A stretch of DNA of 32,000 nucleotides. Origin: Geobacter metallireducens GS-15. Lineage in GTDB: Bacteria > Desulfobacterota > Desulfuromonadia > Geobacterales > Geobacteraceae. The notes under the pieces are model-generated. The model made no database searches. It saw nothing but the letters and a program-made list of their open reading frames with translations, and was not told where the DNA came from. Of the stretch, positions 1 to 32,000 are shown one piece after another. The stretch is from the NCBI RefSeq assembly GCF_000012925.1, contig NC_007517.1, forward strand, positions 1,320,001 through 1,352,000, read 5' to 3'. Position 1 is the first letter of the stretch. Every line of letters starts with the position of its first letter. Position numbers and translations under genes: made by a program.

Positions 1-1
1 C

Positions 2-817
2 GGACTGGATGTGGATGGAATCGTTGGGGAGGATACCTGGAAAAAGCTTTTCCACGGTGAAAAGCTGCTGGAGCCCGAAATCGGCAAGCAGACTCTGGCA
101 TATCGCTGTCTGGCTCTGACAGGCACCATCGAAACGGGCAAACCGATACCCCACTGCTTTGCTGTCGTCTCTGGCGATTTCGACGGCCAGGGGCTCAGTT
201 TCGGCGCTCTCCAGTGGAATCTGGGCCAGGGGTCGCTGCAGCCGCTCTTCCAGGAAATGGCGGAAAAGTACCCCAGCCAACTGGAGAGTATCTGCCACGA
301 CTACTTTCCCGAGTTAAAGGCCATTTTTACCTCCGATAAGGACGACCAGCTCGCCTGGGTCCGCTCGGTCCAGGACCAGCAGCGCTTTAGCCTGTTCGAA
401 CCATGGAAGGGGCTTCTCACCACCTTGGGGCGCACCGCTGAGTTCCAGAATATCCAAATAGGCGCCGCAGGCATGCTCTTCAGCGATGCCAAGGACCTCT
501 GTGCCGAGTATGGCCTCTGGTCCGAGCGTGGCGTGGCGCTCATGTTCGACATCAAGACCCAGAACGGGAGCATCTCTCCCTTGGTGAAATCCCAGATCAT
601 GGCCGACTTCTCCCGGTTGGGAGGCGACCTGAGTAAGGACGAGACTGAAGAAGCCCGCCTGATTATCGTGGCAAACCGTCGGGCCGAGGCCTCTAACCCG
701 CGGTGGATAGAGGACGTGCGCAAGCGCAAGGTAGCCATCGCCTGCGGTGAAGGTATGGTGCACGGAAACTATCTTCACCTTGAAGACCAGTTCGGCATCG
801 GGCTCAAGCCATTCTGA
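2..817 (+). CDS. Peptidoglycan-binding (PG_binding_1-like) protein with a lysozyme/chitosanase-like C-terminal domain; 5' end cut by the window edge
   Basis: The frame is open from nt 2. The first residues, GLDVDGIVGEDTWKKLF, fit the PG_binding_1 signature. Downstream, IETGK...VSGDFDGQGLSFGALQWN resembles the catalytic Glu plus Asp/Gly-rich segment of lysozyme-fold (GH46-like) hydrolases; this is from memory and was not searched. The TGA stop at 815-817 overlaps the next ATG (TGATG). Confidence 0.6.
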   Translation, partial: GLDVDGIVGEDTWKKLFHGEKLLEPEIGKQTLAYRCLALTGTIETGKPIPHCFAVVSGDFDGQGLSFGALQWNLGQGSLQPLFQEMAEKYPSQLESICHDYFPELKAIFTSDKDDQLAWVRSVQDQQRFSLFEPWKGLLTTLGRTAEFQNIQIGAAGMLFSDAKDLCAEYGLWSERGVALMFDIKTQNGSISPLVKSQIMADFSRLGGDLSKDETEEARLIIVANRRAEASNPRWIEDVRKRKVAIACGEGMVHGNYLHLEDQFGIGLKPF

Positions 818-1914
818 TGCCCGGAGGCGCTAACGCAACCCCCATGAGGAACAAGCTCGTCACAAAGCGTTCCGCCAAGGCGGGGCTTCCCCCCGGCACC
901 CTCGTTCACATCGGCGAACGGCACCGCGAAGCGGCCCGGGTCTCCATTATCGCCTATGACGAGAAAGGCGTTTACGAACAGGCTTCCGACGACCTTGCCG
1001 CCTGTTTCCCTCTGCGCAACCAGCCGGAAGTCAGCTGGATCAATGTGGAGGGAATCCACAGCATCGAACTCCTTCAGAAACTGGGCGAATGTTACGGCAT
1101 CCACCCTCTGGTGCTGGAAGACATTCTCAATACCGACCAGCGCCCGAAGCGGGAGGACTACGGCGCCTACCTCTTCATCGTTCTCAAGATGCTCTCCCTC
1201 AAAAACGGCAACAAAGGGGTGGCTGCCGAACAGATGAGTCTCATTCTGGGTGAGAACTTCGTGCTCTCCTTCCAGGAGGGGCTTGCGGGGGATCCCTTCG
1301 ACCCGGTTCGTGAGCGGCTGCGGGCCGGTCGTGGGAAAATCCGCTCCCTGGGAGCCGATTATCTCGTCTACTCCCTCATCGACGCCATTATTGACAACTA
1401 CTTCGTTATCCTCGAAAGCCTGGCGGAGCGGATCGAGCGGCTCGAAGAAGAGCTGGTGGCCAATCCGGTGCGCGAAACCGTCGGCAGGCTCCACATCCTC
1501 AAGCGGGAAGTGATTTTTCTGCGCAAATCAATCTGGCCCCTCCGCGAGGTGATCAGCGGCCTCGAACGGCGTGAATCGTCCCTCGTCCGCGAAGAGACCG
1601 CCATCTACCTGCGCGATGTCTATGACCATACCGTGCAGATCATTGACACCGTGGAAACCTTCCGCGATATCCTTTCGGGGCTCCTCGACATCTACCTTTC
1701 CACCCTCAGCAACCGCACCAACGAAGTCATGAAGGTGCTGACCATCATCGCCACCCTCTTCATGCCCCTTACCTTCATTGCCGGTCTCTACGGCATGAAC
1801 TTCCACTATATGCCCGAGCTCAACTGGCGCTGGGGCTACCCCGCCGTGCTCATCCTCATGCTTCTGGTGATCGGGGGGATGCTCGTCTTTTTCAGAAGGA
1901 AGAAATGGATATAG
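817..1914 (+). CDS. corA: CorA-family magnesium/cobalt transporter
   Basis: The C-terminus has two TM helices with the diagnostic YGMNF (GMN) motif, in MPLTFIAGLYGMNFHYMPEL. Length (365 aa) and the acidic N-terminal domain are typical. ATG 817 overlaps the upstream stop by 1 nt. An alternative start is ATG 844 (MRNKLV). Confidence 0.9.
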   Translation: MPGGANATPMRNKLVTKRSAKAGLPPGTLVHIGERHREAARVSIIAYDEKGVYEQASDDLAACFPLRNQPEVSWINVEGIHSIELLQKLGECYGIHPLVLEDILNTDQRPKREDYGAYLFIVLKMLSLKNGNKGVAAEQMSLILGENFVLSFQEGLAGDPFDPVRERLRAGRGKIRSLGADYLVYSLIDAIIDNYFVILESLAERIERLEEELVANPVRETVGRLHILKREVIFLRKSIWPLREVISGLERRESSLVREETAIYLRDVYDHTVQIIDTVETFRDILSGLLDIYLSTLSNRTNEVMKVLTIIATLFMPLTFIAGLYGMNFHYMPELNWRWGYPAVLILMLLVIGGMLVFFRRKKWI

Positions 1915-1923
1915 GCCGGCCCC

Positions 1924-3456
1924 CTATTTGTTCGACTTGAGTTGATCCGGGCTCGTGATACGTACTCCCTGATGGTCGAGAAGCTCGCCGGTGTCGCGCC
2001 ACAGCTTCGAGACGGCGTACGCGAATGCTTCCGTTGAGTCCTGATGGGCGTTTCGGGCGGCAATAAGGTCGTTTTCCGCATTGATGAAATCCTGAACCGT
2101 CGTGGCACCGGCCCTGGTTTGATTCCGGTATTCGTCGTGACGCTGCTCGGCGTACTGAAGTGCTTTTTCCGTCGTCTGTATCTGCAACCGCGCGGAAATA
2201 AGCGCCCGCATGTCGGCCTCGACGTCGTTGCGTATCTTCCATACGAGCGCATCGATCTGGTTTTGCACCTGCTCGGTCCTAATTTTGTTTTTGAGATAAT
2301 CGTTATAGGCGGCGGTGTTGCCCAGCGGCACGTTTAATTGCATGCCCGCCGACCAGTACGTTCCCGGCTTCTGCGCTACCTTCCGGTAGCTTTCCGCAAA
2401 GTTGGTGCCGGTCCCGGTGAGGCCCCCGCTGCCGCTGACAGTGAGTTCGGGCAATGTCTGATGATCGGCCACCCGTTCCTGCAGTTGAGACGATTTCAAG
2501 GTTATGCGGAGCTGTTTCAGGTCGGAGCGGTACTCCAGGGCAGACTTGACCGCCTGATCCTCCGTTGTCTGCGGCTCCTCTCTTGGGGGCGGATCAACAG
2601 GAATGATCCGGGTCTTTTGCTCCATTCCGATCAGGTATCGGAGGTTCGCTTCCTGGTCACTTACACTTCTCTCCGCTTCCACGAGGTCTTTCAGCCTCTG
2701 GGCGATGGTGTATTCCGTGTTGGCCAGCTCTATCTTCTGGAGGGCGGTCGGTTTTGGCCTTTTGCGTAATTCTTCGAGGAAATCCTGGGCGGATTTCAGG
2801 GCTCCCCTCTTCGTTTCCAGGGTCTGCCGCAAGGTGTAGAGGTGATTGTATGCGGTAATGACGGCCAGAACGGTATCGGTGGTGGTGAAGCGGTACCGTT
2901 CCCTTGAATCCTCCAGCGCATTGGCAGCCAGCGTTATGCTCAATTCCATCGTTTGCTTCCCCGCATTTTTCAACAAAGGTTGCGAGAGTGCGAGGCCCGC
3001 CGTTGACTGCCAGGTCGAGGTGGATGAGTCCGGGTTGCTGACCTCGGCGTTTGTATAACCGCTTTGGGTTGATGCAGAAAAGTATCCGCCTGTCGGAAGA
3101 TACTGAGTCAGGCCGATGGAGCCGGTTGAGTATCTGCTGCTGAAAAAGGGGTCGCCCGGAACGGATGTGACTCCGCCCGTGCCGGAAACTACCAGAATCG
3201 GGTTATAGATTCCCCAGCTCCGGTCAACGTCCGTTTCCGCCATTGAGTAATTAAGAGATTCGACCCGCAGATCGATGTTCTTGCGGATCGCCATTTCGAT
3301 TGCCATTCCCCGTGAAAGACTCAATGTATCCGGTAAGGTGTCGCAATGGCCGGTGCTTGCGGAGAGGGCCATTGCCAGCGGGAGCGCATACCGGACGCTG
3401 ACCTTTAGGATCCCCCGGAACTGTTTGGAGCATGTTGGCGGATAAGTAAAGTCCAT
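1924..3456 (-). CDS. TolC-family outer-membrane efflux protein (OEP)
   Basis: There is a signal-peptide-like N-terminus (ALPLAMALSASTGHC). Two long coiled-coil/beta repeats are typical of OEP/TolC, for example LSLSRGMAIEMAIRKNIDLRVESLN and ALEYRSDLKQLRITLKSSQLQERVA. The preferred start is ATG 3456, preceded by GGGAGGGCTAATC; the ORF-track start at 3471 is itself part of that RBS. The gene converges on corA with a 9-nt gap. No MFP or pump partner lies in the window. Confidence 0.8.
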   Translation of the reverse strand: MDFTYPPTCSKQFRGILKVSVRYALPLAMALSASTGHCDTLPDTLSLSRGMAIEMAIRKNIDLRVESLNYSMAETDVDRSWGIYNPILVVSGTGGVTSVPGDPFFSSRYSTGSIGLTQYLPTGGYFSASTQSGYTNAEVSNPDSSTSTWQSTAGLALSQPLLKNAGKQTMELSITLAANALEDSRERYRFTTTDTVLAVITAYNHLYTLRQTLETKRGALKSAQDFLEELRKRPKPTALQKIELANTEYTIAQRLKDLVEAERSVSDQEANLRYLIGMEQKTRIIPVDPPPREEPQTTEDQAVKSALEYRSDLKQLRITLKSSQLQERVADHQTLPELTVSGSGGLTGTGTNFAESYRKVAQKPGTYWSAGMQLNVPLGNTAAYNDYLKNKIRTEQVQNQIDALVWKIRNDVEADMRALISARLQIQTTEKALQYAEQRHDEYRNQTRAGATTVQDFINAENDLIAARNAHQDSTEAFAYAVSKLWRDTGELLDHQGVRITSPDQLKSNK

Positions 3457-3542
3457 GATTAGCCCTCCCATCGGTAAGTGGGCTAATTATAACATTGTCG
3501 GGTGCGATTTCATGGGGGGGGGATTTGATGTCGTGGGAGGAC

Positions 3543-3577
3543 AAAAGAAAAAAGCCCTCCCCGGGGAGGGGAGGGCT
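3543..3577 (-). terminator. Rho-independent terminator of the monohaem cytochrome gene
   Basis: On the minus strand, GCCCTCCCC-(loop)-GGGGAGGGC forms a GC-rich hairpin. It is followed directly by TTTTTTCTTTT and lies about 25 nt after the stop at 3601. Confidence 0.6.
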
Positions 3578-3600
3578 CTGTTTGGTGGTGTTACCGAGAG

Positions 3601-4155
3601 TCACTGACCGGCAGCAAGAGAGGTGATCTGAGCGGCGGTCAGAGAGCTGCTGAGGTAGCCCATGCCGCCGATGTTGCCACTGATGGCGCTCTGAATGGCG
3701 GCAGCGGTTTTACCTTGCTTCGAGGCGCCATGGCACCCGGCGCAGTACTGGTTGTACAGAGCCCAGGTCTTGGCTGGAACCGGAGCCGGAGCGGGAGTAG
3801 GAGCCGGGGTCGGCGCAGGAACCGGTGTCGGAGCAGGTGCCGGGGCCGGAGCGGGCGTAGGTGCCGGCGTCGGCGCCGGGGTCGGTTTGGGGGCCGGTGC
3901 AGGGATAGGCTTGGGAGCCGGCGCGGGAGTCGGGGGGACCGGCGTCGGGTTCGGCCTGGGAATCGGAGCCGGTTTGTGGTTCTTGCTCTCCTTCTCCTTC
4001 TTCTCCCGTTCCTTTTTTTCCTTCTCAGCCTTTTCCTGGGAAGCCTTCTTTATTTTCGTTGCATAGTCGTCGTCGGCATGTCCTGAGGGAATTACCGCTG
4101 TTTGTCCGATTGTCAGTGCCAGAAAGAGTACTGCCATCTTCAAAGTTTTAGACAT
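3601..4155 (-). CDS. Secreted monohaem c-type cytochrome with a long Pro/Ala/Thr-rich linker
   Basis: There is a single CXXCH haem motif (CAGCH, nt 3730-3744) in a roughly 56-aa C-terminal class-I-like domain, and a signal peptide ([27 protein letters not shown]). The preferred start is ATG 4155, with AAGGAG 8 nt upstream. The ORF stays open in frame up to ATG 4218, so the start is uncertain. Confidence 0.8.
3772..3978 (-). repeat. Coding low-complexity repeat encoding about 69 residues of (P-A/T/V/K)n linker
   Basis: The translation reads [69 protein letters not shown]. The DNA is an imperfect GGNGCNGGNGTN-type iteration. Confidence 0.8.
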
Positions 4156-4368
4156 GTTTGAAACTCCTTGCATTGTGTTTTTGATCATCGTTGAAATCCC
4201 TTTCATCTTTTTTTTCATCCGTGATTACGTTCAGCAATGACTAGTTGCAGATGTCCTGCTCGTCATTAACTGTGTCTGTCCCATGGTTATAAGTATCAGA
4301 AGCATGGTGACAGAAGGTTCCCCCTTTCCTGGTTCTTCGCATCCCGGCTCTTTTGAGGCTGCAGTCAA

Positions 4369-4415
4369 CAAAAAAGCCGGGTTGCGAATATCTGGTGATA
4401 TTTCGGCAACCCGGC
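4369..4415 (-). terminator. Intrinsic terminator forming the expression platform of the gene-proximal GEMM-I riboswitch
   Basis: On the minus strand, GCCGGGTTGCCGAAATATCACCAGATATTCGCAACCCGGC is followed by TTTTTT. The 5' arm of the stem (GCCGGGTTGC) is shared with the 3' part of the aptamer, so aptamer and terminator are mutually exclusive. Confidence 0.6.
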
Positions 4416-4482
4416 TGTCTCAGTAAGACCCTGTAGGCTTTCCGCCCCATTCTCACGAATGGTTTAGTATTATCGACTATCG
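4398..4482 (-). promoter_or_regulatory. GEMM-I cyclic-dinucleotide riboswitch aptamer (gene-proximal copy)
   Basis: The minus-strand sequence is AATACTAAACCATTCGTGAGAATGGGGCGGAAAGCCTACAGGGTCTTACTGAGACAGCCGGGTTGCCGAAATATC. It aligns with the Vibrio cholerae Vc2 GEMM-I aptamer as I recall it (GCAAACCAUUCGAAAGAGUGGGACGCAAAGCCUCCGG...AGCGGGGUUACCGA). It has a GNRA-capped first hairpin and the conserved ACG-AAAGCC core. Confidence 0.8.
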
Positions 4483-4504
4483 ATATTGAAGATAGAGACG
4501 GGGA

Positions 4505-4555
4505 AAACAGAACAGCCGGGGCCGATTATCATAATGATATTTCGGCAACCCGGCT
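4505..4555 (-). terminator. Weaker terminator-like hairpin after the distal GEMM-I aptamer
   Basis: On the minus strand, GCCGGGTTGCCGAAATATCATTATGATAATCGGCCCCGGC is followed by TGTTCTGTTTT. The stem is imperfect and the U-tract is interrupted. Confidence 0.4.
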
Positions 4556-4620
4556 GTCTCAATAAGACCCTGTAGGCTTTCCGCCCCATTCTCGCGAATG
4601 GTTTAGTATTGTCGTCTATC
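4536..4620 (-). promoter_or_regulatory. GEMM-I cyclic-dinucleotide riboswitch aptamer (distal copy of a tandem pair)
   Basis: The minus-strand sequence is GATAGACGACAATACTAAACCATTCGCGAGAATGGGGCGGAAAGCCTACAGGGTCTTATTGAGACAGCCGGGTTGCCGAAATATC. It is nearly identical to the proximal copy, with differences only in hairpin loops. Confidence 0.8.
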
Positions 4621-4642
4621 TTCCCTGCAAAATTTTTATCTG

Positions 4643-4671
4643 ACAGTACATGATCAAAAATAGAACGTCAA
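4643..4671 (-). promoter_or_regulatory. Putative sigma70-type promoter for the tandem-riboswitch/cytochrome transcript
   Basis: The minus strand reads TTGACG (4666-4671), a 17-nt spacer, then TACTGT (4643-4648), in an AT-rich gap. The predicted TSS falls about 15-20 nt upstream of the distal aptamer. Confidence 0.35.
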
Positions 4672-4702
4672 CCTAAAAAAACAAAAAAGAAACAAAGAGG
4701 TC

Positions 4703-5665
4703 TCAGAATCGGTAGCCGATCCCTCCCATAAATATGTCGCTATCCCGATTATAGTTGGTAATGACGCGGTTCCAGGAGGCCCTGATAAGCCAGTGTGGCG
4801 TCAAGCGGAAACCGGCCGAAGCGGTGAAAATGGTGGGGATGAAGACCTCATTGTCGTTCTGGCGGCGACGGTCCACGGCAAAATAGGGCCCGAAACCGAT
4901 GCCGAGCGCCACATGATCGTCAAAAAAGGGCCGTGCGAGCCAGAGCTGGGTGGTCAGACCGTACCGGTCGCACAGCGTGCTTCGCCCCTCGTAAAGGGCT
5001 GCGGCGGTCATCTCCACGAAACGCCAGATCCCCCGCCGGTATTCGAGGCTGAGAGCCTGCGAATGCCCGTCCCCCGGGACGTTGACGATTGTCTGCCCTC
5101 CGAGAAGCGTCAGTTCGTTTTCAGTTGTTCTCTTTGTCTGGGGGGGCGCCTTGGCAAGCGGACCCGGCTTGGGCGGAGCATCGAGCTGGTAGCCTATCCC
5201 AACAAGGGCCGAGACGGTGTCGAAGCTGGCGTTTGCCTTGACCCAGTAGGTTTGGAGCTGGAAGATCACGCGGCTTTCCGTGTACCAGGTCGCGGCCAGG
5301 CTGTACATGCTCGCCAGGCCGTGGACATCCTCGGATGGGGTGCCGGGAGGCGGATGGGTCGTGTCGTAATAGTACATGACGCCAATGCCGGCGGCCAGGG
5401 AGAGCTGGGGGTGGAGCTGGTTGGTGCGGAGCCAGAGGTTGAAGGAGTTGCCGTCGCGATGGTGCTCGGGAAAGTGCCCCTGGTTCAGATACGAAAGACT
5501 GAAGGCGAAGTGCTCCCCAAGCCCCTCCAGATATTCGATCTGATAAGCTCCAGCCTTGCGGTTCGGGTTTGAATCTACTCCGTATCCGCCGAGTATGTGA
5601 ATTTCTTCGGCAGCGACCGGAGAAGCGAAGATAAGAAGCAGCATTGCCAGTGCGAGCCTTCGCAT
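4703..5665 (-). CDS. Outer-membrane beta-barrel protein, internally duplicated (320 aa)
   Basis: The start is ATG 5665, with AGGAGG 5 nt upstream. There is a signal peptide (MRRLALAMLLLIFASPVAAEE), alternating hydrophobic beta-strand patterning, and a C-terminal aromatic residue (GGIGYRF). The 200-aa N-terminal extension in the ORF track (to 6268) overlaps the upstream gene out of frame and is Pro/Ser/Arg-rich junk. Confidence 0.75.
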   Translation of the reverse strand: MRRLALAMLLLIFASPVAAEEIHILGGYGVDSNPNRKAGAYQIEYLEGLGEHFAFSLSYLNQGHFPEHHRDGNSFNLWLRTNQLHPQLSLAAGIGVMYYYDTTHPPPGTPSEDVHGLASMYSLAATWYTESRVIFQLQTYWVKANASFDTVSALVGIGYQLDAPPKPGPLAKAPPQTKRTTENELTLLGGQTIVNVPGDGHSQALSLEYRRGIWRFVEMTAAALYEGRSTLCDRYGLTTQLWLARPFFDDHVALGIGFGPYFAVDRRRQNDNEVFIPTIFTASAGFRLTPHWLIRASWNRVITNYNRDSDIFMGGIGYRF

Positions 5666-5687
5666 ACCTACCTCCTTTCGGAACCTC

Positions 5688-8600
5688 TCACAATTTCCCT
5701 TCTCCCACTTCCACCGCATCCGAATAGACCAGCCGCCGCTCCCGGCCCGAGCCGAACCGCTCAGTGAGCCCCGCTTCGGGCGCGTCGCCCAGGAATGCCT
5801 CGTACTCCTCCACCACCACCCGGAAGAGGGCATCGGGGTCATCGACGGGGAGGGTGATGGTCCCTTCCCAGACGGAGAGGGTTTTGAGGGCCTGGGCGTT
5901 GAAGAGGGTGACCGGCGCCATGGAGACCGGCACCCACCCCATGTCCCCCTCGCCGGGGCCGAGCCACCGCTCCAGCCGGGCCTCGATCTCGCCGGTGCAG
6001 TTGAAGGAGGCGTTTCTCCGGTAGCCGGTGCCGGAGACGGTGATCCGGAGCGCCGTCGGGTCGGCGGCGTCCCGGGCCACCCAGCAGATCCGGTCCGGGG
6101 CGAACTGGGCGAAGTCGGCCAGCACCACCCGGGAAAGCTCGGCGCCGGCAATGGATTTCGGCTGGTAGCGTACCAGGGCCAGCCGCACGAAGGGATAGTA
6201 GGAGTCGCCGGCATCGATGTCCAGATCGCAGTAAAAGAGGTGGCGTTCCTCGTCGTACCCCACCCCATGGCCGGCCACGGCCACGAGGGTGTCGGGGCGC
6301 TCCTCGATGGTGAGGGATGTCTGCACCGCCACGGCTTTCGTGAAGTTCTGGAGCGACGGCACCTGCTGGGTGGGGCCCGAGAGCCAGATGGGGTCGCGCC
6401 CCCACTGGCTGGCGTAGGGCTTCAGTTCGTCGGGCACCTCGATCCGCACGAAGGTGTCGCGGATCGGCTTGCCGGAAAGGCACCAGTCCCGCTCGCCGGG
6501 CCAGACCACTACCCCCAGGAGCTCGCCGTCGCCGGAGGAGAACCAGGGTTCCTCCAGGTAGAGGCGCAGTCCGCCGGTGCGGCGGCTGAAGGTTCCCCGC
6601 TCGTCCTCTCCTGCCTCCCAGCCGAAGGTGGGGACCACGTAGAGGAGGTTCGGCGCCAGGGGGCGGCCCGAGTTGAGCACCTCCGTCTCGAAGAGGTGGG
6701 TGGCGGAGGCAGGGGGAAGCTCGGCCTTGGGGGGCCGGGTCAATTCGTCGCTGGTGAGGGAAGGGTCAAAGTAGTCCCGGAATCGGGTGGTGGCGGTGGC
6801 GTAGTAGCTGACCTTGCGGTATTTGGTGTCGCCGAATTCGTGGCGACGGCCCCCCCACGGCACCGACGGGGTGTCCGGCGAGGCCACGGGGAGGTCGAAG
6901 GCGTGGGATTCGCCGCTCTTGCGGGCGAAGCCGATGCCGGTGGGCTCGCTCCAGAGGGCCAGGAGGTCTACCTTGCCGGTGCTCGGGGCGTGGACCCCCA
7001 CTGTCCCCCCGACGGTGGCGAAGGTGTCCCCCAGGGCAGCTTTGCGGGGATTGAGGGCCTCGATGACCGGCGGCGCCAGGGGCTGCTGCACTGCGTGGAC
7101 GAGGGTCAGCTCCCGGAAGGGGGTGAGCATCCAGTGGAGCCCGTCCAGGGCCAGCTGCTTCAGCCGCGCCCGTTCCTCGTCGTCAAAGGCCTCATCCTCG
7201 ATCCACTTCCAGACGGCGAGCTTCTCCAGATCGGCGGGGGTGACGCGGGAACTAAGCCGCACCTTTGCCACGGCGGCCTTGGGAAGCTCCACGGTGAGGA
7301 TGCGCTCCGTCGAATCCCAGGTGGGCGGGCCGTTCCCCTCGATCATGGCGATGCGAAACGGTTTCCCCTGCCACCAGCCGGGGGCGGCATCGAAGGTTAT
7401 GGCCTGACTTGACTCGGGCGCCGTCCCGGGAAGCCCCCGCAGGACCGCCGCGGCGGCGAAGGGGTCGGCCAGGTAGGGGACCTCGGTCGGGAGCGCTGCC
7501 GGGTTCGGGTAGACCTCCGGGATGGCTGCCGCATCCTTGGCGGCCAGGCGGTTCCAGGTGGTCGGGGTGGCGTCAACCCCCGTGGGAGTGTCTAGGAGAC
7601 CGTACTGCTCGATGGTGGCCACGGCGGTCCGGGGGGGGAGGAGGAGCCGCTCCGACATTTCGGGCGAGATGGTGCCGTCGTCGGCCGGGGTGTCGTTGTA
7701 GCTCCGGATGACGAGGTGCGCCGTCGACTCCCCCGGAAGGTTCGAGAGGGGGACGGCTGAGACGATGGCCACGGCCGGCGCTTCCACGGGCTCGAAGCGG
7801 CGGTAGGTGACTTGCGGCGAGGCCTGGGATGCGTCGGTGGAGTCGTAGGGGAGGCTGTTGCCGGCCACGTCCACGGACCGGGCCCGGATCCGGTAGGTGC
7901 CGCCGAACCGCAGGCGTGGGAGAGTTTTGGGGGTCGGCTCGGCCGTGATCTCCAGGTTGAGGGAGGTTTTCGAGGGGTTTCTCGCCTTGCCGTCGGGTCC
8001 CAGGTTCTCGCCGTGGCTCAGGCCGTCGTTCTGGATCGCCTCGCCGGGGCGCGGGGCCACCAGGCTCCAACCGTCCCAGTGGAAGAGGGCCTCGTGGAGG
8101 TAGAAGTCGTTCTTCGTGGGGTCCACGTCCTGCATGGCGGCGGCGGTGACGGTCCCTTCGTCCGAGTCGGTGATGGTGGCCTGGGGGCCGGCGAGACGCC
8201 CCACGCGGTAAGTGACGCCGCGCCGGCAGAGGGAGCGCCAGATGCCGGCGACGTCCTGCACGTCCACCCGGAACCCGCCGGTCACGTCATCGGCCCAGAG
8301 TTCCGGCGGGTTCTGGGGATTGAGGTTGGTGTTGGCCTGGGTCACGGTCTTGAAGGTGTTGGCCAACCGCACCGCCCGGCCGGTCCGGAGCACCGAGACC
8401 CCGCCGGAGCGCAGGGCCGGGAGGCCGTCGTCGTTGGTGGAGTCGGCGGTCCTGAGCCGCCCCTGCTGTCGCATCTGGAGCTGGTTGGCGTAGTCGATGG
8501 CCTTCAGGGCCGCGCCGTCCGCGTCCACCTGCTGGATGCTGAAGTCGGTGGTGCCGAGCCGGAGCATGCCGTCCGCCAGGTCCGACGTGGCCGCCGGTGC

Positions 8601-9443
8601 CGGCAGGAAGCGCTTCTTTGCCGTATCGAGGAGGTAGTGGACCCGCAGGGGCTGGTCGTCGCTGACGAATTCGTGCCCCACGCTTGCCACCTGCACGGTG
8701 CCGCCGGCGGGCTGGCCGGCCAGGGGGACGCTCACCTCGATCACGAGCCCGAGCCGCCGCATCAGGAGGGGGTGGTTCCCCACCATGGCCACGGCCTCGT
8801 GGAAGTCGAAGTCGGGCACCGGCACCGGGTTGTCGCGGTTCCCCCCCTTGAAACGGTGGAAGTGCTTGGCCCGGAAAAAGTCCATGGCCGGCTCCGGCGG
8901 CCCCGGCGGCAGGGCCGTGGTCTTCAGCCGCTTGTACCGGCCCAGGAGGTCCGCTTCCAGATGGTCGTCCAGGTTGAACCACTCGCGCCCCTGCCCCTCC
9001 ACGGTGCGGACCAGGGTCGCCCCCTTCTGGGCCAGCTCGGCGATCAGGGGAAGATCGGTGGGGGAGGCGACCCCCACGGCGGCGTAGAGCTTGCGCAGGT
9101 GCTCCACCACGTTGGCCACCGGGAACGAGTGGATGAGCTGCTTCGACTGGTCCGCAGGGACAAAGGAGCGGACCGAGGTCTCCTCCGCCGGAAAGAGGGC
9201 CTGCCAGAGGGCCGGGTCGGCCCCGGAGGGGATGATGGTTGCGGCCACTGGCGCCTGGCCGCTGAACTGGATTGAGATGGTGAGGGGCTGGGCCGGCCAG
9301 TTGGTGAAGGGGGGAAAGGCGCTGAGCTTCAGAGGCGGTCCCTCGGTGTCGAGCCGGGGCGATACCATCACCGACAGGAGGAGATTCTTTCCGTCAGCGC
9401 TCATACCTTTCGGAAGAGCGGTCCATATGATTGTCTGTTTCAT
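5688..9443 (-). CDS. Giant hypothetical protein (1251 aa), no family recognised
   Basis: This is an uninterrupted 1251-codon frame with balanced amino-acid composition. The other frames give Gly/Arg/Pro-rich nonsense. AGGGGG lies 8 nt upstream of ATG 9443, and the start is 12 nt after the stop of the upstream giant ORF. I see no signal peptide, TM helix or catalytic motif that I can name. Confidence 0.85.
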   Translation of the reverse strand: MKQTIIWTALPKGMSADGKNLLLSVMVSPRLDTEGPPLKLSAFPPFTNWPAQPLTISIQFSGQAPVAATIIPSGADPALWQALFPAEETSVRSFVPADQSKQLIHSFPVANVVEHLRKLYAAVGVASPTDLPLIAELAQKGATLVRTVEGQGREWFNLDDHLEADLLGRYKRLKTTALPPGPPEPAMDFFRAKHFHRFKGGNRDNPVPVPDFDFHEAVAMVGNHPLLMRRLGLVIEVSVPLAGQPAGGTVQVASVGHEFVSDDQPLRVHYLLDTAKKRFLPAPAATSDLADGMLRLGTTDFSIQQVDADGAALKAIDYANQLQMRQQGRLRTADSTNDDGLPALRSGGVSVLRTGRAVRLANTFKTVTQANTNLNPQNPPELWADDVTGGFRVDVQDVAGIWRSLCRRGVTYRVGRLAGPQATITDSDEGTVTAAAMQDVDPTKNDFYLHEALFHWDGWSLVAPRPGEAIQNDGLSHGENLGPDGKARNPSKTSLNLEITAEPTPKTLPRLRFGGTYRIRARSVDVAGNSLPYDSTDASQASPQVTYRRFEPVEAPAVAIVSAVPLSNLPGESTAHLVIRSYNDTPADDGTISPEMSERLLLPPRTAVATIEQYGLLDTPTGVDATPTTWNRLAAKDAAAIPEVYPNPAALPTEVPYLADPFAAAAVLRGLPGTAPESSQAITFDAAPGWWQGKPFRIAMIEGNGPPTWDSTERILTVELPKAAVAKVRLSSRVTPADLEKLAVWKWIEDEAFDDEERARLKQLALDGLHWMLTPFRELTLVHAVQQPLAPPVIEALNPRKAALGDTFATVGGTVGVHAPSTGKVDLLALWSEPTGIGFARKSGESHAFDLPVASPDTPSVPWGGRRHEFGDTKYRKVSYYATATTRFRDYFDPSLTSDELTRPPKAELPPASATHLFETEVLNSGRPLAPNLLYVVPTFGWEAGEDERGTFSRRTGGLRLYLEEPWFSSGDGELLGVVVWPGERDWCLSGKPIRDTFVRIEVPDELKPYASQWGRDPIWLSGPTQQVPSLQNFTKAVAVQTSLTIEERPDTLVAVAGHGVGYDEERHLFYCDLDIDAGDSYYPFVRLALVRYQPKSIAGAELSRVVLADFAQFAPDRICWVARDAADPTALRITVSGTGYRRNASFNCTGEIEARLERWLGPGEGDMGWVPVSMAPVTLFNAQALKTLSVWEGTITLPVDDPDALFRVVVEEYEAFLGDAPEAGLTERFGSGRERRLVYSDAVEVGEGKL

Positions 9444-9455
9444 GGCAGTTACCCC

Positions 9456-12400
9456 CTATGCAAACGCCGCGGCGTAGGCTTCCCAGCGCGGCTGGGGCAT
9501 CATGACGCCGAAGGGCGGATCTCCGCTGGACCCGGCGAACTGTTTTCTCATGGTGACGGTGACGCTGGCGCTGAAGAGGAGCACCTCCACCTTCACGGAA
9601 ACCCGGCACTCGCCCCAGGCCTTGCCGGAGCCGAAGTCGTAATCGAGCCCCAGGTAGAATTCCAGCGATACGGTGATGAGGCCGATGACTTCCAGGGCGC
9701 CGTTGGCCCGCACGTATCCGGTCAGCTGCGAGTGGTCGGTGCTCACGTCGATCTTCAGGTAGATGCCGGCCATGAGGGAGATGCCGCCGCTGGCCACCCC
9801 CAGGTCGATGGCCACGCAGCCCCCGAACTCCAGGGAGGCCTCCAGGGTCTCCACCCCGTCCATCCCCACGGCCAGGGCGAAGAACCCGCCGCCGCCGAAG
9901 GGGGCCACCGACACGGTGAAGGGGCTCTGCCGCTCCGAGAGGTTGAAGCGGAGCCGCATCGGCTCCCCGGTGAAGGGGAGGGTGAGCCGGGCGCCGAGGG
10001 CGATGTTGGCGATGGAAACCGCCCCCACCGAGACCGCCGGGATGGTGAGGGAGTAGCCGGCGGTGATCCCCTGGGGAGTCACGTCCAGGAAGGGGGGATC
10101 GGCGAAGTTGGCCGGCTGCAGGTAGTTTCGCAGCTCGTTCACGAACTCCAGGGCCCCGGTGAAGGTGATATCGGCGATTTCCACGTGGACGTCGGGCTTC
10201 TTGCCGTCCACGGAGGTGAAGGAGAACTGGTCGAACTTCACCGTCACCACATCAGCCAGGTTGATGGTGAAATCGACGATTTTTCCCGTCAGCTGGAAGG
10301 CCTTGCCTCCCCCCGCCTTGGGGGTCTTGAGGAGGCTGTCGAGGGTGAGCTTTGCGGCGGCCCCCTTCACGAAGGGGCCACTGGCCTTGAGTTTCGTGGT
10401 CTCCCAGTGGAGCGTCGTGGTGATCTCGGTGGCGCTGTTGGCGGTGACGAGCTTCGGGGCCTGGTCCAGGAAGTCGCCGGGGATCAGGGCGTCGAGGATG
10501 TCGGCCAGGGTGATCCCTCCGAGGAGCTGGGCGTTGAGGCCGGCGAAGAACTGGAGTGGGTCGAAATTCCCCTCGGCGAAGCTGTCGGCCGTGTCCCCCA
10601 CGGTCCCCAGCTCCCGGGAGAGGCCGCGGATCGCCATGCTGGGGGTGGCGACCCCGCCTGAGCGGTCGGAGCTCTTCCCGGCCGTGTAGTCCAGGGAGGG
10701 GGCTGGAACCATGGCCGGCACCTGGGCGAAGAGCCCTGCCTTGTTCTTCACCGGGTCGAAGCTGTGCTCCAGATACCGGGGAGCCAGCTCCACCGTGGCC
10801 GGATCGTTGCTGCCGGTCATCTGCCGTAGGGCTGCAATGGCGATCTGTGCCTGGTCCAGCTTCGGGTAGCAAGGTGGCTCCCGGGTGCCGTCGGCGGGGG
10901 AGAGGGCCGCAAAGCTCAGGGCCGCCGTGTCGAAGGTGGTCTTGCCAGCATACCCCGTCGACTCGGCCATGGCCACCTGCTGGCCGCCGAGGGTGGTTGC
11001 GCGCCGGTCCTTCTCCTTGGGGGCGTTGTAGGCATCCACCGCCACCTTGATCTCGGCGGCGTTGTCGAGCATGTCGGAGCGGACAAAGGCCAGGGGCATC
11101 ACGAAGTCCACCTCGTGACCCTCCCAGTCCCACCCCTTCAGGTGGAAGAGGAAGTCGCCCGGCCCCACTCGGGGCCAGAAGGCGGCGATGGGTGGCGTTC
11201 CCACCGGCCCCCCGAGGGGGCGCTGGCCCGGATCGGCACCCAGGGGGGATTCCTGGGGCGGGTTCAGGTTGGGGGTGACGACGGTGGTTATCCGGACCCG
11301 CCGCAGGGGGGTCTCGCGGCCGCTGAAGGCGTAAGCACTGCCACCGTAGGTCCGCTCCGGCTCCCGGACGATGATGAACATCCGCTGCCTGATGTACGCC
11401 ACCGGGTCGCCGGTGGGAGAGAGCTCCACCTTCCGCTCGCTGATTTTTACCAGGGACGCCCGGTGGCCGAAGGGGAAGAGGAACCCCTTGTAGACCACCC
11501 GCACGAAGTGGTCGCGCCCCATGGTGGCCCGGTGCCGCCACTGCTCCACGGAGTATCCCGCCGGCGGCGACAGCTGGAGGTTGCTGTCGAGCCACCCCCC
11601 CAGGGACGAGAGCATCAGCTTGTTGATGGAGACCGGGGTCGGCGTGCCGATGGTGAAGTCGGCGGTCAGGTCCACGATCTGGCGCCGGTCGTCCTGGTCC
11701 ATGGGCATCAGGAACGGCTTGTCGAAGTCGGTAGGGATGTCGTGGTCACGGGACCAGATGGCCCGCACGGTCCGGTACTGGTGGGGCTCCTCGGTGACTG
11801 CCTCGCCGGCGCGCACTGCCAGCCGCGTGTGCCAGAGCTCGGTCCGGCCGTCGCGGGTCACCGGGGCGTTGGCGTGGACCCAGGTGCCATGGTGGTTGGG
11901 GGAGATGATCAGGCGGAAGGGGAGCTCGATCTGTGTCGTGGTGGCCGAGGGGGGGGCCGGCTTCAGGAGGAGCCCCGGCAGGATGCTGATGGTGTCGATG
12001 GGGCGCAGGTTCCCGAGGACCGTCTGACGTGCGAGGGTTGCCGTCACCCGCTGCACTGGCGCGGCGCGGTTCGTGAGCGCCACCGGGGGGCGGTTCCAGA
12101 GGGGTGCCGCCACCTTGAAGATCGGCTCGGGGCCCGGGAGGATGATGGGGGGGAGACCCGGCCGCTTCAGCCGCACCGATCCCGGCAGGGCCGTGGGGGC
12201 CAGGGACGGGGTGAGGGGTTGCCAGTCGAGGATGGTCGCGCCGTTCAGGAGGAACGCCTGGTCCCCTTGGGGGAGGGAAAAGACGAGGCGGCTCTGCTTT
12301 GCCATGAGGGCCTTCACCGGCGGCGACGGCGGGTTGGCGATGCTCGGCCCTTCCTTCACCTGTTGAGCCGGGGGCATGTCCGAATCGCTTACCTTGTAGC

Positions 12401-13958
12401 TCGGGTCCGCCTCGAAAAAAGTCTCCTCGCCGATGCTCTGGGGGGGGAAGACCACCGCCAGGTAGGAGGGGCCCGTGGTCAGCGGCTGGAGGCGCCGCGT
12501 CGTCCCTTCGGTCACGAGCCGCAGGTTGGTCCACCGGTACCCCAGGTGGAGGAAGTCGTCGCGCCGGACCACGGCCAGGGAGGTGTTGCGGGGGAGTCGC
12601 ACCGTGGTGCTGCCGGCCGCCGCATCGATCTCAACATGGCCAAAGGTGGGTTGGAGGGTGCCCGGAAGGGGCCGCCAGGTGACGAGGACCTCGGACCGGG
12701 GGGGGGCCGGTTCGGGGCGGACCAGCATCCCTTCCACCCGGGGGGCGCTCTTCATGAGGCTCAGGCGGCAGACCATGACCGGCGGGGTTGCCCCCATCTG
12801 CAGGATGCCGGTGGAGGGAACCTGGCGGGACTGGGCCAGCAGGAGGCTCACCCCCGGGCTGTGGAGCCAGAAGGGGGCCTCGTCCACCTGGGCCACGAGC
12901 CCGGCCACATTCCGCTGGCGGCTGTCGTCGAAGAGCTGGCCGTAGCGCGGGTTGCGGAGCGGCACACGGAACGGCGCGCCGTCGCTTCCCCGTAGTCCGC
13001 CGCCGGTTTCGAGCCCGGCCAGGGTCGGATCGGCCACTGACTGGGCAAAGAGAAAGCGGATGGCCTGGTCGTTAGGGAGGAGCGCCGCTTCCAGGAAAAG
13101 CCCGTCGAAGCGGAACCCTCCCAAATGGATGGTGGGGCCGGGCGTCGCGAACTCGGGCTGCAGCGGAAACTGTTGGTCCGCGGCGAAGAGGATGCCGGTC
13201 CGCCGCAGGGTGTTCGGGAGGAAGAAGGCCGGGGCGCCCGGCGGCAGAAGCCCCACCAGGGCCGCATCGGCAGTCACGTTGCCGGGAAAGCCGGGGAAGC
13301 GGAAACCGTCAATGGTGAGGGTTCCCAGGAGCCAGTCCGCCGTGAAGGCGGCAATGCCGCCCCCTTTGGCATCCAGGGCCGAGGCCGGGCCCAGGGGAGC
13401 GCATTCCAGGTCCAGGTGGACCGGCGACAGCGCCAGTTGGGTGCGGGCGAGCCACGGCGACAGGGGAAGGGTGGCGTCGAAGCTTCCGTACTTCAGCCGC
13501 AGGCGCAGGGTCCAGGTGCCGTTCACGAGACGGATCGCGGCCCTGAGTGAGGCGGGGATGGTGGTGCCGGGGTAGAAGGCGCCGGCAAGAGTGATATCCA
13601 CGCCGCCGTCCTTCTGGGTCACCGTCAGGGCGGGAGCGCCGCCAAACCATGCGGTCTCCAGATGCCAGAACTGGCTGGCCCCCTGTTCCTGAAGGGTCAA
13701 CTGGAGCTGGTTGTAAACGAGCGAGAAGGGACCTATGGTGATGAACTTCGGCGGCGGTCCCTTGGCGGCCGGTTTCGGCGGAGCCGCCTTGGTCCGTGTC
13801 GACCGTGGGCCGAGAATGACTTCCCCCGCCTTTCCAAGCCAGTCGAAGGTGGCGTTCCTGGGATCGCGGCGCAGGGCCGACAGCGAAAGCTCGGCAGGGT
13901 CGAGCCGGGGGATCTGGAGATCGGCAAGCGTTTCAAACGAGAGGCGAGGGGTCTTCAT
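9456..13958 (-). CDS. Giant hypothetical protein (1500 aa) with a Gly-rich beta-type C-terminal module, no family recognised
   Basis: The frame is uninterrupted. The preferred start is ATG 13958 (MKTPRLSF), with AAGGAGG 6 nt upstream; the ORF-track start at 13976 contains that RBS. The protein looks beta-rich, with no signal peptide. The last roughly 375 aa contain Gly-rich amphipathic strands (APFGGGGFFALAVGMDG...GVASGGISLMAGIYLKID). Confidence 0.85.
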   Translation of the reverse strand: MKTPRLSFETLADLQIPRLDPAELSLSALRRDPRNATFDWLGKAGEVILGPRSTRTKAAPPKPAAKGPPPKFITIGPFSLVYNQLQLTLQEQGASQFWHLETAWFGGAPALTVTQKDGGVDITLAGAFYPGTTIPASLRAAIRLVNGTWTLRLRLKYGSFDATLPLSPWLARTQLALSPVHLDLECAPLGPASALDAKGGGIAAFTADWLLGTLTIDGFRFPGFPGNVTADAALVGLLPPGAPAFFLPNTLRRTGILFAADQQFPLQPEFATPGPTIHLGGFRFDGLFLEAALLPNDQAIRFLFAQSVADPTLAGLETGGGLRGSDGAPFRVPLRNPRYGQLFDDSRQRNVAGLVAQVDEAPFWLHSPGVSLLLAQSRQVPSTGILQMGATPPVMVCRLSLMKSAPRVEGMLVRPEPAPPRSEVLVTWRPLPGTLQPTFGHVEIDAAAGSTTVRLPRNTSLAVVRRDDFLHLGYRWTNLRLVTEGTTRRLQPLTTGPSYLAVVFPPQSIGEETFFEADPSYKVSDSDMPPAQQVKEGPSIANPPSPPVKALMAKQSRLVFSLPQGDQAFLLNGATILDWQPLTPSLAPTALPGSVRLKRPGLPPIILPGPEPIFKVAAPLWNRPPVALTNRAAPVQRVTATLARQTVLGNLRPIDTISILPGLLLKPAPPSATTTQIELPFRLIISPNHHGTWVHANAPVTRDGRTELWHTRLAVRAGEAVTEEPHQYRTVRAIWSRDHDIPTDFDKPFLMPMDQDDRRQIVDLTADFTIGTPTPVSINKLMLSSLGGWLDSNLQLSPPAGYSVEQWRHRATMGRDHFVRVVYKGFLFPFGHRASLVKISERKVELSPTGDPVAYIRQRMFIIVREPERTYGGSAYAFSGRETPLRRVRITTVVTPNLNPPQESPLGADPGQRPLGGPVGTPPIAAFWPRVGPGDFLFHLKGWDWEGHEVDFVMPLAFVRSDMLDNAAEIKVAVDAYNAPKEKDRRATTLGGQQVAMAESTGYAGKTTFDTAALSFAALSPADGTREPPCYPKLDQAQIAIAALRQMTGSNDPATVELAPRYLEHSFDPVKNKAGLFAQVPAMVPAPSLDYTAGKSSDRSGGVATPSMAIRGLSRELGTVGDTADSFAEGNFDPLQFFAGLNAQLLGGITLADILDALIPGDFLDQAPKLVTANSATEITTTLHWETTKLKASGPFVKGAAAKLTLDSLLKTPKAGGGKAFQLTGKIVDFTINLADVVTVKFDQFSFTSVDGKKPDVHVEIADITFTGALEFVNELRNYLQPANFADPPFLDVTPQGITAGYSLTIPAVSVGAVSIANIALGARLTLPFTGEPMRLRFNLSERQSPFTVSVAPFGGGGFFALAVGMDGVETLEASLEFGGCVAIDLGVASGGISLMAGIYLKIDVSTDHSQLTGYVRANGALEVIGLITVSLEFYLGLDYDFGSGKAWGECRVSVKVEVLLFSASVTVTMRKQFAGSSGDPPFGVMMPQPRWEAYAAAFA

Positions 13959-14075
13959 GCATGCCCTCCTTGGCATATCACATGTTGGCCATCGTGGTGT
14001 TATATGGCAATCGAAACGAATGTGTCCCCGCGGAGAAAGGAGGAGGGCGGGGTGGGGGAAATTCTAATTAACAAA

Positions 14076-14103
14076 AGTGTACTGTCGGTTTCTGGTTTGT
14101 CAA
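14076..14103 (-). promoter_or_regulatory. Putative sigma70-type promoter of the giant-ORF operon
   Basis: The minus strand reads TTGACA (14098-14103), a 16-nt spacer, then TACACT (14076-14081). This is about 115 nt upstream of ATG 13958. Confidence 0.3.
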
Positions 14104-14178
14104 AAGGGAGAACGCGCTTACTGATGGGGCGAATTATTGTCGGCTAACCTCTTGATTTTGTTCTTGACGGCCGACCTC

Positions 14179-14207
14179 TTGACGGGCGATTTTAGGGAAA
14201 CTTGAAT
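14179..14207 (+). promoter_or_regulatory. Putative sigma70-type promoter of the riboswitch/protease transcript
   Basis: The plus strand reads TTGACG (14179-14184), a 17-nt spacer, then TTGAAT (14202-14207). The predicted TSS lies about 20 nt before the aptamer. The -10 element is weak. Confidence 0.3.
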
Positions 14208-14235
14208 TTTAGACACGACCAGTTTTGCACCAGTA

Positions 14236-14322
14236 GATAGACGACAATACTAAACCATCCGCGAGGGTGGGACGGAAAGCCTACAGGGTCTCCCCGAGAC
14301 AGCCGGGTCGCCGAAATATCGC
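14236..14322 (+). promoter_or_regulatory. GEMM-I cyclic-dinucleotide riboswitch aptamer
   Basis: The plus-strand sequence is GATAGACGACAATACTAAACCATCCGCGAGGGTGGGACGGAAAGCCTACAGGGTCTCCCCGAGACAGCCGGGTCGCCGAAATATC. It matches the Vc2 core in the same way as the two copies at 4398-4620. The first hairpin shows compensatory changes relative to those copies (CCATCC/GGGTGG versus CCATTC/GAATGG). Confidence 0.85.
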
Positions 14323-14348
14323 ATCGATATTCCGACCCGGCTTTTTTT
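14302..14348 (+). terminator. Intrinsic terminator forming the riboswitch expression platform
   Basis: GCCGGGTCG (14302-14310) pairs with CGACCCGGC (14333-14341) and is followed by T7 (14342-14348). The 5' arm overlaps the 3' part of the aptamer. The terminator lies 60 nt upstream of the protease ATG. Confidence 0.65.
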
Positions 14349-14408
14349 GTGCCGGACCGGACGAAAAAGCGGCTCCAGTAGCCGGGACACGTCGAAAGGG
14401 GAGGATGG

Positions 14409-15968
14409 ATGATGAAGAAAAGGTTGGAACGCTTCGTTTGCTCGCTGTTTATGGTCGTGCTCATGGCGGGATATGGCAATGCCGGGATGATGACAGCTTC
14501 GGCCGCTGGGACTGCTCCCTATAAGGAGGGGGAGTTGATCGTGAAGTACCGGGAGGGAGTTTCCGAGGAAGGGAAGGCGGAGGGGCACCGCAGGCACGGC
14601 TCGGAGAGGAAGAAGGAATTCCGTGACCTCAACATGGAGCAGGTGAAGATCAGACCGGGCCTCGGCGTGGAGAATGCCGTAAAAGAGTTCGAGGCGGACG
14701 ACGATGTGGAGTATGCGGAGCCGAACTATCTGCTGAAGGCCTCGAAAATTCCCACCGACCCGAAGTTCTACAGCACCTGGGGAATGGCGAAGATCAATGC
14801 CCCGGCGGCCTGGGACAATACCACGGGGAGTGCCGGGGTCGTGGTGGCCGTGATCGACAGCGGCGTCGACTACAACCACCCGGACCTAAAGGCCAACATG
14901 TGGATCAACCAGGCGGAACTGAATGGCAAACCGGGAATCGATGACGACGGGGATGGCGTGGTGGACGATATCTACGGGTACAACGGCGTAAACAACAACG
15001 GCAACCCCATGGACAACAACGGTCACGGCACCCACGTGGCCGGCACTATCGGGGCGGTCGGCAATAACGGCATCGGCGTGGCCGGGGTCAACTGGACAGT
15101 CAAGATCATGGCCTGCAAATTCCTGGATGCAAACGGCTCCGGCTACACCTCCGATGCCATTGAGTGTCTACAGTACGTCAAGAAGATGAAATCCCGCGGG
15201 GTGAACATCGTCGCCACCAATAACAGCTGGGGGGGCGGAGGCTATTCGCGGGCGCTCTACGACACCATCAACAGCCAGCGGGATATCCTCTTCATTACCG
15301 CCGCCGGCAACGCCGCTGCCAACAACGACACGACCCCGAGTTATCCCGCGGACTACAACCTGCCGAACATCATCGCTGTTGCCGCCACCACGTCGACGGA
15401 CGGCTTAGCCTCGTTCTCCAATTACGGCCGCCGGACCGTCATGGTGGGAGCGCCCGGGTACTCCATTCTGAGCACCTATCCCAACAACCAGTACGCCTAC
15501 CTCTCCGGCACCTCTATGGCGACCCCCCACGTCACCGGCCTGGCCGCGCTCATCAAGGCCAAGTATCCGACCATGGACTGGCGGGGGATCAAAAACCTCA
15601 TCCTTTCCGGCGGCGACCGCCCGTCGTCGCTGGCCGCCAAGACTGTCACCGGCCGGCGTATCGACGCCTTCGGCTCTCTCACCTGCGTCGACAGCCGCGT
15701 CTTCTCCGCTCTGACATATCCAGCCACCCTCCAGCCTGGTGTGGCAACGACGCTTTCCGCCCTGAGCATCAACTGCTCAAAGCCTGCCGGACCTGTCACG
15801 GTCTCCCTCAGCACCGGTGGGGTCTTGACCATGCGCGATGACGGTGTCTACCCCGATCTGGCAGCAGGGGATGGGATATTCACCGGCTCGTGGACCCCCA
15901 CCGGTACCGCCGAAACCCTCAACTTTTCATCGCCCGTCGGTGCCGAGACAGTAACCGTCGGCAAGTAA
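14409..15968 (+). CDS. Secreted subtilisin-like serine protease (peptidase S8) with an I9-type propeptide
   Basis: The catalytic triad motifs are VAVIDSGVDYNHPDL (Asp), HGTHVAGTIGA (His) and GTSMATPHVTGLAAL (Ser), with the oxyanion Asn in NNSWGG. There is a signal peptide (MMKKRLERFVCSLFMVVLMAGYGNA) and a propeptide-like segment (YKEGELIVKYREG...VEYAEPNY). The RBS is AGGGGAGGA, 5 nt upstream. Confidence 0.9.
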   Translation: MMKKRLERFVCSLFMVVLMAGYGNAGMMTASAAGTAPYKEGELIVKYREGVSEEGKAEGHRRHGSERKKEFRDLNMEQVKIRPGLGVENAVKEFEADDDVEYAEPNYLLKASKIPTDPKFYSTWGMAKINAPAAWDNTTGSAGVVVAVIDSGVDYNHPDLKANMWINQAELNGKPGIDDDGDGVVDDIYGYNGVNNNGNPMDNNGHGTHVAGTIGAVGNNGIGVAGVNWTVKIMACKFLDANGSGYTSDAIECLQYVKKMKSRGVNIVATNNSWGGGGYSRALYDTINSQRDILFITAAGNAAANNDTTPSYPADYNLPNIIAVAATTSTDGLASFSNYGRRTVMVGAPGYSILSTYPNNQYAYLSGTSMATPHVTGLAALIKAKYPTMDWRGIKNLILSGGDRPSSLAAKTVTGRRIDAFGSLTCVDSRVFSALTYPATLQPGVATTLSALSINCSKPAGPVTVSLSTGGVLTMRDDGVYPDLAAGDGIFTGSWTPTGTAETLNFSSPVGAETVTVGK

Positions 15969-15976
15969 CCGGCATG

Positions 15977-16005
15977 AAGGTGGCGCCGCCCAACGGCGCC
16001 ACCTT
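15977..16005. terminator. 12-bp GC-rich hairpin between convergent genes (possible bidirectional terminator)
   Basis: AAGGTGGCGCCG-CCCAA-CGGCGCCACCTT is a perfect 12-bp stem. It sits between the protease stop (15968) and the TIR-PASTA stop (16036). There is no clear U-tract on either strand. Confidence 0.45.
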
Positions 16006-16035
16006 CCCAATGCAATCCTTTGCTCCGACGCTACC

Positions 16036-17790
16036 CTAGCGTACCCCCTCCCAGGTGATGTAGCTGATCTTCATGACGCCGGGGCTGGGGCCGACCGGTT
16101 CCCTGATTTTGAAGGCGGACAGGTTGCCGCGGTTGGTACGGACGCAGACGTTGGCGTTCTCCGGTATCCTTTGGATGGGGATGCGCCGCTGCGTCATCTT
16201 GACTTTCGAGCAGTTTTCATAGGTGGGTTTTTCTCGGGTGAAGCCGAGGGAAGCCCCATTGCGCGGCGTCAGGTAACGCTCCGTCTCCGTTTCCGCCTCG
16301 AACCAGATGTCCGCGTCACCGTTCTGGGCAATGCTCCCTGCATCCAGGTCAAACAGATAAGTCTGGCGAATCTCGCCCCTTCCCTGGGTGATCATCTTCC
16401 CCGCTGTGGGCTCTTCTGCCGTCCTTCCGGCGTCCGGCGGCGCGGCAACCACCAGATCCACCCGTGTCCCGCGCTTTGCCGTGGTTCCACCCCTGATCTT
16501 CTGGTCGAGGATTGTTCCGGGACGCGCCCGGGTCGTCGGTCGCCGGGTCTCGGCCCCCGGCTGCAGTCCCGCATCCACCAGCATCTTCAGGGCGCGTTGC
16601 CGGGGCTGCTTCACCACGTTGGGCACCGTCACCAGTTCCGGTTCCGGGGGCTTTACGGCTACCACCAACCTGACTTTTCTCCCCTGTGCCAGCTTCGAGC
16701 CGGCCTTGGGGGTCTGGCCGATGATCGTGCCCGGCTCTGACGTGTCGGTTTTCCGCTTTTCCACCGTTCCCACCCTCAAGCCGGCTGTTGCAAGGGCAGC
16801 CTTGGCGTCACCGAGGGTTTTCCCGGCCAGTTTCGGCACGGTGACGAGCTTCGGCGGAGGGGGCTCCTGCTGTCCGCCGGGCGGCGGTTCTTCCGGCCGT
16901 TCAGGAGGAACCGCCACGACGAGATTCACCATCGCTCCGGCGGTGACGCTCGTCTCCTCCGGCGGCTCCTGCTGAGTCACTGTCCCCGGTGGGGCTTCGG
17001 GCACAATCTGCCGCACCACCTGGGGGTGCAATCCCTTGACGCGGAGGGCCTCGACGGCCTGCTGCTCCTCCATGCCGGTAACCCGAGGCACAGTGATGGC
17101 TACCGGTTCAGTCTGCCCCTGGCCGGAAGGGGTGGTGGTGCCGGTCGTCGTAACGGGCGGCGATCCCTTGAACAGCTTGACGAAGCTGGTGCGCAACGAT
17201 TCGACGCCGGTGAAGAGCCCCGCCAGCGCCACCACGATTGCGGTGATGGAGCTGATGAGCCAGGCGAGCCGATTCTTCCGTACCGCCGGCACGGCGCCGG
17301 TACCGCCCGGCGCAGCCGCTCCGACCGTCCCCTCCAGCACCCTGCCCAGGGTATCCACCAGTTGCGCCAAGTCCGAGTCCCAGTGGGTGTCGTTGATCTC
17401 GATGGCGTTGCGGCGGGCCAGGAGCTTCAGGTCGTCGGGGAGATCCGCCTCCCCCGGCATGGCCGCATCCTGGACCAGCACCGGAACCACCCGGATGTTC
17501 CGCCGCAGGGCCGTCCCCACTTCCAGGCGGATGAAATCCCGGGGGTCGTCCAGGCGACGCCGGCCCGCCGCGTCGGTACAGTCAATCCACCGCCGGCCGA
17601 TTATTACCAGGAGCACCGCGCAGGAGCCCACGGCCCGGTCGATGGCCTCCACAAAATCAACTCCCGGCTCGATGGCGGAGACGTCCATGAAGACCCGGTC
17701 CCTGCCGAAACGTTCCCGCAGCCGGTCGTAGACCCTGCCGGCGTGGCCGGCACTCTCCTCGCGGCGGTAGCTGATGAATATGCCTTCCAT
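16036..17790 (-). CDS. TIR domain / single TM helix / three PASTA domains / beta-rich C-terminal domain protein (584 aa)
   Basis: The N-terminus is TIR_2-like: IFISYRREESAGHAGRVYDRL...VFMDVSAIEPGVDFVEAIDRAVGSCAVLLVIIGRRW...DFIRLEVGTAL. The TM helix is LAWLISSITAIVVALAGLFTGV (aa about 175-197). Three PASTA-like repeats each start with (I/V)TVP and end with LVVA (aa about 231-450, nt 16441-17100). A roughly 120-aa C-terminal domain of unknown family follows. The RBS is GGAGGAAACCACA before ATG 17790. Confidence 0.85.
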   Translation of the reverse strand: MEGIFISYRREESAGHAGRVYDRLRERFGRDRVFMDVSAIEPGVDFVEAIDRAVGSCAVLLVIIGRRWIDCTDAAGRRRLDDPRDFIRLEVGTALRRNIRVVPVLVQDAAMPGEADLPDDLKLLARRNAIEINDTHWDSDLAQLVDTLGRVLEGTVGAAAPGGTGAVPAVRKNRLAWLISSITAIVVALAGLFTGVESLRTSFVKLFKGSPPVTTTGTTTPSGQGQTEPVAITVPRVTGMEEQQAVEALRVKGLHPQVVRQIVPEAPPGTVTQQEPPEETSVTAGAMVNLVVAVPPERPEEPPPGGQQEPPPPKLVTVPKLAGKTLGDAKAALATAGLRVGTVEKRKTDTSEPGTIIGQTPKAGSKLAQGRKVRLVVAVKPPEPELVTVPNVVKQPRQRALKMLVDAGLQPGAETRRPTTRARPGTILDQKIRGGTTAKRGTRVDLVVAAPPDAGRTAEEPTAGKMITQGRGEIRQTYLFDLDAGSIAQNGDADIWFEAETETERYLTPRNGASLGFTREKPTYENCSKVKMTQRRIPIQRIPENANVCVRTNRGNLSAFKIREPVGPSPGVMKISYITWEGVR

Positions 17791-17879
17791 TGTGGTTTCC
17801 TCCAGTCAGGCGTCGGTGACGGTGAGGTTTGTGGCGGGCATGGCCTCCTTGCTGCGTACCGGTAAAGGTTGGTTCATTA

Positions 17880-17907
17880 AGTATAAACCAGCCTCGCGCG
17901 GCATCAA
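17880..17907 (-). promoter_or_regulatory. Putative sigma70-type promoter of the TIR-PASTA gene
   Basis: The minus strand reads TTGATG (17902-17907), a 16-nt spacer, then TATACT (17880-17885). This is about 90 nt upstream of ATG 17790. Confidence 0.3.
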
Positions 17908-18004
17908 GGAAACGGGGTGAAATTGCCGGGGCTGAATTGGAACGGGCCGCCAGTTCCCTGGCAGCCCGCATCGATTACCGGCCTGCTGTGTAATGGTTAT
18001 GCCT

Positions 18005-19183
18005 CTACCAGTCGTAGGTCATGCTCCGACTGTTGTGTTCGTCGCATGCGCCAACCGTTGAATAGCAGTTCCCTTCTCCGTAATTGGTCGGTGAAGAAGC
18101 CTTTCTGAAACCTTTGAGCACTTGTACCTTCGTCCCGTTTGCCTGGACTGTCCCGTAGGGGGCCGGATCCGTATCGTAACCGATGAGCCGGCTGATGCGG
18201 TATCCGTGGGGAATCTCCACGTGGCAGGAAACGCAGGGGGCTCCATTGAAACGTGTCCCGCCGATAGTCATGGAGTCATGGTGATCTCCCTCTCCGTGGA
18301 CGTTGTTTTCCCACGATCCCCCCGAGTAGATGGGGTGGCAGTTGACACAGAAGAGATCGGTCGACCAGTTGTTGGCGTTGCTTCTGACGTCGCCGAGGGT
18401 CCAGAGCTGGCCGTTTCTGTTGTAGGGCCAGTAGGTGCGGGGTCCCTTGAGGAGGTATTTGGTTGCTCCCGTACTCCCGGTGGGCGGAGCCGCGTGGCAG
18501 TCCGAGCAGACCATTGTCTGGGTTCCCACGTTGGTCCAGCCGAGGCTCATTTGGTTCGAGCGCAACGCCTTGGGTGCATAGGAGCCGGTCTGAGAATTGA
18601 GGGGGACCTGTATGGGGTGTGCCGACCGGTTGTTGGGGTTGAACTCCATGGCCTGGTCGGTGAGCTTGATATTGGAGTGGCTCACGACGGGGCTGACACC
18701 CGTGGTCGCTGGGCCGAAGGCGTTGTACGAGTGACACTTGTAGCAGACCTGATACTGGTTTTGGGCTGGATTGACGAGGGAGAAGGTCATGATCTGGGTC
18801 CAGAGGGGGGCAGTTCCCGGCACGACGCCGGACATGGTCTGCCAGTTGGCGATGTAGAGGCCGTGCTTGTCGAAATGGACCAAGGTCGAATGGCAACTGG
18901 TGCAGTCCCTGAAAGGAGCAAACACATAGGTGTTAGTGACGGGGTCGAGCACCAGCCTGTGGCAGTCCAGGCAATCGAGCCCTTTGGTGGTTATGAGGTT
19001 GTGGTGACGCGTGACATTGTTGCCGCTTGCATGGCAGACACGGCAGTCGGCCATGGTGAGGGCGAGGGCGGCGGCAGGGGAGGTGGCTGTTTCGAGGGTG
19101 ATGGACGAAACTGCCGCCCCGGTCCCCAGGAGCACAAGACAGGCCACTTGGTTCATCCGTTTCAATACTTGGCGAGCATTCAT
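18005..19183 (-). CDS. Multihaem c-type cytochrome (seven CXXCH motifs)
   Basis: The motifs are CRVCH, CLDCH, CTSCH, CYKCH, CSDCH, CVNCH and CVSCH. There is a signal peptide (MNARQVLKRMNQVACLVLLGTGAAVSS). The preferred start is ATG 19183, with GGAAGGAGATCACC upstream. Confidence 0.85.
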   Translation of the reverse strand: MNARQVLKRMNQVACLVLLGTGAAVSSITLETATSPAAALALTMADCRVCHASGNNVTRHHNLITTKGLDCLDCHRLVLDPVTNTYVFAPFRDCTSCHSTLVHFDKHGLYIANWQTMSGVVPGTAPLWTQIMTFSLVNPAQNQYQVCYKCHSYNAFGPATTGVSPVVSHSNIKLTDQAMEFNPNNRSAHPIQVPLNSQTGSYAPKALRSNQMSLGWTNVGTQTMVCSDCHAAPPTGSTGATKYLLKGPRTYWPYNRNGQLWTLGDVRSNANNWSTDLFCVNCHPIYSGGSWENNVHGEGDHHDSMTIGGTRFNGAPCVSCHVEIPHGYRISRLIGYDTDPAPYGTVQANGTKVQVLKGFRKASSPTNYGEGNCYSTVGACDEHNSRSMTYDW

Positions 19184-19226
19184 GGTGATCTCCTTCCATG
19201 GAGTTTGAGAGCTGGTCAAACCACGA

Positions 19227-20204
19227 TTATTTCTGCTTGGATGTTTCTCCGGTCTTGACCGGCTTCCAGGTCTTGTCGGGATCGAACAGCTCCATGGCCT
19301 CTGCCAGACGTCTCGTATTTTTGCCGAGATTTTTCTCGTACACGGTTCCCGCCTGATTGACGATGAAGGTCATGACCCCCGAATTGCCATATTCGGCGGG
19401 ATAGGCAACGAGCGCAAAGCCGAGGATCATCCTTTCCTTGACCACATACTGGTATGCCCCTCCCGCGGCGTGTTTCCCCTGCCCCTTGAGTATCTTGAAG
19501 TAGTAGCCATGGAAGGGGGAAAGGTTGCTTTCCTTTGCGTACCCTTCCTTCGCCGCCCGCGCCACCAGGGGGCCGAGCGGACTCTCGGGTTCGCCCTCCT
19601 TCGCTTCCCAGTACAGGCCGTCCCGTTTCCCTTCGGAACTGATAAGCTTCTGGGCGAATTCAACTTTTCCGCCTCCCCGGCAATCCTTGCCCGCGTATTC
19701 CTGCTGTGCATCCACATAGGCGTCGAGCACATCGATGACGTGCAGTTCGTTCCTGCCTATTCTCCGTTTCAGGATCTCCTTTTTCCCTGTCCCGATATTA
19801 AAGGCCCATTTTCCCCCTTTCTTTACGATCGGTATGGGCATGGGCCAGTTATCCGGGCCAACGTGCAAGACCATGACCGTGGCGGACTTGCGCTCGAGGC
19901 TGTTCATCCGGTCATAGGCCGCAAGGAATTTTTCCCGGTCCGTCTTGTCGGCAACCTCGTCGCCGGACGATATCAGATCCTTGCTGCCGGGACCGAGGAT
20001 GAGCGTCAAATCTCTCTCGTTCCCCTCCCTCACGGCGGCAACCAGGGCTTTCACCGCGTTGTCGGGCGTGGCGAATTTCTTCTGCCGTGTTTGCGCCGCA
20101 AAAGATGGTGTGGATATCACTGAAAAGATCATGGCAACGGCCACGACGCAGGCCCACATCACCCAACCCGTGCCCCCTTTGTGATTCGATGCGCTAACTT
20201 TCAT
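19227..20204 (-). CDS. DUF2950-family secreted protein
   Basis: The hallmark C-terminal segment is FHGYYFKILKGQGKHAAGGAYQYVVKERMILGFALVAYPAEYGNSGVMTFIVNQAGTVYEKNLG (family recalled from memory). There is a signal peptide (VMWACVVAVAMIFSVISTPSFA). The preferred start is ATG 20204, with GGGAGGCACC upstream. The longer ORF-track start overlaps the upstream gene. Confidence 0.8.
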   Translation of the reverse strand: MKVSASNHKGGTGWVMWACVVAVAMIFSVISTPSFAAQTRQKKFATPDNAVKALVAAVREGNERDLTLILGPGSKDLISSGDEVADKTDREKFLAAYDRMNSLERKSATVMVLHVGPDNWPMPIPIVKKGGKWAFNIGTGKKEILKRRIGRNELHVIDVLDAYVDAQQEYAGKDCRGGGKVEFAQKLISSEGKRDGLYWEAKEGEPESPLGPLVARAAKEGYAKESNLSPFHGYYFKILKGQGKHAAGGAYQYVVKERMILGFALVAYPAEYGNSGVMTFIVNQAGTVYEKNLGKNTRRLAEAMELFDPDKTWKPVKTGETSKQK

Positions 20205-20253
20205 GGTGCCTCCCTGTATGCGTGCAACCCTGCTATAACCAAAACAGTCTGTA

Positions 20254-21609
20254 TCAACGTCTACCGCCACCCCGGGAGCCGCCGCCGGATGGCTGTCGTA
20301 TCTCGCCGCCCCGGAAGCCGCCACCGGCAGGCTGTCGTATCTCGCCACCTCTGAAGCCGCCTGAAGGCTGTCTGATCTCTCCCCCAAAACCGCCTCTGGA
20401 CCTTCCCATCGGCGGCGTACCACTCCGGATGCTCATCTCGCCGCGATTGATCGCCCGGCGCTCGAAGGTCCCTTCGCCGACCCCCCTGAAGGGGGTATCC
20501 CGCCCTGCCGGCCGCTGTACCTGTTCCCTCGGTGCCTGTATTCTCGGCGTCACCGTGGTGCCTTCCCGCCGCTCAACCGGAGCCTGCCGGACTGCTGGCC
20601 CTTGTTCCCTCTGCGGCACAACGGCCCGTTCCCTCTGTTCAGGCACGCGCCCGGCAGGCGCCTGTGTGCCCCGCAATCCCGGCCTCACTTGACCCCTGAC
20701 TGGATAGCCGCGTGTTTCCGGCCCGGCCGGTGACACCCGTGTCGGTCTCAGCCCAAAGCGTTCGCCCGTTCGTATGTCCCGATAGGCAACCCCTCTCCTG
20801 TGGACGGGGTTATGGCGCCAGACAGAGCCGCCAAGATCCCGGCTGGTATTGAAACGGTTGAACCGCCTCGTCCGGTCGAAGTCTACGTGGATACGATGGG
20901 AACGCCAGTCGCACCAGGCCCAGGAAAAAATGTTGAAGCTGAAATAGAAGGGAGGGCCGAAGGCGATGTAGCTCAGGCCGAAGGGGTAACTGGTCGGGTA
21001 ATACCAGTAGTAGGGGGGGTAGTCGGGATACCACCACGGGCCATAGATATATGACGGATCATAGACCGGCACATAGATGACTTCCGGGTCAACCGGCTCG
21101 ATCTGGATCTCTCCCTGATCCTCGACAACCTTCTGCTGGCTGGTTGTCTTGAGATTCCCCTGCTGCTCGGCCTTCTGGCGCAATTCCTGGATGGAGGCCA
21201 TGACATCATCTTCCTGGCTCAGAAAGGCATCCCCCAGTTTTCTCGTCTGGTCGAGCTTGTCGCTCAAGGCGAAGAGAACGTCCGGAAAATGGCAGAGCGA
21301 TTTGACGCTGGGATCCCACGGCTTGTTCTGGAGGGCATTGTCCAGTTCGGTCCCTTTCAGCCCCATGTTGTCCCGCCGCCATCGCTCCGCCTCCACTAAT
21401 TCAAGCGGATACGTGGATGCCATCAGCACCTGGGCGATCAATGAATCGGGATACAGGGCGATCGGCGCAAGCATCTGAGTCAGCTCCTGCTTGCTGAACT
21501 TGGCCGCCTGATCGGCTTCCCCTTCCTGCGCCATTGTACCCACCGGCATCGCGAGCATGACGATGACGATACATGCCACCTTCAGGATAGTCATGATTGT
21601 CGCTTTCAT
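20254..21609 (-). CDS. DUF3300-family secreted protein with a Gly/Arg-rich repetitive C-terminus
   Basis: The hallmark segment is LTQMLAPIALYPDSLIAQVLMASTYPLELVEAERW (family recalled from memory), with a signal peptide. The preferred start is ATG 21609 (MKATIM), with GAGGAGAGCTT upstream. Confidence 0.8.
   Translation of the reverse strand: MKATIMTILKVACIVIVMLAMPVGTMAQEGEADQAAKFSKQELTQMLAPIALYPDSLIAQVLMASTYPLELVEAERWRRDNMGLKGTELDNALQNKPWDPSVKSLCHFPDVLFALSDKLDQTRKLGDAFLSQEDDVMASIQELRQKAEQQGNLKTTSQQKVVEDQGEIQIEPVDPEVIYVPVYDPSYIYGPWWYPDYPPYYWYYPTSYPFGLSYIAFGPPFYFSFNIFSWAWCDWRSHRIHVDFDRTRRFNRFNTSRDLGGSVWRHNPVHRRGVAYRDIRTGERFGLRPTRVSPAGPETRGYPVRGQVRPGLRGTQAPAGRVPEQRERAVVPQREQGPAVRQAPVERREGTTVTPRIQAPREQVQRPAGRDTPFRGVGEGTFERRAINRGEMSIRSGTPPMGRSRGGFGGEIRQPSGGFRGGEIRQPAGGGFRGGEIRQPSGGGSRGGGRR
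20270..20395 (-). repeat. Three imperfect tandem coding repeats (about 36-40 nt) encoding GGEIRQP(S/A)GG(G)FR units
   Basis: GGCTGTCGTATCTCGCC recurs at about 20291 and 20331, and a variant, GGCTGTCTGATCTCTCC, occurs at about 20366. The translation is GGEIRQPSGGFRGGEIRQPAGGGFRGGEIRQPSGGGSRGG. Confidence 0.6.
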
Positions 21610-21652
21610 AAGCTCTCCTCTGTTACGTTTCCCGTCCATCCAGCACACCCCT

Positions 21653-24600
21653 TCACGGCGGGCCGGCGTTACCGCGTTCCGTCACTACCGCCTCATACCC
21701 CTTGCGGACCCACATGGCGTTGCTCCCGATGTTCAGCTTCTCCAGACCAGGCGGCGGATCCACTCCCGGGTCGAGGGGGTGGAGCTGCAGTGCCTCCTCC
21801 CCTTTTTCCGTCAGGGCCGTTTCCAGCTCCCACCCCACCCATTTGGACTCGCTGGCGCTCTTGGACCAGAAGAGGAGGAAAAGGTCCCGCTCCCTGATCT
21901 CGTTGTCGAGGCGCGGCTTGAACTCTTCCCCGGGGTTCAGGTCGAGGCAGTCCTGGAAGACATCGATGCCCGCCGCGATCTTGATGGCGTCCACCCGGTC
22001 CAGGACCCGGAGCCGGTCCTTTGAGGAGTAGGAGGCGAAGGCGGTTTTTGCCGGCTCGCCGCTGGCGGTGGCGACTCTCTTCCTCTTCGGCGCGGCGGTT
22101 ATCTCCAGGTCGAGCCGCAGGCGCGCCACGATGATCCCCTCAATGGCCACATCGAACTTGAGGGGGATGGTCCCTTCCTCGGCGCCCTTGGGCACGGTCA
22201 CGTCGAACTCCAGGAGGGACCGCCCCCCCTGCCAGGTGAATTCCTGCTCGGGAGGATCGACGGTGAGCCCCCGGCCCGAAAGCTTGACGGTGACGCGGGT
22301 ATCCCGCTTCCAGCGGCACTCCTGGATGCCGAGCACCGGCTCGGCGGAGGGGGCCAGTTTCGTGAGGAGATCCTGGACCTCCTGCTCCAGGGCCTTTTCG
22401 TAGGCCACGAACCGGGCGGTGAACTCGCTCCCCGGTTTCGCCTGCCGGGGGGCCGAGGCGCCGAGTTGGACTGGCTGCAGCTCTTCGGCCGCATCCGGCA
22501 CGGTGCCGGACATTTTGGGCGCAGGTGCCGGCGGAGGCCCTCCCCCGACGGTTGGAGGAGGCTCGGCTCCGACAGGTGATGGCTCCCCTTGTGACGGCTC
22601 TGATAGCTCAAGTTTTTTCAGCCGGAGGGGGCGGCCGAGAGTAATAGTTGCGTGTGTGTCCACGGATCGCATGTCGTCGGGAGTGAAACGAGCCACTGAA
22701 CCGCCCGCCCGCATCGTCACTATGTCGACTGGCCCGATCCCGCGTTTCTCGTCACCGCTTCCCGCTGCTTCCGCCCCCTCCCGGATTTCCTGCAGGGCCG
22801 CCACGAGCCCCTGTCTTTCGAGATCTTGCGGTACCGATGAGAGTACGTTCTTGAGAAACGCCAGCTGGTCCAGCACCGACTGGAACTGCCGAGGCGATCC
22901 CACATTCTTCGCCCTGGCGTAGTCGTCGATTATGTCCCCGGTATAATCGGCCAGATCCCCGGCGGCCAGGTGCCTGAGGAGGAGACAGTCCACCGGCGTG
23001 GCCGTGTTCCAGAAATCGGGGCTGGCATTGTGCTCTCCCTCCGCCAGTTCCACAGCCTTGTCCACGGCGGATTCGAAATCGGGGGGGAGTTGTTCCTCTC
23101 CGTCCAGCAGGTGGGCCAGGGTCTGGGCCGTCAGGTGATTGACAAGGGGATAGTAGGATGGTTTGCCCCGTTCGAGGCCGAGGGCGTACGCCCGGTAGTA
23201 GTGATCCGCCATGGCATGGAGGGCCGCCTGCTTTTCCGGGACTTCCGTGGCGATCATCATCCGCCGCTTGGCAACGCTCCCCAGAAGCGATAGCCGTTCC
23301 ACGGTCTCGCCCAGGGCGCTGTTCAGCCCCGTCAGCCTCTCTTCCGCCTCGGTGACGAGGTGAAGCGCCTTGGCCGGGTCTGTGGCGGCCAGTTCCTGGG
23401 CCCACCGGGACTGCAGGTTCCAGAGCTGTTCCGCTGTTTTGATGGTGGCAAGCCCCTTGTCGTCGTCGGTGGCCCTCCGGTAGTGATCCACCGCCTCCGC
23501 AAACTGCTTCAGCTCGCCGTAGGCCCGCCCCAGCGCCTCCTGGAGAGTACCGCAGGCGAGCCAGGCCGGCGGAACGCTCTGCTCGATGCCCCGGATGGCC
23601 TTCAGGTGCGCGTCAGCGGCCGGTCCCCGGGAGGTCTTTGCCGCCGCGGCGATGTTCTCAAGGTCGACGATCGCCTCGGAGATTGCGGTGTAGGAGATTC
23701 CGCGGCTGCGGGGAACAGTGGCGCCGTCCCCTTTGCCGAGGGTGAAGTCGGGGTCGCCGTAGCACTGGTAGGCGCCCCACGTGTTAGCTTCGGGGTGGGC
23801 GGCGTAGGTGGCGATGCGGGCCGCGAGCACTGCCTGGCCGAAGGTGCTGCCGGTCAGCATCCCCCGGTAGAACGTGGCGGCAAAGAGGGACGCCGCATCG
23901 TCCTGCACGGCCCAGCCGGCGGCCACCACTCCCCGTACCCCCATCCGGATCAGTTCGGTGGCCACGTTGGCGGCCAGGTTCGGCAGGTTGCGGGGGGGAT
24001 TCCGGTCGTCGATCTTCCCCAGGTGGCAGCAGTTGACGAATACCAGTTGCGGCACCGTGCGCATCTGCCGGATCTGGGCCGCCGTCAGGAACTGGTTCTC
24101 GCCGATGACCATGCCGGTGACGGGGTTCCCCTCGGTCTGCTGGTGGCAGGAGCCGCACGGCACCGGCGGGCGGTAGTCCAGCACGCCGTGCCCGGCCAGG
24201 TGGACGATCCGGTAATCCCGGGCAAAGAGCTCGGTCATGATGGCCGGCCCCGTGGCATCGGAGCCGATGAGGGGGGTTATGGTGTATCCGTAGTTCTTGA
24301 GGGATTTCTCCACCTCCCGGGCCTCCTGCTCGGCAGCGGGGAGGTTGGTGAAGGGGGTGGTGGGGTTGCCGATGACCAAGGCCGTTGCCTCCCGTGCCAT
24401 CACCACCTGTTCGCGGAACCGTTCCACCAGGAGCTGCCGCACCATCCCGGCCTGGACGGCCAGGGGCTTTTCGGCCCGGGCGGTGCTGTCACCCCGCCTG
24501 CGCTCCTGCATCATTTCCCACGGATAGCGGGCCGCCGTGTCGTTCAGCACCAGCACCATGTCCCGGCGGTCAAGGGTGTACTCCTTCAGCTCGTTGGGGA

Positions 24601-27600
24601 CCAGCATCTCGAAGAGGGTCACGGCAACCCCTTCTTCACTGGCGGTGGTTTCCGACATCTCTTCTATGAACCGGTCGGCCAGGCTCCGCTGGGACTGCTG
24701 CAGGTAGACCTCGGCCCGGGCCCGGTCGGTGAGGAGGTTGAAGGAGAGTCGCTCCTCCTCGTCCTCGGTGATCTGGAGCCGCTGCCACCAGGGGTCCTCC
24801 TCGAAGAAGCTGGCCCGGCGCATCCCTCCTTCCAGGGGGATGACAAGGGGGGTGGCGTCGATGTCAAAGGCCCGGGAGATGTCCGGGTCGCTGCGCAACC
24901 GCGCAAGGGTTCTGGCTGCCTGTATGGCCCGGTCCTCGTACAATTCCACGAACTCCACCTCTTCGATTGGGGCGCAGTCGGCGCGGCCCGAATCGGCGAT
25001 GGCGTGGTTGGCGTCGATGATCCCCCGGAGTATGGCGGTCACCGCGTCCTGCACCGAGACGCCGCCGGCGCCGGTTCCAACGAGGAGTGCGCTGATGCCG
25101 GCGGGGCCGGGCGTGCCGCTCCTGACCGGGAGGCATTCGGCCCGCGCGACGGAATAGGCCCGCGCTCCGCGGGAGACGGCCCGCAAGAGCTGTCCCGGGG
25201 AGAGCTCACCCACGCTGCCGAGGCCAATGACGATGGCTCCGGCCGGCTTGCCGTCATTTCGTTGCGACTCCTCCCACGAGAGGTTCAGGAACACCTCGGC
25301 AGTGCCGTCGGCCCCGGGGTATACCCCGAGCTTGTGCCGTGCGCTCAGCCGGCCGTCGAGGGTCCGGTCCAGGTAGGCCTCGGCGCTGATGATGGTGTCA
25401 CCCTTGTAGTGCCCCACCAGGACCGGGTGGCCGGCAAAGGCCAGGTTTCCGTGGCGGACGCTGATCTGAATCTTGCGTTCGGTGCGGCGGGGCCGCTTCG
25501 CGCGTCCGGCCCCTACCGCGGTCCGGGCCAGGTCGGTGAAGTCGGGGTAGAGGGGCTCCTTCTCCGCCGGAAGCTCGAAACGTTCAGGCACGCCGCGGGT
25601 TTCGGGCGGGGCCGTCGGCAGTAGGTCGGTGGTGCCGCGCCGCAAGAGGTCGGTTATAGCGTCGAACCCCTCCTCGGCGCTCGGAAGGTCGCCGTGGGAG
25701 GCCTGCAGGTACCAGGCCTTGACCCCGTCCGGAATGCCGCCCTCCCACGGCACCCTGCCGTCGCCCCGGGGGGTGGCGTGGAAGACCAGCCGCTTCTTCT
25801 CCCCCGTATCCTCGATGGTCAGGTCCACCGGCGTGGCCGGCGCACAGCCGGCGATGTAGAGCATCCGCTGCGGGTCGATGGGGGAGGCGGCCAACTTCTG
25901 CCGGTTGGCGCGGGCCGCTGCCAGCGCGGCGGCGGTGGGGGGCTGCCAGGTGTCGTTTTCCGGGTCGGCGTCCGCCAGGTTCTGCCACGCCCCGGCATCG
26001 AAGAGGTCGAAGCTGGACAGGGCGGGGAGCATCTCCAGGAGGCCGGGAAACTGCGCCACGATGCTGATCAGTTCCCGCTTTCTGCGGGTTATGTCCAGCA
26101 GGGCCAGCTTGCGGATGAGGCTGTCGCGCCCGGTCAGTACCTGGGTCACCGCATGGGAGCCGCCGTTGGGGGTGCCGAGCATGATGAGGCGCGCATCGGC
26201 ACGTTCCTTCATCCGCTCCCACACCTCAGGCCGGGCCACGATCATGGCCCGGGCCACGAGTCCTCCCATGGAGTGGGCCACGATGCTCACCGGCTGTCTG
26301 TTTTTCTCGGTGGCGTCCAGGGCTTTGGTGATGGCGTCGGCGAGGCGGTTCGCCTCATCGAAGAGCGAGAGCCGCCAGTCGAAGGGGAAGGGCTCCACCC
26401 GGTGGGTTATCGCCAGGTGTTTCACCAGGTCGCCGTAGAAGAGCCAGATGGGAGCGTCCGGTTTCACCAGGTTCGGCGTACCGTAGCTCAGGAGCTGCAA
26501 TTTCCCCCGGGCAATGTCGAAGGGATCGAGCCAGATCCGGTTCTCGTCGATGGCCAGGTGGCTCCCCATGATTCCGGGCAGCACGAAGACCACCGGCGCC
26601 ATGTCGGCCACGTCCCGCTTCTCGTAGGGGGGGGTGCCGCTGTCGGTGGCCCGCACCGAAAACGTTTCGAACCCGTCCGCTTCCGAGCCGCTCCGGGAGA
26701 GGGTCCGGGCGAGGCCGTCGGCGCTGTCGGCGTTCTCGAAGTAGCTGAAGTGGTTCACATCGGGCCCGCGCCGGAAGATGAATCCGGACCCGCCGGACCG
26801 CTCACAGCCGCCGAACATGGCCTCGGTGTTCACCACCAGATCGTTGTCGTCCTGGTAGAGGGGGTCTGTCAGGAGAGTGCCGATGGCGCTCAGGACGTTG
26901 CCCCCCTCGATATCCCCGGCGATCACCCGCAGCTCCCCGGCAACGGGGGCCTTGGGCCTGTTCAGGAGCGCCACCAGGGGTGAGGAGGGGATCATGGCCT
27001 CGATTCCCGGCAGCACCGTGGGGTCGGTCCGCTCCTTGGCCACGGCCATGATCAGCTCGCTGAAGATGCTGGTGAAGATCCCGCCGGGAAGCTGGGCAAC
27101 AAAGCCGTACCCCTCCAGGAGGTTGAAGAGGACCGACAGGTAGATGTCGAGCCGCTCCGACGCAAGGGTGGTCCCCCGGGCGGGGCAGGCCACCCGCACG
27201 AATCGCTCGATCTTGAACTGCTTCTCCTTGAGGAGGGTGTTGAGGCGCTCCAGGTCTCCCCGTGCCTTGTCGGGGTTGCGTTCGGCGAAGAACGTCAGGT
27301 CGGCATCGTCGAAGGGGTCGCGCCCCCCCTCCATGCCGGACCGGCAGAGGAGTTCCCCAACCATCCCCCCCCGGGAGTGGGAGACCAGGTGGAGCCGCGC
27401 CCCGGCCGGCAACCGCTCGGCAGCGGCAATGGCGTTGTCGATGGGGTTCTTGGAGAGGGTTTCGTGCTCCAGGCCGAAGACCCGCCCCTCGTAGGGGGTG
27501 AGGAGCTGTTGCCGCTGGGGGCGGCGCTTGTCGGTCCAGAGCTTGCCGAAGCTCCCCGTCGTGGACGAGGCGGTGCCGTGGAGAAAGAGGAGCGACGGGC

Positions 27601-28132
27601 GGTCCGCCGGGAGGTCGAGCACCGCTTCGGAAACCGGCGTGATCGCCAGCTCGTCTCCCGGTAGGAACCGGTGGAGCCCGGGGCCTCGGTTCTCATCCTT
27701 TGTGCCGAGGAGATGGTTCTCCAGCTTCTCCGCGATGAAGCGGGCCGCGTCCGCCGCCACGTCGATGTTGAAGAACTTCAGGGTCTTGATGACGATCTTG
27801 CCGATGAGCCCCCGCGAGGCGCCCCGCCGTTCGATGGCGGCCGGCAGCTCCACCACCCCGTCCGCCCCTCTGGTGCCGGCCAGGCCGAGCAACTCGGTCC
27901 GCAGCCGCTCCTGGGAGGTCCAGAACCGGGTCCCGTCTTCCAGCTCCACCTCCACGATGTCGTCGGGGCGGCTCTCGATCACCGGCGTCTCCGTCCCCCC
28001 GGACCGCGCCGCGCTGATCTGGAAGGTGCGCACCTCTTTGATGGTGATCTGGCCGGTGGTTCCGGGGGGGAGCGGTCCCGTGATTTCCGTGCCGGGGATG
28101 CGGAGTTTGATGGTGGATTTATCTTCGGCCAT
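21653..28132 (-). CDS. Giant multidomain protein (2159 aa): N-terminal unknown domain, alpha/beta-hydrolase, LCAT-like lipase/acyltransferase, CHAT caspase-like protease, helical region, beta-sandwich, C-terminal TIR
   Basis: Domains read from the translation (approximate aa and nt):
- aa 175-470 (nt 26723-27610): alpha/beta hydrolase, LLFLHGTASS...LHLVSHSRGGMVG, nucleophile-elbow Ser about 253.
- aa 510-830 (nt 25643-26605): LCAT/PGAP1-like lipase, VFVLPGIMGS...PFPFDWRLS...VSIVAHSMGGLVARA.
- aa 1245-1465 (nt 23738-24400): CHAT, with the His/Cys dyad in RIVHLAGHGV and LVFVNCCHLG.
- aa 1480-1790: helical, TPR-like region.
- aa 1845-1875: Pro-rich linker.
- aa 1885-2012: beta-sandwich.
- aa 2028-2125 (nt 21758-22051): TIR, AFASYSSKDRLRVLDRV...LFLLFWSKSASESKWVGWELETAL.
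The RBS is GGAGGGAAATACC before ATG 28132. Confidence 0.9.
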   Translation of the reverse strand: MAEDKSTIKLRIPGTEITGPLPPGTTGQITIKEVRTFQISAARSGGTETPVIESRPDDIVEVELEDGTRFWTSQERLRTELLGLAGTRGADGVVELPAAIERRGASRGLIGKIVIKTLKFFNIDVAADAARFIAEKLENHLLGTKDENRGPGLHRFLPGDELAITPVSEAVLDLPADRPSLLFLHGTASSTTGSFGKLWTDKRRPQRQQLLTPYEGRVFGLEHETLSKNPIDNAIAAAERLPAGARLHLVSHSRGGMVGELLCRSGMEGGRDPFDDADLTFFAERNPDKARGDLERLNTLLKEKQFKIERFVRVACPARGTTLASERLDIYLSVLFNLLEGYGFVAQLPGGIFTSIFSELIMAVAKERTDPTVLPGIEAMIPSSPLVALLNRPKAPVAGELRVIAGDIEGGNVLSAIGTLLTDPLYQDDNDLVVNTEAMFGGCERSGGSGFIFRRGPDVNHFSYFENADSADGLARTLSRSGSEADGFETFSVRATDSGTPPYEKRDVADMAPVVFVLPGIMGSHLAIDENRIWLDPFDIARGKLQLLSYGTPNLVKPDAPIWLFYGDLVKHLAITHRVEPFPFDWRLSLFDEANRLADAITKALDATEKNRQPVSIVAHSMGGLVARAMIVARPEVWERMKERADARLIMLGTPNGGSHAVTQVLTGRDSLIRKLALLDITRRKRELISIVAQFPGLLEMLPALSSFDLFDAGAWQNLADADPENDTWQPPTAAALAAARANRQKLAASPIDPQRMLYIAGCAPATPVDLTIEDTGEKKRLVFHATPRGDGRVPWEGGIPDGVKAWYLQASHGDLPSAEEGFDAITDLLRRGTTDLLPTAPPETRGVPERFELPAEKEPLYPDFTDLARTAVGAGRAKRPRRTERKIQISVRHGNLAFAGHPVLVGHYKGDTIISAEAYLDRTLDGRLSARHKLGVYPGADGTAEVFLNLSWEESQRNDGKPAGAIVIGLGSVGELSPGQLLRAVSRGARAYSVARAECLPVRSGTPGPAGISALLVGTGAGGVSVQDAVTAILRGIIDANHAIADSGRADCAPIEEVEFVELYEDRAIQAARTLARLRSDPDISRAFDIDATPLVIPLEGGMRRASFFEEDPWWQRLQITEDEEERLSFNLLTDRARAEVYLQQSQRSLADRFIEEMSETTASEEGVAVTLFEMLVPNELKEYTLDRRDMVLVLNDTAARYPWEMMQERRRGDSTARAEKPLAVQAGMVRQLLVERFREQVVMAREATALVIGNPTTPFTNLPAAEQEAREVEKSLKNYGYTITPLIGSDATGPAIMTELFARDYRIVHLAGHGVLDYRPPVPCGSCHQQTEGNPVTGMVIGENQFLTAAQIRQMRTVPQLVFVNCCHLGKIDDRNPPRNLPNLAANVATELIRMGVRGVVAAGWAVQDDAASLFAATFYRGMLTGSTFGQAVLAARIATYAAHPEANTWGAYQCYGDPDFTLGKGDGATVPRSRGISYTAISEAIVDLENIAAAAKTSRGPAADAHLKAIRGIEQSVPPAWLACGTLQEALGRAYGELKQFAEAVDHYRRATDDDKGLATIKTAEQLWNLQSRWAQELAATDPAKALHLVTEAEERLTGLNSALGETVERLSLLGSVAKRRMMIATEVPEKQAALHAMADHYYRAYALGLERGKPSYYPLVNHLTAQTLAHLLDGEEQLPPDFESAVDKAVELAEGEHNASPDFWNTATPVDCLLLRHLAAGDLADYTGDIIDDYARAKNVGSPRQFQSVLDQLAFLKNVLSSVPQDLERQGLVAALQEIREGAEAAGSGDEKRGIGPVDIVTMRAGGSVARFTPDDMRSVDTHATITLGRPLRLKKLELSEPSQGEPSPVGAEPPPTVGGGPPPAPAPKMSGTVPDAAEELQPVQLGASAPRQAKPGSEFTARFVAYEKALEQEVQDLLTKLAPSAEPVLGIQECRWKRDTRVTVKLSGRGLTVDPPEQEFTWQGGRSLLEFDVTVPKGAEEGTIPLKFDVAIEGIIVARLRLDLEITAAPKRKRVATASGEPAKTAFASYSSKDRLRVLDRVDAIKIAAGIDVFQDCLDLNPGEEFKPRLDNEIRERDLFLLFWSKSASESKWVGWELETALTEKGEEALQLHPLDPGVDPPPGLEKLNIGSNAMWVRKGYEAVVTERGNAGPP

Positions 28133-28162
28133 GGTATTTCCCTCCGTGGAGCTATTATTTGT

Positions 28163-29710
28163 TCAATTATTTCGAAGTGCTTTACGCTTTCCAATTTCCC
28201 GAGTCATGTTCTCGGCAGGGACGACGACCGATTCGTCAAAGGAGGCAAGCAGGTCTTCAATGCCCCGATATCGATGTATGTCCAGCACCCACGGATATTT
28301 GCGGAGAGTTCCAAATGTTCCGTAGGGGTTATCTCCTTCGATTATTGGCAGAACAGGCACTTCTACATCGGGAACGATTGAGCGTAGTTCATCGGGAACG
28401 CAGTGAGGCTCCGTCAGGTCGGCAATAATGAATCTGGCCATCCGTGCAAGGAGTGTAACGGTTTCCACTTCATCGAGGGACTCTGGCCGATTGAAGTCAA
28501 AGAGTACAGGTACGTAGTTGCAGGCTCTAAGCTGATCTCGCACGGCATCGAGCACCGATTTTCGCTCTGGAGAGAAACGGCCGAGGATGAGTACAATCTT
28601 CGAGGTTATAGTGTCTACAGCTCGGCGTACCTTGGCGTTATTGAGAAGCAAATAGATAAACTGGGCCATCTCGATGTCGTCTACCGTAACCTGCGGGTGG
28701 TTCAACTTAGTGACTACCAGATCCTGTTGGTCGGCATCCTCCGCGAGTACCTCCCACGGTGAAATCCCGAAGACCAAGCATCCCCTGAGGGTGGCGCGTC
28801 TCAGATCGGTGCCGACCATTAGGGCGCCCGTCAGATTTGCATTGGTGAGGTTGGCCTCCGCAAGATCGGCCATTGTGAGGTTAGATAGACTCATGTTGAC
28901 GTTGCGAAGGTCGGCCCCAGTCAGTTTCGCATTCATGAGCACAGCCCCCTGGAGATTCGTTCCTCGGAAGATAGCGTCGCGCAAATCGGCTTCCATGAGG
29001 TTCGCGAAAGCAAGTTTAGCTCCGCTGAGATCGGCGGCGATGAGTGTTGCGCTATTGAGATAGGAATTTGAGAGGTCTGCCCGGCAGAAGGATGCATGGC
29101 GGAGGCTCGCCTCGCTAAACGTTGCGCTGAGGAGGCTGGCATCGGAAAACACCGCTTCGTTGCACTCTGCCTTGAACAGGTCTGCAGTGCCCAAGTTGAT
29201 TCCTGATAGGTCAGCACCTGTGAGGATCGCGTTCCGGAACCGGGCGCCAAAGGCTTCAGCATTTCGGAACGATGCTCCTGCCAGTCGTGCACCGGTGAAA
29301 TCGGTCCCGATCATATCGGCGCGCTCAAGGTTCGCACCTTCGAGAATGCACCCTTGCATGCCGCAGCGAAGGGTTACTCCCCGAAGACTGCTGTTGCAGA
29401 AATTTGCTCCCTGGCAGTTTGCACCGAAAAGGTTGGCACCGTCCAAATCAGTGCCGGCAAGGATGGCGCCCCGCAGATTGGTCCCCATCATCCGGCAGTT
29501 GCGAAGATTTGCGTTCCCGATGTTTGACTCTGCCAGATTCGCATCGAACAGAACTGCTCCTTCAAGGGTAGCACCTGTCAGGGCGGGGCGTATTGCTGGA
29601 TTGGTCGTTCTCCAGTTGTTCCAGATTGATATGTCGCACTGTTCAACTGCCCTTAGCAGGACGCTGAGATGCTCAGTGTCGCCTGAAAATGCTGGATTGG
29701 ACGGATTCAT
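28163..29710 (-). CDS. Pentapeptide-repeat protein with an uncharacterised alpha/beta (Rossmann/flavodoxin-like, possibly TIR-like) C-terminal domain (515 aa)
   Basis: aa about 43-315 (nt 28766-29584) are continuous A(D/N)LxX pentapeptide repeats, for example ANLAESNIGNANLRNCRMMGTNLRGAILAGTDLDGANLFGANCQGANF. aa about 368-500 (nt 28211-28609) alternate beta strands and helices: KIVLILGRF-SPERKSVLDAVRDQLRACN-YVPVLFDF-...LDEVETVTLLARMA-RFIIADLT. The RBS is GAGGGAAACAAC before ATG 29710. Confidence 0.85.
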   Translation of the reverse strand: MNPSNPAFSGDTEHLSVLLRAVEQCDISIWNNWRTTNPAIRPALTGATLEGAVLFDANLAESNIGNANLRNCRMMGTNLRGAILAGTDLDGANLFGANCQGANFCNSSLRGVTLRCGMQGCILEGANLERADMIGTDFTGARLAGASFRNAEAFGARFRNAILTGADLSGINLGTADLFKAECNEAVFSDASLLSATFSEASLRHASFCRADLSNSYLNSATLIAADLSGAKLAFANLMEADLRDAIFRGTNLQGAVLMNAKLTGADLRNVNMSLSNLTMADLAEANLTNANLTGALMVGTDLRRATLRGCLVFGISPWEVLAEDADQQDLVVTKLNHPQVTVDDIEMAQFIYLLLNNAKVRRAVDTITSKIVLILGRFSPERKSVLDAVRDQLRACNYVPVLFDFNRPESLDEVETVTLLARMARFIIADLTEPHCVPDELRSIVPDVEVPVLPIIEGDNPYGTFGTLRKYPWVLDIHRYRGIEDLLASFDESVVVPAENMTREIGKRKALRNN

Positions 29711-29763
29711 GTTGTTTCCCTCGGGGGGAGGAACTGCGGGTTTCGAACTCGTTCGCTGCTAAC

Positions 29764-29791
29764 AGTATAGGGCTGTCTGGCACCGCTTCAA
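29764..29791 (-). promoter_or_regulatory. Putative sigma70-type promoter for the pentapeptide and giant genes
   Basis: The minus strand reads TTGAAG (29786-29791), a 16-nt spacer, then TATACT (29764-29769). It lies in the 217-nt lower-GC gap between the JAB stop and the pentapeptide ATG. Confidence 0.3.
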
Positions 29792-29927
29792 GGAAACGAA
29801 CTGAAATGAGTGATAATTTTTAGGGAAGAGGCGGGTTTCTAAGGAAGTGTGTTGAGGGGAGGGGGCTGGAATTGTTTGAATAGTGAAGAGTGGGATTGCC
29901 GGGTGAGGATCCGGAAGAGGATCCGGG

Positions 29928-30632
29928 TCAGATCTCACCCCGAAAACCCAGGAGGGAAGGGCACTCGATGGTAATCAGCCGGTCGTTGTTGGCTGAGTAT
30001 TTGACGGTGCCGTTTTGTTCGTACACATAGTACGCCGATAGCCATACTTTCTTCTTCCCCAGGTTGAACTCAATCGCCTGGGATCTGGAGTTGGCGGGTT
30101 TGGCTCCCACGCCTCCCGTTCTTTTCATCCCCGCAATGGTGACGACCAGCCCTATCCGGTAGCCGTAGCTGAGGCACAGCGCCGCATTCGCTTCCAGCCA
30201 GTGGCGGTCTCCATTGGAGATATAAAAGCCTTTATCATCTCCCCGGCGGTCGCCTTCCTCCAATTCCACCGAATAGACATCGCTGACGGATTTATAGACA
30301 TGGGTGTGGTAGTCCCCGAGATATTCGAGGTTCGGCCAGAAGGCTCCCATGATGTCCGCCTTTAGTTTCATGGCATTGGTATTCGGCGTCACTGACCGTT
30401 TGTTTCTTTTTGCCGATGTATCCACATTGGCAATCTCGATCTGGTAGAGAATCCTGTTGTCCTTCAACGGCACCTGGTAGCCGAACAGGGCGCCGCACGT
30501 CTCCAGATGGGGTGTTTTCCGTTCATGTTCAACGGAATAGGCTTCGAGTCCGTTCAGGATGAGCGTTATGAGGGCATGCTCGGACAGGCGTACCACATAA
30601 CCTGTTTTTTTCTGCAGATGTGCTGTATCCAA
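29928..30632 (-). CDS. JAB/MPN (JAMM)-like metallopeptidase domain protein (234 aa)
   Basis: It has an N-terminal Glu motif typical of JAB domains (HLETCGALFGY) and an H-x-H motif (GDYHTHV). Two candidate S-x-x-D motifs follow (SVSD and SNGD), but at non-canonical spacing. The only in-frame start is TTG 30632, with GAGGT 5 nt upstream. There is no internal ATG until aa 88. Confidence 0.7.
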   Translation of the reverse strand: MDTAHLQKKTGYVVRLSEHALITLILNGLEAYSVEHERKTPHLETCGALFGYQVPLKDNRILYQIEIANVDTSAKRNKRSVTPNTNAMKLKADIMGAFWPNLEYLGDYHTHVYKSVSDVYSVELEEGDRRGDDKGFYISNGDRHWLEANAALCLSYGYRIGLVVTIAGMKRTGGVGAKPANSRSQAIEFNLGKKKVWLSAYYVYEQNGTVKYSANNDRLITIECPSLLGFRGEI

Positions 30633-30690
30633 GGATACCTCGCGTCAGGATTCAGAGATTTTTCGTTCTCGTTATTGGCGAAAATGCGGG

Positions 30691-31155
30691 CTACTCCCGA
30701 TCATCTTGCCGGGCGAGCAGGGTTTCGAGCATCGTCTGGAGTTCGGCAATGGCGATATTCTGAGCGGCGAGGTTCTCCAACACTTCCTTGACCTCCACTT
30801 CCGCCTTGAGATTGACCTCGTAATCGTTGTGGGCCTCGATCCGGTCGCGAGCCGCCTGCCGGTTCTGGCTCATCATGATCATTGGCGCCGTATAGGCTGC
30901 CTGGAGGGACAGGACAAGGTTCATCAGGATGAACGGATACGGATCCCAGTGTCGGACCCAGGCGGTAACGTTGAGCAGCGCCCAGAGGGTAAGGAGCACA
31001 GACTGCCCGATGATGAATTCCCATGAGCCGACCCTGGCGGCGATCCAGTCCGCCGCCTTTTGGCCTATGGTCAGCTGTTCCGTGATGACTTCGTTGACGT
31101 TTTTGACCGGCGCGTGTTCATGTTTGTATGGCGCAGGGAATGTTGGTCTTTTCAT
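30691..31155 (-). CDS. DUF1003-family membrane protein
   Basis: The hallmark segments are GSWEFIIGQSVLLTLWALLN...WDPYPFILMNLVLSLQAAYTAPMIMMSQNRQAARDR...DYEVNLKAEVEV (family recalled from memory). The preferred start is ATG 31155 (MKRPTF). Confidence 0.75.
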   Translation of the reverse strand: MKRPTFPAPYKHEHAPVKNVNEVITEQLTIGQKAADWIAARVGSWEFIIGQSVLLTLWALLNVTAWVRHWDPYPFILMNLVLSLQAAYTAPMIMMSQNRQAARDRIEAHNDYEVNLKAEVEVKEVLENLAAQNIAIAELQTMLETLLARQDDRE

Positions 31156-31195
31156 GGGGGCACCTCTCTCTTCCCTTCGGCTATTCAACGTTTCT

Positions 31196-31915
31196 CTACT
31201 GCATTAAATGAACGAGCACCGGCAGCAGCAAAGCGGTAAACAACCCGTTCAGCGCCATGGCCAGGGCCGAAAACGCACCGGCCATCCTGCTCTTCTGAAT
31301 GGCATGGGCGGTGCCGATGCCGTGTGAGGCGACTCCCAGAGCCATGCCGCGGGCGTTGTCGTCCTTGATCCTCAGCAGGTTCAGTATGAAGTCGCCGCCA
31401 ACGGCTCCGGTAATTCCGGTCAGAACGACCACCACGGCGGTTAACGACGGCAAACCGCCGATCTGTTCGGAAATTCCCATGGCGATCGGTGTCGTAACCG
31501 ATTTCGGAGCCACACTCAAAAGGATGATTGTTTCTCCCCCCAGCGCCCAGACAATGCCGACCGCGCTGATGATGGCCGCTACGGAGCCCACTGCCAGGGT
31601 GATGAGAATCGGGATAAAGGACTTTCGGATTACTTCCATCTCCCGATAGAGCGGTATTGCCAGGGCGACCGTTGCCGGACCGAGCAGAAAGTGAATGAAC
31701 TGGGCTCCCCGGAAATAGGTCTGATAATCGATGCCGCTCACCTTGAGCAGCACAACGAGCAGGATGATGGCGGTCAGCACCGGATTCAGCAAAGGAGGGC
31801 AGTCGAGCCTCCGAAAGACCCACGTGCCGATCTGGTACGCGATCAGGGTCAACGTCAGCCACAACAGGGGAGAGGTCGACAGGTACACCCATACCTGCTG
31901 CATTTCAGCGCTCAT
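31196..31915 (-). CDS. lrgB: LrgB/CidB-family membrane protein
   Basis: This is a polytopic membrane protein of 239 aa with LrgB-type segments: LNPVLTAIILLVVLL, LGPATVALAIPLY, SVAPKSVTTPIAMGISEQIGG and LGVASHGIGTA. The ATG overlaps the stop of the upstream small gene (ATGA). Confidence 0.85.
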   Translation of the reverse strand: MSAEMQQVWVYLSTSPLLWLTLTLIAYQIGTWVFRRLDCPPLLNPVLTAIILLVVLLKVSGIDYQTYFRGAQFIHFLLGPATVALAIPLYREMEVIRKSFIPILITLAVGSVAAIISAVGIVWALGGETIILLSVAPKSVTTPIAMGISEQIGGLPSLTAVVVVLTGITGAVGGDFILNLLRIKDDNARGMALGVASHGIGTAHAIQKSRMAGAFSALAMALNGLFTALLLPVLVHLMQ

Positions 31916-32000
31916 TGCCGGGTCTCCTCGTGTGCACAGGCGAGTCGGCGGTTCAGGAATTTCATGACCAGACCGGTTACCCCGATTGTCGCAAGGGTGC
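31912..32000 (-). CDS. lrgA: LrgA/CidA-family holin-like protein, C-terminal 28 codons only (cut by the window edge)
   Basis: The frame is open to the window edge and translates as ...TLATIGVTGLVMKFLNRRLACAHEETRQ*. The hydrophobic C-terminal helix followed by a basic tail, and the ATGA overlap with lrgB, match the usual lrgAB arrangement. The fragment is too short to be certain. Confidence 0.5.
   Translation of the reverse strand, partial: TLATIGVTGLVMKFLNRRLACAHEETRQ

What the first reader, a model, noticed from the sequence alone, without database searches (positions are those of the whole stretch)
16036..17790. Membrane-spanning TIR-PASTA protein: a cytoplasmic TIR domain wired to three periplasm-facing peptidoglycan-sensor (PASTA) domains
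The translation gives a cytoplasmic TIR domain (aa 1-150, Glu context DFIRLEVGTAL), one TM helix, a Thr/Pro linker, three PASTA-like repeats and a roughly 120-aa beta-rich C-terminal domain.

PASTA domains are established muropeptide and beta-lactam binding modules of PknB/PrkC-type kinases and class B PBPs, mainly in Gram-positives. Fusion to a TIR rather than to a kinase or transpeptidase is an architecture I do not know as characterised, least of all in a diderm Geobacter-like genome.

The inference is an outside-in switch that converts cell-wall damage into TIR activity, meaning NAD+ depletion or nucleotide signalling. Such damage could come from phage lysins, predation or antibiotics.

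The gene has its own putative promoter and lies 4 kb from the second TIR protein in the window.
Basis: partly seen in the sequence, partly recalled or inferred. Interest (0 to 1): 0.75.

Follow-up and report, generated by a model that had tools for sequence, protein, structure and literature searches.

The report
Membrane TIR receptor with PASTA ectodomain
A Geobacter inner-membrane protein joins a SARM1-like TIR enzyme domain in the cytoplasm to peptidoglycan-sensor-type PASTA domains in the periplasm, and its relatives usually sit inside a cluster of cell-death/immunity genes, so it is probably an envelope-facing input to a bacterial immune pathway, although nobody has tested this.

Summary
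ORF 16036-17790 (minus strand, 584 aa) encodes:
- a TIR_2 domain;
- one TM helix;
- a Thr/Pro linker;
- three PASTA domains;
- a 120-aa all-beta domain with no Pfam model.

The protein is 100% identical to a Geobacter metallireducens "PASTA domain containing protein". The TIR is SARM1-like. Glu90 aligns with the SARM1 catalytic Glu642 and is invariant in 120 relatives. Charge bias puts the TIR inside the cell.

The architecture is not unique. More than 100 protein clusters share TIR-TM-PASTA(1-5), and the same TIR subfamily carries other envelope ectodomains.

The main correction is that this is not a solo gene. In 19 of 29 non-redundant loci a TPR-S protein lies within 10 kb. In 15 of 29 that protein is the giant DUF7379-CHAT-TPR-S protein, which is the "second TIR protein" of this window. 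Patatin, caspase-like peptidases and further TIRs often accompany it. The reverse link is weak: only 6 of 80 giants have a TIR-PASTA neighbour.

Best reading: a facultative, periplasm-facing TIR input module of a Thoeris-like TIR-to-TPR-S system. The ligand, the enzymatic product and any defence role are all inferred. I rate it a new variant of a known kind.

The parts
16036..17790 (-). Whole gene: TIR - TM - PASTA x3 - C-terminal beta domain (584 aa plus stop codon)
   Evidence: ORF. Pfam TIR_2 and PASTA. 100% identical to a G. metallireducens protein. AF2 model with mean pLDDT 83.
17341..17790 (-). Cytoplasmic SARM1-like TIR domain (aa 1-150). The catalytic-position Glu90 codon is at 17521-17523.
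   Evidence: TIR_2, E 1.1e-12. The best PDB sequence hits are all SARM1 TIR, and E90 aligns with E642 in WVHKEIVTAL. Foldseek gives a TM-score of 0.83-0.86 (normalised by target length) and rmsd 2.4-3.0 A to SARM1 TIR. E90 is invariant in 120/120 relatives.
17203..17271 (-). Single transmembrane helix (aa ~174-196), N-in/C-out
   Evidence: Hydropathy peak. Modelled as helix 174-193. Positive-inside bias across 118 relatives.
16906..17100 (-). PASTA domain 1 (aa ~231-295), preceded by a Thr/Pro linker (aa 205-230)
   Evidence: alpha + 3-4 beta elements, pLDDT above 90.
16651..16851 (-). PASTA domain 2 (aa ~314-380), preceded by a Pro/Glu linker (aa 296-313)
   Evidence: This is the best Pfam stretch, aa 316-378 matching profile positions 1-63 of 64. 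Foldseek matches to PrkC 3py9 (E 5e-15) and to PknB PASTA.
16438..16638 (-). PASTA domain 3 (aa ~385-451)
16039..16404 (-). C-terminal all-beta extracytoplasmic domain (aa ~463-584) with two invariant Cys (C527, C549). No Pfam model covers it.
   Evidence: No Pfam hit and no PDB sequence hit. Family alignment A1 gives the invariant residues. AF2 pLDDT 90. Only a weak HmuY-like fold match, E 2e-3, TM-score normalised by query length 0.58. The same domain stands alone behind signal peptides in other bacteria.
17798..17907 (-). Translation and possible transcription signals: GGAGGA SD at 17798-17803; promoter-like TTGATG-16-TATACT at 17907-17880
   Evidence: The promoter match is consensus-only and weak.
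21653..28132 (-). Recurrent partner gene: 2159-aa protein with DUF7379 (lipase-like alpha/beta hydrolase, 3 matched stretches), CHAT (caspase-like), TPR-S and a C-terminal ThsB-like TIR
   Evidence: Pfam. PADLOC ThsB-type TIR hits. The TIR carries WVGWELETAL. Invariant Ser motifs S253/S621 and CHAT residues H1315 and C1368-1369 in 11 orthologues. Found next to TIR-PASTA genes in 15 of 29 non-redundant loci.

Best explanation
**What it is.** The gene encodes a bitopic inner-membrane receptor. Three PASTA domains and a small beta domain sit in the periplasm on flexible Pro/Thr linkers. A catalytically competent SARM1-like TIR domain sits in the cytoplasm.

**Proposed mechanism**
1. The ectodomain binds an envelope-derived cue, most plausibly peptidoglycan fragments or lipid II released when the wall is breached.
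2. Binding clusters the receptor, and clustering lets the TIR domains assemble into an active NAD+-cleaving oligomer. PASTA kinases and SARM1 are each switched on by self-association in the same way.
3. The NAD+-derived product is read by TPR-S domains of the co-clustered proteins. In this window that is the 2159-aa DUF7379-CHAT-TPR-S-TIR protein.
4. Those proteins unleash caspase-like protease and lipase activities, giving growth arrest or cell death.

The protein is thus a facultative, periplasm-facing input module of a Thoeris-like TIR-to-TPR-S conflict system.

**Shown here:** the domain composition, the topology, the conserved catalytic Glu, and the gene-neighbourhood association.

**Inferred:** the ligand, activation by clustering, the chemical product, the coupling to TPR-S, and any immune role.
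For: **Architecture and topology:**

**TIR competence**
- SARM1 TIR is the closest solved structure, and E90 aligns with the catalytic E642.
- E90 is invariant in 120/120 relatives. The TIR is far more conserved than the ectodomain: mean pairwise identity is 73% for the TIR against 38-42% for the PASTA domains. That is the pattern of a fixed signalling module with a variable sensor.

**Ectodomain**
- The PASTA region superposes on the PrkC and PknB ectodomains.
- The C-terminal domain occurs elsewhere behind signal peptides, so it is extracytoplasmic.

**Receptor family**
- Nearly all members of this TIR subfamily are TIR-TM-X, where X can be FGE-sulfatase, PD40 propeller, PG_binding_1 or TonB_C.

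**Context**
- 19 of 29 non-redundant TIR-PASTA loci have a TPR-S gene within 10 kb. The figure is 5 of 52 for the same TIR subfamily without PASTA (Fisher p = 2e-7).
- The recurring order is TPR-S / patatin / TIR-PASTA / C14 or C11 peptidase / DUF7379-CHAT-TPR-S / TIR.
- In one Geobacter MAG the giant gene and the TIR-PASTA gene are directly adjacent (L021; L091).
- The patatin neighbour resembles the CBASS signal-activated lipase.

**Precedent**
- Type VIII Thoeris: a TIR makes cADPR, which activates an effector carrying the TPR domain that Aravind's group predicted as a sensor (bioRxiv 10.64898/2025.12.03.692087).
- Type IV Thoeris: a TIR signal activates a caspase-like protease (bioRxiv 10.1101/2024.10.24.620036; abstract).
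- TPR-centred assemblies with TIR, patatin, TM and caspase partners have been catalogued (bioRxiv 10.1101/2023.05.26.542521).
Against: - No ligand, enzymatic or genetic data exist for any member of the family.
- The coupling is facultative. 10 of 29 TIR-PASTA loci have no TPR-S neighbour, and only 6 of 80 giant loci carry a TIR-PASTA gene.
- Many giant loci show no TIR that my models can detect, so TPR-S may read something other than a TIR product.
- In this window the two genes are separated by three unrelated genes (DUF3300, DUF2950, multihaem cytochrome). A further 214-nt gap carries a promoter-like site.
- The giant has its own TIR with the catalytic-position Glu. That TIR could be the real signal generator.
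- The BcTir/Tpr preprint reports that the TPR protein, not the TIR protein, made the cADPR isomer. Who generates the signal in TPR systems is therefore not settled.
- From my own knowledge, not tested here: some PASTA domains do not bind muropeptides.
- My neighbourhood HMMs were built from loci in this same set. The domain names, however, came independently from Pfam.
Confidence: 0.45

Rival explanations
1. A stand-alone suicide effector. The protein senses wall damage and itself kills or arrests the cell by depleting NAD+, with no downstream partner. Its position near the CHAT-TPR-S gene is only defence-island clustering.
For: - The SARM1-like TIR with an invariant Glu could deplete NAD+ on its own, as SARM1 does.
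- 10 of 29 loci have no TPR-S neighbour, for example L006 and L030.
- The gene has its own SD and a promoter-like site.
Against: - The neighbours are specific and repeated, on the same strand and tightly spaced. They recur in MAGs labelled Geobacteraceae, Gallionellaceae/Nitrosomonadales, Chloroflexota and Pedobacter, even though TIR-PASTA identity falls to about 42-48%.
- The enrichment over non-PASTA members of the same TIR subfamily has p = 2e-7.
Confidence: 0.2
2. A TIR scaffold or adaptor. The TIR mainly recruits the cluster's soluble TIR proteins to the membrane through TIR-TIR assembly, as in TLR-adaptor signalling. The PASTA domains anchor or localise the complex on peptidoglycan or at sites of wall synthesis.
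For: - The clusters hold several TIR proteins.
- The soluble "TIR525" partner has an N-terminal TIR 31% identical to the TIR of TIR-PASTA. Its C-terminal half is 70% identical to the C-terminus of the window's giant.
- The iSTAND systems described by Kaur et al. use TM plus PASTA as peptidoglycan-associating modules (PMC7159879).
Against: An invariant catalytic-position Glu and very strong TIR conservation are more than a scaffold would need. No interaction data exist.
Confidence: 0.15
3. Housekeeping envelope signalling. The protein would be a TIR-based analogue of PknB/PrkC that tunes growth, division or dormancy to peptidoglycan precursor status, unrelated to conflict or immunity.
For: - The ectodomain most resembles those of PASTA kinases.
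- One close homologue (L006) sits among ordinary genes such as PmbA and RsgA.
Against: - The family is rare and patchy: 188 matching stretches in 185,579 species genomes.
- The flanks vary between the two Geobacter species.
- The usual neighbours are caspase-like, patatin and TIR genes, which are typical of cell-death systems.
Confidence: 0.1

Closest known systems
TPR-S-centred TIR systems (predicted by Burroughs & Aravind 2020, J Bacteriol; not readable here) and type VIII Thoeris (TIR makes cADPR, which activates ThsI carrying the TPR)
   Same: A TIR protein with the catalytic Glu is encoded beside proteins carrying the Pfam TPR-S domain and cell-killing enzymes such as patatin and caspase-like peptidases.
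   Different: - Here the TIR is a membrane receptor with a periplasmic PASTA ectodomain rather than a soluble ThsB.
- The TPR-S protein is a 1,800-2,200-aa DUF7379-CHAT fusion, not a CMP-hydrolase.
- The system matches no PADLOC or NCBIfam system model.
- Whether the 2020 paper lists a PASTA partner could not be checked.
Type IV Thoeris (TIR makes N7-cADPR, which activates a caspase-like protease)
   Same: A TIR plus a caspase-family protease in one locus (abstract).
   Different: The protease here is a CHAT domain inside a giant multi-enzyme protein with a TPR-S domain. The TIR subfamily also differs. No signal molecule is known.
PASTA Ser/Thr kinases (PknB, PrkC, Stk1/StkP)
   Same: The layout is the same: a cytoplasmic signalling domain, one TM helix and 3-4 extracytoplasmic PASTA domains. 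The ectodomain is the best structural match (3py9, E 5e-15).
   Different: There is no kinase domain. The NCBIfam PknB_PASTA_kin model matches only profile positions 363-496 and scores 110 bits against a cut-off of 450. The hosts are diderms. The C-terminal domain also differs.
SARM1 / TIR-1 TIR NADase
   Same: This is the closest solved TIR by both sequence and fold. The catalytic Glu aligns and F86 corresponds to W638.
   Different: Identity is about 20-22%. There are no ARM or SAM domains. The protein is membrane-anchored and its activity is untested.
Toll-like receptors
   Same: The logic is the same: an extracellular pattern-binding domain, one TM helix and a cytoplasmic TIR.
   Different: The polarity is reversed, with the TIR at the N-terminus. 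The ectodomain is PASTA, not LRR. The TIR looks enzymatic rather than purely adaptor-type. The resemblance is an analogy, not homology of the whole protein.
iSTAND ternary conflict systems with TM-PASTA modules (Kaur et al. 2020, PMC7159879)
   Same: PASTA domains follow a TM segment in predicted conflict systems of Gram-negative bacteria.
   Different: In those systems the PASTA is fused to a vWA component with MoxR and iSTAND partners. No such partners were identified in this window.

Membership tests
TIR domain (Pfam TIR_2), enzymatic class | Profile match above the curated threshold | tested here: met
   48.9 bits against a cut-off of 28; aa 4-145 cover profile positions 1-122 of 122.
TIR domain (Pfam TIR_2), enzymatic class | Catalytic glutamate at the SARM1 E642 position | tested here: met
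   E90 aligns with E642 and is invariant in 120/120 relatives.
TIR domain (Pfam TIR_2), enzymatic class | NAD+ cleavage or cyclisation activity | not testable with these tools
   This needs a biochemical assay.
PASTA domain | Profile match and alpha+beta PASTA fold, located outside the cytoplasm | tested here: met
   136 bits against a cut-off of 23.2, in three stretches. Foldseek matches to PrkC and PknB PASTA. N-in topology.
PASTA domain | Binding of muropeptide, lipid II or beta-lactam | not testable with these tools
   Ligand-contact residues were not mapped. A binding assay is needed.
PASTA Ser/Thr kinase (PknB/PrkC/Stk1) | Cytoplasmic Hanks-type kinase domain | tested here: not met
   No Pkinase hit. 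The NCBIfam equivalog matched only its PASTA part and scored 110 bits against a cut-off of 450.
Class B PBP with PASTA (PBP2x/SpoVD) | Transpeptidase domain | tested here: not met
   No transpeptidase hit. The SpoVD model scored E 0.78 over the PASTA region only.
Thoeris-type TIR signalling system | A TIR gene linked to a gene whose product has a signal-binding domain fused to an effector | tested here: met
   TPR-S with CHAT and alpha/beta-hydrolase domains lies 3.9 kb away on the same strand. The linkage recurs in 19 of 29 loci. That TPR-S binds a signal comes from the literature and is an inference.
Thoeris-type TIR signalling system | Membership of a defined Thoeris type (ThsA/ThsB models) | tested here: not met
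   Only sub-threshold ThsB/ThcB4 TIR matches were found: 38.5 bits against a cut-off of 220, and a PADLOC ThsB hit at E 6e-8 over aa 4-63.
Thoeris-type TIR signalling system | Infection-dependent signal production and phage protection | not testable with these tools
   This needs experiments.
SARM1 family | ARM-SAM-TIR architecture | tested here: not met
   Only the TIR domain matches. The rest of the protein is TM, PASTA and the C-terminal domain.

The most novel reading that the evidence does not exclude
This would be a bacterial counterpart of a Toll-like receptor. A periplasmic pattern-recognition ectodomain detects peptidoglycan breakdown at the moment the envelope is breached by a phage tail lysin, a contact-dependent toxin or a predator. 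It transmits that across the membrane to an enzymatic TIR. The TIR's NAD+-derived messenger then switches on a caspase-like/lipase executioner through a TPR-S sensor. That would make it the first outside-in, envelope-sensing input described for a Thoeris-like pathway. The wider TIR-TM-X family would then be a repertoire of envelope surveillance receptors.
Probability: 0.25. Interest if true: 0.85.

Novelty: new variant of a known kind. Interest (0 to 1): 0.62.

Why it matters
In the Thoeris studies read here, the TIR proteins produce their signal only after phage infection; from my own knowledge, the triggers identified so far are cytoplasmic. A TIR wired to periplasmic PASTA domains would extend TIR immunity to surveillance of the cell envelope. 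It would also give a concrete, testable link between peptidoglycan sensing and NAD+-derived signalling.

The system offers a simple way to ask what the TPR-S domain reads. That domain is shared with the animal ASK signalosome, according to the Pfam family name and my recollection of Burroughs & Aravind 2020.

The work also gives a family definition (TIR-TM-variable ectodomain) and a recurrent gene cluster. Both could be added to defence-system catalogues, which currently do not recognise them.

Tried and rejected
- **C-terminal domain identity.** Neither Pfam nor NCBIfam reports a match over this domain, and there was no PDB sequence hit. Foldseek gave only a weak HmuY-like match (E 2e-3, TM-score normalised by query length 0.58), and the family has no invariant His to suggest haem binding. 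I therefore do not call it a haem domain. The viral structure library gave nothing significant.
- **Are the two TIRs of the window recent paralogues?** No. BLASTP gives E 0.06.
- **Pseudogene remnants.** I searched the window for remnants of patatin, C14/C11, short TPR-S and the polytopic "unk570" gene. None was found.
- **Known defence systems.** PADLOC matched only generic PASTA-kinase (PD-T4-6), ThsB, phospholipase and caspase models, and no system.
- **Literature.** Burroughs & Aravind 2020 (PMC7685563) could not be opened. What I say about it rests on my memory and on how later papers cite it. The two eLife papers by Kaur et al. do not use the term "TPR-S".
- **Obligate pairing with the giant.** Rejected, because only 6 of 80 giant loci carry a TIR-PASTA gene.
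- **The two large unannotated ORFs downstream** (9456-13976 and 5688-9443). No Pfam, NCBIfam or PDB hit. I found no evidence that they belong to the system.
Full report
**1. What is in the sequence**

The finding's coordinates hold one ORF on the minus strand, 16036-17790, encoding 584 aa from an ATG. A GGAGGA ribosome-binding site lies 8 nt upstream. Pfam gives TIR_2 over aa 4-145 (E 1.1e-12) and PASTA in three copies (E 3.3e-40).

Hydropathy shows a single membrane helix starting near aa 174. An AlphaFold2 model built on 31 relatives has mean pLDDT 83. It shows a TIR fold, a helix at 174-193, disordered Thr/Pro and Pro/Glu linkers, three PASTA units and a C-terminal all-beta domain.

The protein is 100% identical to a Geobacter metallireducens protein annotated only as "PASTA domain containing protein".

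**2. The TIR domain**

The only solved structures found by sequence are SARM1 and TIR-1 TIR domains (E 6e-4). The alignment places E90, in the motif DFIRLEVGTAL, on the SARM1 catalytic E642 in DWVHKEIVTAL. It places F86 on W638.

Foldseek agrees. All top TIR matches are SARM1 or TIR-1, with a TM-score (normalised by target length) of 0.83-0.86 and rmsd 2.4-3.0 A; a SPARTA TIR follows. E90 is invariant in all 120 closest relatives.

Mean pairwise identity in the family is 73% for the TIR but only 38-42% for the PASTA domains and 39% for the C-terminal domain. The cytoplasmic domain is thus under much tighter constraint than the ectodomain.

**3. Topology and ectodomain**

There is no N-terminal signal peptide. 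In 118 relatives the 15 residues before the helix carry 3.4 Lys+Arg on average, against 1.9 after it. The N-side count is higher in 91 relatives and lower in 2. This puts the TIR in the cytoplasm and the PASTA domains in the periplasm.

The PASTA region superposes on the whole ectodomain of S. aureus PrkC (3py9, E 5e-15) and on PknB PASTA domains.

The last ~120 residues have no Pfam or PDB sequence match. They form a confident beta structure (pLDDT 90) with invariant DLD, two invariant Cys and a C-terminal Trp. The only fold resemblance is a weak one to HmuY-like proteins (E 2e-3, TM-score normalised by query length 0.58). I do not treat that as functional evidence.

The same domain occurs alone behind signal peptides or a lipobox in ~220-aa proteins, including one from Candidatus Rhodobacter oscarellae and one from Oricola sp. 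It occurs in tandem in a Chloroflexi protein and together with CARDB. It is therefore an independent extracytoplasmic module.

**4. The family**

Nearly all of the 120 best database hits are TIR (1-150) - TM (~175-195) - PASTA (one to five copies) - variable C-terminus. About half carry the C-terminal domain seen here. Others carry Lcl_C, CarboxypepD_reg, TPR or nothing.

The MAG hosts are labelled Geobacteraceae, Gallionellaceae/Nitrosomonadales, Desulfobacterales, Methylomirabilota, Acidobacteriota, Chloroflexota and others.

The same TIR subfamily (55-62% identity over the TIR) is almost always followed by a TM helix and then other ectodomains. These include FGE-sulfatase, PD40 propellers, PG_binding_1, TonB_C, and many with no Pfam match. 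TIR-PASTA is thus one large branch of a TIR-TM-ectodomain receptor-like family.

**5. Genomic context: the main new point**

Homologues fetched with their flanks repeatedly sit in one kind of cluster. The usual gene order is:
1. a short (~220 aa) or long (~650 aa) TPR-S protein;
2. a patatin phospholipase related to the CBASS lipase;
3. sometimes a polytopic membrane protein of ~570 aa, or another TIR protein;
4. the TIR-PASTA gene;
5. a C14 or C11 peptidase;
6. a 1,780-2,180-aa DUF7379-CHAT-TPR-S protein;
7. a further TIR protein.

After collapsing near-identical loci, 19 of 29 TIR-PASTA loci have a TPR-S gene within 10 kb and 15 of 29 have the giant protein. The control is the same TIR subfamily without PASTA, where the figure is 5 of 52 (Fisher p = 2e-7).

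The "second TIR protein" of this window is exactly that giant, with DUF7379 (three matched stretches), CHAT, TPR-S and TIR_2. In 11 orthologues the lipase-type Ser motifs and the CHAT His/Cys are invariant. Its C-terminal ~280 residues are 70% identical to the C-terminal half of a separate two-TIR protein in a Sulfuricella cluster.

In another Geobacter MAG the giant and the TIR-PASTA gene are directly adjacent (L021; L091). In G. metallireducens and G. hydrogenophilus three co-directional genes (DUF3300, DUF2950 and a multihaem cytochrome) are inserted between them.

**6. The reverse test**

Starting from the giant, a metagenome scan found at least 342 relatives. Only 6 of the 80 loci kept carry a TIR-PASTA gene. 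The commonest partner is a C14/C11 peptidase just upstream. Many loci show no TIR detectable with my models.

The CHAT-TPR-S protein is therefore the widespread core, and TIR-PASTA is a facultative add-on. From my own knowledge, Thoeris loci show a similar pattern of variable TIR (ThsB) genes around a conserved effector. The asymmetry equally allows TIR-PASTA to be an extra effector.

**7. Mechanism**

Established elsewhere:
- TIR proteins of Thoeris systems make NAD+-derived messengers.
- In type VIII the messenger is canonical cADPR. The effector carries the TPR domain that Aravind's group had predicted as the sensor.
- In type IV a TIR signal activates a caspase-like protease.
- From general knowledge, PASTA kinases and SARM1 are both activated by self-association.

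Putting these together, I propose the following chain. An envelope-derived ligand binds the periplasmic PASTA/beta-domain module. The receptor clusters and the TIR oligomer becomes active. It makes an NAD+-derived product, which TPR-S reads. CHAT, lipase and patatin effectors then fire.

Only the parts list, the topology, the catalytic residue and the gene association are shown here. Everything else is inference, and I give the whole chain 0.45.

The rivals are:
- a self-sufficient NAD+-depleting suicide switch (0.2);
- a TIR scaffold that recruits the cluster's soluble TIRs to the membrane (0.15);
- housekeeping wall signalling (0.1).

**8. Comparison with the known**

By layout the protein works like a PASTA kinase, but it fails that family's defining test because it has no kinase domain. 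Its TIR is SARM1-like, but the protein is not a SARM1 family member.

The locus fits the logic of Thoeris and TPR-S systems but matches no defined type. PASTA behind a TM helix has been noted in a different predicted conflict system, iSTAND.

No paper in the held library combines "PASTA domain" with "NADase". I could not read the 2020 J Bacteriol paper that defined TPR-S, so a prior computational mention of this partner cannot be excluded.

**9. Verdict**

This is a real, intact and conserved gene. The gene is not a unique oddity. It is a member of a sizeable uncharacterised family and a recurrent accessory of a caspase-like/TPR-S cluster.

I rate it a new variant of a known kind, with interest 0.62. 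It is experimentally tractable, and if it does sense the envelope, it would add an envelope-sensing mode to bacterial TIR immunity.

Noticed in passing
window 16039-16404 (-); also P0121-P0210: The C-terminal ~120-aa beta domain is an unmodelled domain family. Its motifs are QTY.FDLD.G, ADIWF.A, RYL.PRNGA, C...CVRTN.G, GPSPG and a C-terminal W. It also occurs as secreted ~220-aa stand-alone proteins (for example in Candidatus Rhodobacter oscarellae and Oricola sp.), in tandem in a Chloroflexi protein, and fused to CARDB.
   Followed up: partly
window 21653-28132 (-): A 2159-aa protein with lipase-like DUF7379 domains, a CHAT protease, TPR-S and a ThsB-like TIR. The catalytic-type Ser, His and Cys residues are invariant in 11 orthologues. 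The family has at least 342 metagenomic relatives, usually preceded by a C14/C11 peptidase gene. No PADLOC system model recognises it.
   Followed up: partly
L001 6295-7986; L002 6227-7948; L017 3716-5314; L028 5107-6813; many of L092-L169: A ~530-580-aa protein with 8-9 predicted TM helices and a conserved ~200-aa cytoplasmic C-terminal domain. It has no Pfam, NCBIfam or PADLOC hit. It recurs next to TIR-PASTA or the giant CHAT-TPR-S gene and may be a membrane effector. It is present in G. hydrogenophilus but absent from this window.
   Followed up: partly
L036-L090 (for example L067, L058, L050, L090): The same highly conserved TIR subfamily is followed by a TM helix and other ectodomains (FGE-sulfatase, PD40 beta-propeller, PG_binding_1, TonB_C, many unknown). 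These are mostly in Acidobacteriota and Actinomycetota and usually lack TPR-S neighbours.
   Followed up: partly
window 18005-21648 (-): Three co-directional genes sit between the giant gene and TIR-PASTA: DUF3300, DUF2950 and a 404-aa multihaem cytochrome. The same three lie there in G. hydrogenophilus, but they are absent from the cluster in other taxa. The start of the DUF2950 ORF as listed overlaps the DUF3300 ORF by ~170 nt, so the real start is probably further downstream.
   Followed up: no
window 9456-13976 (-) and 5688-9443 (-): Two very large ORFs (1506 and 1251 aa) in a 67-71% GC stretch have no Pfam, NCBIfam or PDB sequence match. ORF 4703-6268 overlaps the second by ~580 nt on the same strand, so one of the two calls is doubtful.
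   Followed up: partly
window 14409-15968 (+): An S8 subtilase with a fervidolysin-type prodomain and a signal-peptide-like N-terminus converges on the TIR-PASTA gene; the stop codons are 67 nt apart. It is not conserved next to homologues elsewhere. G. hydrogenophilus has Toprim, radical SAM, antitoxin and RHS-toxin genes there instead, so TIR-PASTA lies at the edge of a variable region.
   Followed up: partly
window 28163-29710 (-) and 29928-30632 (-): A 515-aa pentapeptide-repeat protein ends 30 nt upstream of the giant CHAT-TPR-S gene on the same strand. A Prok-JAB-like protein lies further upstream. I did not examine whether they belong to the system.
   Followed up: no
L008 16405-17985 (also L010, L025, L094): A ~525-aa soluble protein has two TIR domains. 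The N-terminal TIR is related to the TIR of TIR-PASTA (31% identity). The C-terminal half is 70% identical to the C-terminus of the Geobacter giant. This shows gene fusion or fission within the cluster.
   Followed up: partly

Follow-up and report, generated by a model that had tools for sequence, protein, structure and literature searches.

Genes at the locus

The window, that is, the whole stretch of 32,000 nucleotides from Geobacter metallireducens GS-15 that was analysed, carries three co-directional ORFs on the minus strand, at exactly the positions given by a first-pass annotation that had proposed them as a new conflict system. That annotation overlooked a second TIR gene on the same strand, as well as the TPR-S and Macro-fold domains of the largest product. 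The four genes considered here are:

29928..30632, minus strand: divergent JAB/MPN-like protein, 234 aa, TTG start (sub-threshold Prok-JAB and PADLOC JAB matches)
28163..29710, minus strand: pentapeptide-repeat protein, 515 aa, with a conserved C-terminal alpha/beta domain (Pfam)
21653..28132, minus strand: giant multidomain protein, 2159 aa (ORF; DUF7379/lipase/Macro-like/CHAT/TPR-S family with a C-terminal TIR)
16036..17790, minus strand: TIR-TM-PASTA protein (Pfam TIR_2 and three PASTA repeats; TM helix at aa 174-199)

The assignment of the first product as a JAB/MPN-like peptidase is sustained in part. A metal-ligand pattern (E44, H109-x-H111, S139-x-x-D142) was seen by eye, with an unusually long motif insert (27 residues versus the canonical 7), but the profile scores are marginal: Prok-JAB reached 23.9 bits, under its cut-off of 25, and PADLOC JAB gave E = 4e-5. 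This protein has only 13 homologues; no conserved gene was found downstream of them, the downstream genes being mutually unrelated.

The second product had been described as a pentapeptide solenoid fused to an alpha/beta domain. The repeats are clear (193 bits in Pfam, aa ~40-310), but the C-terminal ~200 aa lack a match in Pfam, PHROG and PADLOC, and for this part secondary-structure prediction gave only an alternating strand-helix (Rossmann-like) pattern. No PDB sequence matched this domain, not even when a profile of 25 diverse representatives was used, and the AF2 model (pLDDT 47) was too poor for a structure search. The family of this domain comprises 4364 matches and 5034 representative clusters, in which it is always pentapeptide-linked or solitary.

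Elsewhere in the window, neither the ORF at 9456-13976 nor that at 5688-9443 matched Pfam, NCBIfam or PHROG, and the first of these two large ORFs, of 1506 aa, had no PDB sequence match. There are no tRNA genes. In agreement with the first-pass annotation, a repeat search and the scans with Pfam (17 ORFs) and PADLOC (9 ORFs) revealed no CRISPR array, CD-NTase or E1/E2 gene in the window.

Domain architecture of the giant protein

The regions recognised in the giant protein, all encoded on the minus strand, are:

27623..28132, minus strand: N-terminal region, aa 1-170 (family-conserved columns in alignment A1; no Pfam match)
26633..27622, minus strand: first alpha/beta-hydrolase (DUF7379), aa ~171-500 (Pfam PF24096, 124 bits)
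25553..26605, minus strand: second alpha/beta-hydrolase, LCAT/PGAP1/phospholipase A2-like, aa ~510-860 (Pfam LCAT, PGAP1, DUF676)
24836..25471, minus strand: Macro / leucyl-aminopeptidase-N fold domain, aa 888-1099 (AF2 model and Foldseek)
23753..24625, minus strand: CHAT (caspase-superfamily) protease domain, aa 1170-1460 (Pfam CHAT, 107 bits)
22763..23665, minus strand: array of TPRs that contains the TPR-S 'sensor' domain, aa ~1490-1790 (Pfam PF20308)
22088..22762, minus strand: Pro-rich linker and, after it, a beta-rich region, aa 1791-2015 (start of the clade-specific C-terminal extension)
21713..22075, minus strand: TIR domain, aa ~2020-2140 (Pfam TIR_2, 43 bits; PADLOC ThsB-like, 3e-10)

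The first reading of this protein, with two lipase-type hydrolases, a CHAT protease and a C-terminal TIR, was borne out by Pfam, which finds DUF7379 (cut-off 33 bits), an LCAT/PGAP1/DUF676-type lipase spanning aa 580-690, CHAT, with weaker matches to Peptidase_C14 and C25 in the same region, and TIR_2 at aa 2032-2120. The PDB matches of the second hydrolase were group XV phospholipase A2 (4x90) and LCAT. In addition, TPR-S (PF20308) was detected at aa 1544-1668, scoring 54 bits (cut-off 27.6).

The motifs named in the first-pass annotation were all located: SHSRGG at S253, AHSMGG at S621, the CHAT dyad at H1315 and C1368-C1369, and GWELE at E2102. In alignment A1, which includes 18 diverse sequences of the family, the putative triads of the first (S253, D431, H461) and second hydrolase (S621, D791, H813) and the His and Cys of the CHAT domain (H1315, C1368/C1369) are invariant, and the TIR residues are the sole named motif residues that are not. 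Conservation of the TIR Glu was scored separately on 21 aligned TIR-fused homologues, and the candidate catalytic E2102, in the context S-x-W-V-x-W-E, was kept in every one of them. Judged by these residues, the two Ser-Asp-His hydrolases and the CHAT protease of the core are catalytically intact. The linker and beta-rich extension were found in TIR-fused homologues only, and the linker has a GC3 of 0.575 versus 0.86 across the remainder of the gene.

The AF2 model of aa 875-1175 had a mean pLDDT of 82, with most of aa 888-1099 above 90. Its Foldseek matches included 3jru_A (3e-7), macroH2A1.1 (3e-6), the PARP14 macro domain, YmdB, Af1521 and viral macro domains, and a weak M17_N profile match falls in the same region. 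The N-domain of leucyl aminopeptidase, which does not bind ADP-ribose, matches this fold (3e-7) about as well as true macro domains do (3e-6 and weaker). From the model, the domain is a candidate ADP-ribose-type ligand site.

Neither a signal peptide nor a TM segment was detected in the giant protein, and the possibility of a secreted toxin was rejected for this reason. The thousands of homologues rule out that the gene is an artefact of a high-GC ORF.

The JAB and pentapeptide genes are not conserved partners of the giant gene

The three genes had been proposed to constitute one system in which the pentapeptide protein would act as a DNA or protein mimic or sensor, and the JAB protein as a licensing protease. 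Their local arrangement favours this proposal to some extent, since they are co-directional and, as had been noted, only 30 nt separate the stop codon of the pentapeptide gene from the ATG of the giant gene, which is preceded at 8 nt by a strong ribosome-binding site (GGAGGG). A promoter-like site is present 5' of the pentapeptide gene (29791-29764), and no terminator-like site was found between this gene and the giant gene. Given this spacing and the lack of a terminator-like site, both genes are probably co-transcribed in the window, and a functional link between them may have been recently gained here. In contrast, 217 nt separate the JAB and pentapeptide genes.

The comparison with other genomes argues strongly against the proposal. 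The co-occurrence of the three genes across genomes, set beforehand as a test, was not found: none of 80 related giant loci in other species contained a pentapeptide or JAB homologue (tblastn at 1e-5, blastp at 1e-3). Beyond the window, the trio and its gene order were retained in G. grbiciae only, where the DNA identity of 96% indicates synteny, not selection. The relatives of the giant gene in loci L082 (83% identity) and L083 (81%) lack both genes and instead have VapBC/Fpg directly upstream, and the DNA homology of the window to L082, L083, L045 and L001 ends at 28105-28145, where the giant gene has its 5' terminus. Likewise, the JAB homologues in five other contexts (L084, L085, L086, L091, L092) have no pentapeptide gene or giant gene beside them, and the pentapeptide-domain homologues in two contexts (L087, L088) have no JAB gene or giant gene. 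Codon composition is also strongly different: GC3 reaches 0.863 in the giant gene, compared with 0.583 in the pentapeptide gene and 0.664 in the JAB gene. Near an 'ADLT' strand-helix motif, the pentapeptide C-terminal domain weakly resembles the TIR-like N-domain of TPR-S proteins, which would favour a joint function, but the hhalign probability of this match was 1-2% and non-significant.

These comparative data already largely refute a three-component system, which we regard as very improbable. The new sensor and regulator logic invoked for it is also unneeded, since TPR-S and the Macro-like domain are candidate sensors within the giant protein itself. The explanation that we favour, with fair though not high confidence, is that the JAB and pentapeptide genes do not belong to a conserved system but are neighbours peculiar to the lineage of the window and G. 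grbiciae, in which they were inserted immediately 5' of the giant gene, and that the giant protein is a cytoplasmic sensor and effector of a conflict system.

Size, spread and genomic neighbours of the giant family

The proposal of a three-gene system should be abandoned, but the giant protein merits attention in its own right, since it belongs to a very large family: 2758 homologues were found at E<1e-5, and one scan found relatives encoded in the genomes of at least 595 species. Among the matches listed (120 homologues with the same Pfam set), identity was 40-95% over 80-100% of the query. The giant protein fits the family order DUF7379, LCAT-like hydrolase, CHAT, TPR-S, colinear over the full length, with a conserved core of ~1,800 residues. 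The family occurs in Desulfobacterota, Nitrospirota, Acidobacteriota, Proteobacteria, Verrucomicrobiota, Gemmatimonadota and others, and is abundant in sediment and biofilm taxa. Databases label its members merely as 'CHAT domain-containing' or 'DUF7379', PADLOC does not include the family, and our literature search found no experimental work on it.

Fusion to a C-terminal TIR is restricted to the Geobacter/Desulfuromonadales clade. Of the six TIR-fused loci with usable flanks, five (L001, L002, L081, L082, L083; not L045) have a further TIR gene nearby, as does the window. The gene encoding TIR-TM-PASTA follows the giant gene after 19 bp in L083 and is also present in L081, L082 and L002; in the window its GC3 (0.81) is near that of the giant gene. 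It is thus the probable ancestral downstream partner of the giant gene in this clade, and its product is, as read from its domains and TM helix, a TIR protein anchored in the membrane, with its PASTA repeats in the periplasm.

In other phyla, a small peptidase gene frequently precedes the giant gene. For 64 loci, at least 1.5 kb of upstream sequence was available. Of these, 24 had a C14 (caspase) gene and five a C11 (clostripain) gene on the strand of the giant gene and no more than 1.2 kb from it. Among 40 loci flanked on each side by at least 5 kb, where in-house HMMs were used for TPR-S and patatin, a TIR-like/TPR-S/SLOG protein was found in 13, a TIR gene in nine and a patatin in eight; these patatins are CapV-like and match CBASS phospholipase models (PADLOC 6e-47). 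Some homologues are plasmid-borne and adjoin type I R-M and IS elements, and TIR-NACHT and VapBC are also found in the context of some genomes. Altogether, the classification of the giant as a multidomain protein of the conflict type, acting in immunity or programmed death, is supported.

A TIR gene was present within 10 kb in only about a quarter of the core-only loci with good flanks, and many homologues appear solitary, indicating that TIR signalling cannot be the universal input of the family. This distribution favours the alternative that the giant protein is a self-contained sensor-effector without a small-molecule relay, in which TPR-S and the Macro-like domain would directly recognise their target, either a phage protein or some modified macromolecule, and the TIR would be a third effector (NADase). 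TPR arrays commonly bind proteins, some of the homologues are solitary on plasmids, and Avs/TIR-STAND-type proteins offer a likeness for a TIR acting as effector. In several systems TIR domains act as effectors that deplete NAD+, and cases of this kind were discarded by Yirmiya et al. (bioRxiv 10.64898/2025.12.03.692087, section 5). Against this alternative, the Pfam match is specific to the TPR-S subtype and not to generic TPRs, the family repeatedly has TIR genes, patatins and TIR-like/TPR-S/SLOG proteins as neighbours, and the extra TIR genes beside the TIR-fused giant in the Geobacter clade are unexpected for a TIR that is only an effector. We consider a relay-free protein rather unlikely.

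Relationship to known systems

As the first-pass annotation had anticipated, no named system claims the giant protein: no Thoeris type was assigned at threshold, PADLOC gave only generic domain-level ThsB matches (E 3e-10 to 7e-3), and no NCBIfam model exceeded its cut-off, ThcB4 reaching 21 bits versus 220. On the TIR side, the features in common with Thoeris are the TIR_2 and ThsB-like matches, the Glu invariant among TIR-fused homologues and the second TIR gene. TPR-S and the Macro-fold domain are candidates for an effector domain that would bind the TIR product, the latter with the double resemblance described above. In type II Thoeris, His-ADPR is bound by a Macro domain (bioRxiv 10.64898/2025.12.03.692087).

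The closest resemblance is to the TIR/TPR-S systems, whose prediction by Burroughs & Aravind 2020 (J Bacteriol, e00365-20) is taken here as cited in later preprints (bioRxiv 10.1101/2023.05.26.542521, 10.64898/2025.12.03.692087), and to type VIII Thoeris (ThsB and ThsI). In these, as in the giant, TPR-S (PF20308) is linked to TIR and enzymatic effectors, and the partners given for 'Tpr-centred assemblies', namely TIR-like/TPR-S/SLOG proteins and patatins, are likewise present in giant-family loci. ThsI is described as responding to cADPR and as having the TPR predicted by Burroughs & Aravind for TIR signalling (bioRxiv 10.64898/2025.12.03.692087). However, ThsI is a CMP-hydrolase-TPR protein encoded apart from its TIR, whereas in the giant a single chain of 2159 aa unites TPR-S with two hydrolases, the Macro-like domain, CHAT and TIR.

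In type IV Thoeris, the TIR product N7-cADPR switches on a caspase-like protease (Rousset et al. 2025, as cited in bioRxiv 10.64898/2025.12.03.692087). The coupling of a TIR to a caspase-superfamily protease as killing effector is shared with the giant, but in the latter the protease is of the CHAT type and embedded in a multi-effector protein, and its family has the extra small C14/C11 gene upstream in other phyla. A further parallel is the VMAP/MoxR-vWA ternary systems (Kaur et al. 2020, PMC7159879), as caspase domains of bacterial conflict systems are always accompanied by alpha/beta-hydrolase genes; the same obligatory pairing, with predicted joint action, is seen in the giant, which, unlike those systems, fuses hydrolases and caspase and includes TPR-S. 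MoxR, vWA and VMAP genes were not detected in the Pfam scans of the 17 window ORFs.

Two other readings were rejected. CBASS with Cap3 (JAB) and CapV (patatin) likewise combines a JAB-like gene with lipase-type effectors, but the giant has alpha/beta-hydrolases and not patatins as its lipase domains, its JAB gene is not conserved alongside it, and neither a CD-NTase nor Cap2 E1/E2 was found in the ORFs scanned. In TPR-CHAT (Csx29) of the type III-E CRISPR 'Craspase', a CHAT protease is joined to a TPR array and remains inactive until it receives a signal. The giant shares this CHAT-TPR joining but differs in domain order and in its additional lipase, Macro and TIR domains, and among the ORFs scanned there was no match to Cas7-11/gRAMP or other Cas proteins, nor did the repeat search find a CRISPR array.

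A model for the giant protein

The best reading of these data is that the giant protein is an uncharacterised Thoeris-like effector of TIR signalling, and that its family probably senses a TIR-made, NAD-derived signal. Phage infection, envelope damage or a similar trigger would activate a TIR, either the one fused to the giant or that of the neighbouring TIR-PASTA membrane protein, and this TIR would convert NAD+ into an ADP-ribose-derived messenger. This messenger would be read by the TPR-S array, a predicted nucleotide sensor for which experimental support is only indirect, and/or by the Macro-like domain, and its binding would unlock the CHAT protease and the lipase/esterase domains; the resulting protein and membrane damage would lead to cell death or arrest (abortive infection). 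In other phyla, the small upstream C14/C11 peptidase and CHAT would probably form a proteolytic relay. The fused TIR could instead be an NAD+-depleting effector and not a signal generator.

As deduced from its sequence, the giant would unite three executioner activities with two candidate ligand-sensing domains, to which one clade adds a signal-making TIR. If true, TIR/Thoeris-type signalling would extend to a new and abundant class of effectors, and bacterial execution by lipase plus caspase would be under the control of an NAD-derived second messenger. In plant cell death, TIRs act with lipase-like EDS1-family proteins, and the model would bear on the evolutionary links among bacterial, plant and animal cell-death pathways.

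A more far-reaching version, which we put forward tentatively, is that the giant of the Geobacter clade contains a whole TIR-signalling pathway in one chain. The messenger would come from its own C-terminal TIR, or from the adjacent PASTA-anchored TIR reporting envelope damage, and would be read in cis by Macro/TPR-S, so that two lipases and a caspase-like protease would be switched on together; the TIR-less core, present in at least 595 species, would be a general receptor-executioner working through the upstream caspase.

Alternatively, the family might not be anti-phage but serve developmental or kin-directed programmed cell death, or an envelope-stress response in which PASTA-TIR reports peptidoglycan damage and the giant remodels lipids and proteins. 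PASTA repeats are typical sensors of peptidoglycan fragments, and the partner TIR protein has three of them, predicted to be periplasmic, besides its TM helix. The abundance of the family in sediment and biofilm taxa points in the same direction, and related conflict systems are enriched in multicellular/social bacteria (PMC7159879). We nonetheless hold such a role to be improbable, since some genomes place the family among mobile and defence-island elements (R-M, IS elements, VapBC, TIR-NACHT), and its neighbours include a CapV-like patatin and caspases, which are typical of abortive-infection effectors.

The giant gene and its upstream neighbors

The first-pass annotation had grouped three minus-strand ORFs as a candidate undescribed conflict system; all three were found at exactly the coordinates proposed.

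21653–28132 (−): the giant gene, encoding a protein of 2159 aa
28163–29710 (−): pentapeptide-repeat gene
28163–28765 (−): region encoding the C-terminal domain of the pentapeptide protein (aa ~316–515, ~200 aa)
29928–30632 (−): JAB gene

The giant ORF has the RBS GGAGGG and starts 30 nt past the stop of the pentapeptide ORF, and a search for a terminator-like site in this intergenic stretch found none. The JAB ORF lies upstream of the pentapeptide ORF, separated from it by a gap of 217 nt that includes a sigma-70-like site (29791–29764). The two lipase-type hydrolases, the CHAT domain and the TIR domain previously assigned to the giant were supported by Pfam, which also detected a TPR-S domain.

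DUF7379 hydrolase: 124 bits
LCAT/PGAP1/DUF676-type lipase: Pfam match
CHAT: 107 bits
TPR-S ("tetratricopeptide repeats-sensor", PF20308), aa 1544–1668: 54 bits
TIR_2: 43 bits

The TPR-S domain had been missed in the first-pass annotation, and so had a conserved stretch that separates CHAT from the lipase. In the 515-aa pentapeptide protein, the repeats scored 193 bits. The JAB assignment was upheld in part: the Pfam score is below threshold (23.9 bits, cut-off 25), but PADLOC gave a JAB match and the E...HxH...SxxD pattern is present, interrupted by a long insert.

For the C-terminal domain of the pentapeptide protein we found neither a Pfam model nor a PDB relative. Its family gave 4364 matches, and 5034 clusters at 50% identity; in every case the domain either is solitary or follows, as the C-terminal part, pentapeptide repeats that vary in length, and the motifs GRF...R-K, FDF and ADLT-x-P are strongly conserved. 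Two members on long contigs are solitary genes among small unknown ORFs.

Beyond the JAB gene, two ORFs overlap in different frames at 31185–31915 (−). According to the annotation of G. grbiciae (locus L081, 6791–7510), the real gene is probably 31196–31915 (LrgB), and 31185–31892 a shadow frame. The DUF1003 gene at 30691–31188 has no counterpart in that locus, where LrgB abuts the JAB gene.

The giant occurs without the pentapeptide and JAB genes

A collection of 80 giant loci with flanks of up to 10 kb was queried with every protein of the window (tblastn 1e-5, blastp 1e-3). The giant was matched in 80/80; at these thresholds there were matches in 0/80 for the JAB protein and for the pentapeptide protein, whether searched whole or as its C-terminal domain only. 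All three genes are also present in G. grbiciae, with 95% protein identity and 96% DNA identity. The pentapeptide and JAB genes are absent from the loci of the two next relatives, whose giants are TIR-fused: L082 (83% identity), where VapBC, Fpg, DUF2721, a C11 peptidase, a patatin and a TPR-S protein lie upstream, and L083 (81% identity), where Fpg is directly upstream of the giant. DNA homology to these two loci, and to L045 and L001, stops at window 28105–28145, where the giant gene has its 5' end. The three genes differ in codon GC3, with 0.863 in the giant, 0.583 in the pentapeptide gene and 0.664 in JAB; ordinary neighboring genes have values of 0.68–0.77. Only 13 homologues of the JAB protein were found; in the five contexts inspected (81%, 83%, 59%, 47% and 46% identity) neither a pentapeptide gene nor a giant was present around them, and the downstream genes were mutually unrelated.

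Lack of co-occurrence in other genomes is the outcome that the first-pass annotation had itself named as refuting its proposal. Since the closest relatives of the giant after G. grbiciae lack both neighbors, and homologues of the two occur in other contexts, the genomic comparison indicates that the three genes do not form a conserved unit, that the proposed new system is not real, and that the pentapeptide and JAB genes are lineage-specific neighbors of the giant. The three genes are probably co-transcribed in the lineage of the window, which leaves a small chance that a functional link with the giant was recently acquired.

Architecture of the giant family

At E<1e-5 we counted 2758 homologues of the giant, and when each species was represented by one genome, a pattern scan yielded at least 595 confirmed loci. 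The alignment of 18 relatives (43–96% identity) revealed a colinear core of ~1,800 residues. In these 18 sequences, S253 (in the nucleophile motif SHSRGG), D431 and H461 of the first hydrolase are invariant, as are S621 (AHSMGG), D791 and H813 of the second and H1315 and C1368-C1369 of CHAT. The residue order of the second hydrolase is that of LCAT, and its nearest solved structures are group XV phospholipase A2 and LCAT.

Because a faint profile match to the leucyl aminopeptidase N-domain was detected at aa ~893–977, the region of aa 875–1175 was modelled from a 70-sequence alignment. The model had a mean pLDDT of 82, with most of aa 888–1099 above 90. A Foldseek search of PDB returned leucyl aminopeptidase N-domains first (3e-7), followed by the macro domains of macroH2A1.1, PARP14 (macro 1), YmdB, Af1521, alphavirus, rubella and SARS-CoV-2, the latter group with probability 1.00 and target-normalised TM of 0.55–0.7. 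The predicted fold at aa 888–1099 reads as a Macro-fold domain between the lipase and CHAT, and the whole core reads as an N-terminal region, the DUF7379 hydrolase, the LCAT-like lipase, the Macro-fold domain, CHAT and TPR-S.

The last ~370 residues of the giant comprise a Pro-rich linker, a beta-rich region and the TIR domain, and this extension is found only in Geobacter/Desulfuromonadales relatives. The motif S-x-W-V-x-W-E, which includes E2102, is invariant in the 21/21 TIR-fused relatives aligned. The predictor found no TM segment in the giant.

Recurrent neighbors of the giant family

Neighbors were counted by all-against-all clustering of flanking ORFs, Pfam and PADLOC annotation of representatives, and in-house HMMs. 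Upstream sequence of 1.5 kb or more was available for 64 loci. In 24 of them a small caspase (Peptidase_C14) is encoded no more than 1.2 kb upstream on the strand of the giant, and in five a clostripain-like C11 peptidase under the same limits. Forty loci had flanks of 5 kb or more on either side: 13 encode a ~650–700-aa protein in which a TIR-like/DNPH1-like N-domain and a SLOG-like C-domain bracket TPR-S, 12 an M15-type peptidase just downstream, nine a TIR gene, and eight a patatin matching CBASS phospholipase effectors (6e-47). Some family members are plasmid-borne; the Azotobacter homologue lies between a type I restriction-modification system, a recombinase and IS elements, and the Paracoccus homologue appears solitary.

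Further TIR genes occur near the giant in the TIR-fused clade. The window itself has one, which the first-pass annotation did not mention.

16036–17790 (−): TIR-PASTA gene (cytoplasmic TIR, aa 1–150; one TM helix, aa 174–199; three PASTA repeats)

Its GC3, 0.81, is high like that of the giant. A TIR-PASTA gene lies 19 bp 3' of the giant in L083, and TIR-PASTA-type genes lie a few kb away in L002 and L081; a TIR-NACHT-TPR gene and a TIR fragment are 3' of the giant in L082, and TIR genes flank it on both sides in L001. No neighboring TIR gene was found in L045, even though this locus has flanks of full length. Both the window and G. grbiciae have a DUF3300-DUF2950-multihaem-cytochrome block (18005–21648 (−) in the window) that separates the giant from the TIR-PASTA gene. 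L083 has no such block at this position, so by this comparison an older giant/TIR-PASTA pair seems to have been split by its insertion. The DUF2950 ORF as listed (19227–20423) shares 170 nt with the DUF3300 ORF, and its Pfam match begins only at aa 114; the true start probably lies further into the ORF. A 39-bp tandem repeat is located at 20265–20379.

A Thoeris-like effector as a candidate function

The first-pass annotation could match the three-gene combination to no named system, and none covers the giant: PADLOC 2.0 gave only TIR-domain matches, and NCBIfam nothing above its cut-offs. CBASS was rejected as no cyclase was found in scans of the window ORFs, and Craspase as neither a Cas gene nor a CRISPR array was found in the window. 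The giant fits the computationally defined TIR/TPR-S class. TIR/Tpr operons with patatin, SLOG and caspase partners have been catalogued (bioRxiv 10.1101/2023.05.26.542521). Bacterial conflict systems pair alpha/beta-hydrolases with caspase domains, and the two were predicted to act together (PMC7159879). In its proposed mode of action, the giant is most like Thoeris types IV and VIII. According to bioRxiv 10.64898/2025.12.03.692087, TIR products switch on a caspase-like protease in type IV, and the type VIII effector ThsI has the TPR for which Burroughs & Aravind predicted a role in TIR signaling; the same source reports that type VIII responds to cADPR and that a Macro domain receives His-ADPR in type II. 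In the literature consulted we found no earlier description of this effector architecture or of the cis-fused TIR.

From the domain inventory, the three conserved catalytic centers, the intact TIR Glu and the recurrent association with caspase, TPR-S, patatin and TIR genes, we infer that the giant may be a receptor-executioner. An NAD-derived messenger would be made by the fused TIR or by the membrane TIR-PASTA protein, which could report envelope damage; TPR-S and/or the Macro-fold domain, as candidate sensors, would bind it, and CHAT and the two hydrolases, once released, would break down proteins and membrane lipids. The main rival leaves this architecture unchanged but makes the TIR an effector that acts as an NADase, and has the TPR/Macro domains sense directly; it is favored by the many TIR-less, solitary homologues. 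Taken by itself, the messenger relay is a tentative proposal to which we give somewhat less than an even chance. The broader reading, which drops the trio and takes the giant as a Thoeris-like conflict effector of this family, seems reasonably probable. Being abundant and unannotated, and offering clearly specified point mutants, this family is a good experimental target.

Other features of the window

Three c-di-GMP-I (GEMM-I, RF01051) riboswitch aptamers, first noticed as a ~110-bp repeat also present in G. grbiciae, scored above the gathering score.

4402–4478 (−) and 4541–4617 (−): tandem aptamers upstream of a cytochrome gene (3601–4218)
14239–14315 (+): aptamer upstream of an S8 subtilase gene (14409–15968), which is back-to-back with the TIR-PASTA gene

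Many Geobacter GEMM-I elements sense 3',3'-cGAMP, not c-di-GMP. Two very large ORFs are adjacent to each other, with GC3 of 0.89–0.90.

9456–13976 (−): 1506 aa
5688–9443 (−): 1251 aa

Searches of Pfam, NCBIfam and PHROG gave no match for either, nor did a PDB sequence search for the 1506-aa protein. The 1506-aa protein has a Gly-rich C-terminus with two hydrophobic segments, and its homologues are annotated as "hypothetical protein" on plasmids or megaplasmids of Bacillus, Rhizobium and Cupriavidus. A homologue is also found downstream of the giant in L001 and L081.

At 1–1914 (+), the window carries the g268 (PG_binding-like) and CorA genes. On the related Geobacter contigs L082 and L083 these two are found only a few kb downstream of the giant/TIR genes, and their relative orientation is the opposite one. 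The window has ~14 kb of variable DNA between g268/CorA and the giant/TIR genes, with the subtilase, the two very large unknown ORFs, a cytochrome and OEP. Together, the opposite orientation and the variable DNA point to an inversion and an insertion in this region.

Follow-up and report, generated by a model that had tools for sequence, protein, structure and literature searches.

Thoeris anti-phage systems are the closest described counterparts of the protein analysed here, especially type IV, which pairs a TIR protein with the caspase-like ThsE, type II, with its Macro effector, and type VIII, with the TPR-containing ThsI. In type IV, N7-cADPR made by the TIR protein activates the caspase-like effector (bioRxiv 10.1101/2024.10.24.620036); in type II, His-ADPR is bound by the Macro domain of the effector, and in type VIII the TPR domain of ThsI is proposed as the perceiver of cADPR (bioRxiv 10.64898/2025.12.03.692087). 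Further points of comparison are the CHAT immune modules, namely Craspase TPR-CHAT (Csx29, type III-E) and the type III-B SAVED-CHAT, which cleaves and activates PCaspase (bioRxiv 10.1101/2023.06.23.546230), and the NTP-dependent conflict systems, in which a caspase and an alpha/beta hydrolase are obligately paired (Kaur, Burroughs, Iyer, Aravind, eLife 2020, PMC7159879).

The window, a stretch of 32,000 nucleotides from Geobacter metallireducens GS-15, encodes a giant protein that we consider, at roughly even odds, to be related in logic to Thoeris. As in Thoeris, the TIR protein has an effector partner bearing putative ADPR-ligand-binding folds (Macro, TPR), a caspase-fold protease stands in the output, and relatives of the giant protein have a separate, adjacent TIR gene. 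Unlike Thoeris, the TIR is here fused to the effector, a core of ~1800 aa that combines CHAT, instead of the ThsE caspase, with two alpha/beta hydrolases, a Macro-like domain and TPR-S and has no match to the PADLOC or NCBIfam Thoeris effector models; most members of the core family also have no TIR nearby, and the signal molecule is only postulated in the present case. Like Csx29 and SAVED-CHAT with PCaspase, the protein couples CHAT to a helical-repeat or ligand-sensing domain, and as in the latter pair the core is often accompanied by a second caspase-fold protease, a possible CHAT substrate. It differs from these modules in that its locus lacks CRISPR-Cas genes and repeat arrays, in that Macro-like and TPR-S domains, and not SAVED, are the putative ligand sensors, and in its fused lipase-like domains; its TPR-S lies C-terminal to CHAT, whereas the TPR of Csx29 is N-terminal. 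With the NTP-dependent conflict systems it shares the company of a caspase-superfamily peptidase and an alpha/beta hydrolase, as well as the partner domains TIR, TPR, patatin and STAND; unlike them, it has no vWA-MoxR, iSTAND, GTPase or EACC1 component at its locus, and one chain holds both hydrolases and protease, plus the Macro-like and TPR-S domains.

Domains of the giant protein

The preliminary description had read a single uninterrupted ORF carrying four enzymatic modules, and both statements hold: the frame runs on the minus strand from ATG to stop over 2159 codons, and profile searches recover DUF7379, LCAT/PGAP1/DUF676, CHAT and TIR_2, all scoring higher than the curated Pfam cut-offs. 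All the motifs quoted there are found (SHSRGG, FDWR, AHSMGG, HLAGHG, VNCCHLG, GWELETAL), with catalytic residues that are intact and invariant or nearly so, as scored over 68-121 homologues. The protein is predicted to be cytoplasmic; sequence inspection and a hydropathy scan found no signal peptide or TM-like segment, the peak 19-residue average (1.6) falling on a buried hydrolase strand. The features, in positions of the window, are:

28163..29710, minus strand: pentapeptide-repeat protein, 515 aa, upstream neighbour of the giant ORF, gap 30 nt (Pfam Pentapeptide, E 5e-58)
21653..28132, minus strand: whole ORF, 2159 aa plus stop codon
27608..28132, minus strand: N-terminal domain, residues 1-175, beta-rich with two helices, common to the whole family
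26633..27607, minus strand: alpha/beta hydrolase 1, residues ~176-500 (Pfam DUF7379, E 7.6e-36)
25493..26620, minus strand: alpha/beta hydrolase 2, LCAT/PGAP1/DUF676-like, residues ~505-880 (Pfam)
24638..25480, minus strand: Macro-fold domain (~885-1090) and beta-hairpin 'wing' (~1090-1165) (AF2 and Foldseek)
23738..24637, minus strand: CHAT caspase-like cysteine protease, residues ~1166-1465 (Pfam CHAT, E 1.9e-30)
22763..23737, minus strand: helical TPR-S region, residues ~1466-1790 (Pfam TPR-S at 1544-1668)
22481..22762, minus strand: linker, residues ~1791-1884 (alignment occupancy, sequence)
22088..22480, minus strand: beta-rich module, residues ~1885-2015, presumed beta-sandwich, invariably accompanying TIR
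21728..22060, minus strand: TIR domain, residues ~2025-2135 (Pfam TIR_2, E 5.9e-11)

For the N-terminal stretch, earlier described as unrecognised, residues 1-175 match no model in Pfam, NCBIfam or PADLOC, and a Foldseek search of PDB and BFVD with the AF2 model (pLDDT 74.5) gives no match (best E 0.17-0.6, TM <=0.2). G14, G67 and R107 are invariant. Since neither structure database offers a comparable fold, a sensing or adaptor role for this stretch is speculation, although together with TPR-S it is the fastest-evolving and least conserved part of the core.

Hydrolase 1 displays an HG oxyanion motif (H185-G186), the nucleophile S253 in SHSRGG (residues 251-256; codon 27374-27376) and the candidate triad partners D431 and H461, with S253, R254, G255, G256, D431 and H461 invariant in both the 68-sequence and the 121-sequence sets. 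In hydrolase 2, where Pfam LCAT, PGAP1 and DUF676 all match residues 580-690 (E ~1e-7, above cut-off), FDWR lies at 584-587, the nucleophile S621 sits in AHSMGG (619-624; codon 26270-26272), and the candidate partners are D791 (in GDG) and H813, this triad being invariant or near-invariant in the same two sets. Its DWR (585-587), GHSxGG-type nucleophile elbow and GDG Asp motif are those of LCAT, PLA2G15 and PGAP1, and the family profile matches lysosomal phospholipase A2 (4x90, E 2e-5) and LCAT (E 9e-4) structures in the PDB; however, alignment with the 392-position LCAT profile is confined to its central ~90 residues, and the cap and lid bear no relation to those of LCAT, PLA2G15 and PGAP1. 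Both hydrolases are predicted to act on lipids. The plant route from TIR to EDS1/PAD4/SAG101 immunity is a conceptual parallel only, in which a TIR enzyme is coupled to lipase-fold proteins. EDS1-family lipase domains are receptors that are not known to need catalysis, whereas both hydrolase triads are invariant in the giant protein family.

The middle region of ~350 aa, previously left as unknown, is indeed present, but it contains a Macro-fold domain. Its AF2 model (pLDDT 78 overall, >85 in the first ~205 residues, with a poorly modelled 'wing') retrieves macroH2A1.1, PARP14 macro1, YmdB, MacroD2 and the M17 aminopeptidase N-domain from the PDB by Foldseek with probability 1.0 and target-normalised TM of 0.6-0.69. 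In this model, conserved glycine-rich loops (GHY 907-909, GLG 970-972, GTGAGG 1019-1024) lie along the C-terminal edge of the sheet. The Pfam Macro model does not match the region, the closest relative in sequence is Peptidase_M17_N (a weak signal), and on our reading the canonical adenine/ADP-ribose-contacting Asp is not kept; we know of no report of ADP-ribose binding by the M17 aminopeptidase N-domain. Among the 150 matches listed, CHAT is always accompanied by the Macro-like domain where length or match position permits. Very short entries among these 150 resemble fragments.

The CHAT region, which also matches Pfam Peptidase_C14 and Peptidase_C25, has its catalytic H1315 in HLAGHG (1311-1316; codon 24188-24190) and C1369, next to C1368, in VNCCHLG (1366-1372; codon 24026-24028); H1311, H1315 and G1316 are invariant, and N1367, C1368 and C1369 are kept in 120 of 121 sequences. 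The helical region of ~300 aa reported earlier is Pfam TPR-S (E 2.2e-14; score 54 bits, cut-off 27.6), with TPR matches in the PDB profile search; compared pairwise with the TPR-S parts of neighbouring 650-aa proteins, it shows no similarity. Sensing of NAD-derived signals by TPR-S is reportedly proposed by Burroughs and Aravind (2020) and is a hypothesis in the 2025 preprint (bioRxiv 10.64898/2025.12.03.692087).

The linker shows the Pro-rich stretch noted before, at ~1846-1875, and an insert at ~1803-1832 that is missing from nearly all aligned homologues. The beta-rich module that follows has no Pfam match and no PDB sequence match, and its alternating hydrophobic pattern alone suggests a beta-sandwich. 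The TIR domain carries the catalytic E2102 in WVGWE (GWELETAL at 2100-2107; codon 21827-21829), invariant in all 22 TIR-bearing homologues, and is matched by the PADLOC ThsB and SAVED_TIR models, the only PADLOC matches of the giant protein. A profile search of the PDB retrieves TIRs: E2102 aligns with the WVKKE Glu of the top match, 9m0n, a TIR-TPR protein of solved structure, and further matches include AbTIR, which is annotated 'NAD(+) hydrolase', and TIR-APAZ chains of SPARTA.

A core family and a separable TIR cassette

The giant protein consists of two evolutionary units, the core (1-1790; N-domain, two alpha/beta hydrolases, Macro-like domain, CHAT and TPR-S) and the beta-rich plus TIR cassette (1885-2135). 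The four modules formerly called an unusual chain are present, but they are not a unique stack: the core belongs to a family found in at least 594 species genomes of many phyla, with a patchy distribution and some plasmid-borne members, mostly without TIR and then ending with the TPR-S region. NCBIfam has no model for this family, PADLOC no match to it, and full-text literature searches returned no paper on it; it is uncharacterised. Likewise, the TIR is part of one chain here but elsewhere forms, with the beta-rich module, a separate cassette: stand-alone proteins of 270-490 aa with varying N-termini cover 90-98% of it at 50-71% identity and adjoin a TIR-less core gene in all three cases with readable long contigs, in the order TIR, C14, core (L092 and L174) or core followed 14 nt later by TIR (L175). 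Further arrangements occur at L102, L104 and L105. Across ~73 TIR-less genome loci, a separate TIR gene lies within 10 kb in 15, frequently directly downstream; in the majority of the family TIR is absent both in cis and from the inspected flanks (e.g., L010), so the core must function TIR-free or with a TIR encoded elsewhere.

Other partners recur around the core. A same-strand C14/C11 caspase-fold gene ends <400 nt upstream in 26 of 68 loci (~40%). Neighbours of 1436-1543 aa at L029, L037, L044 and L047 contain a C14/C11 domain (by Pfam at L029 and L044, by phmmer at all four) and, judging from FYAHGG and GHSAG motifs read by eye with no profile match, a putative alpha/beta-hydrolase part. 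Orthologues at L006 and L008 are surrounded by nSTAND1, patatin, C11, TIR, SIR2 and TPR-S genes, and SLATT is also counted among the conflict-type partners. Short forms (~880-940 aa) with only the Macro-like, CHAT and TPR-S domains exist as separate genes, one preceded by a MACPF pore-former gene (L171) and another flanked by two large TIR proteins (L176); covalent linkage to the hydrolases is therefore unnecessary, and these contexts suggest that effectors have been exchanged around a sensor-protease unit that stays the same.

In the window, no C14 or C11 gene adjoins the giant ORF. The upstream pentapeptide-repeat gene has a GC of 0.54, compared with 0.67 in the giant ORF, and the C-terminal ~150 aa of its product have no domain assignment. 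It is found at L001-L005 and absent from L006 and L008, so that its conservation is limited to the nearest Geobacter relatives; its product is a possible partner of the giant protein, and in one protein (P0212) pentapeptide repeats are fused to the same beta-rich plus TIR cassette.

Competing readings and a proposed mechanism

We assign a probability of about 0.5 to the reading that the ORF is a self-contained, abortive-infection-type immune protein, a fused Thoeris-like system in which a TIR-made signal would act through the core and its hydrolases to kill the cell. A tentative and clearly less probable alternative, in line with the preliminary description, holds that the chain carries four parallel effectors, with TPR-S or the N-domain recognising a phage component, lipid, protein and NAD+ destroyed together, and CHAT autoprocessing perhaps releasing the modules. 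Four intact catalytic centres would fit, as would the AbTIR and SPARTA matches of the cassette, some bacterial TIR proteins being NAD+-depleting effectors; TPR arrays often bind proteins, and rapid evolution of the N-domain and TPR-S is expected of target-recognising surfaces. Yet most of the family dispenses with TIR, and where a TIR is present it acts like ThsB, the sensor-producer, as a partner protein in its own right whose N-terminus varies; the Macro-fold domain is left without explanation, and the split forms make module release from one chain unnecessary. We favour the TIR as signal generator and partner over a fourth, NAD+-destroying effector because it pairs with an effector bearing ligand-binding folds. 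More doubtful still is a protease cascade free of nucleotide signalling, in which the core is a sensor or initiator protease for a separate executioner (C14/C11, MACPF), the Macro-like domain is structural, e.g., a pseudo-enzyme scaffold for CHAT, and the hydrolases are regulators or anchors. The upstream C14/C11 and MACPF genes, the PCaspase precedent, the constant pairing of CHAT with the Macro-like domain in all assessable listed matches and its missing ADP-ribose-contacting Asp speak for this; however, two hydrolase triads invariant across phyla point to catalysis over scaffolding, the giant ORF of the window, like many of its homologues, lacks an adjoining caspase gene, and the repeated TIR partnership is unaccounted for.

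It appears improbable that the protein is instead non-immune, whether it regulates membrane lipids and proteolysis for housekeeping or development in Geobacter or is a toxin destined for delivery to other cells. The downstream genes in the window (DUF3300, DUF2950, multihaem cytochrome) are non-defence genes, and some homologues lie among metabolic (L010) or cell-shape genes; but where mrdA/rodA lie on one side and mreD/mreC on the other, the genes look as if inserted as an island, the window has no secretion-system gene near an ORF that also lacks export signals, and the patchy, partly plasmid-borne spread, the conflict-type partners (TIR, caspase, patatin, SIR2, nSTAND, SLATT, MACPF) and a GC3 of 0.86 against 0.58-0.71 in adjacent genes all argue against this reading. 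Mis-assembly of several genes, raised in the preliminary description, or a decaying pseudogene is scarcely credible: beyond the unusual ORF length nothing supports it, and an identical 2159-aa protein is listed for 35 assembly-collection blocks and carried by all 23 contigs read, other Geobacter-type genomes hold collinear full-length orthologues at 55-96% identity, and the catalytic residues are invariant.

Returning to the fused Thoeris-like reading, we posit that the giant ORF arose by fusion of two partners encoded separately in other bacteria. The ThsB-like partner (beta-rich domain and TIR) would sense infection or stress and convert NAD+ to an ADP-ribose-derived signal, probably acting as a signal maker and not as a mere NAD+ depleter. 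The conserved core would perceive this signal via its Macro-fold domain and/or TPR-S repeats, either or both being candidate binding sites, and thereby activate the CHAT protease, whose predicted action is to turn on the two N-terminal Ser-Asp-His, lipase/acyltransferase-like hydrolases and, where one exists, possibly also the neighbouring C14/C11 caspase-fold protease. Membrane damage would ensue, and the infected cell would die or go dormant, which would give the giant protein a likely role in defence.

Domain architecture of the giant protein

The giant protein is encoded by a single reading frame that, as read from the sequence, runs without interruption:

21653-28132, minus strand: giant ORF of 2159 codons

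In the assembly collection, 35 indexed blocks hold an identical protein, all of the contigs that were read (23/23) carry it, and collinear orthologues are present in Geobacter grbiciae (95% identity; named 'DUF7379 domain-containing protein' by NCBI) and G. hydrogenophilus (96%). Since the same protein recurs and its orthologues are collinear, we exclude both a chance reading frame and a chimera created by assembly. The window itself stems from a Geobacter closely allied to these two species. A signal peptide or transmembrane-like segment was sought in the protein and none was found. The six motifs quoted in a preliminary description of this ORF are all where that description had placed them, and the codon coordinates of the key residues were verified. 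Its four enzymatic assignments, namely two alpha/beta hydrolases, a CHAT protease and a TIR domain, are likewise supported by Pfam matches over the curated cut-offs, by PDB matches for the second hydrolase and the TIR, and by catalytic residues that vary little or not at all when 121 and 68 homologues (41-96% identity) are aligned.

The first hydrolase (residues 181 to about 480) is recovered by DUF7379 (PF24096; 124.3 bits against a cut-off of 33, E 7.6e-36), with H185-G186, S253 (in HSRGG), D431 and H461 invariant or nearly so. The second is recovered by LCAT (PF02450; 31.8 bits against a cut-off of 21) over only positions 88-178 of the 392 in that profile; PGAP1 and DUF676 match the same residues 580-690, with E about 1e-7 for all three, and a family profile searched against the PDB matches lysosomal phospholipase A2 (LPLA2) and LCAT. 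Here, D585-W586-R587, S621 (in HSMGG), G790-D791-G792 and H813 are invariant or nearly so; S621 aligns to the LCAT profile, and the invariant D791 and H813 fall outside the aligned profile region. From their family resemblance, both hydrolases are predicted to act on lipid. The CHAT domain (residues 1170-1460) is matched at positions 4-289 of the 289 in its profile (PF12770; 106.8 bits against a cut-off of 24, E 1.9e-30) and displays a dyad in which H1315-G1316 is invariant and both C1368 and C1369 are kept in 120/121 sequences. The TIR domain (residues 2032-2120) is recovered by TIR_2 (PF13676; 43.4 bits against a cut-off of 28, E 5.9e-11) and by the PADLOC ThsB and SAVED_TIR models, and a profile of the C-terminal 284 residues matches solved TIRs, including 9m0n (TIR-TPR), 4lzp, AbTIR, Cat1 and the SPARTA TIR-APAZ. 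In the alignment to the top match, 9m0n, E2102 of WVGWE falls on the Glu of WVKKE, and this candidate catalytic residue is invariant in 22/22 TIR-bearing homologues. Judged by the profile scores, we count the giant protein as a genuine member of four Pfam families (CHAT, TIR_2, TPR-S and DUF7379) and as a peripheral member of the LCAT/PGAP1 group.

The middle domain, left as unknown in the preliminary description, is predicted to adopt a Macro-like fold. A model of residues 885-1170 built with a 28-sequence alignment has a mean pLDDT of 78 (over 85 across roughly the first 205 residues), and a Foldseek search of the PDB aligns it over about 200 columns (probability 1.0, target-normalised TM 0.6-0.69) with macroH2A1.1, the first macro domain of PARP14, E. 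coli YmdB, MacroD2 and the M17 aminopeptidase N-domain, which belongs to the Macro clan. The Pfam Macro model gives no match to the giant protein at E up to 1; a weak Peptidase_M17_N signal is present in the middle domain (Pfam E 0.027; PDB 3jru E 0.016), and we know of no report of ADPR binding by the M17 N-domain. Gly-rich loops are conserved after the central strands (GHY 907-909, GLG 970-972 and GTGAGG 1019-1024), and Macro domains hold ADP-ribose at the position of such loops. As read from the sequence alone, the conserved GTGAGG resembles Macro loop 2, and there is no conserved Asp at the position expected for the adenine-contacting Asp of Macro domains. Ligand binding by this domain is plausible.

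The roughly 300-aa helical region of the preliminary description can now be identified as a member of the TPR-S family (PF20308; residues 1544-1668; 54.3 bits against a cut-off of 27.6, E 2.2e-14). TPR-S and its sensor role were reportedly described by Burroughs and Aravind in 2020, the likely source; our search of the literature on TPR-S and DUF7379 found no usable paper. Pairwise BLAST detected no similarity between the TPR-S region of the giant protein and that of a neighbouring 656-aa protein, and the predicted relationship to the TPR-S domains of neighbours runs through the Pfam profile only. The N-terminal residues 1-182 give a beta-rich model of moderate confidence (pLDDT 74.5) without a significant match in the PDB and BFVD. 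The beta-rich stretch that precedes the TIR (1885-2015), a putative beta-sandwich, has no Pfam or PDB sequence match.

The core family and the TIR cassette

Most relatives of the giant protein are 1750-1930 aa long, end near its residue 1790 and lack the linker, beta-rich module and TIR that follow. They display a core in the order N-domain, hydrolase 1, hydrolase 2, Macro-like, CHAT and TPR-S, which we found in at least 594 species genomes spread over Desulfobacterota, Beta- and Gammaproteobacteria, Acidobacteriota, Nitrospirota, Chloroflexota, Verrucomicrobiota, Bacteroidota, Actinomycetota, Binatia and Methylomirabilota. With the Macro-like profile alone, 1766 clusters (50% identity) are recovered, and 1034 of these have an E of up to 1e-30. 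Core members are also carried on plasmids of Paracoccus yeei, Azotobacter, Ensifer, Burkholderia and Rhizobium, where they are annotated simply as 'CHAT domain-containing protein' or 'hypothetical protein'. Short forms of about 880-940 aa, which are complete genes, comprise the Macro-like, CHAT and TPR-S domains alone (two of them, P0266 and P0308, lie on short contigs). One of 906 aa is encoded downstream of a MACPF pore former, in an island that also carries SLATT, patatin and resolvase genes (L171, 4893-9721), and a conjugative Rhizobium plasmid carries another of 936 aa, flanked by TIR proteins of 1322 and 1473 aa (L176, 2002-15892). Because the short forms stand as separate genes beside MACPF or TIR genes, these three domains are suggested to be a constant sensor-protease unit, with an exchangeable membrane-directed effector (lipases versus MACPF).

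The C-terminal cassette (beta-rich module and TIR, residues 1885-2135) has a wider life of its own. Residues 1876-2159 searched alone returned 446 proteins, mostly free-standing ones of 270-490 aa annotated as 'TIR domain-containing', which cover 90-98% of the cassette at 50-71% identity, with variable N-termini that include HU, HTH and pentapeptide repeats. All 3 of the free-standing cassette proteins on readable long contigs adjoin a TIR-less core gene. In L092 and L174, the order is TIR protein, Peptidase_C14 and a core of about 1921 aa, and the operon sits between mrdA/rodA and mreD/mreC; in L175, the TIR protein lies 14 nt downstream of a 1759-aa core. Three metagenome contigs add a patatin-cassette fusion followed by C14 and then the core (L102), a core followed by the cassette (L104) and the reverse of the latter order (L105). 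Fused proteins show much stronger conservation in the cassette than in the core, as measured by identity to the giant protein: 80-83% against 30-50% in P0053, and 85-89% against 40-63% in P0021 and P0022. Either the cassette has been exchanged more recently or it is under tighter constraint, and this mosaic conservation suggests cassette exchange or independent fusions. No other evidence for joint action of the TIR cassette and the core is as strong as this pattern of fusion and fission.

Genomic context

The genes surrounding the giant ORF in the window are as follows:

29928-30632, minus strand: 234-aa protein with a weak Prok-JAB match just under the Pfam cut-off and matches to PADLOC JAB models (E 4e-5)
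28163-29710, minus strand: pentapeptide-repeat protein, 515 aa, 30 nt upstream of the giant ORF
Downstream of the giant ORF: DUF3300, DUF2950 and multihaem cytochrome genes
16036-17790, minus strand: TIR-PASTA protein, 584 aa, with an N-terminal TIR_2 and three PASTA domains
14409-15968, plus strand: subtilase S8 with a fervidolysin-type prodomain, matching the PADLOC candidate-defence 'subtilase' model (E 5e-24)
9456-13976, minus strand: 1506-aa ORF with GC3 of 0.89-0.90, like the giant ORF
5688-9443, minus strand: 1251-aa ORF adjacent to the 1506-aa ORF, GC3 0.89-0.90
4703-6268, minus strand: 521-aa ORF without a family match, whose same-strand overlap with the 3' end of the 1251-aa ORF spans about 580 nt

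The pentapeptide-repeat gene was rejected as a general partner, being absent from the 80 related genome loci and from L006 and L008; the C-terminal about 150 aa of its product (motif RFIIADLTEP) have no PDB match. In P0212, an unrelated protein, pentapeptide repeats are fused directly to the same beta-rich and TIR cassette, which hints at a link between such repeats and the TIR module. The DUF3300, DUF2950 and cytochrome genes, common to the closest relatives only, were also rejected as partners. A 39-bp tandem repeat (about 2.5 copies, 86% matches) lies at 20265-20379, at the end of the DUF3300 ORF and the start of the longest DUF2950 ORF. Promoter-like sites are present at 29791-29764 and 28194-28166, and no terminator-like site was found between the three genes at the giant ORF locus. 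The TIR-PASTA protein, a second TIR protein about 4 kb downstream of the giant ORF, matches the PADLOC PD-T4-6 and ThsB models; core genes in L013, L026, L047 and L070 also have similar TIR proteins nearby, and the subtilase adjoins the TIR-PASTA gene in L001-L005 too. The 1506- and 1251-aa ORFs, which have no Pfam, NCBIfam, PADLOC or PDB sequence match, may be further island genes; a few kb away from the orthologue, L005 and L006 too encode a protein of about 1500 aa that carries no annotation. For the overlapping 521- and 1251-aa ORFs, one start site or reading frame is probably not real.

The giant ORF has a GC of 0.67 and a GC3 of 0.86, as against 0.54 and 0.58 for the pentapeptide gene and 0.61 and 0.71 for DUF3300, and the contrast in GC3 with these immediate neighbours is compatible with horizontal acquisition. 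A phage origin was rejected, with no tblastn match in 50,697 phage records, and no tRNA-flanked island was found around the giant ORF.

Across 80 surveyed genome loci, a same-strand Peptidase_C14 or C11 gene ends less than 400 nt upstream of the core gene in 26 of the 68 that have at least 1 kb of upstream flank. Four further loci feature neighbours of 1436-1543 aa with a C14 or C11 domain (L029 15485-19795; L037 15342-19823; L044 5268-9899; L047 5347-9975), comprising an N-terminal half without assignment, a putative alpha/beta hydrolase, which was read from FYAHGG and GHSAG and has no Pfam match, and a C-terminal C14/C11 peptidase. From this layout, we regard them as a putative second giant hydrolase-caspase family beside the first. 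Another TIR gene is found within 10 kb, often directly downstream, at 15 TIR-less loci; in about 15 loci, a protein of 650-700 aa combines a TIR-like domain with TPR-S, and five have a CBASS-like patatin phospholipase. Orthologues at 57-75% identity occur in islands with nSTAND1, C11, patatin, TIR, SIR2 and TIR-AAA-TPR genes, and other core members are solitary amid metabolic genes.

Relation to known defence systems and a proposed mechanism

In Thoeris, the TIR protein detects infection and responds with an ADPR-derived signal, an effector binds this signal and kills or arrests the cell, and 29 putative types have been put forward (bioRxiv 10.64898/2025.12.03.692087). The pairing of a TIR with an effector gene is found as a fusion in the giant ORF and as separate neighbours in L092, L174, L175, L104 and L105. 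In its predicted working, the giant protein is closest to a Thoeris system, and it joins a caspase feature like that of type IV to Macro and TPR features like those of types II and VIII. The Thoeris effector models of PADLOC v2 and NCBIfam release 20 do not match the core, and PADLOC recognises the TIR alone in the giant protein. The window holds no Cas-like Pfam match or CRISPR repeat array of the kind sought for a type III-E Craspase (TPR-CHAT/Csx29, gRAMP/Cas7-11), the giant ORF locus has no vWA-MoxR or STAND core, and our search of the literature on CHAT, lipase and TIR in combination found no description of the core family. As judged by the PADLOC v2 and NCBIfam release 20 models and by locus context, the giant protein lies outside the named defence systems that were compared.

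We consider it likely that the giant protein is a conflict or immune system. Tentatively (with a probability of about 0.35), we posit that it represents an unrecognised single-chain Thoeris-like type, in which a TIR generator is fused to a receptor-effector that would read an NAD+-derived signal through its divergent Macro and/or TPR-S domain, with CHAT licensing two lipases, and that the TIR-less core (>1000 clusters at 50% identity) is a widespread orphan receptor for ADPR-type immune signals. From domain identities, residue conservation and gene linkage, we infer the following functional steps: the TIR cassette would make the signal, the Macro-like and/or TPR-S domain would sense it, CHAT would then be activated, and active CHAT would license the two hydrolases, plus the C14 or C11 protease where present, with membrane damage and cell death as the outcome. 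We propose this mechanism because the domain pieces match the logic of Thoeris and each step has a precedent. Thus, TIR-made N7-cADPR activates a caspase-like protease (bioRxiv 10.1101/2024.10.24.620036); the Macro domain of the type II effector receives His-ADPR, and perception of cADPR has been proposed for the TPR domain of ThsI, the type VIII effector (bioRxiv 10.64898/2025.12.03.692087); a CHAT protease activates a second caspase-fold protease (bioRxiv 10.1101/2023.06.23.546230); and caspases and alpha/beta hydrolases co-occur obligately in conflict systems (PMC7159879).

The specific order of signalling is the less secure part, and we put it at slightly under even odds. Its main rival is the picture of the preliminary description, in which the TIR would serve as a co-effector that depletes NAD+. 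A weak point of the proposal is that most family members have no TIR in view. A Macro sensor is favoured by the predicted fold and the conserved Gly-rich loops, yet the closest sequence relative of this domain is the M17 N-domain of the Macro clan; for a TPR-S sensor, the weak point is the lack of pairwise similarity to the TPR-S of neighbouring proteins.

If the single-chain Thoeris-like reading is true, TIR signalling, caspase-type proteolysis and membrane killing by lipases would be joined in one bacterial pathway. Its confirmation would add to the bacterial TIR-signalling and caspase-like immune systems a large and phylogenetically broad family (found in no fewer than 594 species genomes and forming some 1000-1800 clusters at 50% identity) whose core is at present annotated merely as 'CHAT domain-containing' or 'DUF7379' proteins. 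It would also provide, fused in one natural chain, the signal producer, the receptor, the protease and the executioner enzymes, each open to dissection by point mutation. Caspase-type proteolysis would then control lipases, with the short forms pairing the same sensor-protease unit with MACPF, in an echo of the eukaryotic caspase-gasdermin and TIR-to-lipase-like (EDS1) logic, and the divergent Macro fold beside CHAT may represent a novel receptor class for ADPR signals.
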